The translations under genes and the position numbers were made by a program. A DNA stretch of 64,000 bases from an uncultured Pseudomonadota bacterium (GTDB lineage: Bacteria > Pseudomonadota > Alphaproteobacteria > RF32 > CAG-239): contig CABUUO010000002.1 of the NCBI GenBank assembly GCA_902494875.1, positions 166,671 through 230,670 on the forward strand. Direction: 5' to 3'. The notes under the pieces were generated by a model, which had not been told where the DNA came from, did not search any database, and saw only the letters and a list, made by a program, of their open reading frames with translations. Of this stretch, positions 1 to 64,000 are shown piece by piece. Positions within the stretch are counted from its first letter, which is position 1, and each line of letters begins with the position of its first letter.

Positions 1-15
1 CTTCCTGCATCTGCG

Positions 16-1047
16 TCAGAAATTCCACATACTGTTGCGTTTGACTTTAGGTTTAACCACCTTGATGTTCGGTTTTTTGGCTTTAATGGCCCGCCAGTCC
101 CACGGCATATAGAAACGTCCCTGCCACAAACCGACACGCTGTTTCATAGCGTTGTCCTGATAAGGCATATAAATGTCGGTATATTTGGTATAGGCCACAG
201 CCCAGCCGGCATTTACCAAAGCGGCACCAAGATCATATTGTCCAAGCGAGCAGACGCCGACCATGTTGCCGCGGGCATCCTGCTGCATAATGCGACACTC
301 AAGCTCGTTGTCTGTTATCCAATCGCGCAACCAGGTTGCCGCCTGACGCCCACAGTGATAAGAACGCCCGCTGCGGTTGGCACAGGTTTGATCCGATTCA
401 GGCGCATCAATACCAAACAGACGAATATAGCGTCCGTTCATTTTCAGCGTATCGCCGTTTACAACGCTGACGCTGCCGTAAACAGCCGGATAATCAGCCG
501 GATTGAGACTGGCCTGAGGCTGCGATTTTCCACCAAAAGATCCCATCAGTTTACTGAAAGTTCCGGCAGACTGTTCCGGTACATTTTGCGCCTGCATTCT
601 CTTTTGCTGCGCAAATTCAGCCTGAGCGCGAGCCACGGCTTCCTGACATTCGCCGGCACATTCTTCGCTGATCTCAACAGCCTCCGTATCTATATCGTCT
701 TCATCTATGAGACTGAACGTTCCCTGCGGAACCTGAGAAACGCCGGCAGCAGGCTGTTGTCCGAGAAAAGCACGCATGGTTGGTATAATGCCGGTTACGC
801 CGTTGCTGAAACCGCCGATGGCATAGAGAATAAAAGCAAAAATACCGGTTATAATCAGCAAAGAAGGCAGGCAACCCATTGCCCGCCAAGCCATTTTGAC
901 AAAGATATATAAAACGACTAAACCGATAATCAAGCCGATAAAACCGCCGCCCTGCAGCAACGTATTATTGCTTTGGGTTCCGGCACCTCCCCAGAGAATC
1001 AGGAAAAAAGCGCCCAAAGCCGTCAGAGTTTTTTTAAGAAAAGCCAT
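16..1047 (-). CDS. Membrane-anchored staphylococcal-nuclease (SNase/thermonuclease) family protein. The N-terminal part has several hydrophobic segments plus a Q/A-rich linker; the C-terminal domain carries GDTL...IRLFGIDAPE and downstream W/Y-rich SNase-like motifs.
   Basis: Complete 343-aa ORF. The C-terminal motifs match the micrococcal-nuclease fold signature (GDT...R..GIDAPE). The N-terminus is strongly hydrophobic. Confidence 0.55.
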   Translation of the reverse strand: MAFLKKTLTALGAFFLILWGGAGTQSNNTLLQGGGFIGLIIGLVVLYIFVKMAWRAMGCLPSLLIITGIFAFILYAIGGFSNGVTGIIPTMRAFLGQQPAAGVSQVPQGTFSLIDEDDIDTEAVEISEECAGECQEAVARAQAEFAQQKRMQAQNVPEQSAGTFSKLMGSFGGKSQPQASLNPADYPAVYGSVSVVNGDTLKMNGRYIRLFGIDAPESDQTCANRSGRSYHCGRQAATWLRDWITDNELECRIMQQDARGNMVGVCSLGQYDLGAALVNAGWAVAYTKYTDIYMPYQDNAMKQRVGLWQGRFYMPWDWRAIKAKKPNIKVVKPKVKRNSMWNF

Positions 1048-1178
1048 TCTTATCTTCCCACCATTTATCTGATATTTTTATATTAGCCTATAATATATTC
1101 CTGACAATATTATTTTTTGGTAAATATATGGTTACTACCGCAAAAACAACACAAAAACCAAATTATGGATGAGAAAAA

Positions 1179-1481
1179 CTATTTTACAGTATTTTCCTTT
1201 AAAGGAGAAATATCGTTGAAAAAGCGGCTGAATCCCGAAGCGCTGACTTCTAACAGCCCAAAATAATTAAGACAAAACAGGAGCAAAGCCGTAATAATGA
1301 TGAAAACAAGTATTTTCCAGGCTATTTTTGCAAAGAAATTCAAAAGCAGCAGGCCAACGACAAATGCCAATATTATTCCGCCTTTGCAAAACAACGCTTT
1401 GGCATCGACATCAAACACGGCTAAAACGAATATGCCGAGACTGACCAGAGCCAAAAACAGATATTCTACAAAAATCAGCAT
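1179..1481 (-). CDS. Small hypothetical membrane protein (100 aa, about 3 TM helices).
   Basis: ORF with strongly hydrophobic composition. No recognisable motif. Confidence 0.3.
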   Translation of the reverse strand: MLIFVEYLFLALVSLGIFVLAVFDVDAKALFCKGGIILAFVVGLLLLNFFAKIAWKILVFIIITALLLFCLNYFGLLEVSASGFSRFFNDISPLKENTVK

Positions 1482-1545
1482 TCTTTTCCTTAAAAACCAA
1501 AAAAGAGCAGAGGTTTATCCCCTGCCCTTTCAAACAAAAAACCTG

Positions 1546-1794
1546 CTATTCTGCCGCTTGCGTATCAGCAGCTTTGCAATAGCAATGGCAATGACAAATG
1601 CCATCGCGCTCGATATCCTGACGGCAGGTTTCCGAAATGCAATAGCGCTTTTCGTTGTTGCCGTCACAGGGGCAGCGCTGCCATTCTTTTTCGCCAAACA
1701 TCATGGTTTTGGCTTTGGCAATTTTTTCTACGTTCGGTGTTGTGGCATAACCCGCTTCAGAACATCTTTTCAACATATTTTCCAAAATGGTCAT
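1546..1794 (-). CDS. Small Cys-rich protein resembling the ferredoxin-thioredoxin reductase catalytic (beta) subunit: CPC ... C..C ... CHCHC motif spacing.
   Basis: 82-aa ORF containing RCPCDG...YCISETC...ICHCHCYC. The CPC/CHC arrangement is the hallmark of FTR-beta-like 4Fe-4S/disulfide proteins. Confidence 0.35.
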   Translation of the reverse strand: MTILENMLKRCSEAGYATTPNVEKIAKAKTMMFGEKEWQRCPCDGNNEKRYCISETCRQDIERDGICHCHCYCKAADTQAAE

Positions 1795-1811
1795 TTTATA
1801 TCTCTCTTAAG

Positions 1812-2786
1812 TTAATCTACGACTTTTATTGAAAACTTCTCCGAGCCCGCAGTCTGAGAATCAGTTTTAAATACAGCGTTAACCGCAGGCTGGGATTCAT
1901 TTTTCCGTTTTTGTTCCAAAATCTCGATAATCATATCAAGCTCGGCAACGGAAGCATACTGCAATACAACTTTGCCGCCGCCCTGCTTGCTTGGCGTGAT
2001 TTTGATACGGAGTCCCAACTCCCGGTTCAAATCTTTTTCTATGCTCTCAAGGTCTTCGTCCTTTGCCTTGGGCGCTTTTTCTTTTTTCGGTTCTTTCTGT
2101 TTGGCCACCAGTTCTTCTACCTGGCGGACGTTCAAGTCTTTTTCAATAATAGTTTTGGCAAGGCTCAGGGCATTCTCCAAACCGACCAAAGCGCGGGCAT
2201 GACCGGCGGAAAGTTTGCCTTCCTTTACCAAAGCCTGAACTTCTTCAGGCAGATTTAATAATCTCAGCATATTCGCGATATGACTGCGCGACTTGCCGAC
2301 GATCTGCGACAAAGCTTCCTGCGTATGGGAAAACTCGTTAATCAGACGCTGAAAACCTTCCGCCTCTTCAATGGCCGACAGGTTTTCGCGCAGCAGATTC
2401 TCAACCAACGCAACTTCAAGAACTTCTTTGTCGTTCAGCTCTTTTATTATAACAGGAACTTTATCAAGTCCAGCAATTTTTGACGCCCGCCATCTTCTTT
2501 CGCCGGCAATCAGCTCATATTTTCCGCCTTGGCGACGGACAAGCAGAGGCTGCAAAACGCCTTTTTCCCTGATGGATTCAGCCAAAGAATCCAAAGCTTC
2601 GGCATCAAATTCGGTACGGGGCTGATACTTGCCCGGAACAATGTCGGAGATGGGGATAAAATCAGCATTTTTTGACGATGCATGCGGGCGGACCGGTTCA
2701 TTTAAATCGGCCAAATCCAAATCTTCGTCGCCAAGCAAAGCACCCAAACCGCGACCAAGGCTTTTTCTTTTGTTTTCTTCTAACAT
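1812..2786 (-). CDS. parB: Chromosome partitioning protein ParB. The longest ORF extends to 2855, but the likely start is the M at 2786, giving MLEENKRKSLGRGLGALLG.
   Basis: Shows the ParB N-terminal GRGLGAL box, an HTH region (SQIVGKSRSHIANMLRLL) and a C-terminal dimerisation region. It lies immediately downstream of parA on the same strand. Confidence 0.9.
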   Translation of the reverse strand: MLEENKRKSLGRGLGALLGDEDLDLADLNEPVRPHASSKNADFIPISDIVPGKYQPRTEFDAEALDSLAESIREKGVLQPLLVRRQGGKYELIAGERRWRASKIAGLDKVPVIIKELNDKEVLEVALVENLLRENLSAIEEAEGFQRLINEFSHTQEALSQIVGKSRSHIANMLRLLNLPEEVQALVKEGKLSAGHARALVGLENALSLAKTIIEKDLNVRQVEELVAKQKEPKKEKAPKAKDEDLESIEKDLNRELGLRIKITPSKQGGGKVVLQYASVAELDMIIEILEQKRKNESQPAVNAVFKTDSQTAGSEKFSIKVVD

Positions 2787-3559
2787 GCCATCAATTCCTT
2801 TTCTCTTTTCAAAACTTCTCCGGTTAGGCTGATATAAGCCTGAGAGCCCGGACATTTAAAATCATAAATCAGCACCGGCTTGCCGTGCGACGGCGCCTCA
2901 GAAATTCTGACGTTTCTCGGAATAACCGTCTGATAAACCTTTTTGCCGAAAAAGTTTCTGACATCGTCTTCAACCATTTGGCTGAGATTGTTTCTTTTAT
3001 CATACATGGTCAGAACAACCCCCTGCAATTCGAGCTCGGGATTGAACTTGCGTTTAATCTGGTTGATATTGCGAATCAGGTCCGTTATGCCCTCCAAAGC
3101 CAAAAATTCACATTGTAGGGGAACGATGACGGCGTTGGCCGCAACAAGCGCGTTAATCGTTATCAAGTTAAGCGAAGGCGGACAGTCTATAAGTACATAG
3201 TCATAGTTGACGGCATCATAAGCAAGAGCATTTTTTAAGGCAAACTCCCGATGCTCAACGTCAACCAGTTCAATTTCGGCTCCGGCCAGGTCCGGCGACG
3301 ATGGAACAATTGAAAAATTTGGAATCTCGGTCCAAACGATCGATTCACATAATTTGGCCGTGCCAATCAATACTTCATAAGAGGAGTTCATGCGGCCGCG
3401 CTTGTTTACGCCCATTGAGGTTGAGGCATTTCCCTGTGGATCCAAATCAATTACCAAAACCTTTTTTCCGGCGGCGGCCATGGCGGTGGCAACGTTGACC
3501 GTCGTGGTGGTTTTTCCGACGCCGCCTTTGCGGTTTGCGATGGCAATAATTCTTGGCAT
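2780..3559 (-). CDS. parA: Chromosome partitioning ATPase ParA (Soj).
   Basis: Deviant Walker A KGGVGKTTT is near the N-terminus. Length 259 aa. Sits in the parAB operon context. Confidence 0.92.
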   Translation of the reverse strand: MPRIIAIANRKGGVGKTTTTVNVATAMAAAGKKVLVIDLDPQGNASTSMGVNKRGRMNSSYEVLIGTAKLCESIVWTEIPNFSIVPSSPDLAGAEIELVDVEHREFALKNALAYDAVNYDYVLIDCPPSLNLITINALVAANAVIVPLQCEFLALEGITDLIRNINQIKRKFNPELELQGVVLTMYDKRNNLSQMVEDDVRNFFGKKVYQTVIPRNVRISEAPSHGKPVLIYDFKCPGSQAYISLTGEVLKREKELMAC

Positions 3560-3570
3560 TTATTATCTCC

Positions 3571-4185
3571 TTATTTCTTATTCAGACCGGTTATAACTAA
3601 AATTTTACCTTCGTTGCTTTGTTCACTGGCAAAAATTTCCACATTAAAATTCCATTGTCTGCGGGCTTCCAAAATTTCTTCGGCATATTTTTTGCCTTTC
3701 GGAAAAATGCAGACTGTTTCTTTTTTGCAAAATTTATAGGTATAGGCCAAAAGTTCTTTTAAGGACGCCATGGCACGCGAGGTGATAACGTCGGCCTTTT
3801 CGACTTTCAGATTTTCAATGCGATCATTAACAATTTCAACATCCGCATGCGTCAGTTCGGCAACAGCTTTTAAATACAGTGTCTTTTTTCTAATACTTTC
3901 AATCAGCCGCACTTTTAAATACGGTGTTTTTTCTTTAAGCATAATTGCCAGCACCATACCCGGGAAACCAGCACCAGAGCCGAAATCATACATTACACGC
4001 GCCGTTTGCGGAATATATTTTATCAGCTGAGCGGAATCAAGAAAATGGCGATTCCAGCAGTCGTTCAACGATGCATTGCTGACCAGATTGAATTTTTTCT
4101 GCCACTCAAAAAGAGAGGCTTCATAGGCTTTCAACCGGTCAAATGTTTCACGTGAAACATTGTATGTGTCTATAAAATTTTTCAT
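3571..4185 (-). CDS. rsmG: 16S rRNA (guanine527-N7)-methyltransferase RsmG (GidB).
   Basis: 204 aa with the SAM-MTase motif DFGSGAGFPG. Lies in the canonical position between parA and mnmG. Contains a perfect parS. Confidence 0.9.
   Translation of the reverse strand: MKNFIDTYNVSRETFDRLKAYEASLFEWQKKFNLVSNASLNDCWNRHFLDSAQLIKYIPQTARVMYDFGSGAGFPGMVLAIMLKEKTPYLKVRLIESIRKKTLYLKAVAELTHADVEIVNDRIENLKVEKADVITSRAMASLKELLAYTYKFCKKETVCIFPKGKKYAEEILEARRQWNFNVEIFASEQSNEGKILVITGLNKK
4144..4159. promoter_or_regulatory. parS centromere site TGTTTCACGTGAAACA (perfect 16-bp palindrome) inside the 5' end of rsmG.
   Basis: Exact match to the universal parS consensus tGTTtCAcGTGaAACa. parS sites characteristically lie within gidA/gidB/parAB near the origin. 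Confidence 0.75.
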
Positions 4186-4315
4186 AAAATATTTATATAA
4201 TTTTTGAAAATTATTTAAAACACAAAAACCCGAGTTATAAACACATATTTTACAACAAAGAGAAAAGAATCTTTTTACAACAAGTTAGACAACGTTTCTT
4301 GAATCTGTTTTTGAA

Positions 4316-5131
4316 CTATTTGAGAGAAAAACGCACCTGGCAACCGAGCTCTTTTAACAGATTCTCGGCTCGTTCGAAATGCTGGCCAATTTGCTCGACA
4401 CGATGTGCGTCGTCGCTGATTAAGGTCGGGACCCGACGTTTGCACAGTTCTTTCAACATCCAGGTATTGGGATGCTGCTCGTTGATGCGATTATAGCCGC
4501 TGGTATTGACCTCAAAGGGTTGTTTGCGTTTATCCAGCGCCTCAATAATCTGCCAGCGGTACTCGTCATATTCCGGCTTGTCGGGAATTTTGATGACACA
4601 ATAATCAAGGTGCGCCATAAAATCGTAATAACCGCTGTTGATAGATTCGATGACATTGCGCCAATGGCCGCGAATACATTCGGTCAAAAAATCCCGATCA
4701 AAATCGGCGGGAAGATATTTGAGATGATAAAGGTTACAGATAAAACTTTCATCCTTATTCATAACAAAATGATTGGTACCGATAAGATAATCAAAATCAA
4801 GCGCCTTTTGAAGCCGCTCAAAGCCACGGCGCCACTCTGCCGACTGAAAGAAGTCGGCTTCCGCGCCAACCAGAACGTTAATTTTGTGGCGGCTGCCTAC
4901 TTCACGGATTAAATCAATACTGCGCTTATGGATATCAATTGCCTTGTCAATATCAGCCAAAAACATAGGTTCGTGCGAAGTATCGACATTAGGGTGCCAA
5001 ATGAGGTGATTGGAAACGCCAATGGTTTTGAACCCCATTTCTTCAGCTCTGGATATCATTTCCTCGGCACTGTTATGACCGTCAAAAAAGTTAAAATTGT
5101 TATTATGGGTATGATAAGTAAAATCCTGCAT
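4316..5131 (-). CDS. PHP-domain phosphoesterase (histidinol-phosphatase-like, HisJ/PHP family).
   Basis: 271 aa. N-terminal YHTHNNNFNFFDGHNS matches the PHP H-x-H...D-G metal-binding motif. Further His/Asp clusters are spread through the sequence. Confidence 0.65.
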   Translation of the reverse strand: MQDFTYHTHNNNFNFFDGHNSAEEMISRAEEMGFKTIGVSNHLIWHPNVDTSHEPMFLADIDKAIDIHKRSIDLIREVGSRHKINVLVGAEADFFQSAEWRRGFERLQKALDFDYLIGTNHFVMNKDESFICNLYHLKYLPADFDRDFLTECIRGHWRNVIESINSGYYDFMAHLDYCVIKIPDKPEYDEYRWQIIEALDKRKQPFEVNTSGYNRINEQHPNTWMLKELCKRRVPTLISDDAHRVEQIGQHFERAENLLKELGCQVRFSLK

Positions 5132-5132
5132 A

Positions 5133-6554
5133 TTATTTTATTCCGGGCAGGGCAGGGATTTCTCTGCCATTTGCCGAAGCTTTAATGTTTATTCCCAGTT
5201 TTTGCATATTTTCCAGCAGGTCAGGATAGCCTCGAAGAGCAAAACTTGGTTCATTGACGATACTTTCACCTTCAGCTGTTGCTGCGGCCAAAATTACCGA
5301 CATGGTACCGCGCAAATCGGTTCCTTTGGCCTCTCCGCTGTGCAGAGACGAGGGGTGAATGTTGATATAGAGGTTTTTAGCGCTGGCCTGCTGTCCGCTG
5401 ACAACATCAAACTGATGATAATCAAACTGAAGACCAAACTTAGCCAGTTCAGCCAAATGTGCATATCGGCCGGGCCAAATCATATCGGAAATTACGGAAG
5501 AGGTCTGAGCCTGAGCCAAAACCGGCGTCCAAATCTGCTGTAAATCGGTTTCAAACCCCGGAAACGGTGACATCTGCATAATAAAACCGTCAAATTTTTT
5601 CCTGTTCCTGAAATCCAAATTCAATTTAGTCAAATCAGGAGAAAAATAAATGCCCTTATCAAACATTCTGGTCAGTTGGCCAATCCAAGGACTGCAATGT
5701 TCAAAATTTATGCCGTCCAACTGAACTTCACCCTGAGTTGACAAGGTCAGCAAAGCATAGGTTGCAGCTTCAAGACGGTCAGGAATAACCGAAAATTCTA
5801 TTCCATGCAAAAGACCGGTATTTTTGCCGTCATAAATCAGGCCGGTACGTTCATTTCCCATCAGTCCCAGTCCCATATTCTGCAGCATATTAATGAGGTT
5901 TGAAACTTCTGGTTCCAAAGAGGCATTATACATCATCTTCAGCTGATTAGATCCGGCAACGGACAAAAGCCAGTGAAAGGTTGCTCCGTGAGACGGTTTA
6001 GCCGTGGTGTAAACCGGACACAAATCATCAGGCTCGACAGACGGCAATGTAAAAGACAAATAGGAATATTTGTCGTTATCTTTACTTTCAACAGCAACAT
6101 GAGCACCAAAAACGTTTTTTATCAGTTCTTCGTGAAAATCGGTCGGCCGCTTACCGCCGAAAGAACAACCGCCAGGCAAACAGACTTGCAGATTGTTATA
6201 TTCACCGGTGCGCTTGAAACGCGCCAGAAGAGAACCCCAAAGATAGTAGCTGGCTCTGAAATTGGCTGCCTGATGCGAAATGACGTTTTTGTTGATCTTG
6301 GCAGCATGGAGACGAAGACGGCGTTCACGCGGATTAAAACTCACATCAACGCCGATGTCTTGCATAATCTGTCCCATTTCCAAAACATCGGTAATATAAG
6401 GAACATTGTTTAAGACAACCGGTTCATCAGTCAATAACGATGCAGCCATTAAACCCAAAATCGAATTTTTGGCGCCGCTAATTTTTATATGTCCCTGTGC
6501 AGGCTGACCGCCGTTTACAGCTAATTTTTCGGGAATAAAAAAGTTTTCAGTCAA
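5133..6554 (-). CDS. murA: UDP-N-acetylglucosamine 1-carboxyvinyltransferase MurA (enolpyruvyl transferase), 473 aa, with insertions relative to E. coli MurA.
   Basis: N-terminal ISGAKNSILGLMAASLL matches MurA ISGAKNAALPILFAALL. The active-site loop LPGGCSFGGKRPTDFH carries the catalytic Cys. FPGFETD and a C-terminal TDLRG...AEGESIV...RGY...L..LG block align along the whole MurA length. Confidence 0.8.
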   Translation of the reverse strand: MTENFFIPEKLAVNGGQPAQGHIKISGAKNSILGLMAASLLTDEPVVLNNVPYITDVLEMGQIMQDIGVDVSFNPRERRLRLHAAKINKNVISHQAANFRASYYLWGSLLARFKRTGEYNNLQVCLPGGCSFGGKRPTDFHEELIKNVFGAHVAVESKDNDKYSYLSFTLPSVEPDDLCPVYTTAKPSHGATFHWLLSVAGSNQLKMMYNASLEPEVSNLINMLQNMGLGLMGNERTGLIYDGKNTGLLHGIEFSVIPDRLEAATYALLTLSTQGEVQLDGINFEHCSPWIGQLTRMFDKGIYFSPDLTKLNLDFRNRKKFDGFIMQMSPFPGFETDLQQIWTPVLAQAQTSSVISDMIWPGRYAHLAELAKFGLQFDYHQFDVVSGQQASAKNLYINIHPSSLHSGEAKGTDLRGTMSVILAAATAEGESIVNEPSFALRGYPDLLENMQKLGINIKASANGREIPALPGIK

Positions 6555-6614
6555 TCATATTGCTCCATTGTTTCAGATATAAAATATAATAAACGAGATT
6601 TAAATTTTAGTAAA

Positions 6615-7247
6615 TCATTTTACAGTCACGCCGATCATATCATATACATCGTTATGACACAGAACATCAAAATGATTTTTAATTTTATTGTATGAGGCAA
6701 TCACAAAGAGCAGTTTATCATATGCAACATTATAACGCACGGCAATGCTCCGATAGCGTTGCTCGACGGTACAGTTGTCTCCCAGATTATTTACTGCGTC
6801 AGCCAACTGCAGCAAGCGATCGTAGTCATCATATTCAACAGTCGTCAGGTAGTTTCTGCAAAATACCATGTCCTTGCGCGGATGCGGCATAAGCCCAATA
6901 TCAAATTCCTTATCAACGAAATTATGCGTAATGGAAATTTTTGCTAGCTGCGGCCATCCTTTCTGACATAAAAGATGATATCCGACAACGCCATGATAAT
7001 CGCCGGTAGCATATTCGTCGACAATACGCCCGCAATCGTGCAGCAATCCCATAACATAGGCCAAATCAGCGTTTAAATACGGTGTCTTGGAAGCAATCGT
7101 TTCCGCTATGATTGCGACACCGTGGCAATGACGGCGAAAAGTATCTTCCATATTACCTCGAAAAGGATAAGGCGTTTTATTGCGCTCGGCAATAACCCAT
7201 TCAAAAAAATCAACGGCTTCGGAACGGCTCGGAAACGGCATATTCAT
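6615..7247 (-). CDS. HD-domain metal-dependent phosphohydrolase. The likely start is M19 of the longer ORF, which runs to 7301.
   Basis: Contains the HD motifs H..GVA...LLHDCGR. Using the longer ORF start would overlap the 3' end of mnmG. Confidence 0.55.
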   Translation of the reverse strand: MNMPFPSRSEAVDFFEWVIAERNKTPYPFRGNMEDTFRRHCHGVAIIAETIASKTPYLNADLAYVMGLLHDCGRIVDEYATGDYHGVVGYHLLCQKGWPQLAKISITHNFVDKEFDIGLMPHPRKDMVFCRNYLTTVEYDDYDRLLQLADAVNNLGDNCTVEQRYRSIAVRYNVAYDKLLFVIASYNKIKNHFDVLCHNDVYDMIGVTVK

Positions 7248-7251
7248 CGGA

Positions 7252-9099
7252 CTACCTTTTAACATACCCGAGAACGGCGGTGATTGCCGCCGGCGTAACA
7301 CCCGGTATACGAGATGCTTCGCCGATGGTGGAAGGCCGTACCTTGGAAAGTTTGGCGATCATTTCGCGAGAGAGTCCGCCGATTTTAGAATAATCTATAT
7401 CATCTTTAATTTTAAGGTTTTCATCTTTTTTGAAAATTTCTATATCGGCCAGCTGTCGTTTAATGTAACCGGCATAGCGCGCTTCAATTTCAATAGCGTC
7501 ATAAACAACTTCGGGCATATCTTTCAGTTCCGGCCATATGCGGATAATTGTTTCACGTGAAACGTCGTCATAAGACATAAGATTGAAAACCGTACGTTTG
7601 GTACCGTCACTTTTTACTTTTATGCCGTAAGTTTCAAGATTTTTCGGGGTGGTCAAAAGTTCCTCACAAAGCCGGCGATAATATTCTATTTGGGCTTTTT
7701 TAGCTTTAAATACACTGTATCTGTATTCACCGACGCAGCCGATCTCATATCCTTTTTCGGTCAGGCGCCAATCGGCATTGTCCGCCCGTAAAAACAGACG
7801 ATATTCGGAACGAGAGGTAAACATACGATATGGTTCGTCAACACCTTTGGTTATCAGGTCATCAATCATAACGCCTATATAAGCTTCACTGCGGTCAACC
7901 GTAAAACAACGTTTTTGACCGTTTGCCGCCAAAGCTGCGTTAATACCGGCAATCAATCCCTGGGCCGCCGCTTCTTCATAGCCCGTAGTTCCGTTAATCT
8001 GTCCGGCCAGAAACAGTCCCGGAACTTTTTTGACGGCAAGACGGTTGTCCAGCTCCTGAGGATCTACATAGTCATATTCAATGGCATAGGCATATTTCAA
8101 AATTTCGACATCTTCCAAACCTTCCATGGTATGAATGAAAGCTTCCTGAACATCTGCCGGCAGAGAAGTTGAAATTCCGTTCGGATAAACGACATCGGTA
8201 TCCAGCCCTTCAGGCTCCAAAAAAATCTGATGACTGGTACGATCGGCAAATTTAACCAGTTTATCTTCAATACTCGGACAATAGCGCGGACCGATACCGG
8301 TAATCAACCCGGAAAAGAGAGCGCACTTATCGAAATTGTCACGAATAATCTTATGGGTTTGTTCATTGGTGTGCGTGATAAAACACCGAATCTGAGGATT
8401 ACTGATTTTTTCGGTAAGATAAGAAAACGGCTGTGGCGGATTGTCTCCGTCTTGTACAGCCAATTTTTCCCAATGAATGGTTTTACCGTTCAAACGGGCA
8501 GGGGTTCCGGTCTTCAGCCGTCCTACTTTCAAGCCCAAAGACTTTAAATACGGTGTTATTCCCGTACAACTGACATCATCAATACGACCGCCGACCGTGG
8601 CCTGATGACCGACAAACATTATGCCGTTCAGGAAAGTTCCCGAAGTTAATATTACAGATTTTGCAAGCAATTGAACGCCATCAGCCAAGACAACACCTTC
8701 AACTTTGTTGTCATTGACAACCAATCCTTCCACAGCTGCCTCAATAATGTCAAGATTGTCCTGAGCGCGCAAAGCCTCAAGCATATAGCGCTTATAAAGT
8801 CTGCGGTCAGCCTGGGCTCTCGGACCGCGCACAGCCGGACCTTTCGACGCGTTAAGCATACGAAACTGTATGCCGGCCTTGTCAATTACCCGTCCCATCA
8901 GGCCGTCCAAAGCGTCTATTTCACGGACAAGATGACCTTTGCCCAAGCCGCCGATGGCCGGATTGCAGGACATTGCGCCGATGGTGTCAATATGATGTGT
9001 GACCAGTGCCGTTTTGGCGCCCATACGGGCCGCCGCCGCACAGGCCTCGCATCCGGCGTGACCACCGCCAACAACAATTACGTCATAGTTTGTATTCAT
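7252..9099 (-). CDS. mnmG: tRNA uridine 5-carboxymethylaminomethyl modification enzyme MnmG (GidA).
   Basis: 615 aa. N-terminal FAD-binding motif [14 protein letters not shown]. Typical GidA length and C-terminal domain. Confidence 0.95.
7549..7564. promoter_or_regulatory. parS-like site TGTTTCACGTGAAACG (15/16 match) inside mnmG.
   Basis: One mismatch to the parS consensus. Located in the classical gidA position. Confidence 0.6.
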
Positions 9100-9351
9100 T
9101 ATATCAGAGCCTTAAATTGTGCAAATTTTTCTCTGGTATAACTTAACAAATAAAAGTTAGCAAGGATTTAATGGCGGAAGATAAATAAAACGCCGTAAAA
9201 ACAGGCGATTCAACGATGTTTTGTCAGGTATCGACACAAAAAAAAGCATTTTTTATAACAAGGACGATAAATTTACGGCAATATCAGGTATAAATATGAC
9301 TTTTGAGCAAGGTTCAAAGGACTCGGAACCATTCTGCGCCAGACATAATAT

Positions 9352-9395
9352 CCCAATAAAAAAACACTGTCAAATCAGACAATTTGACAGTGTTT
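9352..9395 (-). terminator. Rho-independent terminator for the minus-strand ORF 9419..9868: a 14-bp perfect stem (AAACACTGTCAAAT / ATTTGACAGTGTTT) with a 6-nt loop, followed on the minus strand by TTTTTTTATT.
   Basis: Inverted repeat 9362..9375 / 9382..9395. On the plus strand an A-run 9358..9364 precedes it, which reads as a T-run after the stem on the minus strand. Confidence 0.6.
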
Positions 9396-9418
9396 CCAGA
9401 TTAGATCAATTAATTTTA

Positions 9419-9868
9419 TTAAAACCAGATCCCGTTGCGAGAACAGTAATCCAGCAGCGCAACAACAGCGCTTTCGGAAAAATATTCCGGGCAGCGGTAC
9501 GCCAAAGACAAAAGCAACAAAGCTTCAAGGTAGTTGTCGTAAACTTTTCCTATTCGGAAAAGCTCGATGAAATCTTCAACGGCAGCAATATAACTGCTGC
9601 GCATAGTTTCCAACTTTTCCAACTTTGCGTCAGAGTTTTCAATCAAGAGCAAAACAGGAAAGCTCTGACTGTGGTTCTCAAAAAGGCTTACAAACTCTTT
9701 TACGTCTTCAGCCAACTGTTTCAATTTTTTCCGGTCGTAAAACAGCACCTCAAGATGATCATTGTCAAAATAGTTTTGATCCATGATGATCTCAAACAAT
9801 TCTTCTTCCGGAAGCGGTTGGAGATTTTTGGAGATCAGAAAACTGATTCCCGTACTAAGCTTTCTCAT
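9419..9868 (-). CDS. Hypothetical acidic 149-aa protein inserted between mnmG and mnmE.
   Basis: ORF with protein-like composition, followed by a strong intrinsic terminator in the correct orientation. No recognisable domain. Confidence 0.4.
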   Translation of the reverse strand: MRKLSTGISFLISKNLQPLPEEELFEIIMDQNYFDNDHLEVLFYDRKKLKQLAEDVKEFVSLFENHSQSFPVLLLIENSDAKLEKLETMRSSYIAAVEDFIELFRIGKVYDNYLEALLLLSLAYRCPEYFSESAVVALLDYCSRNGIWF

Positions 9869-10015
9869 TTTTAATAATTTTTAGTGATAGTATATAAGTA
9901 ATTAACAGCTGATATGAGCTATAACACAAGGATCTGCCAAGGTCAATAGACAAATTGACAAATAAAAAAGACGACACTTCTTAATCAAAGCGCCGTCTTT
10001 AGTGTGTAATTACGA

Positions 10016-11359
10016 TTACTTTCCGATGCAAAAATCTCCGAAAATCTTATCCAAAACCTCATCCACTTCTATGCGGCCGGTTATTTTTCCCAAAGCGCGA
10101 GCCGCCAACCTTATGTCTTCGGCGGTTAATTCAATTTCTTTGTCAAACCCGAAAGCCTGCAAATTGTCGACAACGTCCTTTAAAGCTTCTCTATAGCGGC
10201 GGCGGGTAATCAGCAAACTTGAATTAGAGGTAAAACGCTCTTTGATATTATCTCCGATTTTTTGCAAAAGCTCGTCAACACCATCTTTGTATTTGGCAGA
10301 AATGACCAGACAACCGGATTTTTTTAAATTAGAACATTGTTCGGGAGACAACTTGTCACTTTTGTTGGCAACAAACAAGGCCCTGTTTTTAAATGAATTT
10401 CTAATTTTATCAAAGACCTGAACATTGTCTAGCGATGCGTCAAACAAACAAATGACTAAATCTGCATCGTGAATTTTGGAATAGGCAATGTCGATACCCT
10501 TTTTTTCGATTTCTTCTTCAGTCTCCCGCAAACCGGCCGTATCGGTAAACATTACCGGATAACCATTTAAATCCAAATGGATATCAATGGCATCACGGGT
10601 AGTGCCGGCTATATCAGACACGATTACCGCATCTCTTTTAACAATGGCATTAAGCAAACTTGATTTTCCGGCGTTGGGCGACCCTATAATAACAACTCGA
10701 AAACCTTCACGCAGACGTTCACCTATTGAATCACCGTTCAGATGTTGATTTATCTCATCTTCAAGTTTAAATACGGTGTTTTTCATATCACTCATTACAG
10801 ACGAGGGAATATCTTCATCAGGAAAATCAATGAAGGCTTCCAAATGAGCCAAAATCTTAACCAGCCTCGTCCGCCAGTCTTCGTAAAGATTTTTCAAACC
10901 GCCTTCCATTTGACGCATGGCATATTTTTGCTGCTCGGTTGTTTCCGAATCAATCAGGTCTGCCAAACCCTCGGCTTCAGTCAAATCCATCTTGCCGTTA
11001 TAAAAAGCCCGTCTTGAATATTCTCCAGGCTCGGCCAGACGAAAATCAGGCAGCCGACTCAAGTTCTCCATCAGTGAATTTATGACGGCTTTGGAACCAT
11101 GGGTTTGAAACTCGACAATGTCCTCTCCGGTGAAAGAATAAGGTCCCTTAAAATATAAAACCAGGCTTTGATCCAATGTTTCACGTGAATCAATATCGCT
11201 GATTTTAGAAAAATAGGCATAACGCGGTTTTATTCCGGAAACGTCAATATCCGTCATTCGCGTAACGGCTTGCAAAGCCGATGGTCCGGAAATGCGGATA
11301 ACGGCGACGCCCGATTTTCCATAAACAGTGGATAAAGCATAAATGGTTTCAGCTGTCAT
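10016..11359 (-). CDS. mnmE: tRNA modification GTPase MnmE (TrmE).
   Basis: 447 aa. G-domain motifs GSPNAGKSSLLN, DTAG and NKSD. Ends with the typical C-terminal ...FCIGK. Confidence 0.95.
   Translation of the reverse strand: MTAETIYALSTVYGKSGVAVIRISGPSALQAVTRMTDIDVSGIKPRYAYFSKISDIDSRETLDQSLVLYFKGPYSFTGEDIVEFQTHGSKAVINSLMENLSRLPDFRLAEPGEYSRRAFYNGKMDLTEAEGLADLIDSETTEQQKYAMRQMEGGLKNLYEDWRTRLVKILAHLEAFIDFPDEDIPSSVMSDMKNTVFKLEDEINQHLNGDSIGERLREGFRVVIIGSPNAGKSSLLNAIVKRDAVIVSDIAGTTRDAIDIHLDLNGYPVMFTDTAGLRETEEEIEKKGIDIAYSKIHDADLVICLFDASLDNVQVFDKIRNSFKNRALFVANKSDKLSPEQCSNLKKSGCLVISAKYKDGVDELLQKIGDNIKERFTSNSSLLITRRRYREALKDVVDNLQAFGFDKEIELTAEDIRLAARALGKITGRIEVDEVLDKIFGDFCIGK
11177..11192. promoter_or_regulatory. 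parS-like site TGTTTCACGTGAATCA (15/16) inside mnmE.
   Basis: Single mismatch to the parS consensus. This is the third copy within 7 kb. Confidence 0.5.
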
Positions 11360-11671
11360 AAAATTTCTCCTTTCGCATTTTTTTTATAATAAGATTGTCA
11401 AATGAAAGCAACATTTAAAAGCGACTCTACATAAACAGCGATTTTTTGACTCAGGAGAGGGTAAGGCCTTTTTTACGACGCATTTATTATCTACCGGGCT
11501 AATTTCTTTTGTACGGGCAAATTTTGGATTTATTATTCTGCAACTTATAAGTTAAAAACAAAAAAAAATTATTTCTATTGTTGAAAAAAACAAGTTATTG
11601 ATTTTTGTCAAATTTGTGATAAACTAAAAACAACATAAAATTAAACAGATTATTATTTAAATTTAGTAATT

Positions 11672-12415
11672 ATGAAAAGATTAAAATTAAATTTTAAACT
11701 AATTGCAATTGTTGCAATTGGTTTGGCGGCATGTATTACAGGTATTTTGTTTTTTCATTTGGGATATACCATCAGCGCTTCAATCATTTGCTTTGCTTTT
11801 TATTATACGCTTGAAGATGGTGAACGCGACAGTGAAATATGCATCGGCGAAAACCAATTAAATTTATTTCCGTTGTTAATTTTTCTTCTTTTATGGCCGA
11901 TTATTGAAGTCAGCGGTATGATCTTTCTGCCTTCACTCATTATATGCCTGACGGCATATATGTTAAGGCGTCCTTTATGTGACTACATTTGGCCGGACGA
12001 ATATAATAACAACAGCTTTTTGGAAAACGTAAAATACAATATAGACGTATATGTTCTTCCCGTTTTACGTATCGTTATAGTCAGCGGCATACTTTCCGGT
12101 TGTTCTTTCTTTTTAACCCAAATCGACGAAGGTATAAAAGAAAAAACAGAAGCTAAAAAAATAGAACAGAGTGAAAAAATACGCCGGGCCACAGAACAGA
12201 AAACTACGGCGACCGTAAAAGAAATAAAAAGCGAAACGGTTAACGGCAATACGGTTTATTATGTCGTCGTAAGCAATAATATTTCACAAAAAACAGACAC
12301 CCTCAGCCTTGATACGTCTTCCGGAGCGATCTGGTTGAAAGAGGGATCCTTCGTATCTTATAATTATTCTCCGGAAAATATCGTGGAAAATTTCAGGATA
12401 ATTGAACATCCCTGA
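11672..12415 (+). CDS. Hypothetical membrane protein with 4-5 N-terminal TM helices and a hydrophilic C-terminal domain.
   Basis: 247-aa ORF convergent with rho. Followed by a strong bidirectional terminator. Confidence 0.45.
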   Translation: MKRLKLNFKLIAIVAIGLAACITGILFFHLGYTISASIICFAFYYTLEDGERDSEICIGENQLNLFPLLIFLLLWPIIEVSGMIFLPSLIICLTAYMLRRPLCDYIWPDEYNNNSFLENVKYNIDVYVLPVLRIVIVSGILSGCSFFLTQIDEGIKEKTEAKKIEQSEKIRRATEQKTTATVKEIKSETVNGNTVYYVVVSNNISQKTDTLSLDTSSGAIWLKEGSFVSYNYSPENIVENFRIIEHP

Positions 12416-12417
12416 AA

Positions 12418-12469
12418 AATTCTTAAAAAGAAAAGCTCCTTTGGTAAGGAGCTTTTCTTTTTAAGAATT
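12418..12469. terminator. Bidirectional intrinsic terminator: a perfect 24-bp-arm palindrome AATTCTTAAAAAGAAAAGCTCCTT-TGGT-AAGGAGCTTTTCTTTTTAAGAATT between the convergent ORF 11672..12415 and rho.
   Basis: Perfect inverted repeat read directly from the sequence. T-runs flank the GC core on both strands. It overlaps the rho stop codon. Confidence 0.7.
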
Positions 12470-13714
12470 CATAGTATTGAAGAAATCCTGATTGTCTTTG
12501 CTTTGTTTCAGCTTATCAAGCAGAAATTCCATACCGTCGGTCATGCCCATCTGCATCAGAACGCGGCGCAAAACCCACATCTTGGACAAAGTTGCCTTAT
12601 CAACCAACAGTTCTTCTTTGCGGGTACCGGAACGTGTGATATCAATGGTCGGGAACAGACGTTTGTCCGTCAATTTACGATCCAAAATGATTTCGGAATT
12701 ACCGGTACCTTTGAATTCTTCAAAAATAACCTCGTCCATACGGGAACCGGTATCAATCAAGGCCGTAGCAATAATGGTCAGGGAACCGCCTTCTTCAACG
12801 TTGCGGGCAGCACCCAGCAGTCTTTTGGGACGCTGCAGGGCATTAGCGTCAACACCGCCGGTCAAAACCTTGCCCGAAGAAGGGATAACGGTATTGTAAG
12901 CACGACCGAGACGCGTGATGGAATCCAGCAGGATAATGACGTCTTTTTTTGTTTCGACCAAACGTTTGGCTTTTTCAATAACCATTTCAGCAACCTGAAC
13001 ATGGCGGGCAGCCGGTTCGTCAAAAGTGGATGAAATAACTTCACCTTTGACGGAACGCGTCATGTCGGTCACTTCTTCCGGACGTTCGTCAATTAAAAGT
13101 ACCATAAGATAAGCTTCAGGATGATTGGTTGCTATCGCGTGCGCAATATTTTGCAGCATAACCGTTTTACCGGTACGCGGCGGAGCCACAATTAACCCGC
13201 GCTGACCTTTACCTTGCGGGGCGATAAGATCAATAACGCGGGTCGTATAATCTTTGTCACCGCAGATAATGTCAAAATCTAATTTTTCAGTAGGGTAAAG
13301 AGGCGTGAGGTTATCAAAGTTAATACGGAGTTTGGAAAGTTCAGGATCTTCAAAGTTTATGCGATTGACTTTCGTCAGGGCAAAATAGCGTTCGTTATCT
13401 TTCGGTGCACGTATTTCGCCTTCTACAGTATCGCCGGTGCGAAGGCCAAATTTCTTGACCTGCGAAGGCGAAACATAAATGTCATCCGGTCCGGCAAGAT
13501 AGTTTGACTGGCTGGATCGTAAAAAACCGAAGCCGTCTTGCAGAACTTCGATTGTACCTTCACCGTAAATAATGTTGTCTTCGCTGGCAACTTTTTTCAA
13601 AATGGCAAACATTAAATCTTGTTTGCGCATGGAGGAAGCATCTTCAATGCCTAAATCTTCAGCTTCAGTAAGCAGTTCTTTAGGAGATTTCTGTTTTAGA
13701 TCTTTTAAATTCAT
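12461..13714 (-). CDS. rho: Transcription termination factor Rho.
   Basis: 417 aa. Contains the N-terminal RNA-binding domain, Walker [13 protein letters not shown], and Q-loop/R-loop regions. Confidence 0.95.
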
Positions 13715-14356
13715 ATTAACCTTGAGATAGTATATTGGGAATAAGTTTAAGGGATTAAACTTTTGTTAAGCGTTATTTGTTAACTGTAATCGGTAAGTTG
13801 GAAAATTTATATTATGTTATTTCATTTTTGTCAATAAAGTTTTGACAAAACCGGGAGATGTTAATTTATCTTTTGGTATGTAAATTTCCGGTTTCTGCTG
13901 AAAGTTTTATTCACAGCCCCGCAGGGCTAACTATATAATTTTTAAAATTTAGTAGTTGATAGTGAATCCCAGTGAATCCTGTGTATTATTTTTTATACCT
14001 GATTTTATACACAGTTTAACGATTTGTTAATAAGTTTGTGAATCAAAAATCAGGCGGATTCTTTTTTTGATTCTTTTTCAAACGTCTATAGAGGCCAAAC
14101 CTTTTTTTTGTGCTTTGTTGATAAAAGTATTTATCCACGTTTATTTGAGATGTTAATTTAAGTTATTAACTTGTATATAACTTATATATATAAATTTGTT
14201 TTATGCCGATAAAATTGTATAAATACGAGCAGGGCTTCGGTTATGCACAGAAAGTTAACGAGCTGTTAATAACTAGGGTAACCTTTTGAATTGATATATT
14301 ATTTATGTCTGAAAAATGTTTTTTCAAGGGACAGGCATAATTTTAAGGTTTAAACG
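13715..14356. promoter_or_regulatory. Candidate chromosomal replication origin (Cori-like): an AT-rich 640-bp divergent intergenic region between rho and coaE.
   Basis: Five GANTC (CcrM) sites lie within 110 bp (GAATC at 13964, 13974 and 14040; GATTC at 14057 and 14069). A DnaA-box-like TTATCCACG sits at 14131..14139. TTAA-N7-TTAA (CtrA-like) motifs occur at 13755..13769 and 14255..14269. The flanking genes (rho on one side, coaE-dnaQ on the other) match the Caulobacter Cori neighbourhood. Confidence 0.45.
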
Positions 14357-14944
14357 ATGAAACTTATTGCAATTACCGGTTCGATTGGCTGCGGAAAAAC
14401 GACCATTGCCAAAATAATCAAAGCTCTTGGCTACAGCGTGTTTGATGTTGACGGTTGGGTGCGAGCCTTATATTTTCAAAAGGATTTTATTGCAACCATT
14501 GTCAAAAATTTTCCCGAGGCGGCCGATGACGGTGTGTTTAATAAAAGAAAACTGCGCAATCTGGTTTTTGACGACAACAGGGAACTGAAAAGGCTGGAGG
14601 CTTTGATACATCCGTTTTTAAAAGAGAAGCTGAAGTCGGTCATCCGTCGCAACGCGGTCTGCGACGATTTGTTTTTTTTGGATGTGGCTTTGTTGTTTGA
14701 AATGGGATGGGATAAATATTGCGATTTTATCATTGTGGCCGATGTTGCCGATGATATTCAAAAGCAGAGGGTCATGAAAAGGGACAAAGTCAGTGCCGAA
14801 CATTTTGAAAAAATCAACAGCGTGCAGATGAACAAAAGAGTCAAAGCCGACATGGCCGATGCTGTGATTGATACTGATGTTCCGCTTAATTTGCTGAAAG
14901 TGGATATTTTAAATATTATCGAAGGGTTGGAGAACAATGGTTAG
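14357..14944 (+). CDS. coaE: Dephospho-CoA kinase CoaE.
   Basis: N-terminal P-loop IAITGSIGCGKTT. Length 195 aa. Overlaps dnaQ by 8 nt. Confidence 0.85.
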   Translation: MKLIAITGSIGCGKTTIAKIIKALGYSVFDVDGWVRALYFQKDFIATIVKNFPEAADDGVFNKRKLRNLVFDDNRELKRLEALIHPFLKEKLKSVIRRNAVCDDLFFLDVALLFEMGWDKYCDFIIVADVADDIQKQRVMKRDKVSAEHFEKINSVQMNKRVKADMADAVIDTDVPLNLLKVDILNIIEGLENNG

Positions 14945-15653
14945 AGAGATTGTATTTGATACGGAAACAACCGGTTTTGACGCGCCGAAAGGCGATCGCT
15001 TGGTTGAAATCGGCGCCGTGGAATTAATTAACCATCTGCCGACCGGCAAAGTATACCACCAATATATCAATCCGCAGCGTGATGTTCCTGAAGACGCTTT
15101 TAAAGTGCATGGGCTGTCCTATGAGTTTTTGAAAGATTTTCCGACGTTTGACCAGATTGTGGACGATTGGCTGGCTTTTGTCGGCGATGACGCCGTTTTG
15201 GTTGCGCATAATGCTTCTTTTGATATTAATTTCTGCAACTATGAGCAGAAGGCGCTGAATAAACCTGAATTCAGCTGGGACCGGGTGGTTGATACGCTGG
15301 AAATTGCACGAAATATGTTTCCCGGTTCAAGAGTCAATCTTGACGCCTTGTGCAAACGTTTCGGTGTGGACAATTCAAACCGTACCAAACACGGCGCTCT
15401 GCTTGATGCCGAACTGTTGGCCGAAGTTTATCTTCAGTTAATCGGCGGGCAGGAGCCAACTATGATGTTTGAAGACAAAAAGGCGTCTTCGGCAGTTGAT
15501 CGTTTTACAGCGGAAAAAATTGAGCGCAAATTCAGAGAACCCCGCCATTATGCTCTTTCGGAAGCAGATTTGCAGGCGCATAAAGATTTTCTGGCGGCCA
15601 AGATAAAAGGGGCGTTGTGGTATGCCGGCGAGCAAGATAAACCGGCAGAGTGA
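14937..15653 (+). CDS. dnaQ: DNA polymerase III epsilon subunit (3'-5' proofreading exonuclease) DnaQ.
   Basis: Exo I motif FDTETTGF, Exo II HNASFD and Exo III HGALLDAELL. Length 238 aa. Confidence 0.9.
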   Translation: MVREIVFDTETTGFDAPKGDRLVEIGAVELINHLPTGKVYHQYINPQRDVPEDAFKVHGLSYEFLKDFPTFDQIVDDWLAFVGDDAVLVAHNASFDINFCNYEQKALNKPEFSWDRVVDTLEIARNMFPGSRVNLDALCKRFGVDNSNRTKHGALLDAELLAEVYLQLIGGQEPTMMFEDKKASSAVDRFTAEKIERKFREPRHYALSEADLQAHKDFLAAKIKGALWYAGEQDKPAE

Positions 15654-15656
15654 AAT

Positions 15657-16214
15657 TCAGTTGCGTTTGCGGCGCAAAAGGATATACAAAGCTCCGTCTC
15701 CGCCGTCTTGCGGGCGCGAATAGGAAATGCTTAAAATAAGAGGTCTCAAAATGGGATTGTTAAGCCATTGCGGGACTTTTTCTTTTAAAATGCCGCGGAT
15801 GACGAACGGGTCGTCGTCAGGGTGGGGACGACCTTTGCCGGTGACGATCAGTATACATCTCAATCCCTGCAGATAGGCGTTTTTAACAAAGTTTTCGACG
15901 GCTTCGTAGGCTCGGTCTTCTGTATATCCGTGCAAATCAAGTCGCCGTTCTATTTTGAATTCTCCGCGGCGGAAACGCTCGGCCGTTCTGCGGTCTATGT
16001 CCGGAGCGGCACCAATGTCAAGCGCGTTTAAAGAATTTCCGCTGTAAACGTGTTGCGGGTTGATGGTATTGCGGATTTCAGGCAAAACCGGCGGCGCTTT
16101 TTCTATCAACAGCGGTTGTTCTGTTTTTGTGATGTCTTTGGTCAGTTCCGACCAGAAGCTCAAATCTTCGGAACTAGGCTTTGGTTTTTCTTTCGGCATG
16201 GTCGGTTTCTTCAT
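15657..16214 (-). CDS. Smr-domain protein (MutS2-related small nuclease family).
   Basis: The C-terminal half carries LDLHGYTEDRAY...LIVTGKG, typical of Smr. Located in the conserved smr-mltA-Tim44-secB alphaproteobacterial cluster. Confidence 0.7.
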   Translation of the reverse strand: MKKPTMPKEKPKPSSEDLSFWSELTKDITKTEQPLLIEKAPPVLPEIRNTINPQHVYSGNSLNALDIGAAPDIDRRTAERFRRGEFKIERRLDLHGYTEDRAYEAVENFVKNAYLQGLRCILIVTGKGRPHPDDDPFVIRGILKEKVPQWLNNPILRPLILSISYSRPQDGGDGALYILLRRKRN

Positions 16215-16662
16215 TTTTATCTATCATCAAGTCGGAAAAATTGAGAACGACAAATTCTTTCCAGTCTCCCTCAGGCGAAACGCAGCCGATTTTTTTATTT
16301 TCGGCATTAACCAGAACAATGCCGCCGAAGTTCCATAGCTGTTCGCAATTGTCCAGTCCCGACACCAGATATTTTTTTGTGCGTTCAATGACAATGCGGT
16401 AAAGTTTCTTTTTGAAGTAAGCGGAATATACCATAATCATGGCGACAATGAACAGCAAACCGAACAAAACGCCGACGCTTACGATGAGTATGAGGCCGAG
16501 GAGGACCGGCAGCAAAATCGGCAGCAGGCATTCCCAGGGATTGTAAATCGGCGAACCGGGCCGGTTTATTTTACCGTAGTCCAAATAAATGCGCAGTTTA
16601 TCTTGTTCCACCGCTTTTTGCAAAGCATGGAAGGTAAGACTGTCGGCGCGGCTGTGTTTCAT
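16174..16662 (-). CDS. Hypothetical small membrane protein (162 aa, 2 TM).
   Basis: ORF lying between mltA and smr. Hydrophobic central segment. Overlaps the smr start by roughly 26-41 nt depending on start choice. Confidence 0.35.
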   Translation of the reverse strand: MKHSRADSLTFHALQKAVEQDKLRIYLDYGKINRPGSPIYNPWECLLPILLPVLLGLILIVSVGVLFGLLFIVAMIMVYSAYFKKKLYRIVIERTKKYLVSGLDNCEQLWNFGGIVLVNAENKKIGCVSPEGDWKEFVVLNFSDLMIDKNEETDHAERKTKA

Positions 16663-17816
16663 TGTTTTATCTCCATATTCTTAGGCAGAAAAATGTAATA
16701 TTGTCCAGTGGAATTCATTTTTCCGGCCAGATCAAGAATGTCGTCACCGCCACTGCCCCAGAAGTAGTCGCCGCGAACGGCTCCTTTGATGGCGCCGCCG
16801 ATGTCCTGAGCCACAACCATTTTGTTTATCGGTTGCCGATCAGGTCCGGAAGTTTCCAACCACAACAAAGCTCCCAGCGGAATGTAGGATTTGTCTACGG
16901 CAAGGCTGCGGCCGGCAGTCAACGGAACACCCTGAGCGCCGATCGGACCGGGAGACTGTATCAGTCGGTGAAAGACGTAGCGGTTGTTTTCGTTCATATG
17001 AACGGTTGATGCGTCAATGTTTTCTTTCAGCCATTTTTTTATGTGGCTCATTGATGCCTGTCCTGGTTTTAACAGGCCTTTTTCCAGCAAAATGCTGCCG
17101 ATACCCTTAAAATCGCGACCGTTGTTTTCCGCATAGCCGATACGCACTTTGGAACCATCGGTCAGAGTGGCGACGGCCGAGCCCTGAATTTGCATGATGT
17201 AGATGTCTATGTAACTGTCTGACCAGAGAATAACAGGAGCGTCAATACCGTTGTTTTCAATTTCGCTGCGGGTGTAATACGGAACCAGCTTTTGGTTTTC
17301 AATCCGCCCGACATATCTTTTGTTCGGCAGTTTTTTATCAAAATCATGCAGGTTTATTTCAATGATGTCGTTCGGGCGTCCGTAAATCGGATAACGGTAT
17401 TTTTCGTCCGGCGTTTTGGAAGCATGAAGCTCTGCCTCGTAATAGGAGGTGAATTTGCCCTGAGACGAGTTGTCGAATTTTACGAGATAAGGCGTGAAGT
17501 TGCTTTTGATGAATTTTTTGATGTCCGTTTTGGGGTTTTTCAGCAGTTTTAAGCAGATGTCGGCATAACTTTTGGTCGGAATTCTAATTTCGGAGCTGCC
17601 TAAAAATTCGGATTTTTGAGTGATTATTTTCGAGCATGATTTTTCAAAAGCCGGAACAATGTCGGACAACCGGTCGTTTTTCCAGCCTTTTAGGTCCGAA
17701 AAATCCGCTTTTACCAGTTCCAGACCGGATGAAGCTGTTTTTTTTTCTTGTTCCTTTTCTCCGCAGGAAACGAGAAGCAGGCAAATGCAAAATATTTTCA
17801 GAAAACGCGGAATCAT
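16659..17816 (-). CDS. mltA: Membrane-bound lytic murein transglycosylase A (MltA), a lipoprotein. The start is probably M10 of the longer ORF, which runs to 17843.
   Basis: Lipobox LLLVSC follows MIPRFLKIFCI. The C-terminal 3D domain carries AVDKSYIPLGALLWLE, characteristic of MltA. Confidence 0.8.
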   Translation of the reverse strand: MIPRFLKIFCICLLLVSCGEKEQEKKTASSGLELVKADFSDLKGWKNDRLSDIVPAFEKSCSKIITQKSEFLGSSEIRIPTKSYADICLKLLKNPKTDIKKFIKSNFTPYLVKFDNSSQGKFTSYYEAELHASKTPDEKYRYPIYGRPNDIIEINLHDFDKKLPNKRYVGRIENQKLVPYYTRSEIENNGIDAPVILWSDSYIDIYIMQIQGSAVATLTDGSKVRIGYAENNGRDFKGIGSILLEKGLLKPGQASMSHIKKWLKENIDASTVHMNENNRYVFHRLIQSPGPIGAQGVPLTAGRSLAVDKSYIPLGALLWLETSGPDRQPINKMVVAQDIGGAIKGAVRGDYFWGSGGDDILDLAGKMNSTGQYYIFLPKNMEIKQ

Positions 17817-18490
17817 TGTTTTTTCGTCGATACCAATAGCCAATTGGGGTTAGTGGATGCCAAAGCTTTTTCAAAAGTCCAGACGTCCGTAATATTTTGT
17901 ATATACTGTTCGTCCCCTTCAATAACGCGGCCTTCAGCGTTTTTAAGCATATTGACCTGTTGAGAGACGAATTTGACTGTGATAGCGGCAATGTCGTTTT
18001 TGGTAATTTGGGCTTTTTGAATTTCAGTTTCGTCAAAACCTATGAAATCAGTTTCTGAGGTTATGCCTTCACTGCGGCGCTGTTCAATAACGGCCTGAAA
18101 CTTTTTGAGCAAATCTTTGCTGACCAGCATTTCTAACGTTTCCGTATCGCCTTTGTTAAACGCTTCAAGAATGATTTCAAAAGCGCGTTTGGCTCCGTTA
18201 AGGAAAGTTTCTTTGTCAAAACCGGGAATGCGGCGGAATATTTTTTCTTCTTCGGTAAGATTGACAGCTTCTTCAGGGGCTTTTTGCCCTGTCGAGTTTT
18301 GTTTCTTTTCGGCTTCGATTTCCTTTTGCGCGTCTTTCATTATGATATCAAAAATTTTGGCGGCGTCTTCATCGCTGATTTTGCGGCTTTCCGTTCCTTC
18401 AGGACGTGTGCCCAGCAGCCCTTTCAGGCGTTGGTAAATTATAACGACAACAACCAGGAGAACGATTATGTCAAAATACTGTGCTATCAT
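17813..18490 (-). CDS. Tim44-like domain protein (alphaproteobacterial homologue of the mitochondrial import component Tim44), with an N-terminal TM anchor.
   Basis: 225 aa. N-terminal TM helix. The C-terminal domain ends in ...WTFEKALASTNPNWLLVS, typical of Tim44-like/NTF2-fold proteins. Sits in conserved synteny with mltA and secB. Confidence 0.6.
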   Translation of the reverse strand: MIAQYFDIIVLLVVVVIIYQRLKGLLGTRPEGTESRKISDEDAAKIFDIIMKDAQKEIEAEKKQNSTGQKAPEEAVNLTEEEKIFRRIPGFDKETFLNGAKRAFEIILEAFNKGDTETLEMLVSKDLLKKFQAVIEQRRSEGITSETDFIGFDETEIQKAQITKNDIAAITVKFVSQQVNMLKNAEGRVIEGDEQYIQNITDVWTFEKALASTNPNWLLVSTKKQ

Positions 18491-18661
18491 ATGCGAAATC
18501 TTTCCTTTTAAACATCTTTACAAGCTATAATATAGGGATTTTCAAAGATTATATCAATATAAATTATATATATTAAAAAACATCTAAATAATTGACCTGT
18601 AGTTTTTTTCAGTATAACTATTAAGTTAAATGCAATTAATATGAAAATCGGGAGATTATTT

Positions 18662-19138
18662 ATGGAACAGGACAATAAAAAAACTGAAAACGAAAATAAC
18701 GGAAACAATCAGGGACAAGCCGCGCCGATTGTCATCAACAATCAGTACATTAAGGATCTGTCTTTGGAAATTCCTTTTGCGCCGCAGATTTTTAACGAAG
18801 TAAAGCAAAATCCGGACATTAACATTAATGTTGATGTCAATGCCGGCCGTTTGGAAGAGAATTTTTACAACGTTGAGCTGGTTTTTACCATTAACGGTGA
18901 TATTCCCGGCAAGAAACTGTTTGTTTTGGAACTGACTTATGCCGGTGTGGTACAGCTCAATGTGCCTCAAGAGCATATTGAACCGGTTTTGCTGGTAGAA
19001 ATTCCGCGGATGCTGTTTCCTTTTGCGCGCAATATCATTACCACCTCTTTAATGAACGCCGGTCTGCCGCCGTTTATGATTAATCCGATTGATTTTGTGG
19101 CGATGTACAACGCGCGCAAAAGCCAGCAGGCAAACTAG
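18662..19138 (+). CDS. secB: Protein-export chaperone SecB. The ORF extends to 18641; the start with an RBS is at 18662.
   Basis: About 158 aa. Shows SecB-family conservation (...ELTYAGVVQL...LLVEIPRMLFPFARNII). GGAGA lies upstream of the ATG at 18662. Confidence 0.85.
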   Translation: MEQDNKKTENENNGNNQGQAAPIVINNQYIKDLSLEIPFAPQIFNEVKQNPDININVDVNAGRLEENFYNVELVFTINGDIPGKKLFVLELTYAGVVQLNVPQEHIEPVLLVEIPRMLFPFARNIITTSLMNAGLPPFMINPIDFVAMYNARKSQQAN

Positions 19139-19158
19139 AGGAATCTTTGTTGTAATAA

Positions 19159-19186
19159 GGGCTGAACATTGTTCAGCCTTTTTTTT
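19159..19186 (+). terminator. Rho-independent terminator downstream of secB: GGCTGAAC-ATTG-TTCAGCC followed by T8.
   Basis: Stem-loop plus a run of 8 T. Confidence 0.7.
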
Positions 19187-19254
19187 GCTGATTTCAGCGA
19201 ATCCAAAGCGAATCGACAAGGTTTTGTTAAGCTTTTTCGGCTATTAATATTGAT

Positions 19255-22200
19255 ATGGATTCGTTTTTAAAGAGGTCTTTTATGTGCCGAAAGAGACTGG
19301 AAATTTTGGTTTCTTGTCTGTTCTTGTCAAGTTTTTGCTGTGGTACGGCAAAAGCTCAGACTTCCGTAGATTCATGGGATGCTCTGAAAACGGGTGTGGC
19401 AGCCGGAGAGGTGGCACTTGGAGGAGACATTCAGGCAACGGCCAATCAGCCGATCCGCGATTATCAAAACGGGGCGGTAATTCACGGCAACGGACATAAA
19501 ATTACCGGCAGCGACTATATGACGGATTCTGCCGGCGGCGGCGGATTGATCGTTTTAGACAAGGTTTCGGGAGACGGGCTGAGTCTGGACGGCGTAGATG
19601 TCAGCGGTTTTCATAATACTTCTTCGGACGATGACGCCAGCGGAACCGGCGTTATTTATGTTAAAGATTCAAATATGGGGACGATTGACGGCAAGTTTTC
19701 CGACAACAGCGTCATAAGCAGTTATGGTACTATCGGTTCGGTCGTCAGCAATGCGGGCGGAAAGATTGCCGGCATTACCGATAGTGTTTTTGAGGGAAAC
19801 AGCGTAGCAGAAAACAGTTCCGAAAAAGACGAGGTTACGTCCCGCGGTGGCGCCGTATATAACGGTGCGTCCGATGATAATGCCGGCGTTATCGGGGACA
19901 TTACCGGATCGACGTTTAAGAATAATTCGGTTACTTCCGAAAACAACGGTGCCGGCGGCGGCGCAATTTACAACTCCGCCGACAGTTCGATAGGCAATAT
20001 TGCGGCTGATTTCAGCGGCAATAAGGTTATCAGCAACGCTAATGTTGACAAGGACCGTTTTGTTGCCAACGGCGGTGCCATTTATAACAATGCTTCAAGC
20101 ATCGGAAATATTTCCGGCAATTTTACTCAAAACAGCGTGGAAGCCACCCAAAGCGGAAGTGCCGGCGGCGGTGCTATATTGAACCGCGACGGAGCGGAAA
20201 TCAAAGATGTCAGCGGCACTTTTTCCGGTAATACGGCGACCGGCAGCGGAGCATACGGCGGCGCGATTTTGTCGGCCGGTTCAAGTACGGAAGATTCTAA
20301 AATAGGCAATATTACGGCTGATTTTACACAAAACGAAGCCGTCGGTACGGAAGGGGCGTATGGCGGAGCCATTGACAACGAAGCCAAAAGCATGATAGGC
20401 ACCATAAGCGGAAAGTTCGACGGAAACGCGGCGGTTTCGGAGAAGGAATCTCTGGGCGGTGCCATTTATAACGGCGGTACGATTACCAATATCGAAAACG
20501 CAACCTTTACCGATAATAAGGCGGAAGCGACGACGGAAGGCGGACAGGCTTTGGGCGGTGCCATTTATACGGAAACGGATCTGACCATATCCGCCAATAA
20601 CGGAGATTCGTTGTTTTCGGGAAATGTGACTTATGTAAACGGCGAAAGTTTTTCCAATGCGGTTTATGTCGGAAATCAAGACGCAATATTAAGTTTGAAT
20701 GCCAAGAACGGTAATATAACGTTTGACGACGGTATTTACGGGAGCAAGGGTTATCAAGTTCAAATCGGCGGTGATGCCACCGGTTCGGTTAACTTGAATG
20801 AACAGATCGGCAATGCGGGAGAAATATCTGTTGATGACGGGGTAACGGTTAATTTTGGCGAAAAAGTGACGGTTGATACGGATTTAAACGTTAATAACGG
20901 CACGGTTAACGATGCCAGCATTGTCAACGGGGGAAAGATTTCCGTTGCAGCCGGTTCCACGGCTCATAATTTGGCGCTGTTGGCCGGTTCCGGATTTGAT
21001 TTTTCCGACGGCGCCGTTTTGACCGGCAGTATTTTGATTGACAAAGGTGCTGTTTCCGCTTCCAGCTATGACCATATTTTTGCCAATGACGTTGAAAGCA
21101 AACTGATTTTGACCGGTGGTTTTAACGAGGCCTTTACGGCATTGAAAAACGATTATGCTGACAAAAGTCTGGTATTGGCGAACGGAACTTATAATTTTTC
21201 CGGCGAAAGCGGAAAAGGACTTGAGCTTTCAGGCTGGGAATCAATAACCATCGGTTCGGACGACGGAAACGCAGCAGTCGGCAAGCTGGAAGGCAATATG
21301 AATATGCCTGATGTAACCGACAGTTTATATATTAAAAAGAACGGCACGTTTGATTTGTCCGGCAGCGGCGCCGGGGTTTTTGAGTTCGGCGGTTCGGTGG
21401 TTAACGACGGCACAATTTCTTTTCAGGACAATTCCGCCGACGATGTTACGACCATAAAAGGCAGTTATACGGCTCAAAACAATGCGCAGATGATTGTTGA
21501 CGTCGATCCGTCAGCCGGAACGTCTGATCTGCTCAAGATAGAAGGCGATGTTGTCGGGCATACGTCCGTTGTGGTTAACGCTTTGGGCAGCGGTATATCA
21601 AGAAATCAGATTTTATTTGCCGACGTGAGCGGTGACGATGAGGCAACGGCTTCTTCTTTTGACGTATACCGGGTTATGAATAATCCGTTTATGTGGAATG
21701 CGGTTTTGGAAGACAAAAAATGGTATTTTGACAAGACCAATATTGTGGTCGGTGAGGTTATCGCCTATACGGGGCTGCCCGGTGCCGGCATAGATCAAAC
21801 CAGAGGTCTGATTGACAATATTTCCGCCAATTCACATGGAACGGAAAAAACCAAAAAAGAGTGTCAGTATTATAAGGACTATTTCCGCTGCCGGAGCTAT
21901 AATACGCTTAACACTTGGGTTGCGCCGGTTTACGGCACGTCAGACGTTACGGCTCCGTTTAAGTATACGGCCGACGTTGCGGGCGTGGATGCGGGCGTGG
22001 ACGTTGACTACGGCTTTTACAACAAGTTGGGATTGTTTATGTCTTACCGCACGGGGGCGTATGATTTTGACGGAACCGGAGAAGAAATTTCTTCGGACAC
22101 GGGTTCCAGCATTGATATCAACAGCTATCTGGCCGGTTTATATTATCGGTACGAGCGCGGTTATCTGTGGACGATGTCTACGATTTTCGGCGGCGTGCAA

Positions 22201-22692
22201 AATGCGGAAATGAGCTCGGATGACGGTGTCAGTTCGGATACCAGCGGTATGGAGCTTGGCGCCAGTTTTGAGGCCGGTTTGATTTTTAATCCGATGACGG
22301 ATTTGTTTATCGAACCGATTGTCGGACTGTTTTATACGCATATTGCCTATGACGATTTTACGGACGATTATGGCAAAAAGGTTGAGTATGACGCGGTTAT
22401 GAATTTGGATTTGGAAGCGGGAATCCGAATTGAAAAAAGGTTTAAGACCGACAACGGTTATGCCAAGTTTTATTTCAAGCCGAGCGTTATTCAGAGCCTG
22501 TCTTCCGGAGACGTCAATATCAGCGAGCTGCCGGCGATGAGCAGCACGGACAACCGGACTCTGACAAAGTTTGAATTTGGCGGCAGCATTGATTTCAGCG
22601 ACGGCTGGAACGGTTTCGGCAATGTATCTTACATTACCGGCAGCGATTACAGCAATGTGGCGGCAAACGTCGGCGTGAACTATACCTGGTAA
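19255..22692 (+). CDS. Autotransporter (type Va) outer-membrane protein with a Pmp-like passenger domain. It carries at least 8 tandem GGA[IVL]-x(15-20)-FxxN repeats and a C-terminal beta-barrel translocator ending NVGVNYTW.
   Basis: N-terminal signal peptide (LEILVSCLFLSSFCCGTAKAQ). Repeated units GGAIYN...IGNI.G.F..N occupy roughly nt 19800..20620. The C-terminal approximately 300 aa has alternating beta-strand hydrophobicity and a terminal aromatic residue. Confidence 0.85.
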   Translation: MDSFLKRSFMCRKRLEILVSCLFLSSFCCGTAKAQTSVDSWDALKTGVAAGEVALGGDIQATANQPIRDYQNGAVIHGNGHKITGSDYMTDSAGGGGLIVLDKVSGDGLSLDGVDVSGFHNTSSDDDASGTGVIYVKDSNMGTIDGKFSDNSVISSYGTIGSVVSNAGGKIAGITDSVFEGNSVAENSSEKDEVTSRGGAVYNGASDDNAGVIGDITGSTFKNNSVTSENNGAGGGAIYNSADSSIGNIAADFSGNKVISNANVDKDRFVANGGAIYNNASSIGNISGNFTQNSVEATQSGSAGGGAILNRDGAEIKDVSGTFSGNTATGSGAYGGAILSAGSSTEDSKIGNITADFTQNEAVGTEGAYGGAIDNEAKSMIGTISGKFDGNAAVSEKESLGGAIYNGGTITNIENATFTDNKAEATTEGGQALGGAIYTETDLTISANNGDSLFSGNVTYVNGESFSNAVYVGNQDAILSLNAKNGNITFDDGIYGSKGYQVQIGGDATGSVNLNEQIGNAGEISVDDGVTVNFGEKVTVDTDLNVNNGTVNDASIVNGGKISVAAGSTAHNLALLAGSGFDFSDGAVLTGSILIDKGAVSASSYDHIFANDVESKLILTGGFNEAFTALKNDYADKSLVLANGTYNFSGESGKGLELSGWESITIGSDDGNAAVGKLEGNMNMPDVTDSLYIKKNGTFDLSGSGAGVFEFGGSVVNDGTISFQDNSADDVTTIKGSYTAQNNAQMIVDVDPSAGTSDLLKIEGDVVGHTSVVVNALGSGISRNQILFADVSGDDEATASSFDVYRVMNNPFMWNAVLEDKKWYFDKTNIVVGEVIAYTGLPGAGIDQTRGLIDNISANSHGTEKTKKECQYYKDYFRCRSYNTLNTWVAPVYGTSDVTAPFKYTADVAGVDAGVDVDYGFYNKLGLFMSYRTGAYDFDGTGEEISSDTGSSIDINSYLAGLYYRYERGYLWTMSTIFGGVQNAEMSSDDGVSSDTSGMELGASFEAGLIFNPMTDLFIEPIVGLFYTHIAYDDFTDDYGKKVEYDAVMNLDLEAGIRIEKRFKTDNGYAKFYFKPSVIQSLSSGDVNISELPAMSSTDNRTLTKFEFGGSIDFSDGWNGFGNVSYITGSDYSNVAANVGVNYTW

Positions 22693-22697
22693 AAATA

Positions 22698-22727
22698 AAG
22701 CTCCATATCGACGGAGCTTTATTTTTA
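22698..22727. terminator. Bidirectional terminator between the autotransporter gene and nth: AAAGCTCC-ATATCGAC-GGAGCTTT followed by ATTTTTA.
   Basis: 8-bp stem and T-run. The hairpin overlaps the nth stop codon on the other strand. Confidence 0.6.
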
Positions 22728-23360
22728 TATTCTTTTATCTTTGCTGTGACAGAAATCGGCAATCGGGCAATTGGCACAGTCCGGCTTTTGAGCCTTGCAG
22801 ACATAACGGCCGAACAGAACCAGCCAATGGTTGGCATTCTTTACATATTCCGGCGGCAAAACCTTCAGCAAATCCTGTTCAATGGCCAGCGGTGTTTTAC
22901 CGTTGCTGAAACCCAGCCTATGCGAGATACGCATAACGTGCGTGTCGACGGCAAGGGTCGGCTGGTCAAACCAGACGTTTAAAACCACGTTGGCGGTTTT
23001 TCTGCCGACGCCGGGCAGGTTTTCCAAGGCTTCGCGGTCAGCCGGAACTTCTCCCTGATATTTTTCAACCAGCGTTTGGCTGAGGGCAATGATGTTTTTG
23101 GCCTTGTTGTTATACAAGCCAATGGTTTTGATATAGTTTTTCAGCTCTTCAAGACCCAATGCTGCCATTTTTTGCGGGGTATCCGCGATTTCAAACAGCG
23201 CTTTGGTCGCTTTGTTGACGCCTTTGTCGGTGCTTTGGGCCGAAAGAACCACCGCTACCAGCAGAGTAAATGCGTTTTTATAATCCAACTCGCAGCGCGG
23301 ATTGGGATCCTTTTGAGCAAAGACGCTCATTATTTCTAAAATTTCGTTTTTATTTCTCAT
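22725..23360 (-). CDS. nth: Endonuclease III (Nth). The longer ORF reaches 23414; the likely start at 23360 overlaps the tsaD stop as ATGA.
   Basis: HhH-GPD fold: LPGVGRKTANVVL. C-terminal 4Fe-4S cluster loop C-x6-C-x2-C-x5-C (CKAQKPDCANCPIADFC). Confidence 0.9.
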   Translation of the reverse strand: MRNKNEILEIMSVFAQKDPNPRCELDYKNAFTLLVAVVLSAQSTDKGVNKATKALFEIADTPQKMAALGLEELKNYIKTIGLYNNKAKNIIALSQTLVEKYQGEVPADREALENLPGVGRKTANVVLNVWFDQPTLAVDTHVMRISHRLGFSNGKTPLAIEQDLLKVLPPEYVKNANHWLVLFGRYVCKAQKPDCANCPIADFCHSKDKRI

Positions 23361-24451
23361 GCTTTTACGCCTCCGGCTCCTGCCGCTTTGGGTGCGTTTT
23401 CGTCCAGCGGCCAACGCGGACGGGGTTTGAAATCAAGATTGCTGACGTATCCGTTTTGAAAACGTTCCAATCCCGCCCAGGCAATCATAACGCCGTTGTC
23501 GGTGCAGAAACGGATCGGCGGCGCCGAAAAGATCAATCCCTGCCGGTCGGCCAGTTCCTGCATGCGGGTGCGCAGATAAGTGTTGGCGGCTACGCCTCCG
23601 GATACGACGATGTCTTTGCCCTGAGGATATTTTTGTTTGAAAATTTTGATGGCTTTTTCCAGTTTGCAAATGAGGCAGTCGGCCACGGCCAGCTGAAAAC
23701 TTGCGCAAACGTCGGCCACGTCTTTTTTGCGCATGATGGCGTGTTCAATGTTGCCGTCGGGATCATAGGATTCAATGATTTTGCGCACCGCGGTTTTTAA
23801 GCCCGAGAAAGAAAGGTTGCAGTCGCCGGAATTGTGCAACGGGCGGGGAAGAACAAAGCGGTTCTCGTCACCGAGTTCGGCCATTTTTTCGACAATGGGG
23901 CCACCCGGATATCCCAGTCCCAGCATTTTTGATACCTTGTCAAAAGCTTCGCCGGCGGCGTCGTCAATGGTGGTGCCGAGACGTTCAAAATCTCCGACGC
24001 CCTTGACGATTAAAATCTGGCAGTGTCCGCCGGAAACCAGAAGCAGCAGATAAGGATATTCGACATTGCCGGTAAGACGCGGCGCCAGAGCATGGCCTTC
24101 CAGATGGTTGACGGCAATGAAAGGTTTGTTCAAGGCCAGAGCCATGGCTTTGGCTGCCATAACGCCGATGACGACGCCGCCGATAAGCCCCGGTCCCGAA
24201 GAGGCGGCAAAAGCGTCTATGTCCTGCGGTTTTAGACCGGCCTTTTTCAAGGTGTGTTCAATAATGTCGTCGATGTGTTCCAGATGTGCACGGGCGGCGA
24301 TTTCGGGAACGACGCCGCCGTAAATCTTGTGATCTTCTATCTGCGTCCAGAGACATTCGCCGACTATTTCTTTTTTTTCGTTAACGACGGCAGCGGCGGT
24401 TTCGTCACAGCTGCTTTCTATTCCTAAAACCAACATCTTTCTTATATCCAC
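23357..24451 (-). CDS. tsaD: tRNA N6-adenosine threonylcarbamoyltransferase TsaD (Gcp/Kae1).
   Basis: N-terminal LGIESSCDETAAAV. His pair HLEGH. Length 364 aa. Confidence 0.9.
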   Translation of the reverse strand: MDIRKMLVLGIESSCDETAAAVVNEKKEIVGECLWTQIEDHKIYGGVVPEIAARAHLEHIDDIIEHTLKKAGLKPQDIDAFAASSGPGLIGGVVIGVMAAKAMALALNKPFIAVNHLEGHALAPRLTGNVEYPYLLLLVSGGHCQILIVKGVGDFERLGTTIDDAAGEAFDKVSKMLGLGYPGGPIVEKMAELGDENRFVLPRPLHNSGDCNLSFSGLKTAVRKIIESYDPDGNIEHAIMRKKDVADVCASFQLAVADCLICKLEKAIKIFKQKYPQGKDIVVSGGVAANTYLRTRMQELADRQGLIFSAPPIRFCTDNGVMIAWAGLERFQNGYVSNLDFKPRPRWPLDENAPKAAGAGGVKA

Positions 24452-24520
24452 TAATTCTATTGAAGTTTTTTTTAATTTATATACACTAAGAAAATAAAAA
24501 TAGCAAAAGGATTTAGCAAA

Positions 24521-25507
24521 ATGGTTGACGCAAGCAGGGAAGACGCTTCGGAGAAGAGAAAAACGGGCGTTTCGGTTAAGTTTAAAAAAGGAATCAAAAT
24601 TGCCGTATTTGCGACGGTTGTGGCCGGTGCCGGATACGGTTTGTGGAAAAATCCGCAGGTTGTAGAACAGGTTAAAACCTGGCTGGGCACGTCAGCGGCA
24701 GCGGAAGAAAATGAAACGGCCGTTTTGCGGGAGGAAGTACGTGATCTGCGGGTACAGCTGAACAATTTGCAGCGTCAGTTTTACGAACAGCAGGATAATT
24801 CGGTTCTGATGGAAAAATTTGCCAATCTGGAACGCTATAACTTGAATGTAATTAATTCCAAAGCCGACGTGGCGGCCGTTTTGGGGCTGGTGATGCGGAT
24901 GGACAAGGCCGAACAGAAACTGGAAGCCGTTGCCGGCGCGACGGATCGCGGCGCTCTGGTTTTGACGGCAACCATGTTGGTTAAAGAAAGCGCGGATCGC
25001 GGCGGAAGTTTTGAATATGAAGCCGAGGTACTGCGTCAGTTGGCTTCGGGAAACACAGAACTGAAAGATGCTGTGGAAGAAATTGTCAAGACCGCAAAGA
25101 CCGGTGTGGTAACGAATCAGCAGCTGGCCGGGGAGTTTGCCGGCGTGTATGAAAAACTGGTCAAAAAACAGCGCGAGGCTTTTGAGCAGGACTGGAAAGA
25201 CCGTCTCAACAACAAAATCAGCGAATATATCAAAGTCAAAAAAGTTAACGAAAAAGCCCGGGAATTTGAGGAAAATCGGGAGCTGGAGCTGGTTAAGGAC
25301 GACGTTGCGGCCGGAAATATCAAAAAAGCGTTGTTTGATTTGGAAAATATTAAGAATAAAGAGTTATTAAATGAAGAAAGCCTGAAAGCATGGATGCGCA
25401 AGGCCGGAGACAAGGTTGGATTCAACGATGCGGTTAACCGGATTTCCGCTTATTATCTGGCGTCTCTGAAAATTAACTTTATGAAAAAGGAAACCAGTCA
25501 TGACTAG
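24521..25507 (+). CDS. HemX-like / alphaproteobacterial Mic60 (mitofilin)-like candidate: N-terminal TM helix, long coiled-coil, C-terminal globular region.
   Basis: 328 aa. TM at about residues 25-45. Heptad-rich charged middle region. It occupies the slot that in other alphaproteobacteria lies between hemC/hemD and the HemY_N gene, and it overlaps the start of the following gene (ATGACTAG). Confidence 0.45.
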   Translation: MVDASREDASEKRKTGVSVKFKKGIKIAVFATVVAGAGYGLWKNPQVVEQVKTWLGTSAAAEENETAVLREEVRDLRVQLNNLQRQFYEQQDNSVLMEKFANLERYNLNVINSKADVAAVLGLVMRMDKAEQKLEAVAGATDRGALVLTATMLVKESADRGGSFEYEAEVLRQLASGNTELKDAVEEIVKTAKTGVVTNQQLAGEFAGVYEKLVKKQREAFEQDWKDRLNNKISEYIKVKKVNEKAREFEENRELELVKDDVAAGNIKKALFDLENIKNKELLNEESLKAWMRKAGDKVGFNDAVNRISAYYLASLKINFMKKETSHD

Positions 25508-26933
25508 AAAAACCTCCATCTTTATTTTTATCGGTTTGATTTTTACATTTGTGTTGTGGATGTGCGACAAGTCAAGCCTGGTTGCCGTTGATTGGCGCAA
25601 CACCCACTCGGAATTTTCCATTCCGGAAGCCATGCTTTTTGCGCTGGTTGTTTTTGCGGTGATAGACATGATGACCCGGATTGTCCGCAAGCTGATAAAA
25701 GCTCAGTTGAAAGAGGTTTATAAGACTTCGGTTTTCCGGGAAAATACCGACGAGAATGCCACGATTGACGTTTTGGCCGGGAAAATAAGCGACAAGCTGG
25801 TTATCAACCGACGCGACTTTGACAGTTCAATGCTGCTGGTGCTGAGAGCCATGACTTCAATTACGGCCGGAGATATGCGCGAAGCCCGCGAAAACCTCAG
25901 AGCGCTGAAAAAAATCATCGGCAACGATCCTATTATCGACGTTTTGAAAATGAAGATTTACAAAGGCGAAAAAGATTTTGACAAGATGGAAAAGCTTTCC
26001 GCCAAACTGATGAAAAACGAAAACATCCGGATTGTCGGCATGAAAGCCGCAGTTGAAGCGCAGATGCAAAAGAAAGAGTTTAAGGAAGCGCTGGAAACGG
26101 CCAATAAGGCTTTTGAGCTGCGTCAGGACCTCTACTGGGTTATTGAAAGCGCTTTTGAACTGCGTGCCAAGGCCAAAGACTGGGACGGGGCAATGCAGGT
26201 TTTGGATGCCGGCTATAAGAAAAAAATGATTGCCGAAGAGAAATTTAAGCGCTTTAAGGCGGTAATTCTGCTGGAAATGGCCAAAGAATATGAAGCCAAG
26301 GGCGATGACGTCAACTTCTTCAAATGCTGCAGCCAGTCGATAGACATGGATCCGACGTTGGCGCCGGCGGCTTTGGAAATGGCCAGATATTATGTCAAGA
26401 ACGACAATCAGTACCGCAAGGCTGCCAAGGTTCTAACCGAGGCCTGGAAGCGCAATCCGGTTGACGAGCTGGCTTATGCCTATCTGGCATTGTGGCCGAA
26501 GGATGATATTTTGGAAAAAATCAAAAGAATGGAAAGTTTTGCAATGTTGAACGGTCTGCGGCCGTCGCTCAACAACCGTATTTTGGCAGAACTGACTTCC
26601 AAAGCCGGTTTGTGGGGCAAAGCCAAAGGCGAGATAGAAGTCTTTCTCATTAACAACCCGTGCACAAAAACCATTTGCGACATTGCGGCCAAATATGAGG
26701 AAAAACATACCAAAGACAAAGCGGCAGCCAAAGAATGGAAGAACCGCGCCAAAAACTGCGCACATGATTCTGCCTGGGTCTGCGAAGAATGCGGCAACGT
26801 TTCGGAAAAATGGGACGCTGTTTGTCCTAAATGCGGCGCTTTCGGTCAGGACAAATGGCATTTGTATGTGGAAGACAGCGTAGAACCGCAGACGGCTGAA
26901 ACTTTGAACGCAAAAGAAGAAGACGATGAATAA
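25500..26933 (+). CDS. HemY_N-domain TPR protein with a C-terminal Cys4 zinc ribbon.
   Basis: N-terminal two TM helices, a TPR-like helical repeat region, then a C-terminal zinc ribbon (CAHDSAWVCEECG...CPKCGAF). Translationally coupled to both the upstream and downstream genes. Confidence 0.6.
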   Translation: MTRKTSIFIFIGLIFTFVLWMCDKSSLVAVDWRNTHSEFSIPEAMLFALVVFAVIDMMTRIVRKLIKAQLKEVYKTSVFRENTDENATIDVLAGKISDKLVINRRDFDSSMLLVLRAMTSITAGDMREARENLRALKKIIGNDPIIDVLKMKIYKGEKDFDKMEKLSAKLMKNENIRIVGMKAAVEAQMQKKEFKEALETANKAFELRQDLYWVIESAFELRAKAKDWDGAMQVLDAGYKKKMIAEEKFKRFKAVILLEMAKEYEAKGDDVNFFKCCSQSIDMDPTLAPAALEMARYYVKNDNQYRKAAKVLTEAWKRNPVDELAYAYLALWPKDDILEKIKRMESFAMLNGLRPSLNNRILAELTSKAGLWGKAKGEIEVFLINNPCTKTICDIAAKYEEKHTKDKAAAKEWKNRAKNCAHDSAWVCEECGNVSEKWDAVCPKCGAFGQDKWHLYVEDSVEPQTAETLNAKEEDDE

Positions 26934-28338
26934 TCAGACGAAGAATTACGAAAATCTGAAAAAGGAGTGGCTGGACAGATATGCATCTGTGCCGGCCGCT
27001 TTGGCACAGATGAAAAATATCAAGGCGGCGGCAACGGCTTTCAATACCAATGTTGACGCGGTTTTGAAAATTTCGGGCCGGCAGCTCGGCCAACTGATTT
27101 CGCAGCAGCATCTGAGTCTGTCCGATATGCAGAATATCCGGGAAACCAAGCTAAATACGCCGGAAGACGTGGTTAAGGGCATTTTCAAGTGTTTCAGCAA
27201 GGGAATTGCCGAAGAATGGATTACCGAAGACAAGAAAGTTTATGACTGGATGGTCAAAAATCTGGGGTATGACCGTTTGCAAATGGGCGGGCAGGGCGGC
27301 ATTGTTGCCAATGTTCTGGCCGTGGCCGGCGTAAAAAAGGTTTATGCCCATGCTAACTCACTGCCAAAGTTGCAGTCTGACCAGTTTTTAAAGCTGGACA
27401 ATCTGTTGTCGTTTGACGAACACGGAAACGAAAAGCCGGCTTATCAGATTGACCGGCAGACGGACATTCCCCTGATTCACTGGATTATCGAGTTTGACAG
27501 AGAGGATGAGCTTTTGCTGGAAGGACAAGTCTTCAAATGTCCTAAATCCAACCGCTTTATTGCAACCTATGATCCTTTGAACCTGCATCTGGTGATGGAC
27601 GACAATTTTGTAAAGGCTTCGGTCGTCAATCCGCTGGATTATGTGATTTTATCCGGTTTTCATGCCTTAACGGAAAACAACGACGGCGTGGCTCTGGCCG
27701 AAAATGCGCTGCCGCTTATCAAAACCTGGAAGGAAAACGGGGCGATTGTTCATTTGGAAATTGCTTCCACGCAGGATTTGGCGGTAAGGAAGTCCATTAT
27801 TGAAAAAATTGCGCCGAAAGTGGATTCAATTGGCATAAACGAGCGTGAAACCATTGACATTCTGGAGGTTACCGGACAGGAAAAACTGGCCGAAGAATGC
27901 GAAAAAGACACGCACAGCGTTTGTTTGTTCCGGGCGCTTAACGAAATTAAGAAAACCATCAAAGCGCCGCGAATCCAGATGCATATGTTCGGCCTGTATA
28001 TTACTGTTCAGGACAAGGGCTTTAAGATTTCTCCCGAGGCTAATCTGCGCGGGATGATGACGGCGGCGACGGTTGCGGCCGGAAAAGCCGGCACCGGCAG
28101 CGTCAACGAGGCAAAAAATTTGCTTTGGGCACAGGGACAAACGGTTTCCGAGACCGGTCTCAAAGAACTTGAAGATTTGGCCGCATATATCGGAGACGAG
28201 GGTTTGGCCGAAAGCGGAATTGCATCTTATCAGGATTGGGACGTTATCGCCGTGCCGACGATTTTGGTTGAAAAACCGATAACTCTGGTGGGAATGGGGG
28301 ACACCATATCTTCTGTGTCGCTGCTGGCCGCAAGGTAA
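26926..28338 (+). CDS. ADP-dependent sugar kinase (ADP-dependent glucokinase/phosphofructokinase family, ribokinase superfamily).
   Basis: Family motifs present: FNTNVDAV (NxNxD); GGQGGIVANVL (archaeal ADP-GK has GGQAGIMAN); NRFIATYD; SIGINERE; MHMFGLYI; and the C-terminal catalytic GMGDTISS (GXGD). The start overlaps the previous gene (ATGAATAA). Confidence 0.7.
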   Translation: MNNQTKNYENLKKEWLDRYASVPAALAQMKNIKAAATAFNTNVDAVLKISGRQLGQLISQQHLSLSDMQNIRETKLNTPEDVVKGIFKCFSKGIAEEWITEDKKVYDWMVKNLGYDRLQMGGQGGIVANVLAVAGVKKVYAHANSLPKLQSDQFLKLDNLLSFDEHGNEKPAYQIDRQTDIPLIHWIIEFDREDELLLEGQVFKCPKSNRFIATYDPLNLHLVMDDNFVKASVVNPLDYVILSGFHALTENNDGVALAENALPLIKTWKENGAIVHLEIASTQDLAVRKSIIEKIAPKVDSIGINERETIDILEVTGQEKLAEECEKDTHSVCLFRALNEIKKTIKAPRIQMHMFGLYITVQDKGFKISPEANLRGMMTAATVAAGKAGTGSVNEAKNLLWAQGQTVSETGLKELEDLAAYIGDEGLAESGIASYQDWDVIAVPTILVEKPITLVGMGDTISSVSLLAAR

Positions 28339-28387
28339 AAAAGCGGTAAAGACGAGCGTCAGGCGGAATATCTTTGTGCCGAACGAA

Positions 28388-29233
28388 TCAGATAATGTTA
28401 CAGGCGGTCTGTTCTTCCGGCGGCGGCGTGACTTTTATCTGACTGAGCTGGTTTTTGTTGCGGCGGACGATTTCAAACTCAAAGCAGTTGAAGATGAATT
28501 TCTGTCCCTGCTGCGGAATGGAGCGGGTGGCGTCCAACAGATAGCCGGCCAGAGTGACGGCGTTTTCGTCGTCAAGGTTCCAGCCCAGCTGGCGGTTGAG
28601 GTCTCGTAAGGGAACCTGGCCGTTGATGAGCCAGCTTTTGTCGTTGATTTTGCGGATGCCGAGAGAATTCAGGCTTTCAATGTCATATTCGTCATTAATA
28701 TCGCCGACGATTTCTTCAATAATGTCTTCCAGCGTGACAATTCCCTGCAGGTCGCCGTATTCGTCTACGACGATGGCAAAATGTTCCCGGCGGGCGCGGA
28801 AGAGCTGCAACTGGGTCAGCAGGCTGGTGTTGTCGGGAATAAACCAAGGTTTTGACATCAGCTCGGTGATTTTGATTTTTTTCAGATTTTCCTTGTTTTC
28901 ATAAGCTTCTTTGAGCAGGGTTTTGACCCGGATGATGCCGACGATGTTGTCCGGGTGGTTTTTATAAAGCGGAATGCGCGAAAAAGGACAGTCTTTGACC
29001 TTGTCGATGATTTTTTTGATTGGCAGGTCAACGTCGACCGAAAACAGATTTTTGCGGTGGTTCATAACGTCATAGACCTCAATTTTGGCGAGATCGAGGA
29101 CGCTTTCGAGCATTTCCTTTTCTTCTTCTATTTCTTCGCCCTGATATTGGGAGATGGCGCCGCGCAGCTCGGATAAGTCGTCAGAACTTTCCTTATTGCG
29201 GAAAAACAGCTTTTTTAAAGAAGAAAACACCAT
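28388..29233 (-). CDS. tlyC: CBS-pair plus CorC/HlyC domain protein (TlyC / CorC family, putative Mg/Co efflux-associated, hemolysin C-like).
   Basis: 281 aa. Tandem CBS domains followed by a C-terminal CorC_HlyC transporter-associated domain. Confidence 0.75.
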   Translation of the reverse strand: MVFSSLKKLFFRNKESSDDLSELRGAISQYQGEEIEEEKEMLESVLDLAKIEVYDVMNHRKNLFSVDVDLPIKKIIDKVKDCPFSRIPLYKNHPDNIVGIIRVKTLLKEAYENKENLKKIKITELMSKPWFIPDNTSLLTQLQLFRARREHFAIVVDEYGDLQGIVTLEDIIEEIVGDINDEYDIESLNSLGIRKINDKSWLINGQVPLRDLNRQLGWNLDDENAVTLAGYLLDATRSIPQQGQKFIFNCFEFEIVRRNKNQLSQIKVTPPPEEQTACNII

Positions 29234-29241
29234 ATTTTGTC

Positions 29242-29778
29242 CTATTGGTTTAAGAAACCGTCAATCGCCTCAATCACGCGCTGTACCGTGTTGTCGACCT
29301 GTTCTTCCCTGGTTTCGACAACAATATCGGCCTCGGAATAATAAGGGTATTCATCGACGATATATTTTTCAAGCTTGTTCTTGAGCTCTTTGTCGCTGCC
29401 GATCAGAAACGGCCGGTGTTTGCGTCCGGCGGTGCGGTTGTACAGGACGTCTATGTCAGCCTTGAGCCAGACGGTGATGGCATGGTCTTTGGCCAGTGCC
29501 CGGGTCTGTTCGGCAACAAAGGAACCGCCGCCCGAAGCCAGAACGCAGGGCGCTCCCTGCAACAGACGTTTCATGACGCGCATTTCTCCGGCACGAAATT
29601 CGGTTTCACCAAAGCATTTGAGCAGGTCGACCAACGAGAGTCCGGAGGCTTTTTCCACTTCGCAGTCTCCGTCGACGAACGGCAGATTGAGCTTTTTGGC
29701 CAGACGTTTGCCGACGCTGGTTTTGCCGCTGCCCATTAAGCCGACGAGCAAGATTATTTTATCAATTTTTTTTATCAT
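29242..29778 (-). CDS. aroK: Shikimate kinase AroK.
   Basis: N-terminal P-loop LVGLMGSGKTSVG. Length 178 aa. Confidence 0.85.
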   Translation of the reverse strand: MIKKIDKIILLVGLMGSGKTSVGKRLAKKLNLPFVDGDCEVEKASGLSLVDLLKCFGETEFRAGEMRVMKRLLQGAPCVLASGGGSFVAEQTRALAKDHAITVWLKADIDVLYNRTAGRKHRPFLIGSDKELKNKLEKYIVDEYPYYSEADIVVETREEQVDNTVQRVIEAIDGFLNQ

Positions 29779-30014
29779 TGTTATTTTTTCATTTTTCTTT
29801 CAGACAATTTATGCTAAATATAAAAACAAGTTTGATTGTTTCGCAATATTTTTTATAAGGTTATATAACATGAGACAGAAAAAATCAAAAACATTATTTT
29901 ATGTTCTGGGATTAATTGTTGTTTTAGCGATAGTTTTTGTTATGACGCTGGAAGTTCCGATTAAGGTCGAGCATGTTGAACAGCCGTTGGAAAACACTTT
30001 TCTGAACAAGTAAG

Positions 30015-30923
30015 ATGAACACGGAAAAACTGATTTCGGATTTTCTGGACATGATGGCGGCCGAGCGCGGCGCAGCGCAGAGAACGCTGGAGAGCTATGA
30101 TCGGGATTTGAGACAGTTTTTTGATTTGCTGCCGTTTGACAGCCTCAGTGCCTATACGCCCGAAAAGATTGCCGAAGCGGTACGGGCGCTGAACAGGAAA
30201 TATGCTCCCCGCAGCGTGGCACGGAAAATTTCGGCCTATCGGGAGTTTTTCAAATTTTTGTTTTCGGAAAAGCTGATTGACAAGAACCCGACGGCGTATA
30301 TTGACACGCCGAAGCAAAGCAAGCCGCTGCCCAAGTTTTTGACCGAAGACGAAATTCGCCGTCTGATTGATGCGGCTCATGCGCGGCGAGAACCGCACCG
30401 TGTGCGGACGGCGGTAATGCTGGAGCTGGCTTATGCCTGCGGGCTGCGCGTTTCCGAGCTGGTATCTTTGTCTGAAAACAGCATAAATCAGGAACGCAGG
30501 GAAATTCTGGTGCGCGGCAAGGGCAGCAAGGAACGCGTGGTGCCGATTTCCGAGCGGGCGGTGAGAGCGGTTAGGGAATATGAAGACTTTGTCCGTGACA
30601 GCTTTATTAAGGCCGGACGGCGTTCAATCTGGCTGTTTCCGTCTCTGAGGTCGGCTTCGGGGCATATTACCAGAGATATGTTTTTTGTCAGTCTGAAACA
30701 GTTGGCGGTTGAGGCCGGCATTGCTCCGGAACGGGTTTCGCCGCACGTTTTGCGCCATTCTTTTGCCACGCATCTGATTAATCGTAACGCCGATTTGCGC
30801 AGCGTGCAAAAAATGCTCGGACACGAGGACATTTCCACTACGGAGATATACACCCATATTTTACCCGAAAAGCTGATTGAGACGGTAAAAAAACTGCATC
30901 CGCTGGCAAAAAAGCCCGGATGA
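30015..30923 (+). CDS. xerD: Tyrosine site-specific recombinase of the XerC/XerD family (XerD-like).
   Basis: C-terminal catalytic box HVLRHSFATHLINRNADLRSVQKMLGHEDISTTEIYTHI, with R..H.R.Y residues. N-terminal SAM-like core-binding domain. Assigning XerD rather than XerC is tentative. Confidence 0.7.
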   Translation: MNTEKLISDFLDMMAAERGAAQRTLESYDRDLRQFFDLLPFDSLSAYTPEKIAEAVRALNRKYAPRSVARKISAYREFFKFLFSEKLIDKNPTAYIDTPKQSKPLPKFLTEDEIRRLIDAAHARREPHRVRTAVMLELAYACGLRVSELVSLSENSINQERREILVRGKGSKERVVPISERAVRAVREYEDFVRDSFIKAGRRSIWLFPSLRSASGHITRDMFFVSLKQLAVEAGIAPERVSPHVLRHSFATHLINRNADLRSVQKMLGHEDISTTEIYTHILPEKLIETVKKLHPLAKKPG

Positions 30924-30945
30924 ATTCCGGGCTTGCGTTTGTTTG

Positions 30946-31386
30946 TCAGCAACCGCTTTCCGCTGCGGTGCGGCGGATTTCCTTTTCGATTTTGTCACGT
31001 TCTTTGGCTTTGGCAATAATCGCTTCGGCTTTTTCCAACTTATGCGCCGTTTCTCTTTTTTCATCGGCCAGCCGCTGCTGTTCTTCGTTGAGGACGTTTA
31101 CCAGACTCAGCTTGACGCGTTTTTTGTAATAATCCAGCAGCAGATTGATCTCCGGCCAGCGAAATTTTTCAATGCCGCATTCAATCAGGTCGATTAGTTC
31201 CGCGGGCAGACCGGTTTCTCTGGAAACGCGGGCGAGTGTGCGGTTGTAGTTCTGGCGAATCAGAAACAGCTGTCGTCCGAGCATTTTGCGCAGGTCGCAA
31301 TACGGACGTCCGCTAAGGTCGTTGTAGAGAAAATTGTCATTTTCGTCGGTGTTGGACGGGTTGATTAAAGATACGTTATGTTTCAT
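30946..31386 (-). CDS. Hypothetical protein with a central helix-turn-helix-like segment and a charged coiled-coil C-terminus.
   Basis: 146-aa ORF. LARVSRETGLPAELIDLIECG resembles an XRE-type HTH. The C-terminus is K/E-rich. Confidence 0.4.
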   Translation of the reverse strand: MKHNVSLINPSNTDENDNFLYNDLSGRPYCDLRKMLGRQLFLIRQNYNRTLARVSRETGLPAELIDLIECGIEKFRWPEINLLLDYYKKRVKLSLVNVLNEEQQRLADEKRETAHKLEKAEAIIAKAKERDKIEKEIRRTAAESGC

Positions 31387-31632
31387 TTTCGGCTCCTTTT
31401 TATTTTATAAAAACAAACCGCCCTGAAAAAACATCAAGGCGGTGGAGCTCAAAAACTGTCAAGATTGCAGTCACGCTAATTCGTCCGGCAAGCCGGCTTA
31501 TATCGCGTACTCCACCTTATAGATGGAATATCTTGAGGGTGTTTTTGAGACACCACGGTTCATCTCTGAACCGCAAAGACATATTAGAAGCCCTTTATCT
31601 TATTTGCAACAGTTATGTTACAAGGAAGTTTT

Positions 31633-31920
31633 TTACGGGATAATAATTTTGGCAATGATTGTTAAACTAATGATGCTTACAACAACAACCAACCATGTTT
31701 GTTTTTCTCTCTTTTGCTGCTCTGTTTTCGGCAATATAAACAGCATATAAAATGCCATGATAAAGACATAAAGGAAAAAAAGCGGAAACAGGTCTTTATT
31801 CATTGCGACTATTGGTGTGCGCAAATCTTTGGCACCAATCAGGTGCAAGGCTATCAAAAAAGACAGCAAACCAGTGCACACCGGATAATTTCTAAAGAAA
31901 TCGACGACGAATTTTTTCAT
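31633..31920 (-). CDS. Small hypothetical membrane protein (95 aa, 3 TM).
   Basis: ORF with hydrophobic composition. Confidence 0.3.
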   Translation of the reverse strand: MKKFVVDFFRNYPVCTGLLSFLIALHLIGAKDLRTPIVAMNKDLFPLFFLYVFIMAFYMLFILPKTEQQKREKQTWLVVVVSIISLTIIAKIIIP

Positions 31921-32046
31921 ATGAATAATATTTTAATTGTTAGTATTAAAAATTAATTTTGCGATTTTTGTATCATACGTTTGAAGAAAGATAAAGGATT
32001 ATTTTTAGGCAACAAAGCCGTAAAGATAGCCACAGAGTATTATAAA

Positions 32047-32901
32047 TCAAAGCAGTTCGGCCAGTTGCAGATATTGCTGCGGGGTGATTTGTTCGGCGCG
32101 CAAGGTTAAATCCAGTCCGAGTTGTCCGCATTTGGTTTCCAAATCGGGGACGGACTTTAAACTCTGGCGAATCATCTTGCGCCGCTGGCCGAAAGCCATG
32201 GCCGCCAGTTTTTCTATTTTGGCGATGACGTCCGGGGCAATTGTCCGTTCGGACGGACGGAACAGGACAACCGTTGACCAGATTTTCGGCGCCGGAACAA
32301 AACAATTGGGATTGATGTCAAACAGACGCTCCGCTTTGCACAAAAGCTGAGAAAGAATCGAAATTCGTCCGTAATCTTTGGTATTAATCGGCGCGGTGAT
32401 GCGGTCGGCAACTTCTTTTTGAAACATCAGGGTGAGGCTGTCAAAGGCTTTGATGTTTTTCAGCCAGCCGATCAGCAGCGGCACGGAAATATTATAAGGC
32501 AGGTTGCTGACAATGTTTTTGGGACTGCCGTCAAAAGCGGCAAAATCCTGTTTGAGCGCATCGCCGTTGATGATTTGCAGGCGTTGTTCACCGACCAGAT
32601 TTTGAATTTCGCGCATAATGTCTATACAGCGCTCGTCCATTTCAACCACGGTCAGTTTTTCCGGCGCGGAAGCCAAAACCGAACGGGTCAGGCCGCCGGG
32701 ACCGGGACCGACTTCAAACACGTATTCTCCGGCAAAAGAGCTTTTGTTTTGGCGCTCCAAAGAGGTACGGATGATTTTGTCGGTGATGTTTCGGTCCAGC
32801 AAAAAGTTCTGTCCCAGAGCCTTTTTGGCCATCAGGCCGCGGGCTTCGACGGTATCGCGCAGCGAGGGCAGAGAATTTATCAGTCCGGCGAGCTCGGTCA
32901 T
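32047..32901 (-). CDS. rsmA: 16S rRNA (adenine1518/1519-N6)-dimethyltransferase RsmA (KsgA).
   Basis: SAM motif VFEVGPGPGGLT and the NLPYNIS catalytic motif. Length 284 aa. Confidence 0.9.
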   Translation of the reverse strand: MTELAGLINSLPSLRDTVEARGLMAKKALGQNFLLDRNITDKIIRTSLERQNKSSFAGEYVFEVGPGPGGLTRSVLASAPEKLTVVEMDERCIDIMREIQNLVGEQRLQIINGDALKQDFAAFDGSPKNIVSNLPYNISVPLLIGWLKNIKAFDSLTLMFQKEVADRITAPINTKDYGRISILSQLLCKAERLFDINPNCFVPAPKIWSTVVLFRPSERTIAPDVIAKIEKLAAMAFGQRRKMIRQSLKSVPDLETKCGQLGLDLTLRAEQITPQQYLQLAELL

Positions 32902-32902
32902 G

Positions 32903-33829
32903 TCAGTTTCTTAATTCGATTACGGCGTTCTGACGCAGATCCTGCAAATATTTCTGGGCAAAATTTTCCATTTTCTGGTTGCTCAGAAAACCGCGGATTT
33001 CCTTTTCAGTCGGATAAACCGGCTTGTCTTTTTTTGGGTCAAAACGCTGGTTGAGTTTCAGAATATAATAACCGTCGTTCAGCAAAACGGCGTCGGTAAT
33101 TTGTCCCGGCTTCAGTTTTTTGACGGCTTTTTCGAGCGGAGCGGGAAGTTTTCCTTCGTTTATCCAGCCCAGATTGCCGCCGTTGGAAGCGCTGGCCGAA
33201 TCCGAGAATTGCATGGCATAGAGTTCAAAGCGGTTGTCCTGGCGCAGATTGTTAACCAAGGACTGAATGTCTTTGGCTTTTTCTTTTTTGATAAAGATTT
33301 CGGAAACCTGATATTTGGGCGTGCTCAGATCCTTTTTGGCGTCAGCCAGGGCTTTTTCTATTTCTTTCTGAGTCAGGGTACCTTCGCCGCGCATTTTGCT
33401 GCGGACCAAACGCAGCCAGGCGATGTCCGACTTCATCTGGGTTCTGAAGCTGTTCATGGAAACCTTGGCTTCTTTCAAAATGTTTTTGAGGCCGCCGGCC
33501 GGAATTTTATTGTTTTTTTCAAAGGTTCTGATTGAGGCGTCAATGTCTTTGTCGCTGACCTCGATGTTGTTTTTTTCCGCAGCCTGAAGCTTTATTTTCT
33601 CGTCAACGGCCGCGTGGATGACGCGTTGGTTGATCATATTGCGGGTCTGGTCGTTCATCGGAATGCCGGTAGTCATCAAAAAGGCGTTGATGCGGTTTTG
33701 AATGTCTTGGCTGGAGATGATGTCGCCGTTGACAACGGCAACGATTTTGACAGAGCTGGCGGCCTGCGCATTATGCACGCTTAAAAGCGCGCTGCTCAGA
33801 ATGGCCAGTAAACCCAGTAGTTTTTTCAT
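32903..33829 (-). CDS. surA: SurA-like periplasmic chaperone / PpiC-type peptidyl-prolyl isomerase.
   Basis: Signal peptide MKKLLGLLAILSSALLSVHNAQA. SurA N-terminal domain plus one parvulin-like domain. Lies in the conserved position downstream of lptD. Confidence 0.7.
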   Translation of the reverse strand: MKKLLGLLAILSSALLSVHNAQAASSVKIVAVVNGDIISSQDIQNRINAFLMTTGIPMNDQTRNMINQRVIHAAVDEKIKLQAAEKNNIEVSDKDIDASIRTFEKNNKIPAGGLKNILKEAKVSMNSFRTQMKSDIAWLRLVRSKMRGEGTLTQKEIEKALADAKKDLSTPKYQVSEIFIKKEKAKDIQSLVNNLRQDNRFELYAMQFSDSASASNGGNLGWINEGKLPAPLEKAVKKLKPGQITDAVLLNDGYYILKLNQRFDPKKDKPVYPTEKEIRGFLSNQKMENFAQKYLQDLRQNAVIELRN

Positions 33830-33852
33830 CGAAAGTCTCCTTTTCAATTTTG

Positions 33853-36111
33853 CTATGCGCCGGTTCCGCCCAAGGTTTTGAGGAGGAAGGTCGCGCCGAA
33901 TTCAAAGTCGCCCTGATAGTCGGGGTCGTTGGAATTGTCTTTGCGAAGATACATGATTAATTTTAAGCATTCGTCTTCATAAATCAAGTTGCCGCCGTGT
34001 TCCAGCGAGCCGCCGTTGTCGGTCAGATCCTGACGGTTGAAAATGCTCAGGCTCCAGTCTTTGGTTAGTCTGGCGTTTAAGGCGGTGTAGAGTTCCTTGC
34101 GCCCGCTGCCGTTAATCAAGGAAGAATCTTTGTTGTCCTGCAGGTAAATGTAGGAAATGTAAGCATTCAGCAGCGAGGGGCCGATGGTGGTCGAAAGTTC
34201 GCTGTAAGACATTTCGAGCGAATCCTTGTCCATACGGAAACGGTAGTTCAGGTCAAAATATTCGCTGGGGTTGGCATAAATGCGACCGACGTAATCGCTG
34301 AAATAGCCGCTGCTGTCGGTTGACTGGGTGAAGCTTTCCTTCTTGTCAAAACGATAGCTCTGAGCCAAAAAGGCAGAGGTGCGGCCGGTAATGTCGCCGT
34401 AAGAACTCCAGTTGAAACCGTAGCTGATGCGGCTGCCGGTGTCGTTACGGTCATAGCCCGAATAGCGGTCGAGGTCTAAAATGTTGGTATCGTCCAATTC
34501 AACGTCCTGGCTGTCTTCGTTGGGGATTTTGTCAACCTTGTTGCCGCCGTTGGGCGCCGCTACCGCAACGATGGTCGGTTCCAAAATCTGGCGGGAGGTT
34601 TCGGTCGCGCGGATAAACGGCAGTTTCCATTCCAAACCCAACTGCGGGAAAACGCGGGCAACACCGCCGTCAAAGTTTTCGCCATCGGGGTTGGTATAGT
34701 TGTCAACATAATAAAGGTCGGATTTGACCGAAGCGACCATACGGTATTTTTCGCCGTAAGGACTGGTATAAGGCAGGTTCCAGGAATTAATCATGGTGAA
34801 ACGCTGCGAGTTAGCCTCTTCGTCGCGGAAAACCGAGGCAAAGTTGAGGTTGGTTTTGGAATAAGCGCCGTATTTGCCTGGTTCGCTGATGTTTTCATAA
34901 TTCAACATCGGCAAAACCAGCGGTTTGTCATATTCTTTCATATCATAGCTGTTCAGTTGATAATAATAGCCTTCAATCGACGCGTAGTTACGGTTGTCAA
35001 AGCCCTGCATTTTTAAGGATGAGGTCAGCCAGGCGTCATCCTGAAGCGAGAGCGACATGTCTTTCAGGTAGTTGCGATCCGAAGAATAATTGATATCGGC
35101 ATTGGCAACCCAAAAATCGTTGACTTCATAGCGGCCTTTCAGGAACAGGTTGCCGCGGCGGTTGTCATCGTCGTCTTGATCGACTAGCATGCTTCCTTCG
35201 GCATGAAGTTCGCCGCGATATGTATATTTGTTGTATTTTCCGCCCCAGACGATGCCTTTGTCGGTAGAAAAGGTCGGGGAGAAAAGAACGTCTTCATGAT
35301 CGGAAACCGCCCAGAAGTATTGCGGCTGAATGGCGGCGCCCAAATATGAACTGCTGGCAATGCTCGGCGGCAGAAAACCGGAACGGCGCTTGACCGAGGG
35401 ATCCGGATGCGAAAGAAACGGCGTGTAGAAAACCGGAATGCCTTTTATTTCCAAAAAAGCGTCATTATAGTAGACATCCTGTTTTTCGGCATTGTGGCGG
35501 ACTTTGCGCGCCTTCAGCTGCCAGAGGGGATCTTTGCCGGAACAGACGTCGCAAGGAGAGTAAACTGCGTTTTCCATGACTTTGTTGTCATTTTCCAGAC
35601 GACGTACCTTGCGGGCGGCAATTTGGCTTTTGTCTTTCATGATGACTTTAATGTTGTCCATTTCGCCGGCTTTCATTTTGTCGGTGAGGACTACATAGTC
35701 CGAGAAAACAACGCTGCCGTCTTTTTCGACCAGAACCACGTTGCCGACGGCGGTGATGACGTCTTCTTTCTGGTTATAAACAACTTTGTCAGCTTTGACC
35801 GTCAGATTGTCGCGGATGATGTTGACGTTGCCGATGGCCGTGATGGTGCTCAGCTTTTGGTCGTTTTGCATTTCGTCGGCGCTGAAGTAAATGTCTTGTT
35901 CTTCGGTTTCGGCGGCCGGTGCGGCGATGTCCATGACGCTGGTGAGATTTTGCGCGGGGCTGAGTTCGGCGTAAGGCGTGCGCTCTTTTTTGTGCAGGAT
36001 GGCTCCGGCATCAGCGTTGTTAACGGCAACTTCGGCGGCGGCCGTTGTTGTCCAAAGACTCAAAATTGCCGCTGTCAGACACAAAAGACGGGAAGAAAAA
36101 GGTTTATGCAT
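33853..36111 (-). CDS. lptD: LPS-assembly outer-membrane protein LptD (OstA).
   Basis: 752 aa. Signal peptide. N-terminal OstA domain and a large beta-barrel. Located between lptG and surA. Confidence 0.85.
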   Translation of the reverse strand: MHKPFSSRLLCLTAAILSLWTTTAAAEVAVNNADAGAILHKKERTPYAELSPAQNLTSVMDIAAPAAETEEQDIYFSADEMQNDQKLSTITAIGNVNIIRDNLTVKADKVVYNQKEDVITAVGNVVLVEKDGSVVFSDYVVLTDKMKAGEMDNIKVIMKDKSQIAARKVRRLENDNKVMENAVYSPCDVCSGKDPLWQLKARKVRHNAEKQDVYYNDAFLEIKGIPVFYTPFLSHPDPSVKRRSGFLPPSIASSSYLGAAIQPQYFWAVSDHEDVLFSPTFSTDKGIVWGGKYNKYTYRGELHAEGSMLVDQDDDDNRRGNLFLKGRYEVNDFWVANADINYSSDRNYLKDMSLSLQDDAWLTSSLKMQGFDNRNYASIEGYYYQLNSYDMKEYDKPLVLPMLNYENISEPGKYGAYSKTNLNFASVFRDEEANSQRFTMINSWNLPYTSPYGEKYRMVASVKSDLYYVDNYTNPDGENFDGGVARVFPQLGLEWKLPFIRATETSRQILEPTIVAVAAPNGGNKVDKIPNEDSQDVELDDTNILDLDRYSGYDRNDTGSRISYGFNWSSYGDITGRTSAFLAQSYRFDKKESFTQSTDSSGYFSDYVGRIYANPSEYFDLNYRFRMDKDSLEMSYSELSTTIGPSLLNAYISYIYLQDNKDSSLINGSGRKELYTALNARLTKDWSLSIFNRQDLTDNGGSLEHGGNLIYEDECLKLIMYLRKDNSNDPDYQGDFEFGATFLLKTLGGTGA

Positions 36112-37237
36112 TATCCGTCCTTTCTTCCCGGTATGTTTTTTTGCTGCGAAAAGCGCTGGGGTTGTAATAGCGCAGCAGATAAATGCAGACGCTCAGCGGA
36201 ACGACCAGATTAGCGTACATCAGCGGCAGCAGCGAAATGTGTTTGGCGGCTATGTTGGTTATAGAGAGATCCATTGCCTGAATGATAACCATAAACGCGA
36301 TTGATATTGAAATAATCTTAGCCTGTCCGCGGCGGTTGAAGTTGCCTACCAGCAGCCCGGTGCAGGCCAGCAGGGCAAACAGAACATTGTAAAAAGGGTT
36401 AACCAGACGGCGGTTGCCTTCAACGATGTAACGTCTGGCTTCTTTGGGGTCCAGCTCGGGATTGCTGCCGGCGGCAAGAAGTTCGGTCAGGGGTTTCTGG
36501 CGGACGCCGGCTTCTTTTTTGCGGGCCGTTTCCTTGACGCCGAAATCAACCGAATAGCGTTCAAACGATACGGAGCTGAATTGTCCGGTTTTGGTATTGA
36601 TTTCCTGGCGTGCGCCGTTGACCATGATTATTTTCGGGGTGTTGCCGGTATAGACGACGCGTCCTTTTTCGGCTGAAAGGGTTACGCGCGACTGCGGGTT
36701 GCGTTCGTCATTGACCAAAATCCCGGAAATTGAGCCGTCTTTTTCGTGAGTGGTGATAAACACGGTCAGGCCGTTTTGTACGGAAGTAAATTCGCCTTCG
36801 CGGAACATCAGGTGCGAAACGTCGTTTTTGACTTTCCACTGCAAATCGTCAAATTTTCTTTCTGACCAGGGAATGCCGTAGTTGAAGACAAAAGAACAGA
36901 ATAGACACATGACAAGGCCGAAGATTACGGCAGGAACAGCGCATTGCCAGGGGCTGATGCCGGCGGATTTCATCACGACCAATTCACGGTCGGAAAGCAT
37001 GCGGTTGTATACAAACAGTACGGCGGCAAACAAAGATATCGGCGCCAGAATAGTAAAAATGCGCGGCATTAAAAGCGAGGTCATGGATACAAAGGTGGTG
37101 AACGGAATGCCGTTGTTGGTGATGAGGTCGACAAAACGCAGCGACTGAGTCAGCCAAATGATGGACATCAGCGAGAAGGTGACCAGCAGAAAACCGATGA
37201 AAATTTGCTTTAGTATATATCTGTTTAGTTTTTTCAT
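36104..37237 (-). CDS. lptG: LPS export ABC permease of the LptF/LptG (YjgP/YjgQ) family, probably LptG.
   Basis: About 377 aa. Six predicted TM segments with a large periplasmic loop. Adjacent to and overlapping lptD. Confidence 0.7.
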   Translation of the reverse strand: MKKLNRYILKQIFIGFLLVTFSLMSIIWLTQSLRFVDLITNNGIPFTTFVSMTSLLMPRIFTILAPISLFAAVLFVYNRMLSDRELVVMKSAGISPWQCAVPAVIFGLVMCLFCSFVFNYGIPWSERKFDDLQWKVKNDVSHLMFREGEFTSVQNGLTVFITTHEKDGSISGILVNDERNPQSRVTLSAEKGRVVYTGNTPKIIMVNGARQEINTKTGQFSSVSFERYSVDFGVKETARKKEAGVRQKPLTELLAAGSNPELDPKEARRYIVEGNRRLVNPFYNVLFALLACTGLLVGNFNRRGQAKIISISIAFMVIIQAMDLSITNIAAKHISLLPLMYANLVVPLSVCIYLLRYYNPSAFRSKKTYREERTDNA

Positions 37238-37513
37238 GCGGGTGATTATAACCAAAATATCTTATAAAAAAACTAATATTTTTAAAATATGCGATTTTTT
37301 TCCAAAAAAAACGAGTCCGGGCAACGGTTTGCGGCCAATCTGCCCCAAAAAGATTCACTTTGAGGCGTAAAAGCCGATTTTACTGAACTAAAAGGAAAAA
37401 CTTCTTGAATAAGGATTTATTTACGAATAGCATCATAACATAAACCATAAACAACAACAGATGCCGGAATACGGTATTTGGAGACCGGCGTCTAAAACAA
37501 GAAAGGTAGGACT

Positions 37514-37996
37514 ATGACTGAAGAAGTTTCCCTGGCTTCCCAAGTCGCTAGCAAATGGCGCAAAAAACGCGGGTCATTGATTATGGCTCTGCACGAAATT
37601 CAAGATGTCAAAGGTTATGTTCCCTGGGAAGACGCGGTTGACATTGCCAACGGCATGAACGTTCCTCTGGCACGGATTTATGAGGTTTTGACTTTTTACA
37701 ATTTTTTCAAGCTTGACGCTCCCGGCAAAGCGGTTATTTCGGTTTGTACCGGAACGGCCTGTTATTTGAAAGGCAATGACAAGGTTCTGGAAGAATTTAA
37801 GAAACAACTCGGCATCAATGAAGGCGAAAGCACTTCAGACCGGATGTTCCATTTGCAGGTGGTGCGCTGCGTCGGCTGCTGCGGTCTGGCTCCGGTCTGC
37901 GTTGTCAACGGCAAGACTTACGGCCGAATCACTCCCGCGGATGTAAGCAAAATCCTTGAAGAGTGGAAAAACAAACTTGACGAAGACAAGGAGTAG
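37514..37996 (+). CDS. hydC: [FeFe]-hydrogenase gamma subunit HydC (NuoE / 24-kDa-subunit-like thioredoxin-fold 2Fe-2S protein).
   Basis: 160 aa. Cys ligands CTGTAC...CVGCCGLAPV are typical of NuoE/HndA. Confidence 0.8.
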   Translation: MTEEVSLASQVASKWRKKRGSLIMALHEIQDVKGYVPWEDAVDIANGMNVPLARIYEVLTFYNFFKLDAPGKAVISVCTGTACYLKGNDKVLEEFKKQLGINEGESTSDRMFHLQVVRCVGCCGLAPVCVVNGKTYGRITPADVSKILEEWKNKLDEDKE

Positions 37997-38000
37997 AACC

Positions 38001-39689
38001 ATGGCCGAAATTGACAAGAGATTTGACATTCATGAAATAGCCGCTGCCAAAAAACAGGATTTGGAGCGGTTTGTTTGTAATATTTACTGCTGCCACTCAA
38101 CGGGGTGCAAGTCTTCGGGCAGCGACGACATTATCGATCTGATTAAAGAAGCCATTGAAGAGCATGACCTTGAAGACAGAGTGCGAATCGTGGCGACCGG
38201 CTGTATGGGCCTTTGCGCGCAGGGGCCGCTGGTGCGGGTTGAGATTAAAGGCCAGAAAGACGTTTTGTATAAAAGGCTGGAACCGCTGGTTGCACGGCTG
38301 ATTGTTACTGAGCATATCGTTCCGGCGCTTAAGCTGGAAAAAGGCGAGGAATTTCAGGTTCCCGAATTTTTGCAGAAATACGTTTTGTCTTTGGAGCTGC
38401 CGTTTTTCACCAAGCAGGAAAAGGTGGTTTTGAAGGACGCCGGCAACCTTGATCCGGAAGATATTCAGGAATATATTGCCCACGGCGGATATCTGGCTTT
38501 GGAAAAAGTTTTGAAAACCATGAAACCTGCGGACGTGGTTGCGGAAATCAAAAAGTCCGGTTTGCGCGGACGCGGCGGCGGCGGTTTTTCTACCGGCATG
38601 AAATGGGAGATTGCCTCCAGAACGCCGACGGTTGACGAAAAGTTTATTATCTGCAACGGCGACGAGGGCGATCCCGGCGCCTATATGGACCGCAGCATTC
38701 TGGAAGGAAATCCGCACGCAGTGATTGAAGGCATGATGATTGCGGCCTATGCCATCGGCGCAACGGAAGGATGGTTTTATGTCCGCGCCGAATATCCGCT
38801 GGCCGTCGAGCGTCTGGAAAAAGCGATTAAGGCCTGCAAGAAGACCAGACTGCTCGGCAACAACATCATGGGCACGGATTTTTCTTTTAACATAGACGTT
38901 CGCCTCGGCGCCGGCGCTTTTGTCTGCGGCGAGGAAACCGCTTTAATCCGCTCAATTGAAGGCAACCGAGGCACACCGCGTCCGCGTCCGCCGTATCCGA
39001 CTGACAGGGGGTTGTGGAACAAACCTTCCTGCGTAAACAACGTCGAAACGCTGGCCAACGTGGCGAGCATTATTCTTAAAGGCGCCGACTGGTTTGCTTC
39101 TTTCGGTACCGAAACGTCCAAAGGAACCAAGGTTTTTGCCCTGACCGGACAGGTTGAGCATTCGGGACTGATTGAAGTGCCGATGGGAATTACCATTAAC
39201 GAAATCGTCAATGAAATCGGCGGCGGTGTTCCGAACGGTAAAAAACTGAAAGCGGTGCAAACCGGCGGCCCTTCCGGCGGCGTTATTCCCGCGGACAAGC
39301 TGGATTTGCCGGTTTGTTACGAGGAACTCAAAAAAGTCGGTTCCATTATGGGGTCCGGCGGTATGATCGTGATGGACGACAGTTCCAACATGGTCGACAT
39401 TGCTAATTTTTATCTTGATTTTACGGTTGACGAATCCTGCGGAAAATGCGCGCCGTGCCGTATCGGCGGCAAGCAGATGCTGCTTTTGCTTGAGAAAATA
39501 AACAAAGGCAAGGGTACCAAACAGGATATTGCCGATTTGAAGCGGATTGCAACCGCAATGCAAAAGGCTTCTCTGTGCGGATTGGGGCAGACTGCTCCGA
39601 ATCCGGTTCTTTCAACGCTGCGCTTCTTTGAAGACGAGTATCTGGCCAAAGTCGGCGAAACTAAAGAAAACAGAGCGGGGGAGAAATAA
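38001..39689 (+). CDS. hydB: [FeFe]-hydrogenase beta subunit HydB (NuoF / 51-kDa-subunit-like NAD(H)-binding flavoprotein with extra N-terminal 2Fe-2S and C-terminal 4Fe-4S domains).
   Basis: N-terminal CHSTGC...TGCMGLC. FMN/NADH site RGRGGGGFSTGMKW and the GDEGDPGA motif. C-terminal CGKCAPCR. The start at 38001 is preceded by GGAG. Confidence 0.85.
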   Translation: MAEIDKRFDIHEIAAAKKQDLERFVCNIYCCHSTGCKSSGSDDIIDLIKEAIEEHDLEDRVRIVATGCMGLCAQGPLVRVEIKGQKDVLYKRLEPLVARLIVTEHIVPALKLEKGEEFQVPEFLQKYVLSLELPFFTKQEKVVLKDAGNLDPEDIQEYIAHGGYLALEKVLKTMKPADVVAEIKKSGLRGRGGGGFSTGMKWEIASRTPTVDEKFIICNGDEGDPGAYMDRSILEGNPHAVIEGMMIAAYAIGATEGWFYVRAEYPLAVERLEKAIKACKKTRLLGNNIMGTDFSFNIDVRLGAGAFVCGEETALIRSIEGNRGTPRPRPPYPTDRGLWNKPSCVNNVETLANVASIILKGADWFASFGTETSKGTKVFALTGQVEHSGLIEVPMGITINEIVNEIGGGVPNGKKLKAVQTGGPSGGVIPADKLDLPVCYEELKKVGSIMGSGGMIVMDDSSNMVDIANFYLDFTVDESCGKCAPCRIGGKQMLLLLEKINKGKGTKQDIADLKRIATAMQKASLCGLGQTAPNPVLSTLRFFEDEYLAKVGETKENRAGEK

Positions 39690-39690
39690 G

Positions 39691-41460
39691 ATGGTAAATT
39701 TGAAAATAGATAATTTTGACGTTGATGTTCCGGCCGGCACCTCTATTTTAGATGCGGCGAGAACGGTGCAGATTGACATTCCGACCCTGTGCAAACATCC
39801 CGACGTCGATCCGTCCGCCGGCTGCGGCATTTGCATCGTCAAGGTTAACGGAAGGATTATGCGTTCCTGTTGTACGCCGGTAGCCGAAGGAATGCAGGTT
39901 ATTACTTCCGATCCGGAAATTGTGAGTGTGCGGCGGACGGTTCTGGAATTGATTTTAAGCAATCACCCGAACGAATGCCTGAACTGTATTCGTTCCGGTC
40001 ACTGCGAGTTGCAGGATCTGACCAATACTTTCGGTATTCGCAGTTCCAATCTGCTGAGCCTGAATAAAAAATATGAGATTGACGATTCAACGCATTCGAT
40101 TGTTTTGGATCCGTCCAAGTGCATAGTCTGCGGCCGCTGCGTGGAAGTCTGCCAAAATCAGCAGAACGTATGGGCTTTGAGTTATCTTAACCGCGGTCTG
40201 GCCACTAAAATTACGGCAGCCGGCGGCATTAAGCTGGCGGACAGCCCCTGTATCAAATGCGGACAATGTTCGGCGCATTGTCCGACCGGTGCGATTGTCG
40301 AATATGACGAGACGCAGAAGGTTTGGGATATGCTGGCAGATCCGGAGCTGGTGACGATCGTGCAGATTGCGCCGGCGGTACGCGTAGCCATCGGCGAAGA
40401 GTTCGGCTATGATTTTGGCGAGAATCTGACCGGAAAAACCTATGCGGCGCTGCGTCGTCTCGGTTTTAACAAAATTTTTGATACAAACTTCGGTGCGGAC
40501 TTGACGATTATTGAGGAAGCGACGGAGTTTGTCCGTCGCTTTACCAAGGAACCGGAATCGCTGCCGATGTTTACGTCTTGCTGTCCGGCCTGGGTGGATA
40601 TGCTAGAAAAATATCATCAGGATATGATTCCTAATTTTTCGACCTGCAAATCGCCGCAATCGATGGTGGGGGCAATGGCCAAGACCTATTATGCCGAGAA
40701 AAATGCCATTGATCCGGCTAAAATCCGCGTGATTTCGGTAATGCCGTGCACGGCCAAAAAATGGGAAATTGTCCGTAGCGAAGATATGCGTTCTTCCGGT
40801 TTTCAGGATGTTGACGTATCGATCACGACCCGAGAACTGGCAAGGATGATTAAACAGGCCGGCATCAATTTCCGTGCTCTGCCGGAGGAAAAGGCGGATA
40901 ATCCGCTGGGCGAATATTCCGGTGCGGCAACGATTTTCGGTACAACCGGCGGCGTTATGACCGCGGCGCTCAGAACCGCTTATTTCTATATTACCGGCGA
41001 AGAACTTGAAAATATTGACTTTAAGGAAATCGACGGTTTGGAAGGCGTCAAAGAGGCCGAGGTCGACATTAAGGGGATCAAGGTCAGGATAGCCGTTGCC
41101 CATGGTGCCGGCAATGTCGAAACCGTGTTGAACCGTATTCGCGAAGCCAAGGCCAACGGCGAAGAGCTGCCATATCACTTTGTAGAGGTTATGGCCTGCC
41201 GCGGCGGTTGTGTTTCCGGCGGCGGTCAGCCGCGGGTTATGATGCCGGGACAGCCTAAACCGCGCGGGATTACCGACGACATTCGCAAGAAACGGGCACA
41301 GGGTCTGCTGAATGAAGATTTGCAGGCTAAAAACCGTCGTTCGCATCATAACGAATCGATAAAAACGCTGTATAAGGAATATCTGGGTGAGCCCAACGGG
41401 GAAAAATCGCATCATTTGCTGCATACGCATTATGAACCCCGCCGCAAATATTCCAAATAA
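39691..41460 (+). CDS. hydA: [FeFe]-hydrogenase catalytic subunit HydA (M3-type: N-terminal 2Fe-2S domain, His-ligated 4Fe-4S, two ferredoxin-like 4Fe-4S sites, then the H-cluster domain).
   Basis: H-cluster signature motifs L1 TSCCPAW, L2 MPCTAKK and L3 EVMACRGGCVSGGGQP are all present. N-terminal CKHPDVDPSAGCGICIV, CIVCGRCVEVC and CIKCGQCSAHCP. The start ATG at 39691 follows the hydB stop by 1 nt. Confidence 0.9.
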   Translation: MVNLKIDNFDVDVPAGTSILDAARTVQIDIPTLCKHPDVDPSAGCGICIVKVNGRIMRSCCTPVAEGMQVITSDPEIVSVRRTVLELILSNHPNECLNCIRSGHCELQDLTNTFGIRSSNLLSLNKKYEIDDSTHSIVLDPSKCIVCGRCVEVCQNQQNVWALSYLNRGLATKITAAGGIKLADSPCIKCGQCSAHCPTGAIVEYDETQKVWDMLADPELVTIVQIAPAVRVAIGEEFGYDFGENLTGKTYAALRRLGFNKIFDTNFGADLTIIEEATEFVRRFTKEPESLPMFTSCCPAWVDMLEKYHQDMIPNFSTCKSPQSMVGAMAKTYYAEKNAIDPAKIRVISVMPCTAKKWEIVRSEDMRSSGFQDVDVSITTRELARMIKQAGINFRALPEEKADNPLGEYSGAATIFGTTGGVMTAALRTAYFYITGEELENIDFKEIDGLEGVKEAEVDIKGIKVRIAVAHGAGNVETVLNRIREAKANGEELPYHFVEVMACRGGCVSGGGQPRVMMPGQPKPRGITDDIRKKRAQGLLNEDLQAKNRRSHHNESIKTLYKEYLGEPNGEKSHHLLHTHYEPRRKYSK

Positions 41461-41482
41461 CGTTTTGTTGCGGAAATAAAAA

Positions 41483-41521
41483 AGACACGCCGGGGACAGA
41501 TGTCCGAGGCGTGTTTTTTTT
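41483..41521. terminator. Bidirectional intrinsic terminator after hydA (AGACACGCC ... GGCGTGT followed by T8). The same hairpin also serves the convergent minus-strand gene.
   Basis: Stem with an internal sub-hairpin GGACAGATGTCC. A T-run follows on the plus strand and an A-run precedes it (a T-run on the minus strand). Confidence 0.65.
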
Positions 41522-41535
41522 GAAGAGCAGCCGCG

Positions 41536-42642
41536 TTATAAAATAATATGCGGAACAAAGTTGCTCATATTATGGGTTATGCGGGAAGCGGTTTCCCTGA
41601 TTCCCATGCCACAGGGGGCACCGCCGATAATCCAGCTGCCCAAGACGGGATAACGGCATTGAAACGAAGGAATATCCACCAGTTCCTGATAAACGTGGCC
41701 TTCTTTACCGTATTCTCCTCCGGTGCTTTCCAGAACCAGTCCGTTGCGAATCAGTTCAATATTGGCACCTTCGCGGGAGAACACCGGTTTCTTACAATAA
41801 GACTTCAAGTGTCCTGGTTCGCTGTAAGCCGGCAGAATATAAGGACTGTCCGGAAACATTTCATATAAAACAGACAGCATGGCCTTGTTGGACATGAGGG
41901 ATTTCCAGAGCGGCTCAATCCAGCACATCGGCGTCATACATCCTTCCGGGTCTTCTTCAAACATCGTTTCCCAGGGATAAAGTTTGAACATACAGTCAAT
42001 AGGAATATCTTCCTGCAGATAGAGGGCGTTGCCAAAGTGTTCGACATTGCGGATATCCGTTTCGCTGACCGAAAGTCCGGCCTCGACGGCGGTGGAGATA
42101 ATATAAGCCAAAGTAGCGTTATCTTCCAGACAATCCGAAATTGAGGCAAATACATAGTTTTCGCATTTATATACCTGATGAATGTCTTTCCACGACTGAA
42201 CCAATGCCTCATGAAGATAATTAAACTGGTCTGCCTGCGGAAACAGGTCCTGTTTCCACTGCCATTGGATGACGGCGGCTTCTATCAGCGAGGTCGGTGT
42301 GTCGGCATTGAATTCCAGAAGTTTGGGAATGCCGTTGACAAAAGCAAAATCAAAGCGGCCGTATAAAGACAAGTCGTCGTCTTCCCAGCTTTGGCGGATG
42401 CTGTTTCTGAGAAGCGGCGGAATGTGCAGGCGGTCAAGTTTTTTGTCATCGTAAAGGCAGGTCTCTACGGCATCGCAGTACATTTGGTAACATTCGCGGC
42501 TGGCTTTTTCTATTTCGGCGATTTCTTCGGCCGAAAAAATATAATAAGCGTTTTCAAGCCAATATTCCTGATGAAAACCGAAACCTAAGTTCTCGACGGT
42601 CTTTTCGTAACCGGGGCGAGGCGTAATCATGTTTCTTTCCAT
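41536..42642 (-). CDS. Glutathionylspermidine synthase-like ATP-grasp family protein (GspS C-terminal-domain homologue; YgiC/YjfC-like). The longer ORF reaches 42873.
   Basis: Likely start is MERNMITPRPGYEK. The sequence resembles the GSP-synthetase pre-ATP-grasp/ATP-grasp family (LIEAAVIQWQW..., C-terminal ...GSWIIGG). Confidence 0.55.
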   Translation of the reverse strand: MERNMITPRPGYEKTVENLGFGFHQEYWLENAYYIFSAEEIAEIEKASRECYQMYCDAVETCLYDDKKLDRLHIPPLLRNSIRQSWEDDDLSLYGRFDFAFVNGIPKLLEFNADTPTSLIEAAVIQWQWKQDLFPQADQFNYLHEALVQSWKDIHQVYKCENYVFASISDCLEDNATLAYIISTAVEAGLSVSETDIRNVEHFGNALYLQEDIPIDCMFKLYPWETMFEEDPEGCMTPMCWIEPLWKSLMSNKAMLSVLYEMFPDSPYILPAYSEPGHLKSYCKKPVFSREGANIELIRNGLVLESTGGEYGKEGHVYQELVDIPSFQCRYPVLGSWIIGGAPCGMGIRETASRITHNMSNFVPHIIL

Positions 42643-42646
42643 AATG

Positions 42647-43045
42647 TTACGCGCCGAAAGAACGAGACGGGCTGACACTTTTTCCGAAAGAGCGGCTCGC
42701 CGGTTTAGAACTGCTGTTGTAAGATCTCGTCGATGAGGATGAATTCGGTTTGACCGAAGCCGGACGATAGGTTGATTCACTGATACCGGTCGGCGGATTG
42801 ACTTTTGTGCCGCTGCCGTTGGTCCAAGAATTGCTGCCCGGATAGTAGTAGTAAGACGGAGAACCGCCGCCATGAGGCATCAACGCCCATCTCATCAGAG
42901 CTGCGTTGTAAATCCAAGAGTTTCCCTGAGAATCAACGTGTTTTTCCTTATCTTTGGGATTTTGGGGCAGAGTGTCTTTCTGCGTGCAGGAAATGAAAAA
43001 AGATAAACTTAATCCTGCAATTAACAAAAATTTTAATTTCTTCAT
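42647..43045 (-). CDS. Small secreted protein / probable lipoprotein, rich in Ser/Tyr/Pro/Gly.
   Basis: N-terminal MKKLKFLLIAGLSLSFFISC: a signal peptide with a lipobox-like Cys. Low-complexity mature part. Confidence 0.4.
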   Translation of the reverse strand: MKKLKFLLIAGLSLSFFISCTQKDTLPQNPKDKEKHVDSQGNSWIYNAALMRWALMPHGGGSPSYYYYPGSNSWTNGSGTKVNPPTGISESTYRPASVKPNSSSSTRSYNSSSKPASRSFGKSVSPSRSFGA

Positions 43046-43212
43046 AAATTGTAATTTTTAATAATTAGACAAAATATAAATCTCAGTATTTATTTTTATT
43101 TATAACTTTGCAAAAGTCAATCTTTTTGGCAGGAAACTTTTCTTCTTTACAAATTGTGTATATGTAATAGACTGAATAATCATAAAATATTCAGCTAAAG
43201 GGAGGTGCGGTT

Positions 43213-43719
43213 ATGAAAATACGCAAGGCGGAAATCTCTGATGCAGAAGCAATCATGAAAATTAATGTCGATACCTGGCAGCAGGCTTATCGGGGGCTGA
43301 TGCCCGACGACGTTCTGGAACAACGCGTCTGTTCTCCAGAACGGGCCGAAAGATGGCGAAAAAATATCAAAAAGACTTTAAGCGGGGCGACGGCCATTTA
43401 TGTCGCCGAGGATGAAAACAGCCGATTGGCCGGGTTTGTCTGGGGCGGCGAAAGCAGGGACGGCAATGTTCCGCGGCATATTGAACTTTATGCTTTTTAT
43501 GTTCATCCCGAAGCCCAGAAAAAAGGTTACGGCAAGGCTTTGTTTGAAGCTTTTCGGAAGTATGCGGCCGGAAAGTTTTATTTATATATGCTGGAGGGCA
43601 ATAAACAGGCTCAGAACTTTTATAAAAGAACCGGCGGCGTGCTTATGCCTCAGTTTGCCAAGGAAAGTTCTCACAGCGGTTCCAAACGGCTGAAAGAAGT
43701 CTGCTGGTTTTTTGAATAG
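43213..43719 (+). CDS. GNAT-family N-acetyltransferase.
   Basis: 168 aa. Acetyl-CoA-binding-like motif (Q/R-x-x-G-x-G/A), seen in QKKGYGKAL. Confidence 0.7.
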   Translation: MKIRKAEISDAEAIMKINVDTWQQAYRGLMPDDVLEQRVCSPERAERWRKNIKKTLSGATAIYVAEDENSRLAGFVWGGESRDGNVPRHIELYAFYVHPEAQKKGYGKALFEAFRKYAAGKFYLYMLEGNKQAQNFYKRTGGVLMPQFAKESSHSGSKRLKEVCWFFE

Positions 43720-43727
43720 GTGAAAAA

Positions 43728-44228
43728 ATGAAGAAAGTATTTTGGGCTTTGGTTGCTTTAATATTTTTGCCTGCTTTTGTATCCGGTGATATGATTCAGT
43801 TAATGGATGCGCTTAAAAAGGATGAAAAACCGCGGATTGAAGAATTAATAAACAGCAAAAATATTGATTTAAATAGCGGTTTTGAAAATCTTTTGGTGGT
43901 TTATCTCTATGCGAAAGAAAAAAATGCTGAGCTTGAATTTGTCCGTTATCTGCTAGACAAAGGAGTTAATCCGGATTATGCGCCGGGGATTCCGGCAATA
44001 GACATTGCTATTATGCAAGGACGGAGCGACATTGTTTCTTTGTTGATTGAAAAAGGTGCGGATGTTAATATAATTGAAAAACGCAAGGGTTTTTCACCGT
44101 TGGGAATGGCTTTGCTTGTCAGGGATTGCAAGGTGGCGGATATGTTGAAAAAAGCCGGTGCTGTTTTAGATAAAGACAGCCGCAAAGATGTCTTGTTCAT
44201 CAGGGAGCGGGAGTGTTTTGGCGGATAA
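43728..44228 (+). CDS. Secreted ankyrin-repeat protein.
   Basis: Signal peptide MKKVFWALVALIFLPAFVSG. Ankyrin-like repeat units (e.g. ...GVNPDYAPGIPAIDIAIMQGRSDIVSLLIEKGADVN...) spanning about three repeats. Confidence 0.7.
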   Translation: MKKVFWALVALIFLPAFVSGDMIQLMDALKKDEKPRIEELINSKNIDLNSGFENLLVVYLYAKEKNAELEFVRYLLDKGVNPDYAPGIPAIDIAIMQGRSDIVSLLIEKGADVNIIEKRKGFSPLGMALLVRDCKVADMLKKAGAVLDKDSRKDVLFIRERECFGG

Positions 44229-44258
44229 AAAAACGGAGGAAAATCCTCCGTTTTTTTT
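44227..44258. terminator. Bidirectional intrinsic terminator between the ankyrin gene and fabG (ACGGAGG-AAAAT-CCTCCGT followed by T8, preceded by A7).
   Basis: Hairpin and flanking A- and T-runs read directly from the sequence. Confidence 0.65.
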
Positions 44259-44277
44259 ATGAATTGTCTTTAGACAA

Positions 44278-45015
44278 TTAAATCATCGCCATACCGCCGT
44301 TGATGTTGATGGTCTGGCCAGTAATGTACTGAGCTTCGTCAGAGGCCAAGAAAGCAACAACATTGGCAATATCCTGAGCTTCGCCGAGTTTGCCTTCGGG
44401 AATTTTGGCCAGCAGGGCGGCCTTTACGTCTTCAGGCAGAACGTCTGTCATCGGCGTACGGATGAAGCCCGGTGCGATCGAGTTTACGGTAATGCCGCGG
44501 GAGCCGACTTCTTGAGCCAGACATTTGTTCATGGCAATCATACCGGCTTTGGAAGCGGAATAGTTGGCCTGTCCGGCGTTGCCGGTAACGCCGACAACGG
44601 AAGCGATGCCGATAATGCGTCCGAAACGGCGTTTCATCATGCCGCGGACGGCTGCTTTGGCCAGTTTGAAACCGGCAGACAGGTTAACATCCAATACCAG
44701 CTGCCAGTCTTCGTCGCTCATGCGCATAAACAGATTGTCGCGGGTCAGACCGGCATTGTTGACCAGAATGTCAATGCGGCCGAGTTTTTCTTCAACGTTG
44801 GCGACCAGATTTTTAACATCTTCGGCATTGGTCAGGTTAGCGGTGAAAACCTCTACTCTGTCGCCGAGTTCGGCTTTGAGCTTGAGCATCGGTTCTTCGC
44901 GCATATCGGTTAAGGCCAAGGTTGCGCCCTGTTTGTGCAGGGTGCGGGCAATCTTGTCGCCCAAGCCGCCGGCAGCGCCGGTGATGAGGGCTACTTTATC
45001 GTGTAATTCAAACAT
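44278..45015 (-). CDS. fabG: 3-oxoacyl-[acyl-carrier-protein] reductase FabG.
   Basis: SDR motifs TGAAGGLG, NNAG and the catalytic YSASKAG. Length 245 aa. Confidence 0.9.
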   Translation of the reverse strand: MFELHDKVALITGAAGGLGDKIARTLHKQGATLALTDMREEPMLKLKAELGDRVEVFTANLTNAEDVKNLVANVEEKLGRIDILVNNAGLTRDNLFMRMSDEDWQLVLDVNLSAGFKLAKAAVRGMMKRRFGRIIGIASVVGVTGNAGQANYSASKAGMIAMNKCLAQEVGSRGITVNSIAPGFIRTPMTDVLPEDVKAALLAKIPEGKLGEAQDIANVVAFLASDEAQYITGQTININGGMAMI

Positions 45016-45061
45016 ATTATCTCTCCTTTAACGGTCTTGTCTGATGGATAACTAAAGCTGC

Positions 45062-45120
45062 AATCCGGTGCTCGCATCCTCACGTACTTCTATGTACGCT
45101 GTGGGGCTGCGCTCCGTATG
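45062..45120. repeat. Copy of a dispersed repeat of about 58 bp (core ATCCGGTGCTCGC.TCCTCACGTAC.T.TATGTACGCTG.GGG.CTG.GCTCCGT) in the fabG-fabD intergenic spacer.
   Basis: About 85% identical to the two copies at 62303..62372 and 62417..62470. Contains the palindromic core CACGTACG. Confidence 0.6.
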
Positions 45121-45170
45121 GCAACTTTATTTCTCACATCATCCAAAACCTCTTATCGTTAAAATTGCTG

Positions 45171-46124
45171 TTAATTTTGTAAATTCTTTGCCAATTCTTC
45201 AATTTCAGCCGGTGTGCCGACGGAAACGGCATTAATTTCCTTATCGCATCTTTTGACCAGACCGGACAATACTTTTCCGGCGCCGAGTTCGACCACGTCG
45301 GTGATACCGTTGTTTTTCATATAAGCAACGCTTTCTCTCCAACGAACCGAACCGGTTACCTGTTCAATCAAGTGTTTGATAATTTCTTCTTTTTTGCTGA
45401 TTGCCGAGGCCAAAACGTTGGCAATCAACGGAATTTCGGCATCAAGAGCGTTTACTTTGCCGAGAGCCGCGGCCATAACTTCTGCGGCCGGCTGCATTAA
45501 GGGGCTGTGAAACGGCGCGCTGACAGGAAGTTTCAGGCAGCGTTTGGCTCCGAATTCAGAACCGGCAATTTCAACCGCCTTGTCAATGGCTCCCATGTGT
45601 CCGGAAATGACAATCTGTCCGTCAGAGTTGTCATTGGCGGTAACGCAGACATTGTTGCCATCGGCACAGGCTTCAGCCAGTTTTTTGACATCGTCAAAAC
45701 CCAGGCCGATGACCGCGGCCATGCCGCCGACACCCAGCGGAACGGCTTTTTGCATGGCATCGCCGCGCGTGCGCAGCAGTCTGGCCGTGTCTGACAAAGA
45801 AAAAACGCCGGCGGCGCAGGCTGCGGAATATTCGCCGAGCGAATGTCCGGCCACAAAAGCCGCTTTGTCTTTTAACTTAATGCCGAATTCTTTTTCGAGA
45901 ACTTTTACCACAGCCATAGAGTTTGCCATCAGGGCAGGCTGGGCATTGCTGGTCATGGTCAGGTCTGTTTCGGGACCTTCAACCATAATTTTGAACAAGT
46001 CTTGATTTAAGGCTTCGTTGACTTCTTCGAAAACATCCTTGGCCGATTTGAAGTTTTCGGCCAGTTCTTTTCCCATGCCGACAAATTGAGAACCTTGTCC
46101 GGGGAATACGAAAGCTCTAGTCAT
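45171..46124 (-). CDS. fabD: Malonyl-CoA:ACP transacylase FabD.
   Basis: Active-site GHSLGE. Length 317 aa. Adjacent to fabG. Confidence 0.9.
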   Translation of the reverse strand: MTRAFVFPGQGSQFVGMGKELAENFKSAKDVFEEVNEALNQDLFKIMVEGPETDLTMTSNAQPALMANSMAVVKVLEKEFGIKLKDKAAFVAGHSLGEYSAACAAGVFSLSDTARLLRTRGDAMQKAVPLGVGGMAAVIGLGFDDVKKLAEACADGNNVCVTANDNSDGQIVISGHMGAIDKAVEIAGSEFGAKRCLKLPVSAPFHSPLMQPAAEVMAAALGKVNALDAEIPLIANVLASAISKKEEIIKHLIEQVTGSVRWRESVAYMKNNGITDVVELGAGKVLSGLVKRCDKEINAVSVGTPAEIEELAKNLQN

Positions 46125-46285
46125 TCAGTGTTTTCCTTATTATTAATATCGTGTCAAGCATTAGCGAATAATGCCGAAAAGTCAAGTTTTAAAAGCCTTT
46201 TATAAACCTTTATTAATCTCATCTTAAACAATGTCTGCTAGGATGCGCCCAAGATAAAAACAAGTTTTTTGAGAAAGGTTATAAT

Positions 46286-46744
46286 ATGTTTCAGCTGGTT
46301 CCGGGTTTGGCTCAGAAAGCCCACATAATTGATTTGAAACTATGTTCGGTTCTTTTTGAAGATAATGCTCTTTATCCTTGGATTATTTTGGTTCCGCGGG
46401 TCGAAAACGTTAAAAACATGACGTATCTTTGCATGGAAGACCGTCTGCAGCTGATGCGCGAAATGGATTTGTGCGAAGAGGTTATGAGCGAAAATTTTCC
46501 GCATGACCAGACTAATGTGGCGGCCATAGGCAACATTTGTCCGCAATTGCACGTGCATATCCTGTGCCGCCGGCAGGGAGATCCGGACTGGCCGACCACG
46601 GTGTGGAACAATCATTCCGAACCTTATGCTCCGGAAGCAAAAGAAGCGGCAATTGCCAAGATAAAAAAGGCGATTATGATTAAAAAAACGGATCCCAAAT
46701 ATATGCAGGGAATGCATATGCCGGATTACAGCACGCTGGATTGA
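46286..46744 (+). CDS. HIT-family (histidine triad) nucleotide hydrolase/transferase-like protein.
   Basis: Histidine triad-like QLHVHILCRR. Length 152 aa. Confidence 0.6.
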   Translation: MFQLVPGLAQKAHIIDLKLCSVLFEDNALYPWIILVPRVENVKNMTYLCMEDRLQLMREMDLCEEVMSENFPHDQTNVAAIGNICPQLHVHILCRRQGDPDWPTTVWNNHSEPYAPEAKEAAIAKIKKAIMIKKTDPKYMQGMHMPDYSTLD

Positions 46745-46786
46745 TTAATAATATTTTGACAATTCGGGCTTATAATTTTCCCGTAA

Positions 46787-49120
46787 TTGATAAAATTTAT
46801 GGGTTGCAGACTTATGGCTAAGAAGAAAAACAAGAAAAAAGAGAGAACATTGGTGGCTAAAATCGGTTGTCGTTGTCTGGGGCTGGCATTAACGGTGTTG
46901 TCGGCGCTGGTGCTTGTCAGCACTTTTTTCTTTGATCCGGGCGATGTTTCCTTTAATACTGCCGCATCGGGAGATGTCCATAATTATCTGGGGACTTTCG
47001 GCGCCAAAAGCGCGGATTTTGTTTTGTCGTGGCTGGGCTGGTCGCTGCCGTTGTTTTTGATTGCGCCGCTGGCGTGGGGATATGGTTTTCTGCGGCTCAA
47101 AGAGTTTGTGCATCCGTATGCGCGGATTTTTGCCTTCGTTTTCGGAACGTTTTGTTTTTCGGTTTTGCTGAGTCTGGTGCCGCAGGCCTGGGGACTCGGA
47201 AAGATTGGCGGCGCTGTCGGGGTCTTTTTTGCCCGTCATTTGCTCAGCGTGTTTAACAATATTTATGTTTATGCTTACGGGAAGTATGTTTTTGCTTCAA
47301 TTTTGGCTGTTTTGAGCGTTTTGTCTTTTAATTTTGCAGTCGGGATTACATATAAAAACTGGTTTGCCTGGGGAAGAGCGGTCTGCCGTTTTGCGGCAAG
47401 AATCGGAAGTTATGTTGCAGCCGCGGGCAAGGCCGCGTTTAGTTTCGGCCGTCGCCGGAAGAATGATGACGACGCTGCCGGGCGGGTGGTAAAACCTAAG
47501 GCTGCCAAAGAACGCAAAGAACCGAAACTCAAGGAAGAAAAAGCCGAAAAACCGTCTGCCGAAGAAACGAAAATGAGCGGCAGAATGTCGGCGGCGAAAT
47601 CTAAGGCGACGGATGACGGTTATATGAAGCCCAGCGTCAATCTGCTTTCGATGGTTAAGGACAAAAACGCCGGGCAGGTTAACGAAAAAGAGCTTGAAGC
47701 AATAGCCCGCGATTTGGAAAACGTTTTGCAGGAGTTCGGCGTTAACGGCAATATTGTCAAGGTTCGTCCGGGACCGGTTGTTACCCTGTATGAGCTGGAA
47801 CCGGCGCCGGGTACGAAAACGGCGAGAGTTATCGGTCTGGCGGACGATATTGCTCGTTCGATGTCGGTTGTTTCGGTGCGTATTGCCGTGGTTCCGGGTT
47901 CAAATACCATCGGTATTGAGATGCCCAACGTCAAGCGCGAGACGGTTTGGCTGCGCGAACTGTTGGAAGATCCGAATTTTGAAGATTCAAAAAATATTCT
48001 GAACGTGGTTTTGGGTAAAGACATCGGCGGCCGCAACGTCTATGCCGATTTGTCCAAGATGCCGCACCTGCTGGTTGCCGGTACGACCGGTTCCGGTAAA
48101 TCGGTGGGGGTTAATTCCATGATTTTGTCTTTACTTTACCGGATGCGGCCCGATGAGTGCAAACTGATTATGATTGACCCGAAAATGCTGGAGTTTTCCA
48201 TGTATAACGGCATTCCGCACCTCTTGACGCCGGTTATTACCGATCCGGCCAAGGCGGTTATCGGCCTTAAATGGGCGGTGCGCGAAATGGAAGACCGTTA
48301 CCGGGCCATGGCCAAGCTCAATGTACGCAACATTGTGGGTTATAACCAAAAACTCAAAGAGCTGCGCGCCAGCGGCGAAAAAGTGACGCGTACGGTGCAG
48401 ACCGGGTTTGACAAGGAAACTGGCCAGCCGATTTTCGAAGAGCAGGATTTGGATCTGACGCCTTTGCCCTATATTGTAATCGTGGTTGACGAAATGGCCG
48501 ATTTGATGCTGGTGGCCGGCAAAGAAGTGGAAGCGGCCATTCAGCGTCTGGCACAGATGGCGCGCGCGGCCGGTCTGCATCTGATTATGTCGACGCAGCG
48601 TCCTTCGGTAGATGTTATTACCGGCACGATTAAGGCCAATTTCCCGACCCGAATCAGTTTTCAGGTAACCTCTAAAATCGACAGCCGTACCATTCTCGGC
48701 GAGCAAGGCGCGGAACAGCTGCTCGGCATGGGTGATATGCTTTATATGCCGGCAGGACAGCGGCCGCTGCGCGTTCACGGCAGCTTTGTCAAAGACAGCG
48801 AAGTTGAAAAGGTGGTCGAATTCTTAAAGTCGCAGAAAGAACCGGAATACGTTGAGGGCGTGACCGAAGGCGAGCTTAACGAAAAGGCGTCTTCTTCCGG
48901 CGGCGCCGTGTTTGACAAGACAGCCATGGGCGAAGGCAGTGACGAAGACCTTTATATGCAGGCGGTGGAAATTGTGCGCAACGACAAAAAGGCTTCAACT
49001 TCTTACATTCAGCGCAAACTCCGCATCGGCTATAATCGCGCGGCCTCATTGATTGACCGCATGGAAGAGGAAGGCGTGATATCGGCTGCGGATCATGTCG
49101 GCCGCCGCGAGGTTCTATAA
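46787..49120 (+). CDS. ftsK: DNA translocase FtsK.
   Basis: N-terminal 4-5 TM helices. K/E-rich linker. Motor domain with Walker A GTTGSGKS and Walker B VVDEMADL. C-terminal gamma winged-helix domain (YIQRKLRIGYNRAASLIDRME). Confidence 0.9.
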   Translation: MIKFMGCRLMAKKKNKKKERTLVAKIGCRCLGLALTVLSALVLVSTFFFDPGDVSFNTAASGDVHNYLGTFGAKSADFVLSWLGWSLPLFLIAPLAWGYGFLRLKEFVHPYARIFAFVFGTFCFSVLLSLVPQAWGLGKIGGAVGVFFARHLLSVFNNIYVYAYGKYVFASILAVLSVLSFNFAVGITYKNWFAWGRAVCRFAARIGSYVAAAGKAAFSFGRRRKNDDDAAGRVVKPKAAKERKEPKLKEEKAEKPSAEETKMSGRMSAAKSKATDDGYMKPSVNLLSMVKDKNAGQVNEKELEAIARDLENVLQEFGVNGNIVKVRPGPVVTLYELEPAPGTKTARVIGLADDIARSMSVVSVRIAVVPGSNTIGIEMPNVKRETVWLRELLEDPNFEDSKNILNVVLGKDIGGRNVYADLSKMPHLLVAGTTGSGKSVGVNSMILSLLYRMRPDECKLIMIDPKMLEFSMYNGIPHLLTPVITDPAKAVIGLKWAVREMEDRYRAMAKLNVRNIVGYNQKLKELRASGEKVTRTVQTGFDKETGQPIFEEQDLDLTPLPYIVIVVDEMADLMLVAGKEVEAAIQRLAQMARAAGLHLIMSTQRPSVDVITGTIKANFPTRISFQVTSKIDSRTILGEQGAEQLLGMGDMLYMPAGQRPLRVHGSFVKDSEVEKVVEFLKSQKEPEYVEGVTEGELNEKASSSGGAVFDKTAMGEGSDEDLYMQAVEIVRNDKKASTSYIQRKLRIGYNRAASLIDRMEEEGVISAADHVGRREVL

Positions 49121-49165
49121 AAAAATCCCTCCGAACTGAATTTTTTTCGGAGGGGTTTAAAATGT
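49121..49165. terminator. Bidirectional terminator between ftsK and grpE (CCCTCCGAA ... TTCGGAGGG with flanking A- and T-runs).
   Basis: 9-bp perfect stem with T-runs on both strands. Confidence 0.6.
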
Positions 49166-49182
49166 TTTTTTCGTTTTGATTT

Positions 49183-49797
49183 TTATTTTCCGCCTTTGGA
49201 AACGACAACCATGGCTTCGCGCAGAATGCGGTCATTAATCATATAACCGGTCTGCAGTTCGGCAATGATGGTACCGTTGGGTTTTGTTTTGTCTTCGACC
49301 TCCTGAACAACCTGATGGAAGTTGGGGTCAAAAACGGTTCCCATTATTTCCATTTTGCTGATGCCGTGTTTGCTAAAGACTTTCATCAGTTCGGCTTCGG
49401 TCAGTTCAACGCCTTTCAGCAGGTCTTTACAGTTTTCGGCGTTGTCGGCGGCCGCTTCAATGGCGCGGTGCAGATTGTCGGCAACGTTCAACAGGCTTTT
49501 GGCGAAAGAGGAAATGGCGTATTTTGTGTTTTTTTCAATTTCCTGCGCACAGCGTTTTTTGGTATTTTCGGCGTCGGCCAAAGCGCGCAGATATTCGTCT
49601 TTCAAGTGCTGGTTTTCGATACGCAGCGCTTCCATATTGTCTTTGGCGGCCTTGTCCAGATATCCTTCGTCTACAATGTCACCGGTTTCCTCATAATCTT
49701 CTACCTTTTCGTCAACGGCTTCAATCTCTTCTTCGGGAATCATAGCTTCTTCGTGTTCGAGAATTTCGTCGGTTTGTTTATCTGGTTTTTTGTTCAT
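49183..49797 (-). CDS. grpE: Nucleotide exchange factor GrpE.
   Basis: 204 aa. Acidic N-terminus, coiled-coil, and a C-terminal beta-domain (...GYMINDRILREAMVVV). Confidence 0.9.
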   Translation of the reverse strand: MNKKPDKQTDEILEHEEAMIPEEEIEAVDEKVEDYEETGDIVDEGYLDKAAKDNMEALRIENQHLKDEYLRALADAENTKKRCAQEIEKNTKYAISSFAKSLLNVADNLHRAIEAAADNAENCKDLLKGVELTEAELMKVFSKHGISKMEIMGTVFDPNFHQVVQEVEDKTKPNGTIIAELQTGYMINDRILREAMVVVSKGGK

Positions 49798-49957
49798 ATT
49801 TTTCCTCTTTAATTTTGCAGCTTTGATTTTATATATGAAATCTAGTGATTAATCGCCGACAAGTCAATAGCCGGCCTTTTATATTTGCTAAAAAGCTATA
49901 CAAAAGCCTCAAATGCTGTTATATTGATCTAGAGTAAACTTTACCGAAAGACAAGAG

Positions 49958-52000
49958 ATGAAATCAGCCGCCGAATCTGAGTGTTCCGAAGTTTTCAAAC
50001 CTCTGCCGAAGGGATTTAACAGAGGGCGGAAGTTTACGGTGACGTTTTCGGTTTGCAACAATCCGTATTTTAGGGAAATCCAAAACATTTCAAAAAAACA
50101 GTGTCTCGGTAAAGCCGAATGGCCGGCGTTTGAAAAAGTACGCGCCTGGATGATTTCGGCCGAGACCGGCACTTTTATGAAATGGGGCGGTTTGGGAATG
50201 GTTGCTTCCGAACTGCCGGAAGCCTTTAACAAATGTTTTAATGCCGAGGGCAGCGAAATGCTGGTGGTGACGCCGCTTTACAAAGGCAATACCGGCAAAA
50301 AAAAGGCGGAGCTGGACGGACTTTGTTACCGCGGCGCGGAGAAAAAAGAAGTGCTGCTGTCTTTGGCTACGGTCGTTACAGTTTCGTTTGCCGGCGCCCG
50401 CGGAACGTTGGTGAATTATAAAGTTAAGGTTTATACCGCGGGCTGCGGCCGGACGGGTTATATTTTTCTGGAAAACGACCGTTTCTTTTCAATTAATCCT
50501 CGTGCCGACAATCCGCCGGCGCAGGACGGATGCTATGTGCTGAACGAACATAACGTCAACGAGGTTGAGCGTTTTGCGTTTTTTTCCAAAGCCGTTTACC
50601 GCTTGATTGAAGATATTGTTGCAAAAAAAGTTACCGGGATTGAAAAGCCGGACATTTTGCTGGCCAATGACTGGCACAGCGGCGCAATTTCGGGGCTGGT
50701 CAAATATCTGCCGGTTGCCAAAGCTGAAGCCGGGATTATGGATGAGATGTCCGCCGCCGCAATCGGGCATATTCCGGTGATTCATCTGGCGCACCATCTG
50801 GGATATCAGGGCTGGGACTATCAAAATACCGCCAAGCTTTTAAACTCTTTATATGAAAATCTGGCAACCAATGTTTTTAAGAATGCAAAAGCGGTCAAGA
50901 CCGCCAATCCGCGGACCAAAAACGCGCTGATTGTTTATGACAGCTATAATCAGGCGGCCTGTAACTTCAATTTGGCCGACCGAGTGGTGACGGTTTCCAA
51001 AAACTATATGGAGGAAGTTTCCAAGGAACTTTCAATGGGGTTCGATTTTCGCGACGTTTTGAAAATCCGCAAAGACCACCGCAACTTTTTCGGCATTGTC
51101 AACGGCTATGACAAAAAACTGATTGCGCCGCTTAAAGACAAAATCGAGGCAATCAACCAGTATTTCGGCTGTGATTTTAAGTTTTATGACGAAAGCAATC
51201 CGGACGTTAAATTGCAAAACAAGGCGGCATTTATCCGGTTGATTTCAAAAATTGCCCGGGACAAGGCTTATAAAGACCGGGTTATTCCGCTGGTGGATAC
51301 CTATTGTTTTGAAGATATTGAAAAAGATGTCAAAAATCCTGAAAAAACGCCGATTTTCTGCGCAACAAGCCGTCTGGTGGAGCAGAAGGGCTATGACATT
51401 GCCGCGCAGGCAATTGTCAATATTGTCGAAAACCATACTTACCGGGAATATCCGATATTTATTCTCGGAGGCGCCGGTTCTGCCGAATATTTTCAGAAAG
51501 TGCTGGAAAAACTGAAAGACAAGGTCAGAAAAATCAGTCCGCTGGCGGCTAAAAGGATTTTTGTTTTCCGCGGGTATAAAGATGAATTTGCCTATGCGGT
51601 GCAGCTGGCCGCGGATTTTTATATGATGCCGTCGCGGTTTGAGCCCTGCGGTTTGACACAGATGGAAGCTATGGCCAAAGGTGCGCTGCCGGTCGCTACT
51701 TCGACCGGCGGGCTGGTCGATACGATAGAAGACGGTACGGACGGTTTTCGCACCGAGGTCTTTTTTTCCAAAAAGCAGCATGTCTACGGCAGCAATCTTA
51801 TGGCCAAGCGTTTGAAAAACAACGTCAACGCCTATACTCAGGCGCTGAACAAAGCTTTGGAGACTTTTTACAACCGACCCGAGACAATTCGGCAGATGAC
51901 GCAAAATGCCATGCGTAAGGATTTCAGCTGGGATGTTCCCGGAGGATCCGTCTATAAATATCACAATCTGCTTTTAAAAGGATGTATATTGGACGGCTGA
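49958..52000 (+). CDS. glgA: GT5-family glycogen/starch synthase (GlgA-like), unusually long (680 aa from the first ATG; alternative start at 50150 gives 617 aa).
   Basis: N-terminal donor-binding motif MKWGGLGMV (GlgA has KTGGLGDV). C-terminal GT-B motif RFEPCGLTQMEAMAKGALPVATSTGGLVDTI. Compared with a bacterial GlgA of about 480 aa there is a long central insertion. Confidence 0.7.
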   Translation: MKSAAESECSEVFKPLPKGFNRGRKFTVTFSVCNNPYFREIQNISKKQCLGKAEWPAFEKVRAWMISAETGTFMKWGGLGMVASELPEAFNKCFNAEGSEMLVVTPLYKGNTGKKKAELDGLCYRGAEKKEVLLSLATVVTVSFAGARGTLVNYKVKVYTAGCGRTGYIFLENDRFFSINPRADNPPAQDGCYVLNEHNVNEVERFAFFSKAVYRLIEDIVAKKVTGIEKPDILLANDWHSGAISGLVKYLPVAKAEAGIMDEMSAAAIGHIPVIHLAHHLGYQGWDYQNTAKLLNSLYENLATNVFKNAKAVKTANPRTKNALIVYDSYNQAACNFNLADRVVTVSKNYMEEVSKELSMGFDFRDVLKIRKDHRNFFGIVNGYDKKLIAPLKDKIEAINQYFGCDFKFYDESNPDVKLQNKAAFIRLISKIARDKAYKDRVIPLVDTYCFEDIEKDVKNPEKTPIFCATSRLVEQKGYDIAAQAIVNIVENHTYREYPIFILGGAGSAEYFQKVLEKLKDKVRKISPLAAKRIFVFRGYKDEFAYAVQLAADFYMMPSRFEPCGLTQMEAMAKGALPVATSTGGLVDTIEDGTDGFRTEVFFSKKQHVYGSNLMAKRLKNNVNAYTQALNKALETFYNRPETIRQMTQNAMRKDFSWDVPGGSVYKYHNLLLKGCILDG

Positions 52001-52151
52001 TGTATGTTTGGCAGGCAGAAAGCGTTCTTGCTTCATTCTCCGCATTTTTAACTGCTATCGGCTTTCGGGAGAAATGTTTTTTGTGCTTGCGGGGCGGCTT
52101 TTTTTCGGCTATCTTTCTAAGCAGATTTTGAGATTTGAAAGAGAAAAGAAA

Positions 52152-52865
52152 ATGAGACATTCACAACGTCAAAATGACGAAATCCGCAATATTGAAATTA
52201 TTCCGAATTTTAATCCCTATGCCGAGGGTTCCTGCCTGATAAAATGCGGCAACACCCATGTCGTGTGCACTGCCAGCGTGGAGGAAAAAATTCCTACCTG
52301 GCTCAAGGGACAGAACAAAGGCTGGGTGACTGCCGAATACGGAATGCTGCCGCGTTCGGCGCAGACCCGCATTCCGCGCGAAATCAAAAAAGGCCCGTCA
52401 GGGCGCTCGCAGGAGATTCAGCGGCTGATTGGCCGGGCTTTGCGCGCGGTGGTCAATCTGGAAGCGATGAGAGACATCTCCATCTGCATTGACTGCGATG
52501 TCATTCAGGCAGACGGAGGTACGCGGACGGCGTCCATTACCGGCGGATATGTCGCTTTGGTGCTGGCGATTGAAAAACTGCGTCGCGAGGGCCGACTGAC
52601 GGTTAATCCGATAAAGGGGATGGTGGCGGCAATTTCCTGCGGCATCTGTCACGGGGAGTGTGTGCTTGACGTCGATTATGAGGAAGATTCCCATGCCGAG
52701 GTAGATATGAATTTTGTTTTAACGGATGACAATAAAATCGTTGAAATTCAGGGAACCGCCGAAGGAGCCCCTTTTGACGAGGCACAGTTTAACCGTCTGC
52801 TGAATCTGGCCAAGTCCGGTATAGCCCGGTTGATTGAAAAGCAGAAACAAGCGTTAGGAATGTAA
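52152..52865 (+). CDS. rph: Ribonuclease PH. The ORF extends upstream to 52008; the ATG with an RBS is at 52152.
   Basis: MRHSQRQNDEIRNIEIIP... matches the RNase PH N-terminus (MRPAGRANDQLRPV...). About 237 aa. Contains TAEYGMLPR. Confidence 0.9.
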   Translation: MRHSQRQNDEIRNIEIIPNFNPYAEGSCLIKCGNTHVVCTASVEEKIPTWLKGQNKGWVTAEYGMLPRSAQTRIPREIKKGPSGRSQEIQRLIGRALRAVVNLEAMRDISICIDCDVIQADGGTRTASITGGYVALVLAIEKLRREGRLTVNPIKGMVAAISCGICHGECVLDVDYEEDSHAEVDMNFVLTDDNKIVEIQGTAEGAPFDEAQFNRLLNLAKSGIARLIEKQKQALGM

Positions 52866-52866
52866 A

Positions 52867-53463
52867 ATGAAATTTGAAAAAATTGTCGTAGCCAGCCATA
52901 ATCAGGGCAAAATCAACGAGTTCAAAACCATGCTGGAACCGTATCATATCGAGGTGGTTTCCGCCGGTGAACTGGAGCTGCCGGACGTGGAAGAAACTGG
53001 AACGACTTTTGAAGAAAACGCCAGACTCAAAGCAGAGACGCTGGCTGCTCAGTGCGGGCTGCCTTGTCTGGCCGATGATTCGGGTTTGTGCGTGAACGCG
53101 CTGGGCGGCCGGCCGGGCGTTTATTCGGCAAGATATGCCCCAAACAGAGATTTTAACAAAGGTATGGAGATGCTTTTGTCAGAGTTGGATAAAAGCAAAT
53201 CAAAAGACCGCAGCGCTTATTTTGCCTGCGTATTGGCGTTGGCGGTGCCGGGCGGCGGCTGTCAGATTTTTGAAGGCAGGGTTGACGGCGAAATCGCTTT
53301 GGAACCCCGCGGCGCGGCCGGTTTCGGCTATGATCCGATTTTTGTTCCCAAAGGGTATGACCGTACGTTTGCCGAGTTCACCAAGGAGGCTAAAAACCAG
53401 ATTTCTCATCGCGGTATGGCTTTCGGGCAGTTTGAAAATTTCTTAAAAGTCAGTCTGGCTTAG
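52867..53463 (+). CDS. rdgB: dITP/XTP pyrophosphatase RdgB (Ham1 family).
   Basis: 198 aa. Motifs VASHNQGK and the C-terminal GFGYDPIF...SHR. Lies immediately after rph, as in many bacteria. Confidence 0.85.
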   Translation: MKFEKIVVASHNQGKINEFKTMLEPYHIEVVSAGELELPDVEETGTTFEENARLKAETLAAQCGLPCLADDSGLCVNALGGRPGVYSARYAPNRDFNKGMEMLLSELDKSKSKDRSAYFACVLALAVPGGGCQIFEGRVDGEIALEPRGAAGFGYDPIFVPKGYDRTFAEFTKEAKNQISHRGMAFGQFENFLKVSLA

Positions 53464-53471
53464 GGGGCGTT

Positions 53472-56372
53472 TTGCCGGCAGTGCGGAAAAATCTTTACAA
53501 CGTTTCGCTGAGCAGCAGTTTTACCGACGTCGTTGCCGAAAAGCTGCTGGCGGAATATCGGGAAAATCCGCTCGGTCTGCAAGACGTTTTGCTGCTGCTT
53601 CCCAACCGCAGGGCTGCGAAGTCAATGGCGGAAGCGTTTGTTCGCGCGCAGGGAATGAAGCCAACTCTGCTGCCCAAAATGCTGCCGCTGGGCGACGTGG
53701 AAGAAGATGAGTTGTTTCTGACCGGGACGGACGGGGATCGCGAGTTGTTGAATCTGCCGCCGGCAATTGAAAAAAACGAACGACTGCTGCTGTTTACCAA
53801 AATCATTATGGCCAAACCCGGCGACTTCGGTCTGGAGGAAATGCCTCTCGGTCAGGCCTGTTATCTGGCGCAGGAACTGGCCGGACTGATAGATACGGTT
53901 CATAATGAAAATTTGTCTTTTGACAATCTGCAGAATCTGGTGCCGGAAGAGTATGCGGCTCATTGGCAGGAAACGTTGAGGTTTCTGGAAATAATCACCC
54001 GCTTCTGGCCGGAAATTCTGGCAGAGAGGAATCTTACAGATCCCAGTTTGCGCCGCAATCTCCTGTTGAAGGCCCAAAGCCGCCAATGGGCGGAAAATCC
54101 TCCTGAAAAGCGGATAATCATCGCGGGAACCACAGCCACTTATCCAGCCATGAAAGAGTTGGTTAAAACGGTTTTGTCGCTGCCTCAGGGCGAGGTTATC
54201 CTGCCGGGGGTGGATCGGGAACTTGATGACGAATCGTGGGAAGCGATAGATGACACGCATCCGCAGTTTGAACTCAAAAACCTGTTGGATTATCTGCAGA
54301 CGGAACGGCATGAAGTGCAGGAACTGGTGCCGCCGCAAAATGCGGCGCGGGAAACGCTGATTTCCGAAATCATGCGACCGGCCAAGACGACAGACAAGTG
54401 GCTGGGAATCGGCAGTAAAAAAATTGCGACGGAAGCTTTGGCCGGCCTCAGTTTGATAGATTGCGCCGACATTCGCGAGGAGGCTTTGTCCGCTGCGCTG
54501 ATTATGCGCGAAGTTTTGGAAACCCCGGAGAGAACGGCGGCACTGGTTACGTCCGACCGTGATTTGGCACGCCGGGTGGCCGGCGAGTTGGAGCGCTGGG
54601 GGATTAAGGTTGACGATTCCGCGGGCCGGCCGCTTTCTCTGACGCCGGCGGGAATTTTTCTGCGTTTGACGGCTAAAGTCTGCGAAAGCGGTTTTCGGCG
54701 GATTGATTTGTTGAGCCTGCTCAAACATCCGTTGCTGCAAAACGAAATGTCTGCGGGCGCGGCGCGGCGGCTGGCGCGCACTTTGGAGCAAAAGGTCTGG
54801 CGCGGCGGATATGAAGACGCGGAAGCGTCAGCGTTCGAACGAAATGTCAAAGAACATTTTTCCGAATTGTACGCTTTATATCAGCAGCCGCAGGCAGATT
54901 TGAAACTGTTGCTGAAAGTTCACGTCAGAACGGCGGAAAAACTGGCTTCCGCAGCGGGTAAAGACGGCGCGGAAATTTTATGGAAGGGCGATGCGGGCGA
55001 AGCCGCTGCTTCATTTGTTGCAGATTTGTATGATAAAGCCGAGGTTTTGGGAGGCGTTAAGACCGCCGACTATCTGGGCTTTTTTGAGGCGATGATGTCC
55101 GGGGTAACGGTGCGTCCGAAGTTCGGTACCCATCCGCGGCTGAAGATTCTGGGGCCGATTGAAGCGCGGTTGAACCATTTTGACGTGACGATTATCGGCG
55201 GAGTTAACGAAGGCGTGTGGCCGAAGCTTCCGGGGGCTGATCCCTGGATGTCGCGGCCGATGAAAAAAGACTTCGGATTTCCGCAGCCTGAAAAAGCAAT
55301 AGGCATTATGGCCCGCGATTTTGCGGAACTGTTGGGCGGCGAAGAGGTTTATCTGACCCGTTCCGAACGTGTTCAGGGAACTCCAATGGTAAAATCGCGC
55401 TGGTGGCTACGGTTGGAAACGGTTTTGGAGGCCATGCAAATAGAGAGCGGCCGGACTGAAGACGAGGTCTATCGTCTGATTGCGCGTCATATTGACGAAC
55501 CGGCGGCTTATATCAGGGTTAATCCGCCGGCGCCCAAACCGCCGGTCAGCGCCAGACCGCGGGAGCTGGCGGCGAGCGCGATAGAAATGTGGATGCGTGA
55601 TCCGTATGCGATTTTTGCCAAATATATCCTCAAGCTTAAACCGTTGGAAGAAATTGAACCGGATTTAAGTTTGGCGGACTACGGCAATATCATTCACGCC
55701 ATTTTGGAGCAGTTTAACAACCGTTATCCCCGGGCATTTCCGCCGACGGCAAGGGAAGAGCTGCTGGCTTTGGGCGAGGAATATTTCAGAAACAATGAAG
55801 TTGCAATGGAAACAAAAGCTTTTTGGTGGCCGAATTTTGTAAAAACCGTGGATTGGATTGTCAGCATTGAGCAGACGTATCGCCCGGAAATTGAGAAAAT
55901 CCATAATGAAATAAAAGGCGCGTTCGTGCTTAACGCGCCGGCCGGAGAATTCAAGGTAACGGCTAAAGCCGACCGCGTTGACGAAACCAAGGACGGCCGC
56001 ATAAACATTATTGATTATAAAACCGGAAAAATACGCAGCAGAAAGGAAGTGGCCAGGGGCTATGCCCCCCAGCTGCCGATAGAAGGCCTGATTGCAGCGA
56101 ACGGTGGTTTTGAAGGAATCGGCAAAAAGGAGGTGGCAGCGCTGATTTACTGGCAGCTCGGCAAAAAAGCGTCACCGATTGACGATGATGTTCCGGAAAT
56201 CTTGGACAACAATCTGCGGCGTATTGCCGAACTGGTGCATTTGTTTGATTTTGAGACCACGCCGTATCTGAGCCGTCCGAATCCCAAGAGTGTTCCGGAT
56301 TATTCCGATTATGAACATTTGGCCCGGGTGAAGGAGTGGTCGGTGGTTGATACAGAGGACAAAGGGGAATGA
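53472..56372 (+). CDS. addB: Double-strand break repair protein AddB (alphaproteobacterial type, PD-(D/E)xK nuclease).
   Basis: 966 aa. The C-terminal nuclease motif region has a D/E...K arrangement. Overlaps the addA start (ATGA). Confidence 0.75.
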   Translation: MPAVRKNLYNVSLSSSFTDVVAEKLLAEYRENPLGLQDVLLLLPNRRAAKSMAEAFVRAQGMKPTLLPKMLPLGDVEEDELFLTGTDGDRELLNLPPAIEKNERLLLFTKIIMAKPGDFGLEEMPLGQACYLAQELAGLIDTVHNENLSFDNLQNLVPEEYAAHWQETLRFLEIITRFWPEILAERNLTDPSLRRNLLLKAQSRQWAENPPEKRIIIAGTTATYPAMKELVKTVLSLPQGEVILPGVDRELDDESWEAIDDTHPQFELKNLLDYLQTERHEVQELVPPQNAARETLISEIMRPAKTTDKWLGIGSKKIATEALAGLSLIDCADIREEALSAALIMREVLETPERTAALVTSDRDLARRVAGELERWGIKVDDSAGRPLSLTPAGIFLRLTAKVCESGFRRIDLLSLLKHPLLQNEMSAGAARRLARTLEQKVWRGGYEDAEASAFERNVKEHFSELYALYQQPQADLKLLLKVHVRTAEKLASAAGKDGAEILWKGDAGEAAASFVADLYDKAEVLGGVKTADYLGFFEAMMSGVTVRPKFGTHPRLKILGPIEARLNHFDVTIIGGVNEGVWPKLPGADPWMSRPMKKDFGFPQPEKAIGIMARDFAELLGGEEVYLTRSERVQGTPMVKSRWWLRLETVLEAMQIESGRTEDEVYRLIARHIDEPAAYIRVNPPAPKPPVSARPRELAASAIEMWMRDPYAIFAKYILKLKPLEEIEPDLSLADYGNIIHAILEQFNNRYPRAFPPTAREELLALGEEYFRNNEVAMETKAFWWPNFVKTVDWIVSIEQTYRPEIEKIHNEIKGAFVLNAPAGEFKVTAKADRVDETKDGRINIIDYKTGKIRSRKEVARGYAPQLPIEGLIAANGGFEGIGKKEVAALIYWQLGKKASPIDDDVPEILDNNLRRIAELVHLFDFETTPYLSRPNPKSVPDYSDYEHLARVKEWSVVDTEDKGE

Positions 56373-59300
56373 CGGCAGATATTTTACAGGAAAGGCAAAA
56401 CCGTTCGAAACTGGCTTCGGAAAAACAACGCCGCGCAGCTAATCCCGACAAGTCGGTGTGGGTTGAAGCTTCGGCCGGAACCGGCAAAACCAAAGTCTTG
56501 TCCGACCGGGTTTTGCGGCTGTTGCTGAAAGGCGTGGCGCCGTCAAAAATTCTCTGTCTGACATATACCAAGGCCGCGGCGGTGGAGATGAACACACGTA
56601 TTGCCGGCCGTCTCAGCCGCTGGGCGGTTGCCGGGGAAGAACAGTTGGAAACCGAACTGAAGGCTCTGCTCGGAACGCTGCCGGAACAAGCGGAAAAAGT
56701 TTTGGCGCTTAAGGCTGCCGCACGCAAGCTTTTTGCCGTTTTGCTGGATACGCCGGGCGGTATGAAAATTCAGACTATTCACAGTTTCTGTCAGGAAATT
56801 TTGAAAAGGTTTCCGCTGGAAGCCAAAATATCCCCTTATTTTGAGGTTATGGACGACCGGGCGGCCGGCGAAGCGCTGGAAGAAGTCAAGGTTCGGCTTT
56901 TGCAAAAAATCGAACATGAACCAGACAGCCGTTCGGCTCGGAGTTTGGCTTTTATTACGACCAGAGTTTCAGAATTTTTCTTTCCAAAGATTATGAATAA
57001 CATTGCGGCGAATCGCAATAAGATTTCGCGATTGCTGGCCAAATATGCCAATGTTGAAGCCTTGATTGCCGAAACGGCACGGAGGCTCGGCGTAAGTCAG
57101 GATGATACTCCGGAAAAACTGATAAAGGATTTTTGCCGGAGATTGAATCGGGAACTGTTAAAACGGATTGTGAGTGCTTTGGCTGCCGGCACCGAAAGCG
57201 ATAAGAAACGGGCTGACGTTTTGGCCGTTTTTCTGGAAAGCAAAGCTCCGGAAAACCTTTATGTATCTTACCGGGAAATCTTTCTGACCAAAGGGGATAT
57301 CCGCAAAAAACTGGCAACCAAAGACGCCGTGAAAGTCTATCCTGACATTTGTGAGAAGATGTATTCTCTGGCGGAGAATGTTCAATTTTTGGAAAACCGG
57401 ATCTGCGCGGCGGGTCTGTTGGAAACTACCAGGGCGGTTTTGTATCTGGCCGAAGATTTAATCAGCGGTTATAACAGTTATAAACGCCGGCATTCCAAAA
57501 TGGATTATGAGGATTTGATAGTTTTAACCAGGCGTCTGCTGGAAGACAAAACGGTGGCCGACTGGGTGCTTTTTAAGCTGGACGGCGGCATAGACAACGT
57601 GTTGATTGACGAAGCGCAGGATACTTCTCCTGACCAGTGGGCGATTATCCGCGCGGTGACGGAAGACTTTTTTGACGGTGCGGGCGCGAGAAATGTGACG
57701 CGGACAGTGTTTGCGGTGGGCGACCGTAAACAGTCGATTTATTCCTTTCAGGGGGCGGATCCACAAGAATTTGAAAACATGCGCCGATATTTTGCCGAAC
57801 GTCTGGCGCCGCAAGGTTGTTTTGAGGAAGTGCAGCTGGATGTTTCCTTCCGTTCGACGGCGGCGGTTTTGGATGTGGTTAACAATGTTTTCTCAACTTT
57901 TCCGGCCAAACAAGGCGTGATACCGGAGGGACAGAGCATAAGCCATACGCCTTCGCGAATCGGTGACGGCGGCAAAGTTGAGCTATGGCCGCTGGTTGAG
58001 GCCGAAGAAGACGAAAACCCTGACGTTTATCTGCCGCCGGTAGAAAGAAAAATTGCCGGTTCTACCAGTTCGCGGCTGGCAAAGCAGATTGCGCTGCGAA
58101 TTAAGAAAACGGTGGAAAGCGGCGAGCTGTTGGTTTCTCAAAACCGGCCGGTTCGTTTTGCCGATTTTATGATTTTGGTACAGCGCCGCAACAGTTTTGT
58201 GGAAGAACTGGTTCGTGAATGCAAAAATGCCGGCGTTAACGTGGCCGGCGTTGACAAGATTAAACTTTTGGAACAGATTGCGGTTCAGGATTTGGTGGCC
58301 GCGGCGCAATTTGTTTTGTTGCCGACCGATGATTTGACCTTGGCAACGCTGTTGAAATCCCCACTGTTCGGGCTGGATGACGATGATTTGTTCAAGCTTT
58401 GTTATGACCGCGGCGGTGCAAGCCTATGGTCTCAGCTTGGGATGTTTTCCGAATATGCCGGGATTTACCAAGCTTTGCAGGAACTGTTGAATATAGCGGA
58501 TTTTGTGCGTCCGTTTGAGTTTTATGCCCATATTCTCAACAAATTGGACGGCCGTAAAAAAATGGTGGCACGTCTGGGACCGGAGGCTGTTGACGGCATT
58601 GACGAGTTTGTCAATCTGACGCTTAACTTTGAGCAGGATCATATTCCGACGTTACAGGCTTTTGCCGACTGGATCGCCGAAGACGAAGTCGAAATCAAGC
58701 GCGAGTTGGAGCAAAGCAATGCCGATGCGGTGCGTATTATGACGGTGCACGGTTCAAAGGGTTTGCAGGCGCCGATTGTGATATTGCCTGATACGGTGCG
58801 GGTTAAAGCGGTTAAAAACGAAGCAGGACTGTTATGGGACGAAGATGTTTTGTATTACCCTTTCGGTTCCGAAAATTATGAAACTAACTGCAAACGTATC
58901 AAAACCCGTGAAAAAGAGCTTTCTTTGGAAGAATACCGCCGCCTGCTGTATGTGGCGCTGACCCGGGCGGAAGACCGCCTGTGCATTTGCGGTTATGTGA
59001 AATCAAAAGAGCCGGGCGAAGAATCCTGGTATGCCATTTGTGAGAAAAGTTTTGCCGGATTTGGAGTACGTGATGATAACGGCAATGTCTGTCATGAGGT
59101 GAAACAGCAGATTAAAACCGCACCCGGCGCCGGTAAAAATGTCGTTCCGCCGCCGGTGCCGGATTTCGATTGGATTTATAATAAACCCGAAGCGGAGAAT
59201 CCGTTGGCAAAACCGCTGACGCCGTCAAGGCCGGATGAGGATGACGGTGAGGAAGTCTGGGCGTCTCCGATCGGCGAGGATGGTAAAAGCCGTTATCGGC

Positions 59301-59758
59301 GCGGCTTGATTATTCACAAGCTGTTGCAGTTTCTGCCGGACAGCCAAACCATGGGCAATGAACGGGTTATCTCTGAGTTTTTAAATAAAAACGCCGCGGA
59401 TTTGACGGAAGAGGAAAAGAAACAAATAAGCGAAGAAGTCGAAAGGCTTTTGAAAAATGAGGATTTTGCTCCGGTGTTCGGTCCAAATTCAAGGGCGGAG
59501 GTGCCGGTTATGGGGCAAGTCGGCGGCAGAATCGTTTCCGGTCAGATAGACCGTCTGGTCGTGGAACAGGACAGGGTTATTATCATTGATTTTAAAACGA
59601 ATCGTCCGGCAGCGCGGAACGAAACCGAGGTTTCGCAAATTTATGTGAGACAGCTTGCGGCCTATAAGTCGCTGATTGAAGACATTTATCCCGGAAAGAA
59701 AGTGGAAACTTACATTTTATGGACAGATACGGCTAACCTGATGAAGATCGCCTCGTGA
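56369..59758 (+). CDS. addA: Double-strand break repair helicase/nuclease AddA (UvrD-like SF1 helicase with a C-terminal RecB-like nuclease).
   Basis: Helicase motif I ASAGTGKT and motif II region VLIDEAQDTSP. C-terminal nuclease domain (GQIDRLV...IIDFKT). Confidence 0.85.
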   Translation: MTADILQERQNRSKLASEKQRRAANPDKSVWVEASAGTGKTKVLSDRVLRLLLKGVAPSKILCLTYTKAAAVEMNTRIAGRLSRWAVAGEEQLETELKALLGTLPEQAEKVLALKAAARKLFAVLLDTPGGMKIQTIHSFCQEILKRFPLEAKISPYFEVMDDRAAGEALEEVKVRLLQKIEHEPDSRSARSLAFITTRVSEFFFPKIMNNIAANRNKISRLLAKYANVEALIAETARRLGVSQDDTPEKLIKDFCRRLNRELLKRIVSALAAGTESDKKRADVLAVFLESKAPENLYVSYREIFLTKGDIRKKLATKDAVKVYPDICEKMYSLAENVQFLENRICAAGLLETTRAVLYLAEDLISGYNSYKRRHSKMDYEDLIVLTRRLLEDKTVADWVLFKLDGGIDNVLIDEAQDTSPDQWAIIRAVTEDFFDGAGARNVTRTVFAVGDRKQSIYSFQGADPQEFENMRRYFAERLAPQGCFEEVQLDVSFRSTAAVLDVVNNVFSTFPAKQGVIPEGQSISHTPSRIGDGGKVELWPLVEAEEDENPDVYLPPVERKIAGSTSSRLAKQIALRIKKTVESGELLVSQNRPVRFADFMILVQRRNSFVEELVRECKNAGVNVAGVDKIKLLEQIAVQDLVAAAQFVLLPTDDLTLATLLKSPLFGLDDDDLFKLCYDRGGASLWSQLGMFSEYAGIYQALQELLNIADFVRPFEFYAHILNKLDGRKKMVARLGPEAVDGIDEFVNLTLNFEQDHIPTLQAFADWIAEDEVEIKRELEQSNADAVRIMTVHGSKGLQAPIVILPDTVRVKAVKNEAGLLWDEDVLYYPFGSENYETNCKRIKTREKELSLEEYRRLLYVALTRAEDRLCICGYVKSKEPGEESWYAICEKSFAGFGVRDDNGNVCHEVKQQIKTAPGAGKNVVPPPVPDFDWIYNKPEAENPLAKPLTPSRPDEDDGEEVWASPIGEDGKSRYRRGLIIHKLLQFLPDSQTMGNERVISEFLNKNAADLTEEEKKQISEEVERLLKNEDFAPVFGPNSRAEVPVMGQVGGRIVSGQIDRLVVEQDRVIIIDFKTNRPAARNETEVSQIYVRQLAAYKSLIEDIYPGKKVETYILWTDTANLMKIAS

Positions 59759-59850
59759 TTTTTAGATAATTACTCTTTAATATAAAAAAAAATTCATTAT
59801 ATTAGATTCATTAACGTCATTTATAACTATTGTTTTAGAAAGGAAATGTT

Positions 59851-60165
59851 ATGAAAGCAATTACAGACAGCCAGTTTGAAGCGGAAGTGTTGAATTCCAA
59901 GGGTTTGGTTCTGGTGGATTTCTGGGCGGAATGGTGCGGGCCGTGCCGTCAGTTGATTCCGGTTTTGGAAGAAGTGTCCAAAGATATGGCAGGCAAAGTT
60001 GAAATCTGCAAAATGAACGTCGACGAATCTCCGAATACGGCTGCCCAATATGGAATTCGCAGTATTCCGACCATGTTTCTTTTCAAAGACGGCAAGCAGA
60101 TTGACATGAAAGTCGGCTTGAATTCAAAGGCGACCCTGGTTTCTTGGATTGAGGCCAACCAATAA
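59851..60165 (+). CDS. trxA: Thioredoxin.
   Basis: 104 aa. Active site WCGPC. Confidence 0.92.
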   Translation: MKAITDSQFEAEVLNSKGLVLVDFWAEWCGPCRQLIPVLEEVSKDMAGKVEICKMNVDESPNTAAQYGIRSIPTMFLFKDGKQIDMKVGLNSKATLVSWIEANQ

Positions 60166-60191
60166 TCCTTTTGCCGTTTTGAAGCGGTTTG

Positions 60192-60232
60192 AAAAACACG
60201 TTTGACCGAGAGGTTTGAAACGTGTTTTTTTT
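60192..60232 (+). terminator. Rho-independent terminator after trxA (12-bp stem AAAAACACGTTT / AAACGTGTTTTT followed by a T-run).
   Basis: Perfect 12-bp inverted repeat with a 14-nt loop and at least 8 downstream T. Confidence 0.7.
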
Positions 60233-60301
60233 GGTTTTTGGTTTAATTTTGACAATCCGTGATTATATCTAAAGCTGTAATTTTTTGGCAGGGGCATCGC
60301 G

Positions 60302-61207
60302 ATGGTTTGGGTCATCAACGGGTTGATATACGGCTTCTTTACGGCACTTTATACACTGGTTAACCAGCACTATAAAATGAACGGCTATCTTTTGGGCATT
60401 TGGCGCGGTTTTGGAATCTCGCTGATTTTCTTTCCTTTTCTTTATTTTAATTTTCCGTGGCCGCAGACGGCCTATCATTGGGGAATGCTGGTCCTTCAGG
60501 GATTGTGCATCGGTTATTATGATTCGCATTTGTTTTTTGCCTCGGCCAACTTCGGTGCAGGAGCGACTTCGCGGGTGATGGCGCTGACAACACTGGTGAC
60601 TTCGGTTTTTTGGTGGGCGCTGACGCCGACGGCGTTTTTGCATTTGTTTGATGACGGTTCGGTGTTTATTACGCTGATTTTGATTTTATTCGGTTTTACT
60701 GTCAGTTGCTGGTATATGTTTAAGGATACACTCTCGCGGGCAACGGTAAAATATATGATTCCGGTGATTGTTGCTCTGGCGGTTATGAGTATCATTACCA
60801 AAGAACTGGCTGTTCACGGTTCAACGGTGTGGCCGGCAATTACATATTATCTGGTTATTCCGACTTTTGTCAGCGGCTGTTATAATCTGTTTTATTATAC
60901 GACAACGGAAAAACCCGGATTTATCGGCTTTTTCAAAAATGTCTTTTCCGGGCGTGCGGCCGGGGTCGGTTTGTATATTGTTGCTTTTAGCGCAGCATTG
61001 ATCACGGCTAAAAATATTGCTTTAAGAATTGCACCTAATCCCGGGTATGTAATGTGTTTGGTTTTGACGGCGCCGATTTTCGTGTTCTTTTTGAACAAGT
61101 ACAACAAAGTTCCCGACAATGTTTCGGTTAAAGCCGGTTTTTCGATGATTTTTTTCATCGTTTTGCTGATTGTTCTGGTCAACGGAAATTTCGGCGTGGT
61201 TGACTAG
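60302..61207 (+). CDS. Hypothetical polytopic membrane protein (about 10 TM; possibly DMT/EamA-like transporter).
   Basis: 301-aa ORF of strongly hydrophobic, W/F/Y-rich helices. Confidence 0.45.
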   Translation: MVWVINGLIYGFFTALYTLVNQHYKMNGYLLGIWRGFGISLIFFPFLYFNFPWPQTAYHWGMLVLQGLCIGYYDSHLFFASANFGAGATSRVMALTTLVTSVFWWALTPTAFLHLFDDGSVFITLILILFGFTVSCWYMFKDTLSRATVKYMIPVIVALAVMSIITKELAVHGSTVWPAITYYLVIPTFVSGCYNLFYYTTTEKPGFIGFFKNVFSGRAAGVGLYIVAFSAALITAKNIALRIAPNPGYVMCLVLTAPIFVFFLNKYNKVPDNVSVKAGFSMIFFIVLLIVLVNGNFGVVD

Positions 61208-62478
61208 CAGCACAAATCTTCGATGATTTTGTTTAAGAGCAGTCGTCCGTCATCGCTTGCGCGTATGCTGTCGCCGTTGTCTTCAAGCAGTTTTTTTTGA
61301 AGCAGGATATACAGGTTTTCCTGATTGACAAAAGCGTCAAAATCCATGCCGCAGTTATGTTTGAAATTTTGGCGGCTGATGCCTCTGTTCAGGCGCAGAC
61401 CCATTAATACCAGTTCTTCCGCCCGTTCTTCCGGCGTAAGTTCTTCCATTATGCAGCGATGGGTAGAGGCAAAGATTTTTCCCTGGCTTTTGATGCGGCC
61501 GTGCGCTGCCGGGCCGATGCCGAGGTAGTCGTTTCCGGTCCAGTATATTTGGTTGTGGGCCGATTCAAAATTCGGCCGAGCGTAATTTGATATTTCATAT
61601 TGATTGTAATTGCAGGCATGCAAGAAAGCGTTGGTAAAGTCGTACATTTCCGCGGCGGCGTTTTCCTCCAACGGTTTAACGCCTTTTTTATGAAAAACCG
61701 TTCCGTCTTCAATGGTCAGCTGATACATTGACAGATGTTTAAAGCCGAAAGACGCGGCCTGTTTTATTTCTTCCTGCCATTGTTTTAAGCTTTGTGCGGG
61801 GCGGGCATAGATGAGGTCGATCGAATGGTTGTCAAACTGCTTTAAGACCTCTTCCATGGCCTGATAAGCCTGTTGCAGATTATGCGTGCGGCCGAGGAAT
61901 TTTAAATCTGCGTCGTTTAGAGCCTGAATACCAAGCGAAAGGCGATTGATGCCGGCGTTTTTCAGGTCTTGAAAAAGTTTCGGTCGGCCGCTGTTCGGAT
62001 TGGCTTCCAGCGAGATTTCGACCTGCTGCGAAAGTTTCCAGCGGCAGGCGATATGATTGATGATTTTTTCAATGTTTTGCGGAGCAATTAAGGACGGTGT
62101 GCCGCCGCCGAAAAAAATGCTGGTGACGCATTGATCTCCCGTATACTGATAATAAAAGTCAAGTTCTTTAAGATAGTCTTCAATAATTTCATCTTGCGGT
62201 ACGTCTTTTTTTACCTTGCTGAAAAAATCGCAATACGGACATTTGCTGAGGCAGTAGGGCCAGTGAATGTAAATTCCAAAGGGAAAATTCGTTTTAAGGG
62301 GAATCTTCGGCAAAAATCCGGTGCTCGCGTCCTCACGTACGTTTATGTACGCTGCGGGACTGTGCTCCGTGTTTGTTACCGTATCTTCCTTCTTAAAACG
62401 AATTTTTGAAGAGGAAGACTTCGGTAAAAATCCGGTGTTCATGTTCTCACGTACGTCTATGTACGCTGTATTTTTCAC
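61204..62478 (-). CDS. hemW: Radical-SAM heme chaperone HemW (HemN-like oxygen-independent coproporphyrinogen-III oxidase family). The 5' boundary is uncertain: the longest ORF includes two in-frame copies of the dispersed repeat, and an alternative TTG start lies near 62268.
   Basis: Radical SAM motif CLSKCPYCDF close to IYIHWPY (HemW: PLSLYIHIPWCVQKCPYCDF). HemN C-terminal domain. Confidence 0.75.
   Translation of the reverse strand: MKNTAYIDVRENMNTGFLPKSSSSKIRFKKEDTVTNTEHSPAAYINVREDASTGFLPKIPLKTNFPFGIYIHWPYCLSKCPYCDFFSKVKKDVPQDEIIEDYLKELDFYYQYTGDQCVTSIFFGGGTPSLIAPQNIEKIINHIACRWKLSQQVEISLEANPNSGRPKLFQDLKNAGINRLSLGIQALNDADLKFLGRTHNLQQAYQAMEEVLKQFDNHSIDLIYARPAQSLKQWQEEIKQAASFGFKHLSMYQLTIEDGTVFHKKGVKPLEENAAAEMYDFTNAFLHACNYNQYEISNYARPNFESAHNQIYWTGNDYLGIGPAAHGRIKSQGKIFASTHRCIMEELTPEERAEELVLMGLRLNRGISRQNFKHNCGMDFDAFVNQENLYILLQKKLLEDNGDSIRASDDGRLLLNKIIEDLCC
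62303..62372. repeat. Dispersed repeat copy B, within the 5' region of the long hemW ORF.
   Basis: CTTCGGCAAAAATCCGGTGCTCGCGTCCTCACGTACGTTTATGTACGCTGCGGGACTGTGCTCCGTG. It is related to the copies at 45062..45120 and 62417..62470 and is in frame with hemW (encoding ...AYINVREDASTGFLPK...). Confidence 0.6.
62417..62470. repeat. Dispersed repeat copy C (3'-truncated), tandem to copy B.
   Basis: CTTCGGTAAAAATCCGGTGTTCATGTTCTCACGTACGTCTATGTACGCTGTA. Encodes ...AYIDVRENMNTGFLPK... in the hemW frame. Confidence 0.55.
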
Positions 62479-62497
62479 GCCGTCTTCTTTCCGGAAA

Positions 62498-63805
62498 CTA
62501 TAAGATAAATTTGGACAGGTCGGTTGCCTGCGTGAATTTCATCAGTTTTTGCTCAACGAATTCGGCGGTAATAACTTCTTTCTGGCCGCTGCGGTCAGAA
62601 GCGTTGAAGCTGATGTCTTCCAGCAGAATTTCCATGACCGTATGCAATCTGCGGGCGCCGATGTTTTCGACATTTTCGTTGATTTCGACCGCAATGTCGG
62701 CAATCTTGTCGATAGCGGCCTTTTCAAATTCGATGTCAAAATTTTCGGTTTTGAGCAAGGCTGTATATTGTTCAATCAGATTGGCTTCGGGTTCAGTCAA
62801 TATCCGCACAAAATCTTCATGCGTCAGGGCTTTTAACTCAACGCGAATCGGCAGTCTTCCCTGTAGTTCCGGCAAAAGATCCGAGGGCTTGGCCAAATGA
62901 AAGGCACCCGAGCAGATAAACAGTATGTGGTCGGTTTTGACCATACCGTATTTGGTGGTGACGGTGGTGCCTTCAATCAGCGGCAGCAAGTCACGCTGAA
63001 CGCCTTCTCGAGAGACGTCGCCGCGGGTGTTTTCAGATTTGCCGGTGATTTTATCAATCTCGTCAATAAAGACGATACCGTCGTTTTCGACCGCTTCAAT
63101 GGCCGCTTTGACAATCTGGTCGTTGTCCAGGAGTTTGTCGCTTTCTTCGGCGATCAGGATGTCGTAAGCTTCGCCGACTTTCATTTTTTTGGTTTTATAT
63201 TTGGTTCCGGAAGCGCCAAGCAGGTCTCCGAGGCTGATCATTCCCATTTGGGCGCCGGGCATGCCGGGAATGTCTATGGTCGGCATTGAGGCGTTGGAAT
63301 TGTCCAGTACGCTGATTTCTATTTCCTTGTCATTCAGCTGGTTCTCCCGCAGAAGTTTGCGAAACTTTTGTTTGGTTTCGTCACTGGCGTTCAAGCCGAC
63401 CAAAGCTTCCAAGACGCGTTCTTCCGCCGCAAGTTCGGCTTTGGCGGTAACGCTTTTGCGCATTTCCTTGCGGGTATTGTTCAAAGCAATTTCAACCAAA
63501 TCGCGGATGATGCTTTCGACGTCTCTTCCGACATAACCGATTTCGGTAAATTTGGTGGCTTCCACCTTTACAAAAGGCGCTTTGGCAAGTTTTGCCAACC
63601 GGCGCGAAATTTCGGTTTTTCCGACGCCGGTCGGTCCTACCATCAGAATGTTTTTGGGGACGATTTCTTCCCGCAGATGCGCATCAAGCTGCATTCGCCG
63701 CCAGCGATTGCGCAAAGCGACGGCCACGGCCTTTTTGGCTTCGTTTTGGCCAATGATATACCTATCCAGTTCGGAAACAATTTCGCGAGGACTATAAACT
63801 GCCAT
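62498..63805 (-). CDS. hslU: ATP-dependent protease ATPase subunit HslU.
   Basis: N-terminal [17 protein letters not shown]. Walker A GPTGVGKT. Length 435 aa. Confidence 0.95.
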
Positions 63806-63813
63806 TTTAAGAC

Positions 63814-64000
63814 TACACTTTCTCTATGATAACGTTATGATTGGTATAAATATCAATGTCACCGGCAATTTTCATGGCTTTTTGAGCAATTTCTTCCAGA
63901 GACAATCCTTCTACGTCATATAAGGCTTTGGCCGCCGCCATGGCGTAGTTGCCGCCGGAACCGATGCCGATGATGCCGTCGTCGGGTTCCATGACTTCTC
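63814..64000 (-). CDS. hslV: ATP-dependent protease subunit HslV (C-terminal part only; the gene continues beyond the window end).
   Basis: The minus-strand translation ends ...[21 protein letters not shown], matching the HslV/ClpQ C-terminus (IAGE.CIYTNHNI). It sits 8 nt upstream of hslU. Confidence 0.75.

Follow-up and report, generated by a model that had tools for sequence, protein, structure and literature searches.

The 64-kb stretch of DNA analyzed here (the window) belongs to an uncultured alphaproteobacterium that is apparently anaerobic (an FeFe hydrogenase is present). It contains a divergent spacer flanked on the left by rho (12461..13714, minus strand; NCBIfam Rho equivalog, 688 bits) and on the right by coaE-dnaQ (14357..15653, plus strand; NCBIfam TIGR00152 and NF004316), where coaE spans 14357-14944 and dnaQ 14937-15653. 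The Rho of this lineage is closest to those of Rhodospirillales-type genomes. An earlier note on this DNA had described the spacer as AT-rich, divergent and about 640 bp long, and had read it as a probable replication origin. Its coordinates were correct: the spacer occupies 13715-14356 (642 bp) and has a GC content of 28.3%, compared with 46.7% across the window (72% versus 53% AT). An AT content above average is one of the features listed for Cori-type origins (PMC1914354), and it was found here in comparison with the window.

A small-ORF scan of the spacer revealed no reading frame longer than 31 aa, and a hidden gene was discarded on this basis. Searching the spacer against Rfam (E <= 1) gave two chance-level matches only, and in RNAalifold, run on a seven-species alignment, the covariation term was unfavorable and the predicted pairs corresponded to inverted DnaA boxes. 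A small RNA or riboswitch was rejected considering both results.

A rho|coaE spacer of 475-643 bp is present in all eight diverged genomes of the clade, that is, in this one and in seven relatives (L007 and L087-L092). The 4-fold degenerate sites of rho are just 43-54% identical, with synonymous positions near saturation, and several blocks of the spacer are at least 80% identical. The order of the modules is also kept: inverted DnaA-box pairs, a bipartite TTAAY-N5-TGTTAATAA site, clustered GANTC sites and an AT-rich block. In the relatives, TTATNCACA and TTAA-N7-TTAA motifs occur at about 5 per kb in the spacers versus 0.03 per kb outside them. Concerning the window itself, motif counts were compared among its 17 intergenic regions with a length of 120 bp or more (spacer included) and against 2000 dinucleotide shuffles of the spacer, and each motif type was enriched relative to the shuffles (P <= 0.0035). 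The absence of comparable site numbers elsewhere, another Cori-type feature (PMC1914354), was observed in these 17 regions and in about 105 kb of clade loci.

DnaA boxes form a cluster in this intergenic region. Three of the four TTATNCACA boxes of the window fall in the spacer, which holds five boxes with at most one mismatch to TTATCCACA and no perfect TTATCCACA box; the other 16 intergenic regions contain no DnaA box. The boxes exceed the 0.2 expected from dinucleotide shuffles of the spacer itself (P < 0.0005), and their positions are conserved in the seven relatives. The DnaA-box-like site reported previously at 14131..14139 is indeed there (TTATCCACG). Four further one-mismatch boxes, at 13907, 14005, 14116 (minus strand) and 14241, had not been listed.

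The first of the boxes, TTATTCACA (13907..13915, plus strand), matches TTATNCACA and lies within a conserved block (13904-13931), its position being kept in all seven aligned spacers as TTAT[T/G][C/A]ACA. It is followed by an inverted pair at 13980..14013, formed by TGTGTATTA (13980-13988, minus strand, two mismatches) and TTATACACA (14005-14013, plus strand), where the relatives carry TGTGGATAA or TGTGGATAG at the first position and TTATCCACA, ATATCCACA or TTATCCAGA at the second; the sequence TGTGTATTATTTTTTAT is identical in L007. A second inverted pair (14116..14139) consists of TGTTGATAA (14116-14124, which is TTATCAACA on the minus strand) and TTATCCACG (plus strand), aligned in the relatives with TGTTAATAA or TGTTGACAA and with TTATTCACA or TTATGCACA, respectively. 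Finally, a coaE-proximal module (14241..14272) comprises the box TTATGCACA (14241-14249, plus strand) and then TTAACGAGCTGTTAATAA (14255-14272), whose right-hand 9-mer is replaced in the relatives by TGTGTATAA, TGTGAATAA, TGTGGAAAA or TGTTTATAA, a reverse-oriented DnaA box.

Regarding the TTAA-N7-TTAA motifs, which are of the CtrA type, three of the five sites of the window are within the spacer (13755, 14016 and 14255), and a fourth, at 13705, overlaps the start of rho. When only fully intergenic sites are considered, three of four are in the spacer and the other 16 intergenic regions share one. The sites that had been pointed out at 13755 and 14255 are both present, while those at 14016 and 13705 are additional to them. 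Site 1 on the rho side (TTAAACTTTTGTTAA, 13755..13769, plus strand) is conserved in L087 as TTAAGCTTTTGTTAA, and the part of the spacer that holds it is absent in L090, L091 and L007. The best-conserved bipartite site is TTAACGATTTGTTAATAA (14016..14033, plus strand; conserved block 14017-14039), with a clade consensus TTAAY-N5-TGTTAATAA; it occupies the same aligned position in six of seven aligned spacers, and its center varies freely. Judged from its sequence, it would be bound by CtrA, DnaA or both. The number of exact TTAA-N7-TTAA sites per clade spacer ranges from 0 to 4.

The spacer also contains five GANTC sites (13964, 13974, 14040, 14057 and 14069). The claim that five such sites within 110 bp (13964..14073) are far above chance held up: dinucleotide shuffles gave a mean of 0.86 across the whole spacer, so that the chance value of about 0.4 put forward previously is if anything conservative, and five sites within 110 bp appeared in none of the 2000 shuffles. 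The first two sites belong to repeat D5 (13950..13979, plus strand), where a TAGTAGTTGATAGT block precedes two copies of AGTGAATCC at a distance of 10 bp, an arrangement that is partly conserved across the clade. The other three form a cluster (14037..14073) in which L087 and L088 share the conserved GTGAATCAGATTC...GGATTC. This cluster includes TGATTCACA (14037-14045, minus strand), which resembles the Caulobacter G-box and was absent from the earlier note. The orthologous spacers (n = 8) carry from one to six GANTC sites, with about 0.9 expected. The observed/expected ratio of GANTC is 0.52, and its intergenic/coding ratio was the highest among 24 control pentanucleotides. Depletion with intergenic enrichment is the signature of CcrM-encoding genomes (PMC3973325), and, among the orders, CcrM is missing only from Rickettsiales and Magnetococcales (PMC3973325). 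However, depletion as a proof of CcrM is weakened: since GATC, GTNAC and CTNAG are depleted equally or more, depletion alone is not specific, and only the intergenic enrichment is distinctive.

Two other elements complete the spacer. A conserved AT-rich block (14160..14224) shows its lowest duplex stability, with the least stable 30-mer at 14174-14204, and it ranks fifth among the least stable 60-mers of the window. It is near-identical in L087, L088 and L089 despite the divergence of the rho sites mentioned above, and is a candidate DNA-unwinding element. No 13-mer or DnaA-trio array was demonstrable in the spacer. Moreover, a sigma-70-like promoter, TTCACA-N18-TATAAT (13910..13939, plus strand), agrees with the consensus at 11 of 12 positions and faces coaE across the box cluster. 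Its internal spacer is a conserved GC hairpin or palindrome, AGCCCCGCAGGGCT (13915-13928), near-invariant in six of seven spacers. The element may act as a promoter within the locus, and the palindrome might bind a further origin regulator. No IHF consensus site, either WATCAN5WTR or WATCAANNNNTTR, was found in the spacer. In terms of the Cori-type motif set (PMC1914354), the spacer thus has three TTATNCACA boxes, three TTAA-N7-TTAA sites and zero IHF-type sites.

The gene neighborhood links the spacer to an experimentally mapped origin. The order smr-mltA-tim44-secB-dnaQ-coaE-[2.5-5.5 kb]-rho-mnmE-mnmG-rsmG-parA-parB is common to about 60 alphaproteobacteria. In Nisaea and Phenylobacterium, the two genomes in which the coaE-rho gap was annotated, it reads aroE-maf-ppsR, spacer, hemE-(hemH)-hemJ, and the hemE|DUF299 slot is the mapped Cori locus of Caulobacter (PMC6393856, PMC1914354). 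The rho|coaE spacer therefore occupies the syntenic slot where other alphaproteobacteria carry ppsR|hemE, and the comparison with these genomes bears out the proposal that its flanks, rho on one side and coaE-dnaQ on the other, match the Cori neighborhood. A position next to hemE or COG1806/DUF299, also counted among the Cori-type features (PMC1914354), was found neither in the window nor in the clade loci. The earlier note had considered hemE, maf and aroE as deleted. They are absent from the locus and the rest of the 64-kb window, but "deleted" applies, on this evidence, to the locus only, and ppsR/DUF299 and hemJ/hemH are missing too. The description of a minimal origin, on the other hand, was not maintained, because the 642 bp exceed the origins of about 400 bp listed for hemE|COG1806 (PMC1914354). 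The outgroup spacers of Nisaea and Phenylobacterium are GC-rich and not alignable, and tblastn detected no remnants of hemE, ppsR, maf, aroE, hemH or hemJ in the spacer, so it is synteny that argues for descent from the hemE|ppsR spacer. In L007, the closest sequenced sister species, a simple inversion of dnaQ-coaE|rho was rejected; there, rho has no smr, mltA, tim44 or secB downstream of it, and hence the rearrangement is more complex than an inversion.

The partitioning genes lie to the left, as had been stated for the parAB-gid cluster and three parS sites at 2-10 kb: parB, parA, rsmG, mnmG and mnmE are on this side of the window, and the parS sites are at 2.5-9.6 kb. One is a perfect match to TGTTTCACGTGAAACA inside rsmG (4144..4159), and the other two have one mismatch each (7549..7564, and 11177..11192 inside mnmE).

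Within the 64 kb, GC skew is negative from 1 to 11 kb and positive from 13 to 64 kb, with the polarity of an origin and a cumulative minimum in the form of a plateau at 11.0-13.3 kb, where the leading strand switches. Coding sequence follows the same division, with 11.3 kb on the minus strand and 0.7 kb on the plus strand to the left of the spacer, and 28.6 kb (plus) and 17.5 kb (minus) to the right. In L007 all genes within 10 kb on either side point away from the orthologous spacer, and the cumulative-skew minimum is inside it (-0.15 to the left, +0.17 to the right). In the window the minimum is 0.4-2.6 kb to the left of the spacer and not inside, and the same offset appears in several relatives. 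This raises the question of whether the origin could be in the neighboring divergent spacer mnmE|orf247 (11360-11671), the rho|coaE spacer being merely regulatory. The plateau begins at the minimum at 11072; moreover, that spacer has 25% GC and the least stable 60-mer of the window, and two DnaA-like boxes (11293 and 11327) and the parS at 11177 are just inside mnmE. Nevertheless, 11360-11671 holds neither a DnaA box with at most one mismatch nor a TTAA-N7-TTAA site, and the corresponding spacers of the relatives lack TTATNCACA. The mnmE-rho interval is itself variable, with orf247 here and HAD hydrolases, FGase or amidoligase in the relatives, and in L007 the mnmE block is across the rho|coaE spacer while the skew minimum is still at rho|coaE. 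An origin at mnmE|orf247 is consequently very improbable.

Another explanation would be that the spacer only serves rho and coaE-dnaQ as a long divergent promoter/operator region, with the true origin elsewhere (for example, by dnaA) and the local skew caused by gene orientation. Genes for Rho have long regulatory leaders, there are promoter-like sites in the spacer, and the sequence visible here is 64 kb of the genome, a window in which dnaA, ctrA and ccrM were not found. However, skew stays positive over the 50 kb to the right even though the minus strand carries 38% of the coding sequence in that part, and about 170 kb of clade sequence contains no other DnaA-box cluster as dense as this one. 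In addition, parABS adjoins the spacer, whose place in the gene order corresponds to that of the mapped Cori, and dnaA is not conserved near the origin in Rhodospirillales or Sphingomonadales (PMC8116508). We regard a purely regulatory spacer as very unlikely.

Taken together, skew, gene orientation, synteny, motif concentration and conserved architecture support the origin reading, and it is highly likely, from sequence evidence, that the rho|coaE spacer is the chromosomal oriC of this bacterium and descends from the alphaproteobacterial hemE|DUF299 origin of the Caulobacter Cori type. Very probably, it is an ordinary Caulobacter-type origin without the usual flanking genes and no new kind of system. 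In the proposed mechanism, DnaA would bind some 7-9 boxes of moderate or weak strength, with the sequence TTATNCACA or a relaxed form of it, mostly arranged as inverted pairs, between 13907 and 14272. Its oligomerization would then open the conserved AT-rich block at about 14160-14224, allowing helicase loading and bidirectional replication. Most likely, a regulator would compete with DnaA on the bipartite TTAAY-N5-TGTTAATAA sites that abut or overlap the DnaA boxes, CtrA being the obvious candidate. The GANTC cluster could be methylated by a CcrM homolog, and the origin region would be segregated by parABS through the three nearby parS sites.

The right half TGTTAATAA of the bipartite sites differs by one step from TGTTGATAA and by two from TGTGGATAA, and at orthologous positions it is replaced by the DnaA-box variants TGTGTATAA, TGTGAATAA, TGTGGAAAA or TGTTGATAA; thus the TTAA-N7-TTAA sites may be composite, or may not be CtrA sites at all. 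The origin could then be correctly placed and TGTTAATAA be a relaxed DnaA box, or the bipartite site could bind another protein, GANTC being incidental to a GTGAATC-type motif. In agreement with this, L089 keeps six DnaA boxes with no exact TTAA-N7-TTAA, the L007 spacer holds a single GANTC, and an independent check of the CtrA regulon found no TTAA-N7-TTAA upstream of pilin or fliX genes in L090-L092. Furthermore, ctrA (like ccrM) has been identified in just 72-82% of Rhodospirillales genomes (PMC8116508). In contrast, the left half TTAA[C/T] and the right half are conserved together, with a fixed period of 11 bp and five free central bases, a pattern that a dimeric protein leaves as its footprint and that matches the CtrA consensus exactly. 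TTAA-N6-GTTAA occurs five times in the spacer (both strands counted) versus 0.09 expected from shuffles, Caulobacter Cori has exactly such CtrA sites overlapping DnaA boxes (PMC6393856), and clusters of 3-6 GANTC recur in six of the eight spacers. Sites that are not CtrA operators are a serious possibility, somewhat short of an even chance.

A more specific proposal can be made only tentatively. In this clade, a single spacer could be what is left of the ancestral hemE/DUF299 locus. It would retain composite operators, TTAAY-N5-TGTTAATAA, each joining a CtrA half-site to a relaxed DnaA box, together with a conserved promoter that has the invariant GC palindrome AGCCCCGCAGGGCT as its spacer and fires through the boxes. 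Competition between CtrA and DnaA and transcription-coupled control of the origin have so far been shown in dimorphic Caulobacter; if the composite operators were real, both would also operate in a lineage with a Rhodospirillales-like Rho.

The likely origin at rho|coaE would place the replication start of an uncultured clade often met in metagenome assemblies (a related CoaE occurs on at least 1000 contigs), and the replichore layout of the clade would therefore be set. This could be used in growth-rate estimates from coverage (peak-to-trough ratio), in genome rotation and annotation, and in those origin databases that are anchored on hemE or dnaA and would miss this locus. It also offers a clean natural case of an alphaproteobacterial origin that would have outlasted the loss of both classical boundary genes, and the eight-species footprint marks the origin elements under selection.

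Compared with known systems, the closest is Cori of Caulobacter crescentus (hemE|CCNA_00001/DUF299). Both share the position by synteny (dnaQ-coaE versus rho-mnmE-mnmG-rsmG-parAB), multiple non-consensus DnaA boxes, including here the G-box-like TGATTCACA, several TTAA-N7-TTAA sites abutting or overlapping DnaA boxes, five GANTC sites each, and an AT-rich region with an internal promoter-like element. Unlike Cori, the present spacer lacks the boundary genes hemE and DUF299/ppsR as well as maf, aroE and hemJ/hemH, has no IHF consensus site, carries boxes that fit TTATNCACA and not the GC-rich W-box type, and is strongly AT-rich, in an apparently anaerobic organism.

With respect to E. coli and B. 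subtilis-type oriC, the DnaA-box cluster by an AT-rich element of low stability, the GC-skew switch and the nearby parS are similar. Nevertheless, the spacer does not adjoin dnaA or dnaN, GATC/SeqA-type control is missing (the clade is depleted in GATC), and the 13-mer/DnaA-trio array of those origins has no demonstrable counterpart.

The origins predicted for Rickettsia, Wolbachia, Ehrlichia and Anaplasma (Ioannidis et al. 2007, PMC1914354, and Brassinga 2001 as cited there) are also comparable. They are AT-rich intergenic regions of 400-600 bp with TTATNCACA and TTAA-N7-TTAA. All of them retain the hemE boundary, whereas neither hemE nor COG1806 is found here, and an IHF site was reported for them (PMC1914354), in contrast to this spacer. 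On the other hand, the number of CtrA sites varies among relatives there as in the present clade, and boundary genes have also been changed by rearrangement in the Anaplasmataceae, where the origin lies between COG1253 and hemE (PMC1914354).

The gap between the divergent genes rho (12461-13714, minus strand; NCBIfam Rho equivalog, 688 bits) and coaE (14357-14944, plus strand) is a 642-bp spacer (13715-14356) whose GC content is 28.3%, against 46.7% for the window, and it is very probably the chromosomal replication origin of this uncultured alphaproteobacterium. coaE is followed by dnaQ (14937-15653, plus strand) and then by smr, an unknown ORF, mltA, a Tim44-like gene, secB and an autotransporter gene. 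Moving left from rho, an unknown ORF resembling a lipoprotein comes first, then mnmE, mnmG, a gene with an HD domain, a murA-like gene, one for a PHP phosphatase, and finally rsmG, parA and parB. Loci identical to this one were found in several metagenome assemblies; by Rho, the nearest species-level genome is the MAG L007 (91% identity), followed by Rhodospirillales-type genomes (~80%).

As for replication polarity, the first ~11 kb of the window have a negative GC skew, and from ~13 kb up to the end at 64 kb the skew is positive; a change from negative to positive along the plus strand is what an origin, not a terminus, should show. The cumulative curve shows a flat minimum at 11.0-13.3 kb and climbs from inside rho onward; the spacer lies 0.4-2.6 kb further right, with rho and a plus-strand insert in between. 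An alternative but unlikely location for the origin is the neighbouring mnmE|orf247 spacer (11360-11671), which is very AT-rich and lies where the curve first bottoms out. This spacer carries no DnaA or CtrA-type motifs, it belongs to an interval of variable content among relatives, and in L007 the region is apart from the skew minimum. The cumulative minimum of L007 falls within the spacer orthologous to rho|coaE (skew -0.15 to the left, +0.17 to the right), and all genes within 10 kb on either side are transcribed away from it. In this relative (1-10000, compared with 1812-11359 in the window) the parB-parA-rsmG-PHP-mnmG-mnmE block is inverted and adjoins dnaQ, flanking the spacer towards coaE instead of rho, but its genes are still co-oriented with replication from an origin at the spacer, which fits a rearrangement across a replichore boundary located there. 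smr, mltA, tim44 and secB were not found within 10 kb of rho in L007.

The mnmE-rho interval is a variable insertion zone (11360-12460 in the window; 2522-4103, 3293-4122 and 4425-8259 in the clade loci L087, L088 and L090). In the window it holds an unknown ORF of 247 aa whose signal peptide is of the lipoprotein type; relatives carry HAD hydrolases (one or two) as well as an FGase-like and an amidoligase-like gene. The inserts closest to mnmE are all on the strand opposing the inferred replication direction. Between rsmG and mnmG, which are adjacent in most of the compared alphaproteobacteria, the window has an insertion of three further genes (4316-7301); they encode a PHP/HisJ-type phosphatase, an HD/HDOD-domain protein and a murA-like carboxyvinyltransferase that scores under the murA cutoffs.

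The earlier note had argued from the Caulobacter neighbourhood, and this is confirmed by the order smr-mltA-tim44-secB-dnaQ-coaE-[2.5-5.5 kb]-rho-mnmE-mnmG-rsmG-parA-parB in ~60 alphaproteobacterial genomes retrieved via Rho. In Nisaea (L072) and Phenylobacterium (L073) the coaE-rho gap has a divergent spacer that separates aroE, maf and ppsR/DUF299 on one strand from hemE, (hemH) and hemJ on the opposite strand. It is to this hemE|DUF299 (COG1806) spacer that Cori, the chromosomal origin, has been experimentally mapped in Caulobacter, and where an origin is predicted in Rickettsia (PMC6393856, PMC1914354). The deletion of hemE, maf and aroE that had been proposed holds as an absence from the locus and the rest of the 64-kb window, but the list is longer and also includes ppsR, hemJ and hemH; no pseudogene remnant of these genes was found in the spacer. 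Since aroK is present (29242-29778), aroE is probably encoded elsewhere in the genome.

The motif content of the spacer was compared with 2000 dinucleotide-preserving shuffles of the spacer itself. The five GANTC sites reported at 13964-14073 hold up (shuffle mean 0.86, P = 0.0005), as do the DnaA box TTATCCACG at 14131 and the three parS sites at 4144 (perfect), 7549 and 11177. The two TTAA-N7-TTAA motifs at 13755 and 14255 are real, but others at 14016 and, over the rho start, at 13705 had been missed; the three in the spacer compare with a shuffle mean of 0.29 (P = 0.0035). Likewise, the single DnaA box was an undercount, as there are four more one-mismatch boxes (13907, 14005, 14116 on the minus strand, and 14241) and a G-box-like TGATTCACA at 14037. 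Five boxes with at most one mismatch (shuffle mean 0.20) and five TTAA-N6-GTTAA sites counting both strands (mean 0.09) were each reached in 0/2000 shuffles. The window has 17 intergenic regions that are 120 bp or longer; of these, only the spacer has a DnaA box, and TTAA-N7-TTAA appears in one other region, as a single site. Considering the consensuses of Ioannidis et al. (PMC1914354), the spacer holds three of the four TTATNCACA copies in the 64 kb and three (plus the one over rho) of the five TTAA-N7-TTAA motifs. The lone motif outside the origin region (TTAATCTCATCTTAA, 46213-46227) is in the spacer between fabD and a HIT-domain gene, upstream of the latter and ftsK. The spacer also contains two exact copies of a 14-nt direct repeat, GAGATGTTAATTTA (13855-13868 and 14147-14160, 292 bp apart), each with a TGTTAAT core. 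A coding region or RNA gene in the spacer was excluded.

Six further clade loci (L087-L092) were found via CoaE homologues (68-77% identity), giving seven relatives with L007. All seven present the arrangement rho, a 475-643 bp spacer and coaE-dnaQ. Four-fold degenerate sites of rho are just 43-54% identical to the window, close to saturation; spacer blocks with at least 80% mean identity over six relatives are 13904-13931, 13980-13994, 14017-14039, 14164-14182 and 14208-14223. From rho to coaE, the clade spacers share the same order of modules: a DnaA box TTAT[T/G][C/A]ACA fused to a GC palindrome that hardly varies, AGCCCCGCAGGGCT, the two making up a sigma-70-like promoter (TTCACA-N18-TATAAT) directed at coaE; TAGTAGTTGATAGT and then GTGAATCC repeats that contain GANTC; an inverted DnaA-box pair, TGTGNATNA ... 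TTATNCACA; directly after it, TTAAY-N5-TGTTAATAA with five freely varying middle bases; two or three GANTC sites (GTGAATCAGATTC...GGATTC); another pair, TGTT[A/G]ATAA / TTATNCAC[A/G]; an AT-rich block of ~65 bp that four species share almost unchanged and that includes the spacer's least stable 30-mer (14174-14204); and a coaE-proximal pair, TTAT[G/A]CACA-N13/14-TGT[G/T]NATAA. Both TTATNCACA and TTAA-N7-TTAA have a density of ~5 per kb within the spacers of the seven relatives, versus 0.03 per kb in the rest of these loci. The palindrome (13915-13928; same position in L087-L091, missing from L007) is placed exactly within the 18-bp spacer of the promoter-like element, and its conservation goes far beyond what a promoter spacer needs; it may serve as a protein-binding operator.

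From the 64 kb visible, the spacer might be purely regulatory and the origin lie elsewhere in the genome, but this is unlikely. Such a reading fits poorly with a skew that is sustained, with parABS alongside, with motifs this dense, and with the conservation and synteny.

A DnaA-box cluster beside a conserved AT-rich block is standard origin anatomy, and DnaA would oligomerise on the boxes and open the DNA at ~14160-14224. The bipartite TTAA-N7-TTAA sites are exact matches to the CtrA consensus. They adjoin DnaA boxes, an arrangement also seen in Cori, whose G2 box is overlapped by a CtrA site (PMC6393856). At orthologous positions, however, the right half TGTTAATAA is swapped for TGTGTATAA, TGTGAATAA, TGTGGAAAA or TGTTGATAA, and the L089 spacer keeps six DnaA boxes with no exact TTAA-N7-TTAA. 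Hence, these sites may combine CtrA and DnaA elements, be DnaA boxes of a relaxed form or be bound by another protein, and the chances that CtrA binds them seem evenly balanced. The evidence for CcrM is indirect: GANTC is observed at half its expected frequency (but GATC, GTNAC and CTNAG are depleted too), its intergenic/coding density ratio of 2.1 is the highest among 24 pentanucleotides of its type, and clusters of 3-6 sites occur in 6/8 orthologous spacers, matching the signature reported for CcrM-encoding genomes (PMC3973325). No dnaA, ctrA or ccrM is among the genes of the 64-kb window; ctrA and ccrM are found in 72-82% of Rhodospirillales genomes, and dnaA near ori is not conserved there (PMC8116508), so its absence is no concern. 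Since replication in Caulobacter does not require Cori methylation (PMC6393856), any role of GANTC at this spacer could at most be modulatory. The clade shows a strong depletion of GATC (observed/expected 0.47 in the window, 0.11-0.42 in L007 and L087-L091), against a 1-3 fold enrichment in outgroup alphaproteobacteria (L041, L072, L010, L013, L073), which suggests a GATC-targeting restriction system or other selection.

The window also encodes a NuoE/NuoF-like pair with a group A6 NADH-dependent [FeFe] hydrogenase (37514-41460), an ADP-dependent sugar kinase (26926-28338), an ankyrin-repeat protein (43728-44228) and a 1145-aa autotransporter (19255-22692). The hydrogenase and kinase genes suggest an anaerobic lifestyle, and gene content a possibly host-associated one. 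Moreover, a short palindromic repeat related to the Rickettsia palindromic element RPE1 (NCBIfam TIGR01045; 43.7 bits vs cutoff 30, E = 1.9e-11), with a predicted long hairpin (-44.9 kcal/mol for 131 nt), has at least three copies: two in tandem (62270-62400, 62419-62468), read through inside the extended 5' end of the hemW ORF (61204-62478, minus strand), whose true start is probably downstream of them, and one in the fabG|fabD spacer (45062-45117).

In practice, the spacer can anchor the origin in an abundant uncultured clade, where predictors based on hemE or dnaA would miss it, and the clade comparison provides a clean footprint of origin elements under selection. The spacer would work as Cori does, and by synteny it descends from Cori. 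With respect to the origin criteria of Ioannidis et al., it has neither hemE nor COG1806 beside it, and a consensus scan found no IHF site in it; it is therefore filed as a DnaA-dependent oriC of alphaproteobacterial type, outside strict membership of that group. Alphaproteobacterial origins with a changed boundary gene are already documented, as COG1253|hemE in Anaplasmataceae (PMC1914354), and thus the spacer belongs to a known kind of origin.

Follow-up and report, generated by a model that had tools for sequence, protein, structure and literature searches.

A predicted glucose-specific ADP-dependent glucokinase at a conserved locus of uncultured gut Alphaproteobacteria

Glycolytic kinases that use ADP are textbook archaeal enzymes, and nearly all of their biochemistry comes from hyperthermophiles and methanogens, together with the mammalian ADPGK. 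What, then, is encoded by a gene of this kind in an uncultured alphaproteobacterium, which sugar would its product phosphorylate, and how long has the gene been there? The window analysed here, a stretch of 64,000 nucleotides, contains the following coding sequence:

26926..28338, + strand: ADP-dependent sugar kinase, predicted glucose-specific ADP-glucokinase; ATG-to-stop open reading frame of 470 amino acids plus stop

A first-pass annotation had called this open reading frame, whose exact coordinates, strand, and length are reproduced, and every motif quoted there, i.e., NTNVD, GGQGGIVAN, NRFIATYD, GINERE, and GMGDTISS, is present in the translation. Its assignment of the product to the ADP-dependent glucokinase (GK)/phosphofructokinase (PFK) family is borne out by a profile search, in which the 470-residue protein matches PF04587 (ADP_PFK_GK) with E = 1e-69 and 235.8 bits (gathering score 27), far beyond chance and over the full length of the profile (positions 3-429 of 430). 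Matches of the kinase in a PDB sequence search consist of ADP-dependent kinases only, and residues 15-466 align with residues 4-447 of the Pyrococcus furiosus ADP-GK chain (1ua4), in line with the claim that the similarity extends along the entire length of Thermococcus/Pyrococcus ADP-GKs. The AlphaFold (AF2) model of the kinase (pLDDT 94.7, pTM 0.91) predicts the two-domain fold of ADP-dependent members, with a large Rossmann-like domain and a large α/β lid, and its top 22 structure matches in the PDB are all ADP-dependent kinases. Foldseek TM-scores are 0.88/0.89 for Thermococcus litoralis GK (1gc5) and 0.85/0.89 for Pyrococcus horikoshii GK (5o0i), archaeal ADP-GKs superpose with an rmsd of 2.5 Å, the solved archaeal structures, ADP-GK and ADP-PFK alike, all lie at 0.75-0.89, and mouse ADPGK lies at 0.65-0.66. 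Ribokinase and the next fold class (PfkB, adenosine kinases) reach only 0.3-0.4, which speaks against a PfkB-type clade, the placement that the first-pass annotation had named as incompatible with its reading; neither is there any loss of motifs, NxNxD and GXGD both being retained on careful alignment. The product of 26926..28338 is thus a genuine member of the family of ADP-dependent sugar kinases (PF04587, ribokinase superfamily), and family and motifs together suggest that it would use ADP.

Identity of the kinase to characterised enzymes amounts to only 26-30%, and mouse ADPGK (5ccf) is matched weakly by sequence, with 40 bits. The kinase stays below the equivalog cut-offs of the NCBIfam models NF010642 and NF010641, which describe archaeal (Thermococcales-type) ADP-GKs (202 versus 387 and 193 versus 554, respectively), and also below that of the ADP-PFK model TIGR02045, which gives the highest of the NCBIfam scores (204.5 versus 408.1). 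By these scores the kinase is a relative outside the NCBIfam models, and none of the characterised enzymes from archaea is its equivalog. As all of these models are matched at about half of their cut-offs, the choice between GK and PFK was made on published specificity residues instead. The residues and motifs concerned are the following, with numbering of the ancestral enzyme AncMsPFK (6c8z) in brackets:

27043..27057, + strand: NxNxD sugar-binding motif NTNVD, residues 40-44, with N40, N42, and D44 (N32, N34, and D36); from the 6c8z alignment and family-wide columns
27214..27216, + strand: E97, predicted glucose-binding glutamate (E90); from alignment and PMC7948494
27286..27294, + strand: sugar-contact loop G121-G122-Q123, inside GGQGGIVAN (residues 121-129); from alignment and conservation
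27472..27480, + strand: specificity positions L183-I184-H185 (Leu for K179, His for N181), like glucose-specific GKs; from alignment
27553..27573, + strand: R210 (R206) to D216 (R212), inside NRFIATYD (residues 209-216); from alignment and PMC7948494
27751..27759, + strand: HXE motif H276-L-E278, with H276 and E278 invariant in the clade
27838..27849, + strand: NXXE motif N305-E-R-E308, inside GINERE (residues 303-308); from conservation
28291..28302, + strand: catalytic GXGD motif G456-M457-G458-D459, inside GMGDTISS (residues 456-463), with D459 as predicted base; from alignment

The roles of the NxNxD residues in the family are taken from PMC7948494, and the motif is invariant in 60 bacterial-clade sequences. 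The same holds, among 60 diverse bacterial sequences, for E97, H185, D216, and D459, for the HXE and NXXE motifs, and for R210, which corresponds to the arginine R206 of AncMsPFK that is essential family-wide (PMC7948494). Among 120 orthologues, 156 of the 470 positions are conserved at a level of at least 98%.

With regard to the sugar, a glutamate at the position of E90 is conserved in GKs and bifunctional enzymes and replaced by alanine in the specific PFK, histidine replaces N181 in glucose-specific GKs, and the R212 position is arginine in PFKs and bifunctional enzymes and aspartate in GKs (PMC7948494). At the columns of E90, K179, N181, and R212 the window protein has E/L/H/D and P. furiosus GK has E/C/H/D, whereas AncMsPFK, ancMT, and the PFK/GK of Methanocaldococcus jannaschii have E/K/N/R and P. 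horikoshii PFK has A/K/N/R. The glutamate (E72 of ancMT) is thus present as the invariant E97, and the K179/N181/R212 triad, by which ADP-PFKs and bifunctional enzymes hold the phosphate of fructose 6-phosphate (F6P), is absent, with histidine in place of N181 and with neither the K179 nor the R212 ligand, as in ADP-GKs (PMC7948494). Since these ligands are replaced by L183, H185, and D216, efficient use of F6P would not be expected, and since the pattern extends over the clade, with x-H...D in every sampled member, a glucose-specific ADP-GK is predicted. Neighbour-joining trees with a simple distance correction agree with the residues: they divide the family into one half with K-N-R and another with x-H-D/N, and the GK-type grouping that includes the window protein has a bootstrap of 100 against PFK references, apart from PFK and bifunctional sequences. 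The phylogeny that had been proposed as a means of telling ADP-GK from ADP-PFK therefore gives the same answer as the specificity residues, and the kinase is most likely a glucose-specific ADP-GK and not a phosphofructokinase.

If the enzyme were instead a bifunctional ADP-PFK/GK or mainly a PFK, as in Methanosarcinales and Methanococcales, a single protein would serve both ATP-requiring steps of glycolysis. This would fit the combined database name "glucokinase/phosphofructokinase", the top rank of TIGR02045 among the NCBIfam scores, the compatibility of E97 with bifunctionality, and the fact that AncMsPFK is the best solved relative by raw sequence score (206.7 bits, versus 151 for P. furiosus GK) and the first Foldseek match by E-value. 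However, the best TM-scores are those to glucose-specific GKs, TIGR02045 reaches half its cut-off, the clade falls into the GK-type half of the tree with the bootstrap given above, and all three ligands are replaced throughout the clade. In AncMsPFK, a single mutation at any of the three positions is enough for a 200- to 1000-fold higher Km for F6P (about 1000-fold for K179A and about 200-fold for N181A or R212A; PMC7948494). We consider a bifunctional or PFK activity very unlikely. Identification as a PFK from the raw PDB ranking, with 6c8z on top, was dropped as misleading given the residue and tree analyses. The database label can probably be sharpened to glucokinase.

With regard to the donor, residue X of the GXGD motif is small in ATP-dependent members and isoleucine or leucine in ADP-dependent members (PMC5931981), and the HXE and NXXE motifs position Mg-ADP (PMC6028617). 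In the kinase the two glycines and the catalytic aspartate are invariant, and X is Met457, which is bulky yet neither Ile nor Leu; a bulky methionine would be consistent with an ADP-type donor pocket. The position of Q244 of AncMsPFK is occupied by His246, as in most GK-type sequences and unlike P. furiosus GK. Both deviations, Met457 and His246, together with the low identity to characterised enzymes, scores below all equivalog cut-offs, conserved operon partners unrelated to sugar metabolism, and some promiscuity for donor and acceptor known in archaeal family members (PMC12965863), would be in keeping with an ADP_PFK_GK fold that acts on a sugar other than glucose, either a hexose or an amino sugar (such as mannose, glucosamine, or 1,5-anhydroglucitol), or with another donor (ATP, GDP, or CDP). 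Against such an activity, all glucose contacts reported for GK structures are conserved (D44, E97, G121/G122, Q123, H185, and D459), both motifs for Mg-ADP (HXE and NXXE) are invariant, and the argument of a filled ATP pocket still holds, as methionine equals leucine and isoleucine in bulk. A different sugar or donor seems unlikely to us.

Taken as a glucose-specific ADP-GK, and by homology to solved enzymes on which each step rests, the protein would be a soluble two-domain kinase that converts free glucose to glucose-6-phosphate with MgADP as donor and release of AMP. Glucose would be bound in the cleft that the Rossmann-like domain forms with the lid, held by N40/N42/D44, E97, G121-G122-Q123, and H185, and the lid would close upon substrate binding. 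D459 of the GXGD motif may then deprotonate the 6-hydroxyl group of glucose, which would attack the β-phosphate of ADP, with R210 stabilising the transition state. E278 of the HXE motif and N305/E308 of the NXXE motif would position Mg-ADP via water molecules, and the bulk of Met457 would occupy the space that ATP would need. In the cell, such an enzyme may bring glucose into glycolysis, whether the sugar is imported or released from α-glucans.

The first-pass annotation had described the gene as archaeal/eukaryote-type and its family as one that few bacteria have and that, to its knowledge, had no report from Rickettsiales-like genomes. The gene lies within a multi-phylum bacterial clade of 142 sequences (bootstrap 100), in which the alphaproteobacterial group is nested (bootstrap 86) and to which Bacteroidota, Fibrobacterota, Planctomycetota, Verrucomicrobiota, and Myxococcota also contribute; labels in the clade include Myxococcota, Opitutales, Fibrobacteraceae, Planctomycetota, Flavobacteriaceae, Ancylomarina longa, and Labilibaculum. 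The first part of that description thus overstates how foreign the gene is. A specific kinship with eukaryotic ADPGK was rejected, as bacterial, Asgard, and Thermococcales GKs form a clade (bootstrap 100) to which the eukaryote-type group does not belong. Asgard-archaeal sequences are among the nearest named outgroups, and the deep nodes that link the bacterial clade to archaeal GKs inside the GK half have neighbour-joining bootstraps of 9-42. The claim of rarity is misleading, as a scan of GTDB species genomes yields 179 stretches encoding a relative of the kinase, and the name "ADP-dependent glucokinase/phosphofructokinase" is already attached to these proteins at NCBI and JGI; the occurrence of the family in bacteria is also acknowledged in the literature (PMC7948494). 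With the family label already in public databases, the finding is solid but fairly ordinary. The best 80 of the 179 relatives come nearly all from gut alphaproteobacterial metagenome-assembled genomes (MAGs), and the gut alphaproteobacterial branch comprises at least 80 species-level MAGs. The alphaproteobacterial host of the first-pass annotation is thereby supported and its Rickettsiales-like character is not, since among these best 80 of 179 most of the related MAGs bear the label Rhodospirillales, Azospirillum, or Acetobacter, and only one bears that of Rickettsiales; the host resembles gut Rhodospirillales.

Immediately upstream of the kinase lie two co-directional genes:

24521..25507, + strand: cluster gene 1, 328 amino acids, coiled-coil, hemX-like position; no Pfam or NCBIfam match
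25500..26933, + strand: cluster gene 2, 477 amino acids, tetratricopeptide repeats (TPR) and C-terminal LapB-like zinc ribbon, hemY-like (TIGR00540)

The second gene matches the hemY-type TPR model TIGR00540 with 69.8 bits, below the cut-off of 142, and its stop overlaps the start of the kinase gene by 8 nt (26926-26933); a search of the two upstream genes for Mitofilin or HemX in Pfam gave no significant match. In most loci the first gene keeps its place upstream of the kinase. In each of 83 loci examined, with kinases of 54 to 100% identity, the gene order is Ogg (-), TsaD (-), ..., kinase (+), the kinase gene is the last one of the hemX/hemY-like cluster beside tsaD, and a co-directional open reading frame of 273-514 amino acids ends between -42 and +123 nt from its start. 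Composition is native, with a GC content of 0.484 (neighbour mean 0.487), a GC3 of 0.571 (0.558), and mid-range codon usage. The kinase gene is therefore an old, fixed gene of a large uncultured gut alphaproteobacterial group. Nothing in its neighbourhood supports the predicted function, as the genes upstream are envelope- or heme-associated and those downstream unrelated; where synteny breaks downstream, DnaE, TyrRS/AnmK, restriction-modification genes, autotransporters, or prophage follow, again without a functional clue. Counts of promoters and terminators around the gene are no higher than in shuffled sequence, and an Rfam scan of the window gave zero matches.

The same data bear on whether the gene might have arrived recently by horizontal transfer, might be contamination by mis-binned DNA of an archaeon or of some other bacterium, or might be a relic in decay, any of which would say little about the biology of the host. 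The diversity of the family is mostly archaeal, and several related MAGs carry obviously wrong labels (Lactobacillaceae, Bacteroidaceae, Ruminococcus gnavus). These mislabelled bins show the same synteny, so that the labels are wrong and not the linkage. Moreover, the position is identical in all of the examined loci from many independent assemblies, the contiguous window has core-gene synteny (Tim44-like/SecB, TsaD, LptD/SurA/RsmA, and parAB-rsmG-mnmG-mnmE-rho), GC content and codon usage are native, the open reading frame is intact, and the catalytic residues are all conserved. Locus position and composition effectively refute recent import, contamination, or decay. We favour, with a probability of about three in four, a glucose-specific ADP-GK of the bacterial GK-type subclade that was acquired once long ago and has since been inherited vertically. 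Under this interpretation, an ancestor shared by many gut-associated Alphaproteobacteria that produce H2 would have captured the gene a single time, and later vertical inheritance would have kept it as the last gene of the conserved hemX/hemY-like cluster beside tsaD.

For the metabolic context, two further loci of the window had been cited, and both exist:

49958..52000, strand not given: GlgA-like GT5+GT1 protein, 680 amino acids
37514..41460, strand not given: NuoE-like/NuoF-like/HydA [FeFe]-hydrogenase cluster (HydABC)

The GlgA-like gene lies 22 kb from the kinase gene and scores below every curated glgA cut-off; no further glycolytic genes were found within the 64-kb window. One archaeal relative of the kinase adjoins a glycogen synthase on one side and a GH57 enzyme on the other. 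From the GlgA-like and HydABC genes and this archaeal context, a glycogen-based fermentative lifestyle seems plausible. Stoichiometry gives no ground for the suggestion that an anaerobe short of energy would be well served by ADP use, because recycling of AMP by adenylate kinase costs one ATP, so that the net cost of ADP use is unchanged; a possible gain is the priming of glycolysis when ATP is low.

It is tempting to go further and regard this ADP-GK as the sole glucose-phosphorylating enzyme of a whole order-level lineage of gut Alphaproteobacteria that are obligately fermentative and evolve H2, captured once from other anaerobic bacteria and ultimately from archaea, although we consider this doubtful. 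If true, these would be the first Alphaproteobacteria known to begin glycolysis with an ADP-dependent, archaeal-style kinase, the hemX/hemY-like operon wiring would suggest co-regulation with envelope biogenesis and not with sugar catabolism, and the bacterial clade would offer biochemistry a first group of ADP-GKs that are mesophilic and neither archaeal nor eukaryotic. Nothing is overturned, as bacterial family members were already known and the gene was already annotated automatically. The significance lies in a glucose-specific-looking ADP-GK as a fixed core gene of widespread uncultured gut Alphaproteobacteria and as part of a multi-phylum bacterial clade. For metabolic reconstruction it would mean that a separate PFK is still needed in these MAGs, and a mesophilic bacterial enzyme would be a test case for specificity rules derived from ancestral reconstruction. 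A characterised bacterial or alphaproteobacterial ADP-GK was not found in the literature searched.

Compared with known systems, the kinase shares with the ADP-GKs of Thermococcales (1ua4; 1l2l/5o0i; 1gc5/4b8r) the Pfam family, the fold (TM 0.85-0.89), the NxNxD, GGQ, HXE, NXXE, and GXGD motifs, and the specificity signature, i.e., Glu at E90, His at N181, Asp at R212, and no Lys at K179. It differs from them in its low identity (26-29%), in scores of about half the equivalog cut-offs, in its mesophilic bacterial host and separate bacterial subclade, in methionine instead of isoleucine as residue X of GXGD, and in His at Q244. AncMsPFK and the Methanosarcinales ADP-PFK/GK (6c8z, 6xio) show the highest raw similarity among solved enzymes, at about 30% identity, and share E90, R206, and the nucleotide motifs. 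However, AncMsPFK, which is a PFK with weak GK activity dependent on K179, N181, and R212 (PMC7948494), lies across the deepest split of the family tree, and its triad is substituted in the kinase by L183, H185, and D216. Eukaryotic ADPGK (mouse 5ccf) and Asgard ADP-GKs also belong to the GK-type half and have His at N181, whereas the eukaryote-type signature (H-x-D, Q, T, A-H, N) differs from that of the kinase. Bacterial proteins annotated as "ADP-dependent glucokinase/phosphofructokinase", such as those from Ancylomarina longa, Labilibaculum sp., and MAGs of Fibrobacteraceae, Planctomycetota, Myxococcota, and Opitutales, belong to the same subclade with 42-54% identity, are equal in length, and agree with the kinase in the invariant residues of active site and specificity. 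Unlike the fixed locus of the Alphaproteobacteria, the kinase gene of A. longa is a solitary one, flanked by clpB and a citrate lyase cluster, which gives no functional clue.

The first-pass annotation had reported an ADP-dependent sugar kinase of archaeal/eukaryote type, and both the open reading frame and the five motifs quoted for it are borne out:

26926..28338, + strand: ADP-dependent sugar kinase, ATG start, 470 aa
aa 40-44 of the kinase: NTNVD
aa 121-129 of the kinase: GGQGGIVAN
aa 209-216 of the kinase: NRFIATYD
aa 303-308 of the kinase: GINERE
aa 456-463 of the kinase: GMGDTISS

The protein is clearly a new representative of an established family. There is a full-length match to Pfam PF04587 (ADP_PFK_GK; 235.8 bits, E = 1e-69, profile positions 3-429 of 430), a PDB sequence search returns ADP-dependent kinases only, and the alignment with the ADP-glucokinase of Pyrococcus furiosus covers kinase residues 15-466. 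The AlphaFold2 model, computed from an alignment of 60 sequences, is of high confidence (pLDDT 94.7, pTM 0.91) and has ADP-dependent kinases as its best 22 matches in the PDB, and the glucose-specific glucokinase of T. litoralis superposes with TM 0.88/0.89 and an rmsd of 2.5 Å. Membership in a PfkB-type clade does not hold, as PfkB, ribokinase and adenosine kinases reach a TM of only about 0.3-0.4 and the NxNxD and GXGD motifs are both present.

Residues with assigned roles in Mg-ADP binding and catalysis (PMC6028617, PMC7948494) are conserved as well:

H276-L-E278: HXE, Mg-ADP motif, present, invariant in 60 bacterial sequences
N305..E308: NXXE, Mg-ADP motif, present, invariant
R210: essential arginine, present, invariant
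G456-M-G-D459: catalytic GXGD motif, present, invariant

Position X of the GXGD motif is small in ATP-dependent enzymes of the ribokinase family, and in their ADP-dependent counterparts it is Ile or Leu (Nagata et al., PMC5931981). Met457 at this position is bulky and therefore consistent with the ADP-dependent type, though not identical to it. Taken together, the residues are consistent with ADP as the predicted phosphoryl donor.

Three curated NCBIfam equivalogs do not decide between ADP-glucokinase (GK) and ADP-phosphofructokinase (PFK), since the kinase scores 204.5 against the PFK model (cut-off 408) and 202 and 193 against the two GK models (cut-offs 387 and 554). Among solved proteins, AncMsPFK (6c8z/6xio; 206.7 bits) ranks first on raw score; it is a PFK that also shows weak glucokinase activity, and its structure with fructose-6-phosphate (F6P) was determined by Munoz et al. 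(PMC7948494). In AncMsPFK numbering, conservation of K179, N181 and R212 is confined to PFK and bifunctional enzymes, and replacing any of the three by alanine increases the Km for F6P 200- to 1000-fold; E90 is conserved solely in enzymes of the GK and bifunctional kinds, and glucose-specific GKs carry histidine at N181 (PMC7948494). Read from an alignment of 138 family members, five of them references with characterised structures, these specificity columns are E97, L183, H185 and D216 in the window protein. The GK of P. furiosus shows the same pattern (E/C/H/D), whereas AncMsPFK, ancMT and the M. jannaschii PFK/GK (E/K/N/R) and the P. horikoshii PFK (A/K/N/R) differ from it. The x-H...D pattern is found in every sampled member of the clade of the window protein, and H185, D216, E97, R210, D44 and D459 are invariant in 60 diverse bacterial sequences. 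In a neighbour-joining tree the family falls into two halves, K-N-R and x-H-D/N; the window protein belongs to the x-H-D/N half, set apart from the PFK references at 100% support (200 bootstraps). Because of its specificity residues and its placement in the tree, the kinase is predicted to be a glucose-specific ADP-GK, and the database name 'glucokinase/phosphofructokinase' is generic.

The host had been thought Rickettsiales-like, which does not agree with the labels of related genomes. Relatives of the kinase are encoded in 179 stretches among the GTDB species representatives scanned, and the best 80 of these 179 (54-98% identity) are nearly all from gut MAGs (humans, chickens, ruminants, rabbits), labelled Alphaproteobacteria, Rhodospirillales, Azospirillum, Acetobacter or Ca. 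Scatocola, with one Rickettsiales label. Given these labels and the placement of Ca. Scatocola in the Rhodospirillales by NCBI taxonomy, the bacterium belongs to a Rhodospirillales-like gut lineage, presumably the order RF32 of GTDB, and not to a Rickettsiales-like one. The window itself contains core genes typical of Alphaproteobacteria, among them a Tim44-like gene adjoining secB, tsaD, lptD-surA-rsmA, addAB and the origin-proximal block parAB-rsmG-mnmG-mnmE-rho. In nucleotide sequence it is 96-99% identical to a contig from a MAG that bears the label 'uncultured Alphaproteobacteria bacterium BRZ_KF__bin25'. Four loci from bins labelled Lactobacillaceae (L026), Bacteroidaceae (L057 and L064) and [Ruminococcus] gnavus (L060) show the alphaproteobacterial tsaD...kinase synteny, and their taxon labels appear to be wrong.

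Two co-directional genes precede the kinase:

24521-25507, + strand: coiled-coil protein, 328 aa, no family match
25500-26933, + strand: TPR protein with a C-terminal LapB-like zinc ribbon, 477 aa, hemY-like, below threshold for the hemY-type model TIGR00540 (69.8 bits, cut-off 142)

All 83 loci examined share one gene order: Ogg (-), TsaD (-), 328-aa gene (+), hemY-like gene (+), kinase (+). In all 83, a co-directional upstream ORF of 273-514 aa ends -42 to +123 nt from the kinase start, with a gap of at most 30 nt or an overlap in 60; in the window, the hemY-like gene overlaps the kinase by 8 nt (ATGAATAA). Recent transfer of the kinase is contradicted by this constant synteny and by its native composition, as GC (0.484 versus 0.487 in neighbours), GC3 (0.571 versus 0.558) and codon usage do not distinguish it from neighbouring genes. 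The same synteny and composition contradict a binning artefact. At least 98% conservation at 156 of 470 positions among 120 orthologues completes the pattern, which is that of a single old acquisition after which the gene was passed on vertically under purifying selection.

Downstream of the kinase, about 478 bp that separate it from corC in the near-identical relative L081 (11443-11920; 99.5% nucleotide identity), and that are also present in a second such relative, L001, are absent from the window (junction 28359-28367). The deletion is flanked by GGCGGA microhomology and leaves the kinase intact; a 168-aa ORF lying mostly inside the segment had no match in Pfam or PHROG. In L065, which comes from the MAG 'Acetobacter sp. 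46_36', a gene 1.4 kb downstream of the kinase (12788-14605) encodes a phage major head protein (phrog_514, E = 3e-109), which suggests a small integrated prophage where downstream synteny breaks.

The family is small, with 622 clusters (50% identity) at E <= 1e-3 among 1.84 billion representatives. The window protein falls within a bacterial subclade (142 sampled sequences, bootstrap 100), whose named members include Myxococcota, Opitutales, Fibrobacteraceae, Planctomycetota and Flavobacteriaceae as well as Ancylomarina longa and Labilibaculum, which are cultured Marinilabiliales. Within this subclade the sequences from Alphaproteobacteria cluster together (bootstrap 86) with a weakly supported sister relationship (bootstrap 60-61). 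Nearest outgroups are archaeal, including Promethearchaeota, Heimdallarchaeota, Odin/Asgardarchaeia, Bathyarchaeia and the GKs of Thermococcales, together with the orphan P0132; their branching order has bootstraps of 9-42 only. Eukaryotic ADPGK has been derived from Asgard archaea by other authors (PMC11976288). In our tree the eukaryote-type group lies outside both the bacterial subclade and the archaeal outgroups (bootstrap 100), and therefore no special link between the alphaproteobacterial and eukaryotic enzymes is seen. Most parsimoniously, the gene passed from archaea to bacteria in ancient times, spread through anaerobic bacteria, and was captured once by the ancestor of the alphaproteobacterial gut lineage; of these steps, our data lend reasonable support to the last one only. 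P0132, on an archaeal-type JGI metagenome contig (L084, 8014-12784), is the closest relative outside the bacterial clade. Its neighbours are a GH57 enzyme and a glycogen synthase of eukaryote/archaeal type (PF05693), on a contig that also carries ribosomal protein S27ae and Kae1, and the locus is a compact glycogen-linked ADP-GK cluster. Homologous enzymes in methanogens serve glycogen catabolism (PMC13267639).

Together with the kinase, two context genes had led to the proposal of a glycogen-based fermentative metabolism, and both are found in the window:

37514-41460: NuoE-like/NuoF-like/HydA [FeFe]-hydrogenase cluster, three genes
49958-52000: GlgA-like protein, 680 aa, GT5 and GT1 domains

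HydA scores above the cut-off of the NCBIfam model 'NADH-dependent [FeFe] hydrogenase, group A6' (796 versus 765 bits), and HymABC-type [FeFe] hydrogenases have been described in the same gut alphaproteobacterial group by Degli Esposti et al. (PMC4967309). The GlgA-like protein is about 200 aa longer than canonical GlgA, is matched by glgA models in two stretches and stays under all curated glgA cut-offs (225 versus 328 bits); the protein is a glucan synthase that is either divergent or insert-bearing. Thus, a fermentative, H2-producing, alpha-glucan-handling lifestyle is plausible. Glycogen phosphorolysis, however, yields glucose-1-phosphate, so that a glucokinase is needed only for glucose that is imported or released by debranching or disproportionation. 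The 64-kb window contains no further glycolytic gene. Energy saving through ADP dependence is a weak argument, as the phosphoanhydride bond is equivalent and AMP is re-phosphorylated via adenylate kinase; the advantage usually proposed for ADP kinases is that glycolysis can be primed at a low ATP/ADP ratio. The window also encodes a 1145-aa autotransporter (19255-22692) and a 166-aa ankyrin-repeat protein (43728-44228), which could be host-interaction genes of a gut bacterium, and a glutathionylspermidine synthase-like protein (41536-42873).

GenBank and IMG already carry an automatic annotation of the kinase, and published work acknowledges that the family occurs in bacteria (PMC7948494); our literature search found no paper characterising a bacterial member or discussing the alphaproteobacterial clade. 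Added here are the assignment to the glucose-specific type, a bacterial subclade recognised as spanning several phyla, evidence that gut Alphaproteobacteria have inherited the gene vertically and in conserved synteny since an ancient date, and the constant position of the kinase gene. The 328-aa and 477-aa genes adjoin tsaD without hemC or hemD, in a position similar to that of hemX/hemY (alphaMic60/Orf52) in other Alphaproteobacteria, and an ADP-glucokinase is an odd constant terminal gene for such a hemX/hemY-like cluster.

What the first reader, a model, noticed from the sequence alone, without database searches (positions are those of the whole stretch)
37256..41521. Complete trimeric (NuoE/NuoF/HydA-type) [FeFe]-hydrogenase operon in an endosymbiont-like alphaproteobacterial backbone
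Three translationally coupled genes are present. The first is a NuoE-like 2Fe-2S subunit (37514..37996). The second is a NuoF-like flavoprotein carrying the NADH/FMN motif RGRGGGGFSTGMKW plus extra Fe-S domains (38001..39689). The third is an M3-type HydA with all three H-cluster motifs (TSCCPAW, MPCTAKK, EVMACRGGCVSGGGQP) and the full ferredoxin-like N-terminal array (39691..41460). This is the subunit architecture of NAD(H)/ferredoxin-dependent electron-bifurcating hydrogenases. It is also the combination seen in hydrogenosomes (HydA plus 24/51-kDa subunits). The operon sits divergently from lptG in a genome segment that otherwise looks like an obligate intracellular alphaproteobacterium (ankyrin-repeat protein, tlyC, Pmp-like autotransporter, heavy gene overlaps). 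H2-evolving anaerobic metabolism in such a lineage is unusual, and it bears on hydrogen-hypothesis-type scenarios for mitochondrial/hydrogenosomal origins. No hydE/hydF/hydG maturase genes are in this window. No FNR/Rrf2-type operator is recognisable in the 258-bp divergent promoter region.
Basis: partly seen in the sequence, partly recalled or inferred. Interest (0 to 1): 0.8.

Follow-up and report, generated by a model that had tools for sequence, protein, structure and literature searches.

The report
Gut alphaproteobacterial NADH-linked [FeFe]-hydrogenase operon
The three hydrogenase genes are real and intact, but they belong to a common gut-dwelling alphaproteobacterial lineage in which this operon is universal and was described in 2016; the one unusual point is that the NADH-binding subunit has lost the built-in ferredoxin-like domain thought to be needed for electron bifurcation.

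Summary
hydC (37514-37996), hydB (38001-39689) and hydA (39691-41460) are intact and tightly spaced, with every expected domain and H-cluster motif.

- The backbone is not endosymbiont-like. It belongs to a gut/rumen lineage of uncultured Alphaproteobacteria ("Azospirillum sp. CAG", "Proteobacteria CAG:495", Ca. Scatocola type).
- hydCBA is conserved in this lineage in at least 80 species-level genomes. It usually sits next to lptG-lptD, has host-like GC and codon usage, and is assembled identically in 9 independent contigs.
- The cluster, its maturases and its possible link to hydrogenosomes were published in 2016 (PMC4967309).
- HydB and HydC belong to the HydABC/Bfu clade of anaerobes. They are not the complex-I-type NuoE/F found in hydrogenosomes.

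One real nuance emerged. Throughout the lineage HydB keeps all residue signatures of bifurcating enzymes and the N-terminal [2Fe-2S] cluster. It has lost the Zn hinge and the C-terminal 2x[4Fe-4S] domain (B3/B4) found in all characterised bifurcating HydABC. So it either confurcates using soluble ferredoxin, as recently reported for cyanobacterial Hox, or it works with NADH only.

No maturases are in the window, but HydF is encoded near hydCBA in related species.

The parts
37404..37429 (+). Conserved 26-nt cis element CTTGAATAAG-N6-TTTACGAATA, 85-110 nt upstream of the hydC ATG. It is a candidate operon-specific promoter or operator.
   Evidence: It is the only match in the 64-kb window at up to 3 mismatches, against 0.01 expected by chance. 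It occurs once per locus in 17 related loci, always just upstream of hydC. The factor that binds it is unknown.
37256..37513 (.). 258-bp divergent lptG / hydC intergenic region. A Shine-Dalgarno-like AAAGGTAGG sits just upstream of the hydC ATG.
   Evidence: Sequence. The consensus sigma-70 scan found nothing in this spacer. No convincing Rex, FNR or Fur site was found. The equivalent spacer is 136-303 bp in 43 loci where lptG and hydC are adjacent.
37514..37996 (+). hydC: HydC/NuoE-like thioredoxin-like [2Fe-2S] subunit (cluster C1; Cys78, 83, 119, 123), 160 aa.
   Evidence: PF01257 at 161 bits. The best solved relative is T. kivui HydC 8a6t_C at 143 bits, against 95 bits or less for mitochondrial 24-kDa subunits.
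38001..39689 (+). hydB: NADH/FMN flavoprotein subunit, 562 aa. It has an N-terminal [2Fe-2S] domain (Cys26-72), the FMN/NADH site with bifurcating-type signatures (PGAYMDR, GAGAFVCGE, GGPSG) and the [4Fe-4S] cluster B1 (Cys480, 483, 486, 526). It lacks the Zn hinge and the C-terminal 2x[4Fe-4S] (B3/B4) domain.
   Evidence: Pfam domains. It aligns to residues 6-528 of 597 in 7t2r_B, 8-531 of 599 in 7q4v_B and 19-563 of 630 in 8a6t_B. There are no Cys after the FxxEY motif in 76 lineage homologues. The hinge ligands are replaced by V428, N463 and K550. Pfam finds Fer4 in the positive control P0246 but not in this protein.
39691..41460 (+). hydA: M3-type [FeFe]-hydrogenase catalytic subunit, 589 aa. 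It has a [2Fe-2S] cluster, a His-ligated [4Fe-4S] cluster, 2x[4Fe-4S], the H-domain with motifs L1-L3, and the small-subunit-like C-terminus.
   Evidence: Pfam. NCBIfam NF040763 'NADH-dependent [FeFe] hydrogenase, group A6' scores 797 bits against a cutoff of 765. The best solved relatives are the bifurcating HydA of T. kivui (595 bits) and A. woodii (589 bits), against 473 bits for CpI. L1, L2 and L3 are conserved in 80 lineage sequences.

Best explanation
**Identity (about 0.9 confidence).** This is a native, vertically inherited hydCBA operon of a gut-dwelling, fermentative alphaproteobacterium. It encodes a heterotrimeric NAD(H)-linked [FeFe]-hydrogenase of the HydABC/Bfu clade.

**Core mechanism (inferred from homology).** NADH donates a hydride to FMN in HydB. 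Electrons pass through the HydB [4Fe-4S] cluster B1 into the HydA accessory Fe-S chain and on to the H-cluster, where protons are reduced to H2.

**Ferredoxin coupling (about 0.45-0.5 confidence, inferred).** I consider the most likely mechanism to be confurcation of NADH and reduced ferredoxin at the FMN/B1/C1 site. In this lineage the tethered ferredoxin-like domain of HydB (clusters B3/B4) and its Zn hinge have been lost. A soluble ferredoxin, reduced for example by pyruvate:ferredoxin oxidoreductase, would then have to dock directly near the HydC C1 and HydB N-terminal [2Fe-2S] clusters. This has recently been reported for cyanobacterial HoxEFUYH, whose HoxF has the same domain make-up.

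**Physiological role.** The enzyme would dispose of glycolytic NADH plus reduced ferredoxin as H2 in the gut.

**Maturation.** HydE/F/G encoded elsewhere in the genome would mature the enzyme.

The confidence value of 0.48 refers to the full statement, including ferredoxin coupling.
For: **Identity and integrity:**

**Native to the host, not chimeric**
- GC and GC3 z-scores are below 1.1. RSCU correlation to the rest of the window is 0.87-0.88 for hydB and hydA, against a median of 0.74.
- hydCBA is contiguous in every locus with enough flank, and lptG-lptD sits close upstream, directly adjacent in 43 loci.
- Hyd proteins are 71-99 % identical across the lineage, while LptG is 54-78 %.
- An identical HydA in the same context is found on 9 independent contigs, one of 433,833 bp.

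**Gut lineage:** record titles; taxonomy.

**Bfu-clade membership of HydB and HydC:**

**Evidence for retained ferredoxin coupling**
- The three residue signatures that separate bifurcating from non-bifurcating beta subunits (PMC7311640) are of the bifurcating type. Two are invariant in all 76 lineage HydBs and the third, GGPSG, was found by regex in 72 of 76.
- The HydC cluster and the HydB N-terminal [2Fe-2S] cluster, which non-bifurcating homologues lack (PMC9304861), have all their Cys present in the window proteins.
- Cyanobacterial HoxF lacks the C-terminal domain, keeps the same three motifs and the N-terminal [2Fe-2S] cluster, and confurcates with soluble ferredoxin (bioRxiv 10.64898/2026.06.25.734504).
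- The related CAG genomes encode PFO and small ferredoxins (PMC4967309). A 79-aa 2x[4Fe-4S] ferredoxin lies on the related contig L087.
- From established thermodynamics (E0' of NADH about -320 mV against -414 mV for H2), H2 production from NADH alone needs very low H2 pressure. That condition is not typical of gut contents.

**Maturation**
- HydF (TIGR03918, 511 bits) lies 1.3 kb from hydA in L034.
- HydF and hydCBA lie about 25 kb apart on one JGI contig of a species whose HydA is 84 % identical.
Against: - The B3/B4 C-terminal domain is present in every biochemically characterised bifurcating HydABC/Bfu enzyme and absent from characterised non-bifurcating ones (PMC9499530; PMC9304861).
- The experimentally observed low-potential path is C1 to B3/B4 to Fd (PMC12018979).
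- Deleting the HydB C-terminus in T. kivui left only 'low electron bifurcation activity' (PMC10021017).
- The lineage has also lost the Zn-hinge ligands.
- Related genomes carry a second, presumably ferredoxin-dependent 'type A' [FeFe]-hydrogenase that could handle reduced ferredoxin on its own (PMC4967309).
- The Hox precedent is a preprint and concerns a [NiFe] enzyme.
- No biochemical data exist for any member of this lineage.
- No maturase, PFOR or ferredoxin gene lies in this window, and the rest of this genome could not be searched.
Confidence: 0.48

Rival explanations
1. This is a non-bifurcating, strictly NADH-dependent [FeFe]-hydrogenase. In this reading, losing the Zn hinge and the B3/B4 ferredoxin-like domain turned an ancestral bifurcating HydABC into a simple NADH:H+ oxidoreductase, functionally like S. 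wolfei Hyd1ABC. Reduced ferredoxin would be handled by a separate hydrogenase.
For: - The C-terminal domain and hinge are absent throughout the lineage.
- All characterised bifurcating enzymes have this domain and the non-bifurcating ones lack it.
- The T. kivui C-terminal deletion variant has low bifurcation activity.
- NCBIfam names the HydA family 'NADH-dependent [FeFe] hydrogenase, group A6'.
- A second 'type A' hydrogenase is reported in related genomes.
Against: - The bifurcating-type residues at the NADH/FMN/SLBB sites are conserved across the 76 lineage HydBs (two motifs invariant, GGPSG found in 72 of 76), whereas known non-bifurcating enzymes carry T/S, K/S/A, Y and no GGPSG.
- The N-terminal [2Fe-2S] cluster, which characterised non-bifurcating beta subunits lack, is retained.
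- HydB nests inside the bifurcating clade and does not group with the T/K/Y-type sequences.
- H2 evolution from NADH alone is thermodynamically unfavourable at gut H2 levels (established knowledge).
- The Hox precedent shows coupling without the C-terminal domain.
Confidence: 0.35
2. The enzyme works mainly in the uptake direction, with H2 reducing NAD+ with or without ferredoxin. It would let the bacterium scavenge gut H2, rather than serving as a fermentative H2-evolving sink.
For: HydABC enzymes are reversible, and acetogens use them for H2 oxidation (PMC10021017). H2 is abundant in gut habitats (general knowledge). Hox oxidises H2 with NAD+ alone at lower rates.
Against: The window shows no H2-dependent respiratory or CO2-fixation context. 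It encodes fermentative sugar-handling genes (ADP-dependent sugar kinase, glycogen synthase). Related genomes encode PFO, which points to H2 evolution. Direction cannot be read from sequence.
Confidence: 0.08
3. One reading: an anomalous hydrogenase operon in an obligate intracellular, endosymbiont-like alphaproteobacterium. It would be either a rare relic relevant to the hydrogen hypothesis or a recent horizontal acquisition or assembly chimera.
For: An ankyrin-repeat protein (43728-44228), a Pmp-repeat autotransporter (19255-22692), a CorC/TlyC-like protein (28388-29233) and some overlapping genes are present. Degli Esposti et al. argued for an alphaproteobacterial ancestry of eukaryotic [FeFe]-hydrogenases using relatives of this lineage.
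Against: - All 80 related genomes are gut, rumen or faecal MAGs.
- GC is about 47.5 %.
- The operon is universal and syntenic in the lineage.
- Codon usage and GC match the host.
- The identical arrangement is assembled in 9 independent contigs.
- HydB and HydC are Bfu-type, not complex-I-type.
- Eukaryotic hydrogenases are considered polyphyletic lateral acquisitions, and hydrogenosomal NuoF groups with complex I (PMC13556243).
Confidence: 0.04

Closest known systems
Electron-bifurcating [FeFe]-hydrogenase HydABC of Thermoanaerobacter kivui / Acetobacterium woodii (PDB 8a6t, 7q4v) and Thermotoga maritima (7p5h)
   Same: - It has the same three subunits, though the gene order here is hydC-hydB-hydA.
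- These are the best solved-structure matches for HydA and HydC (595 and 143 bits); for HydB, the related A. mobile NiFe-HydB 7t2r_B scores slightly higher (667 bits) than A. woodii HydB (659 bits).
- The M3 HydA has no extra C-terminal [2Fe-2S] domain, as in A. woodii and T. kivui.
- HydB has the N-terminal [2Fe-2S] cluster, FMN, the B1 cluster and all three bifurcating signature motifs.
   Different: - HydB ends about 65-70 residues early and lacks the 2x[4Fe-4S] ferredoxin-like domain (B3/B4).
- The Zn-hinge ligands are missing: the conserved Cys/His are replaced by V428, N463 and K550, and there is no CPAGxC.
- It is effectively a natural counterpart of the T. kivui HydB deletion P565-G630, which had low bifurcation activity.
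Cyanobacterial bidirectional [NiFe]-hydrogenase HoxEFUYH (HoxE/HoxF diaphorase module)
   Same: [quoted passage not shown] It is reported to confurcate NADH plus soluble ferredoxin. This is the same HydB-type architecture as in the window.
   Different: The catalytic module is [NiFe] (HoxUYH), not an [FeFe] HydA. The ferredoxin partner is a plant-type [2Fe-2S] protein. HoxF is a more distant homologue of the window HydB than the Firmicute and Synergistete HydBs. The evidence is a 2026 preprint.
[quoted passage not shown]
   Same: They have a multimeric NuoE/NuoF-like plus HydA organisation, and the B3/B4 ferredoxin-like domain is absent.
   Different: Those beta subunits carry T/S232, K/S/A234, Y367 and no GGPSG. 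They lack the extra clusters B2-B5 and form a separate clade. The window HydB has A, M, F and GGPSG, keeps the N-terminal cluster, and nests in the bifurcating clade.
hymABC-like NuoE/NuoF/M3-HydA cluster of gut metagenomic alphaproteobacteria (Azospirillum sp. CAG:239, Acetobacter sp. CAG:977; Degli Esposti et al. 2016, PMC4967309)
   Same: This is the same kind of organism and the same three-gene cluster. That paper also reported HydE/F/G, PFO and small ferredoxins elsewhere in those genomes, and made the hydrogenosome/mitochondrion argument. Record titles among the 80 loci include uncultured Azospirillum sp., Azospirillum sp. 51_20 and Proteobacteria bacterium CAG:495.
   Different: - The window is a different species. 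Its closest public genome is MAG BRZ_KF__bin25, with HydA 99 % identical.
- The 2016 paper noted the N-terminal [2Fe-2S] cluster of HymB. The passages I read did not mention the missing C-terminal domain, the lptG synteny or the conserved upstream element.
- I could not link the CAG:239 accession numbers to my hits directly.
Hydrogenosomal HydA with 24-kDa/51-kDa (NuoE/NuoF) subunits (Trichomonas; anaerobic fungus Caecomyces churrovis)
   Same: The functional logic is similar: an [FeFe]-hydrogenase coupled to an NADH-oxidising NuoE/NuoF-type flavoprotein module.
   Different: Hydrogenosomal NuoE/F derive from mitochondrial complex I and lack the N-terminal [2Fe-2S] domain. The fungal complex was shown to be non-bifurcating (PMC13556243). 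The window HydB scores about twice as high against Bfu HydB as against complex-I NuoF/NDUFV1.

Membership tests
[FeFe]-hydrogenase group A, M3-type catalytic subunit (HydA) | H-cluster binding motifs L1 (TSCCPxW), L2 (MPCxxKxxE) and L3 (ExMxCxxGCxxGGG) are intact | tested here: met
   TSCCPAW, MPCTAKKWE and EVMACRGGCVSGGG are present in the window and conserved in 80 lineage sequences.
[FeFe]-hydrogenase group A, M3-type catalytic subunit (HydA) | Fe_hyd_lg_C plus small-subunit-like domain, and an N-terminal F-cluster array ([2Fe-2S], His-ligated [4Fe-4S], 2x[4Fe-4S]) | tested here: met
   Pfam PF02906 at 318 bits, PF02256 at 78 bits, plus PF13510, PF10588 and Fer4 x2. NCBIfam NF040763 scores 797 bits against a cutoff of 765.
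[FeFe]-hydrogenase group A, M3-type catalytic subunit (HydA) | Maturases HydE, HydF and HydG are encoded in the same genome | tested here: inconclusive
   None is in the 64-kb window. HydF is found beside or near hydCBA in related species. HydE/F/G are reported in related CAG genomes (PMC4967309). The rest of this genome could not be searched.
Electron-bifurcating HydABC / Bfu family | HydB and HydC (BfuB/BfuC) homologues are encoded with HydA and group with bifurcating enzymes | tested here: met
   All three subunits match bifurcating-type complexes best (HydA and HydC: T. kivui 8a6t; HydB: A. mobile 7t2r_B, then A. woodii 7q4v_B). In the NJ tree HydB sits inside a clade whose members mostly carry the C-terminal domain and the bifurcating signature.
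Electron-bifurcating HydABC / Bfu family | Bifurcating-type residues at the NADH/FMN/SLBB sites (A/E232, M234, F367, GGPSG; Losey et al. 2020) | tested here: met
   DEGDPGAYMDR and GAGAFVCGE are found in 76 of 76 lineage HydBs and GGPSG in 72 of 76 by regex. The criteria are from PMC7311640.
Electron-bifurcating HydABC / Bfu family | HydC [2Fe-2S] cluster (C1), HydB [4Fe-4S] cluster (B1) and HydB N-terminal [2Fe-2S] cluster | tested here: met
   HydC has Cys78, 83, 119 and 123. HydB has Cys480, 483, 486 and 526 and the N-terminal Cys26-72. Pfam finds PF01257 at the HydB N-terminus.
Electron-bifurcating HydABC / Bfu family | C-terminal ferredoxin-like domain of HydB with two [4Fe-4S] clusters (B3/B4), described as invariant in true Bfu enzymes | tested here: not met
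   - The alignment stops at residue 528-531 of 597-599 in 7t2r_B and 7q4v_B.
- The window HydB has no Fer4 Pfam hit, while the control P0246 has one.
- No Cys is found in the 11-30-aa tail of 76 lineage HydBs, and the gap to hydA is 18 nt or less.
- The definition comes from PMC9304861 and PMC9499530.
Electron-bifurcating HydABC / Bfu family | Zn-binding hinge (3 Cys + 1 His) connecting the core to the C-terminal domain | tested here: not met
   Columns that hold Cys or His in 18-24 of 24 CTD-bearing bifurcating-type representatives are V428, N463, K550 and absent (CPAGxC) in the window. Assigning these columns to the Zn site is my inference from the descriptions.
Electron-bifurcating HydABC / Bfu family | Tightly coupled NADH- plus ferredoxin-dependent H2 turnover | not testable with these tools
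   This requires enzyme assays.
Non-bifurcating NADH-dependent multimeric [FeFe]-hydrogenase (S. wolfei Hyd1ABC type) | Beta subunit with T/S232, K/S/A234, Y367 and no GGPSG, lying in a clade separate from bifurcating beta subunits | tested here: not met
   The window has A, M, F and GGPSG. T/K/Y-type representatives fall outside the window's clade.
Non-bifurcating NADH-dependent multimeric [FeFe]-hydrogenase (S. wolfei Hyd1ABC type) | Beta subunit lacks the additional clusters B2-B5 | tested here: inconclusive
   B3/B4 and the hinge site are absent, but the N-terminal [2Fe-2S] cluster is present.
Hydrogenosome-type HydA + complex-I-derived NuoE/NuoF | The NuoF/NuoE partners are orthologous to mitochondrial/alphaproteobacterial complex I 51-kDa/24-kDa subunits and have no N-terminal [2Fe-2S] domain | tested here: not met
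   HydB scores 589-667 bits against Bfu HydB and 270-350 bits against NuoF/NDUFV1, including Paracoccus 8qby_F at 300 bits. The N-terminal PF01257 domain is present. HydC scores 143 bits against T. kivui HydC and 95 bits or less against NDUFV2.
Obligate intracellular (Rickettsiales-like) alphaproteobacterial endosymbiont | The closest relatives are intracellular symbionts, and the genome is strongly AT-rich and reduced | tested here: not met
   The 80 closest loci are from human, chicken, deer, yak, sheep, rabbit and buffalo gut or rumen MAGs. Ca. Scatocola is placed in Rhodospirillaceae incertae sedis. Window GC is 0.475 +/- 0.035 per gene. Lifestyle itself cannot be proven from sequence.

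The most novel reading that the evidence does not exclude
The gut-alphaproteobacterial HydABC may be a natural 'minimal' bifurcating [FeFe]-hydrogenase. It would have discarded the tethered B3/B4 ferredoxin-like domain and the Zn hinge, yet still confurcate NADH and reduced soluble ferredoxin at the FMN/B1/C1 flavobicluster. That would be an [FeFe] counterpart of what was just reported for cyanobacterial Hox. If so, the domain regarded as invariant and essential in the Bfu family would be dispensable. The residue signatures, rather than the domain count, would then be the true predictor of bifurcation, and many gut H2 budgets assigned from domain architecture would need re-annotation.
Probability: 0.42. 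Interest if true: 0.55.

Novelty: new member of a known kind. Interest (0 to 1): 0.3.

Why it matters
The headline claim, an anomalous hydrogenase in an endosymbiont-like alphaproteobacterium that bears on mitochondrial origins, does not hold. The organism is a gut commensal type, the operon is a lineage-wide core feature, and the point was published in 2016.

Two things remain useful.
- **Ecology.** This confirms that a widespread and still uncultured gut alphaproteobacterial lineage carries a highly conserved NADH-linked [FeFe]-hydrogenase, and so contributes to gut H2 cycling.
- **Mechanism.** The lineage is a natural experiment for the unresolved HydABC/Bfu bifurcation mechanism. Its HydB has every residue signature of bifurcating enzymes but lacks the B3/B4 domain and Zn hinge that current models treat as the ferredoxin branch. 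Assaying this one enzyme would show whether the tethered ferredoxin domain is essential, and whether sequence motifs or domain content should be used to annotate bifurcating hydrogenases in metagenomes.

Tried and rejected
1. **Recent HGT or a chimeric contig.** Rejected. GC, GC3 and RSCU are host-like, and the tetranucleotide profile is unremarkable. Synteny with lptG-lptD is conserved across species. The arrangement is identical in 9 independent assemblies.
2. **A hidden or frameshifted C-terminal Fer4 domain in hydB.** Rejected. The gap to hydA is 1 nt. The upstream extension of the hydA ORF (39547-39690) has no ferredoxin motif. The absence holds across the lineage.
3. **Known operators.** A Rex scan gave only 2 weak hits in other loci, and an FNR scan at 3 mismatches was non-specific (134 hits). 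A Fur scan gave 0 hits. The consensus sigma-70 scan found nothing in the spacer.
4. **Maturases.** None is in the window. HydE and HydG were not found within +/-10 kb of hydCBA in any of the 80 loci. The radical-SAM candidates were RlmN and HemW.
5. **A free-standing ferredoxin gene in the window.** None was found.
6. **tRNA and Rfam scans of the window.** Nothing was found.
7. **Linking my hits to the CAG:239 accessions of the 2016 paper via cluster members.** No such accessions were returned.
8. **Technical missteps.**
   - A first regex-based classification of HydB representatives was too brittle and was replaced by an alignment-based one.
   - A first motif search used the wrong spacer length and found nothing; it was corrected.
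9. **Structure prediction and fold search.** Not used, because the sequence-level matches were unambiguous.

Full report
**Observation**

They are separated by 4 and 1 nt. Pfam assigns them as follows.
- The first protein is a thioredoxin-like [2Fe-2S] protein (PF01257, 161 bits).
- The second has Complex1_51K, SLBB, NADH_4Fe-4S and a partial N-terminal PF01257 domain.
- The third has Fer2_4, NADH-G_4Fe-4S_3, two Fer4 motifs, Fe_hyd_lg_C (318 bits) and Fe_hyd_SSU.

All quoted motifs are present and uninterrupted. NCBIfam places HydA in NF040763, 'NADH-dependent [FeFe] hydrogenase, group A6', above its curated cutoff (797 against 765 bits). lptG (36104-37255) and lptD (33853-36111) lie divergently upstream. 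A glutathionylspermidine-synthase-family gene lies convergently downstream.

**Organism**

The window is not endosymbiont-like.
- Per-gene GC averages 0.475.
- The window encodes ordinary housekeeping and envelope functions:
  - DNA and chromosome maintenance: ParAB, XerC/D-type recombinase, FtsK, AddAB
  - RNA and translation-related functions: GidAB, MnmE, Rho, KsgA, TsaD, RNase PH
  - protein folding and export: SurA, SecB, GrpE, HslU-like
  - envelope and outer membrane: LptDG, MltA, a Pmp-repeat autotransporter
  - lipid and carbohydrate metabolism: FabD/FabG, glycogen synthase, an ADP-dependent sugar kinase
  - other: a Tim44-like protein
- A scan of one genome per GTDB species with HydA returned 530 confirmed stretches. 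The best 80 (71-99 % identity) are all MAGs from gut, rumen or faeces of humans, chickens, deer, yak, sheep, buffalo, rabbit and mouse. They are labelled uncultured Alphaproteobacteria, Azospirillum sp., Azospirillaceae, Rhodospirillales, 'Proteobacteria bacterium CAG:495' or Candidatus Scatocola.
- NCBI places Candidatus Scatocola in Rhodospirillaceae incertae sedis.
- From my own knowledge this corresponds to the GTDB order RF32, but I did not verify that label.

**Is the operon native?**

- tblastn of the window proteins against the 80 loci shows hydC-hydB-hydA contiguous in every locus with enough flank. In most loci lptG-lptD lies close upstream; in 43 loci lptG and hydC are directly adjacent across a 136-303-bp spacer.
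- The Hyd proteins (71-99 % identity) are better conserved than LptG (54-78 %) or LptD (51-82 %). This indicates strong purifying selection.
- GC and GC3 of the three genes lie within about 1.1 sd of the other 44 genes. RSCU correlation to the rest of the window is 0.87-0.88 for hydB and hydA, among the highest in the window.
- The exact HydA protein, with the same neighbours, is found on 9 independently assembled contigs from different samples, including a 433,833-bp ENA scaffold.

Recent HGT and chimerism are therefore rejected.

**Prior knowledge**

Degli Esposti et al. 2016 (PMC4967309) reported that gut metagenomic alphaproteobacteria (Azospirillum sp. CAG:239, Acetobacter sp. CAG:977) carry an M3 [FeFe]-hydrogenase gene next to NuoE- and NuoF-like genes. 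They compared this cluster to clostridial hymABC. They reported HydE/F/G, PFO and small ferredoxins elsewhere in those genomes, and they argued for an alphaproteobacterial ancestry of eukaryotic hydrogenases.

The analogy to hydrogenosomal HydA plus 24/51-kDa subunits is functional, not orthologous.
- The window HydB scores 589-667 bits against the HydB of T. kivui, A. woodii and A. mobile. It scores 270-350 bits against complex-I NuoF/NDUFV1, including Paracoccus.
- HydC behaves the same way.
- A 2026 study shows that fungal hydrogenosomal NuoF groups with mitochondrial complex I, apart from prokaryotic HydB (PMC13556243).

**The mechanistic nuance**

The window HydB aligns to the bifurcating HydBs only up to residue 528-531 of 597-599 (A. 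mobile, A. woodii) and residue 563 of 630 (T. kivui). [quoted passage not shown]

This is not an assembly artefact.
- In 76 lineage HydBs the tail after the FxxEY motif is 11-30 residues with no cysteine, and the distance from the hydB stop to the hydA start is 18 nt or less.
- Pfam finds the Fer4 domain in a positive control (P0246) but not in the window protein or its nearest cluster representative.
- Conserved Cys/His columns of 24 CTD-bearing bifurcating-type representatives are replaced in the window by V428, N463 and K550, and the CPAGxC motif is missing. These columns are a Cys at window position 463, a His at 550, the CPAGxC motif and, less strictly, a Cys at 428. I interpret them as the Zn-hinge ligands described for T. 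maritima, A. woodii and T. kivui. If so, the hinge and the B3/B4 module were lost together.

At the same time, other features of bifurcating enzymes are kept.
- The three residue signatures proposed to distinguish bifurcating from non-bifurcating beta subunits are all of the bifurcating type: A232/M234, F367 and GGPSG (PMC7311640). The first two are invariant in all 76 lineage HydBs, and GGPSG was found by regex in 72 of 76.
- The N-terminal [2Fe-2S] cluster of HydB and the HydC cluster have all their Cys present in the window proteins.

An exhaustive HMMER search of 1.84 billion cluster representatives puts this in context.
- Among the 150 nearest 50 %-identity clusters, 34 combine the bifurcating signature with a C-terminal domain.
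- Only the window's own cluster (P0241, 65 % identity, 565 aa) and one other full-length cluster (P0247) have the signature without the domain.
- The other CTD-less clusters carry T/K/Y-type residues, as in NuoF, FdsB or non-bifurcating enzymes.
- In a neighbour-joining tree of the core region, the window, P0241 and P0247 form a small clade nested among CTD-bearing bifurcating-type sequences. This suggests a secondary loss. The tree is a rough distance tree without support values.

**What the loss means**

Current models treat B3/B4 as the ferredoxin branch.
- Bfu enzymes are defined by an invariant BfuBC core with five BfuB clusters (PMC9304861).
- The only experimentally observed ferredoxin position is next to B3/B4, with the path C1 to B3/B4 to Fd (PMC12018979).
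- A T. kivui HydB C-terminal deletion (P565-G630) showed low bifurcation activity (PMC10021017).

On the other side, a June 2026 preprint reports that cyanobacterial HoxEFUYH confurcates NADH and soluble ferredoxin. Its HoxF lacks the C-terminal domain but keeps the N-terminal [2Fe-2S] cluster and the same three motifs.

I therefore commit to the following.
- The enzyme is an NAD(H)-linked trimeric [FeFe]-hydrogenase (about 0.9).
- It most likely still couples reduced soluble ferredoxin with NADH, by direct docking near C1 and the N-terminal HydB cluster (about 0.45-0.5).
- The main rival is that it has become NADH-only (about 0.35).

Conservation of the motifs and of the low-potential-side clusters favours coupling, as do the gut H2 thermodynamics. 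The structural and mutational literature favours the rival.

**Maturases**

- None is in the window.
- In a related species (L034, HydA 82 % identical), a bona fide HydF (TIGR03918, 511 bits against a cutoff of 326) lies 1.3 kb downstream of hydA.
- In another species (HydA 84 % identical), HydF and hydCBA sit about 25 kb apart on the same 189-kb JGI contig. That contig also encodes a 79-aa 2x[4Fe-4S] ferredoxin.
- HydE and HydG were not seen within +/-10 kb of the operon in any locus.
- The rest of this organism's genome could not be searched.
- Lineage-level evidence therefore supports a functional maturation system. For this particular genome it remains inferred.

**Regulation**

No FNR, Rex or Fur site and no consensus sigma-70 promoter was found in the 258-bp spacer. 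A 26-nt element, CTTGAATAAG-N6-TTTACGAATA (37404-37429), is unique in the 64-kb window, with 0.01 matches expected by chance. It recurs once per locus in 17 related loci, always upstream of hydC. It is a candidate operon-specific promoter or operator. The factor that binds it is unknown.

**Verdict**

The 'endosymbiont' and 'unusual' framing is wrong, and the 'bifurcating' label fails one defining feature. The residual interest is that this abundant gut lineage offers a natural CTD-less, bifurcating-signature HydABC on which competing models of Bfu-type bifurcation could be tested.

Noticed in passing
window 26926-28338 (+): This gene belongs to the ADP-dependent phosphofructokinase/glucokinase family (Pfam PF04587, 236 bits). 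It scores well below the NCBIfam equivalog cutoffs (about 200 bits against 387-554). That makes it a divergent ADP-dependent sugar kinase of archaeal/eukaryotic type in an alphaproteobacterium, translationally linked to two upstream genes (24521-26933).
   Followed up: no
window 37404-37429 (+); L001-L025 and L060 upstream of hydC: The 26-nt element CTTGAATAAG-N6-TTTACGAATA is unique in the window. It is conserved once per locus upstream of hydC in 17 related species. It matches none of the Rex, FNR or Fur consensus sequences, and the regulator or sigma factor is unknown.
   Followed up: partly
L001-L080: Across the lineage the hydrogenase subunits (HydA 71-99 %, HydB 65-100 %) are markedly better conserved than the adjacent essential envelope proteins LptG (54-78 %, 100 % only for the partial L001 match) and LptD (51-82 %).
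   Followed up: partly
P0247 (656 aa): This is a second CTD-less HydB-like cluster with the bifurcating signature. It also lacks the N-terminal [2Fe-2S] cysteines and instead carries about 150 extra N-terminal residues with no Pfam match. Its organism and partner subunits are unknown.
   Followed up: no
L042 (JAISVX010000001.1, 391,563-bp contig): This contig carries the same alphaproteobacterial-type hydCBA (HydA 79 % identical), yet it is deposited as 'Lactobacillaceae bacterium' MAG Mx356_bin52. This is probably a taxonomic mislabel of the bin.
   Followed up: no
window 41536-42873 (-) and 42647-43045 (-): The mechanical ORF for the glutathionylspermidine-synthase-family gene is 445 aa, but public gene calls give 364-368 aa. 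The upstream overlapping ORF (132 aa) begins with a lipoprotein-like signal (MKKLKFLLIAGLSLSFFISC) and is Ser/Pro/Asn-rich with no Pfam match. In some strains of the same species it is called as only 77 aa.
   Followed up: no
They are a 1145-aa autotransporter with a weak Chlamydia-PMP repeat hit, a Tim44-like protein and a secreted-looking ankyrin-repeat protein. The ankyrin gene has the most atypical codon usage in the window (RSCU r = 0.455).
   Followed up: no
L087 / L088 (related species): In this related species HydF is flanked by a Na+/H+ exchanger, TrmB, PntAB transhydrogenase, HslUV, HemW and a 79-aa 2x[4Fe-4S] ferredoxin. PntAB and the small ferredoxin are relevant to the NADH/ferredoxin balance of this lineage.
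   Followed up: no
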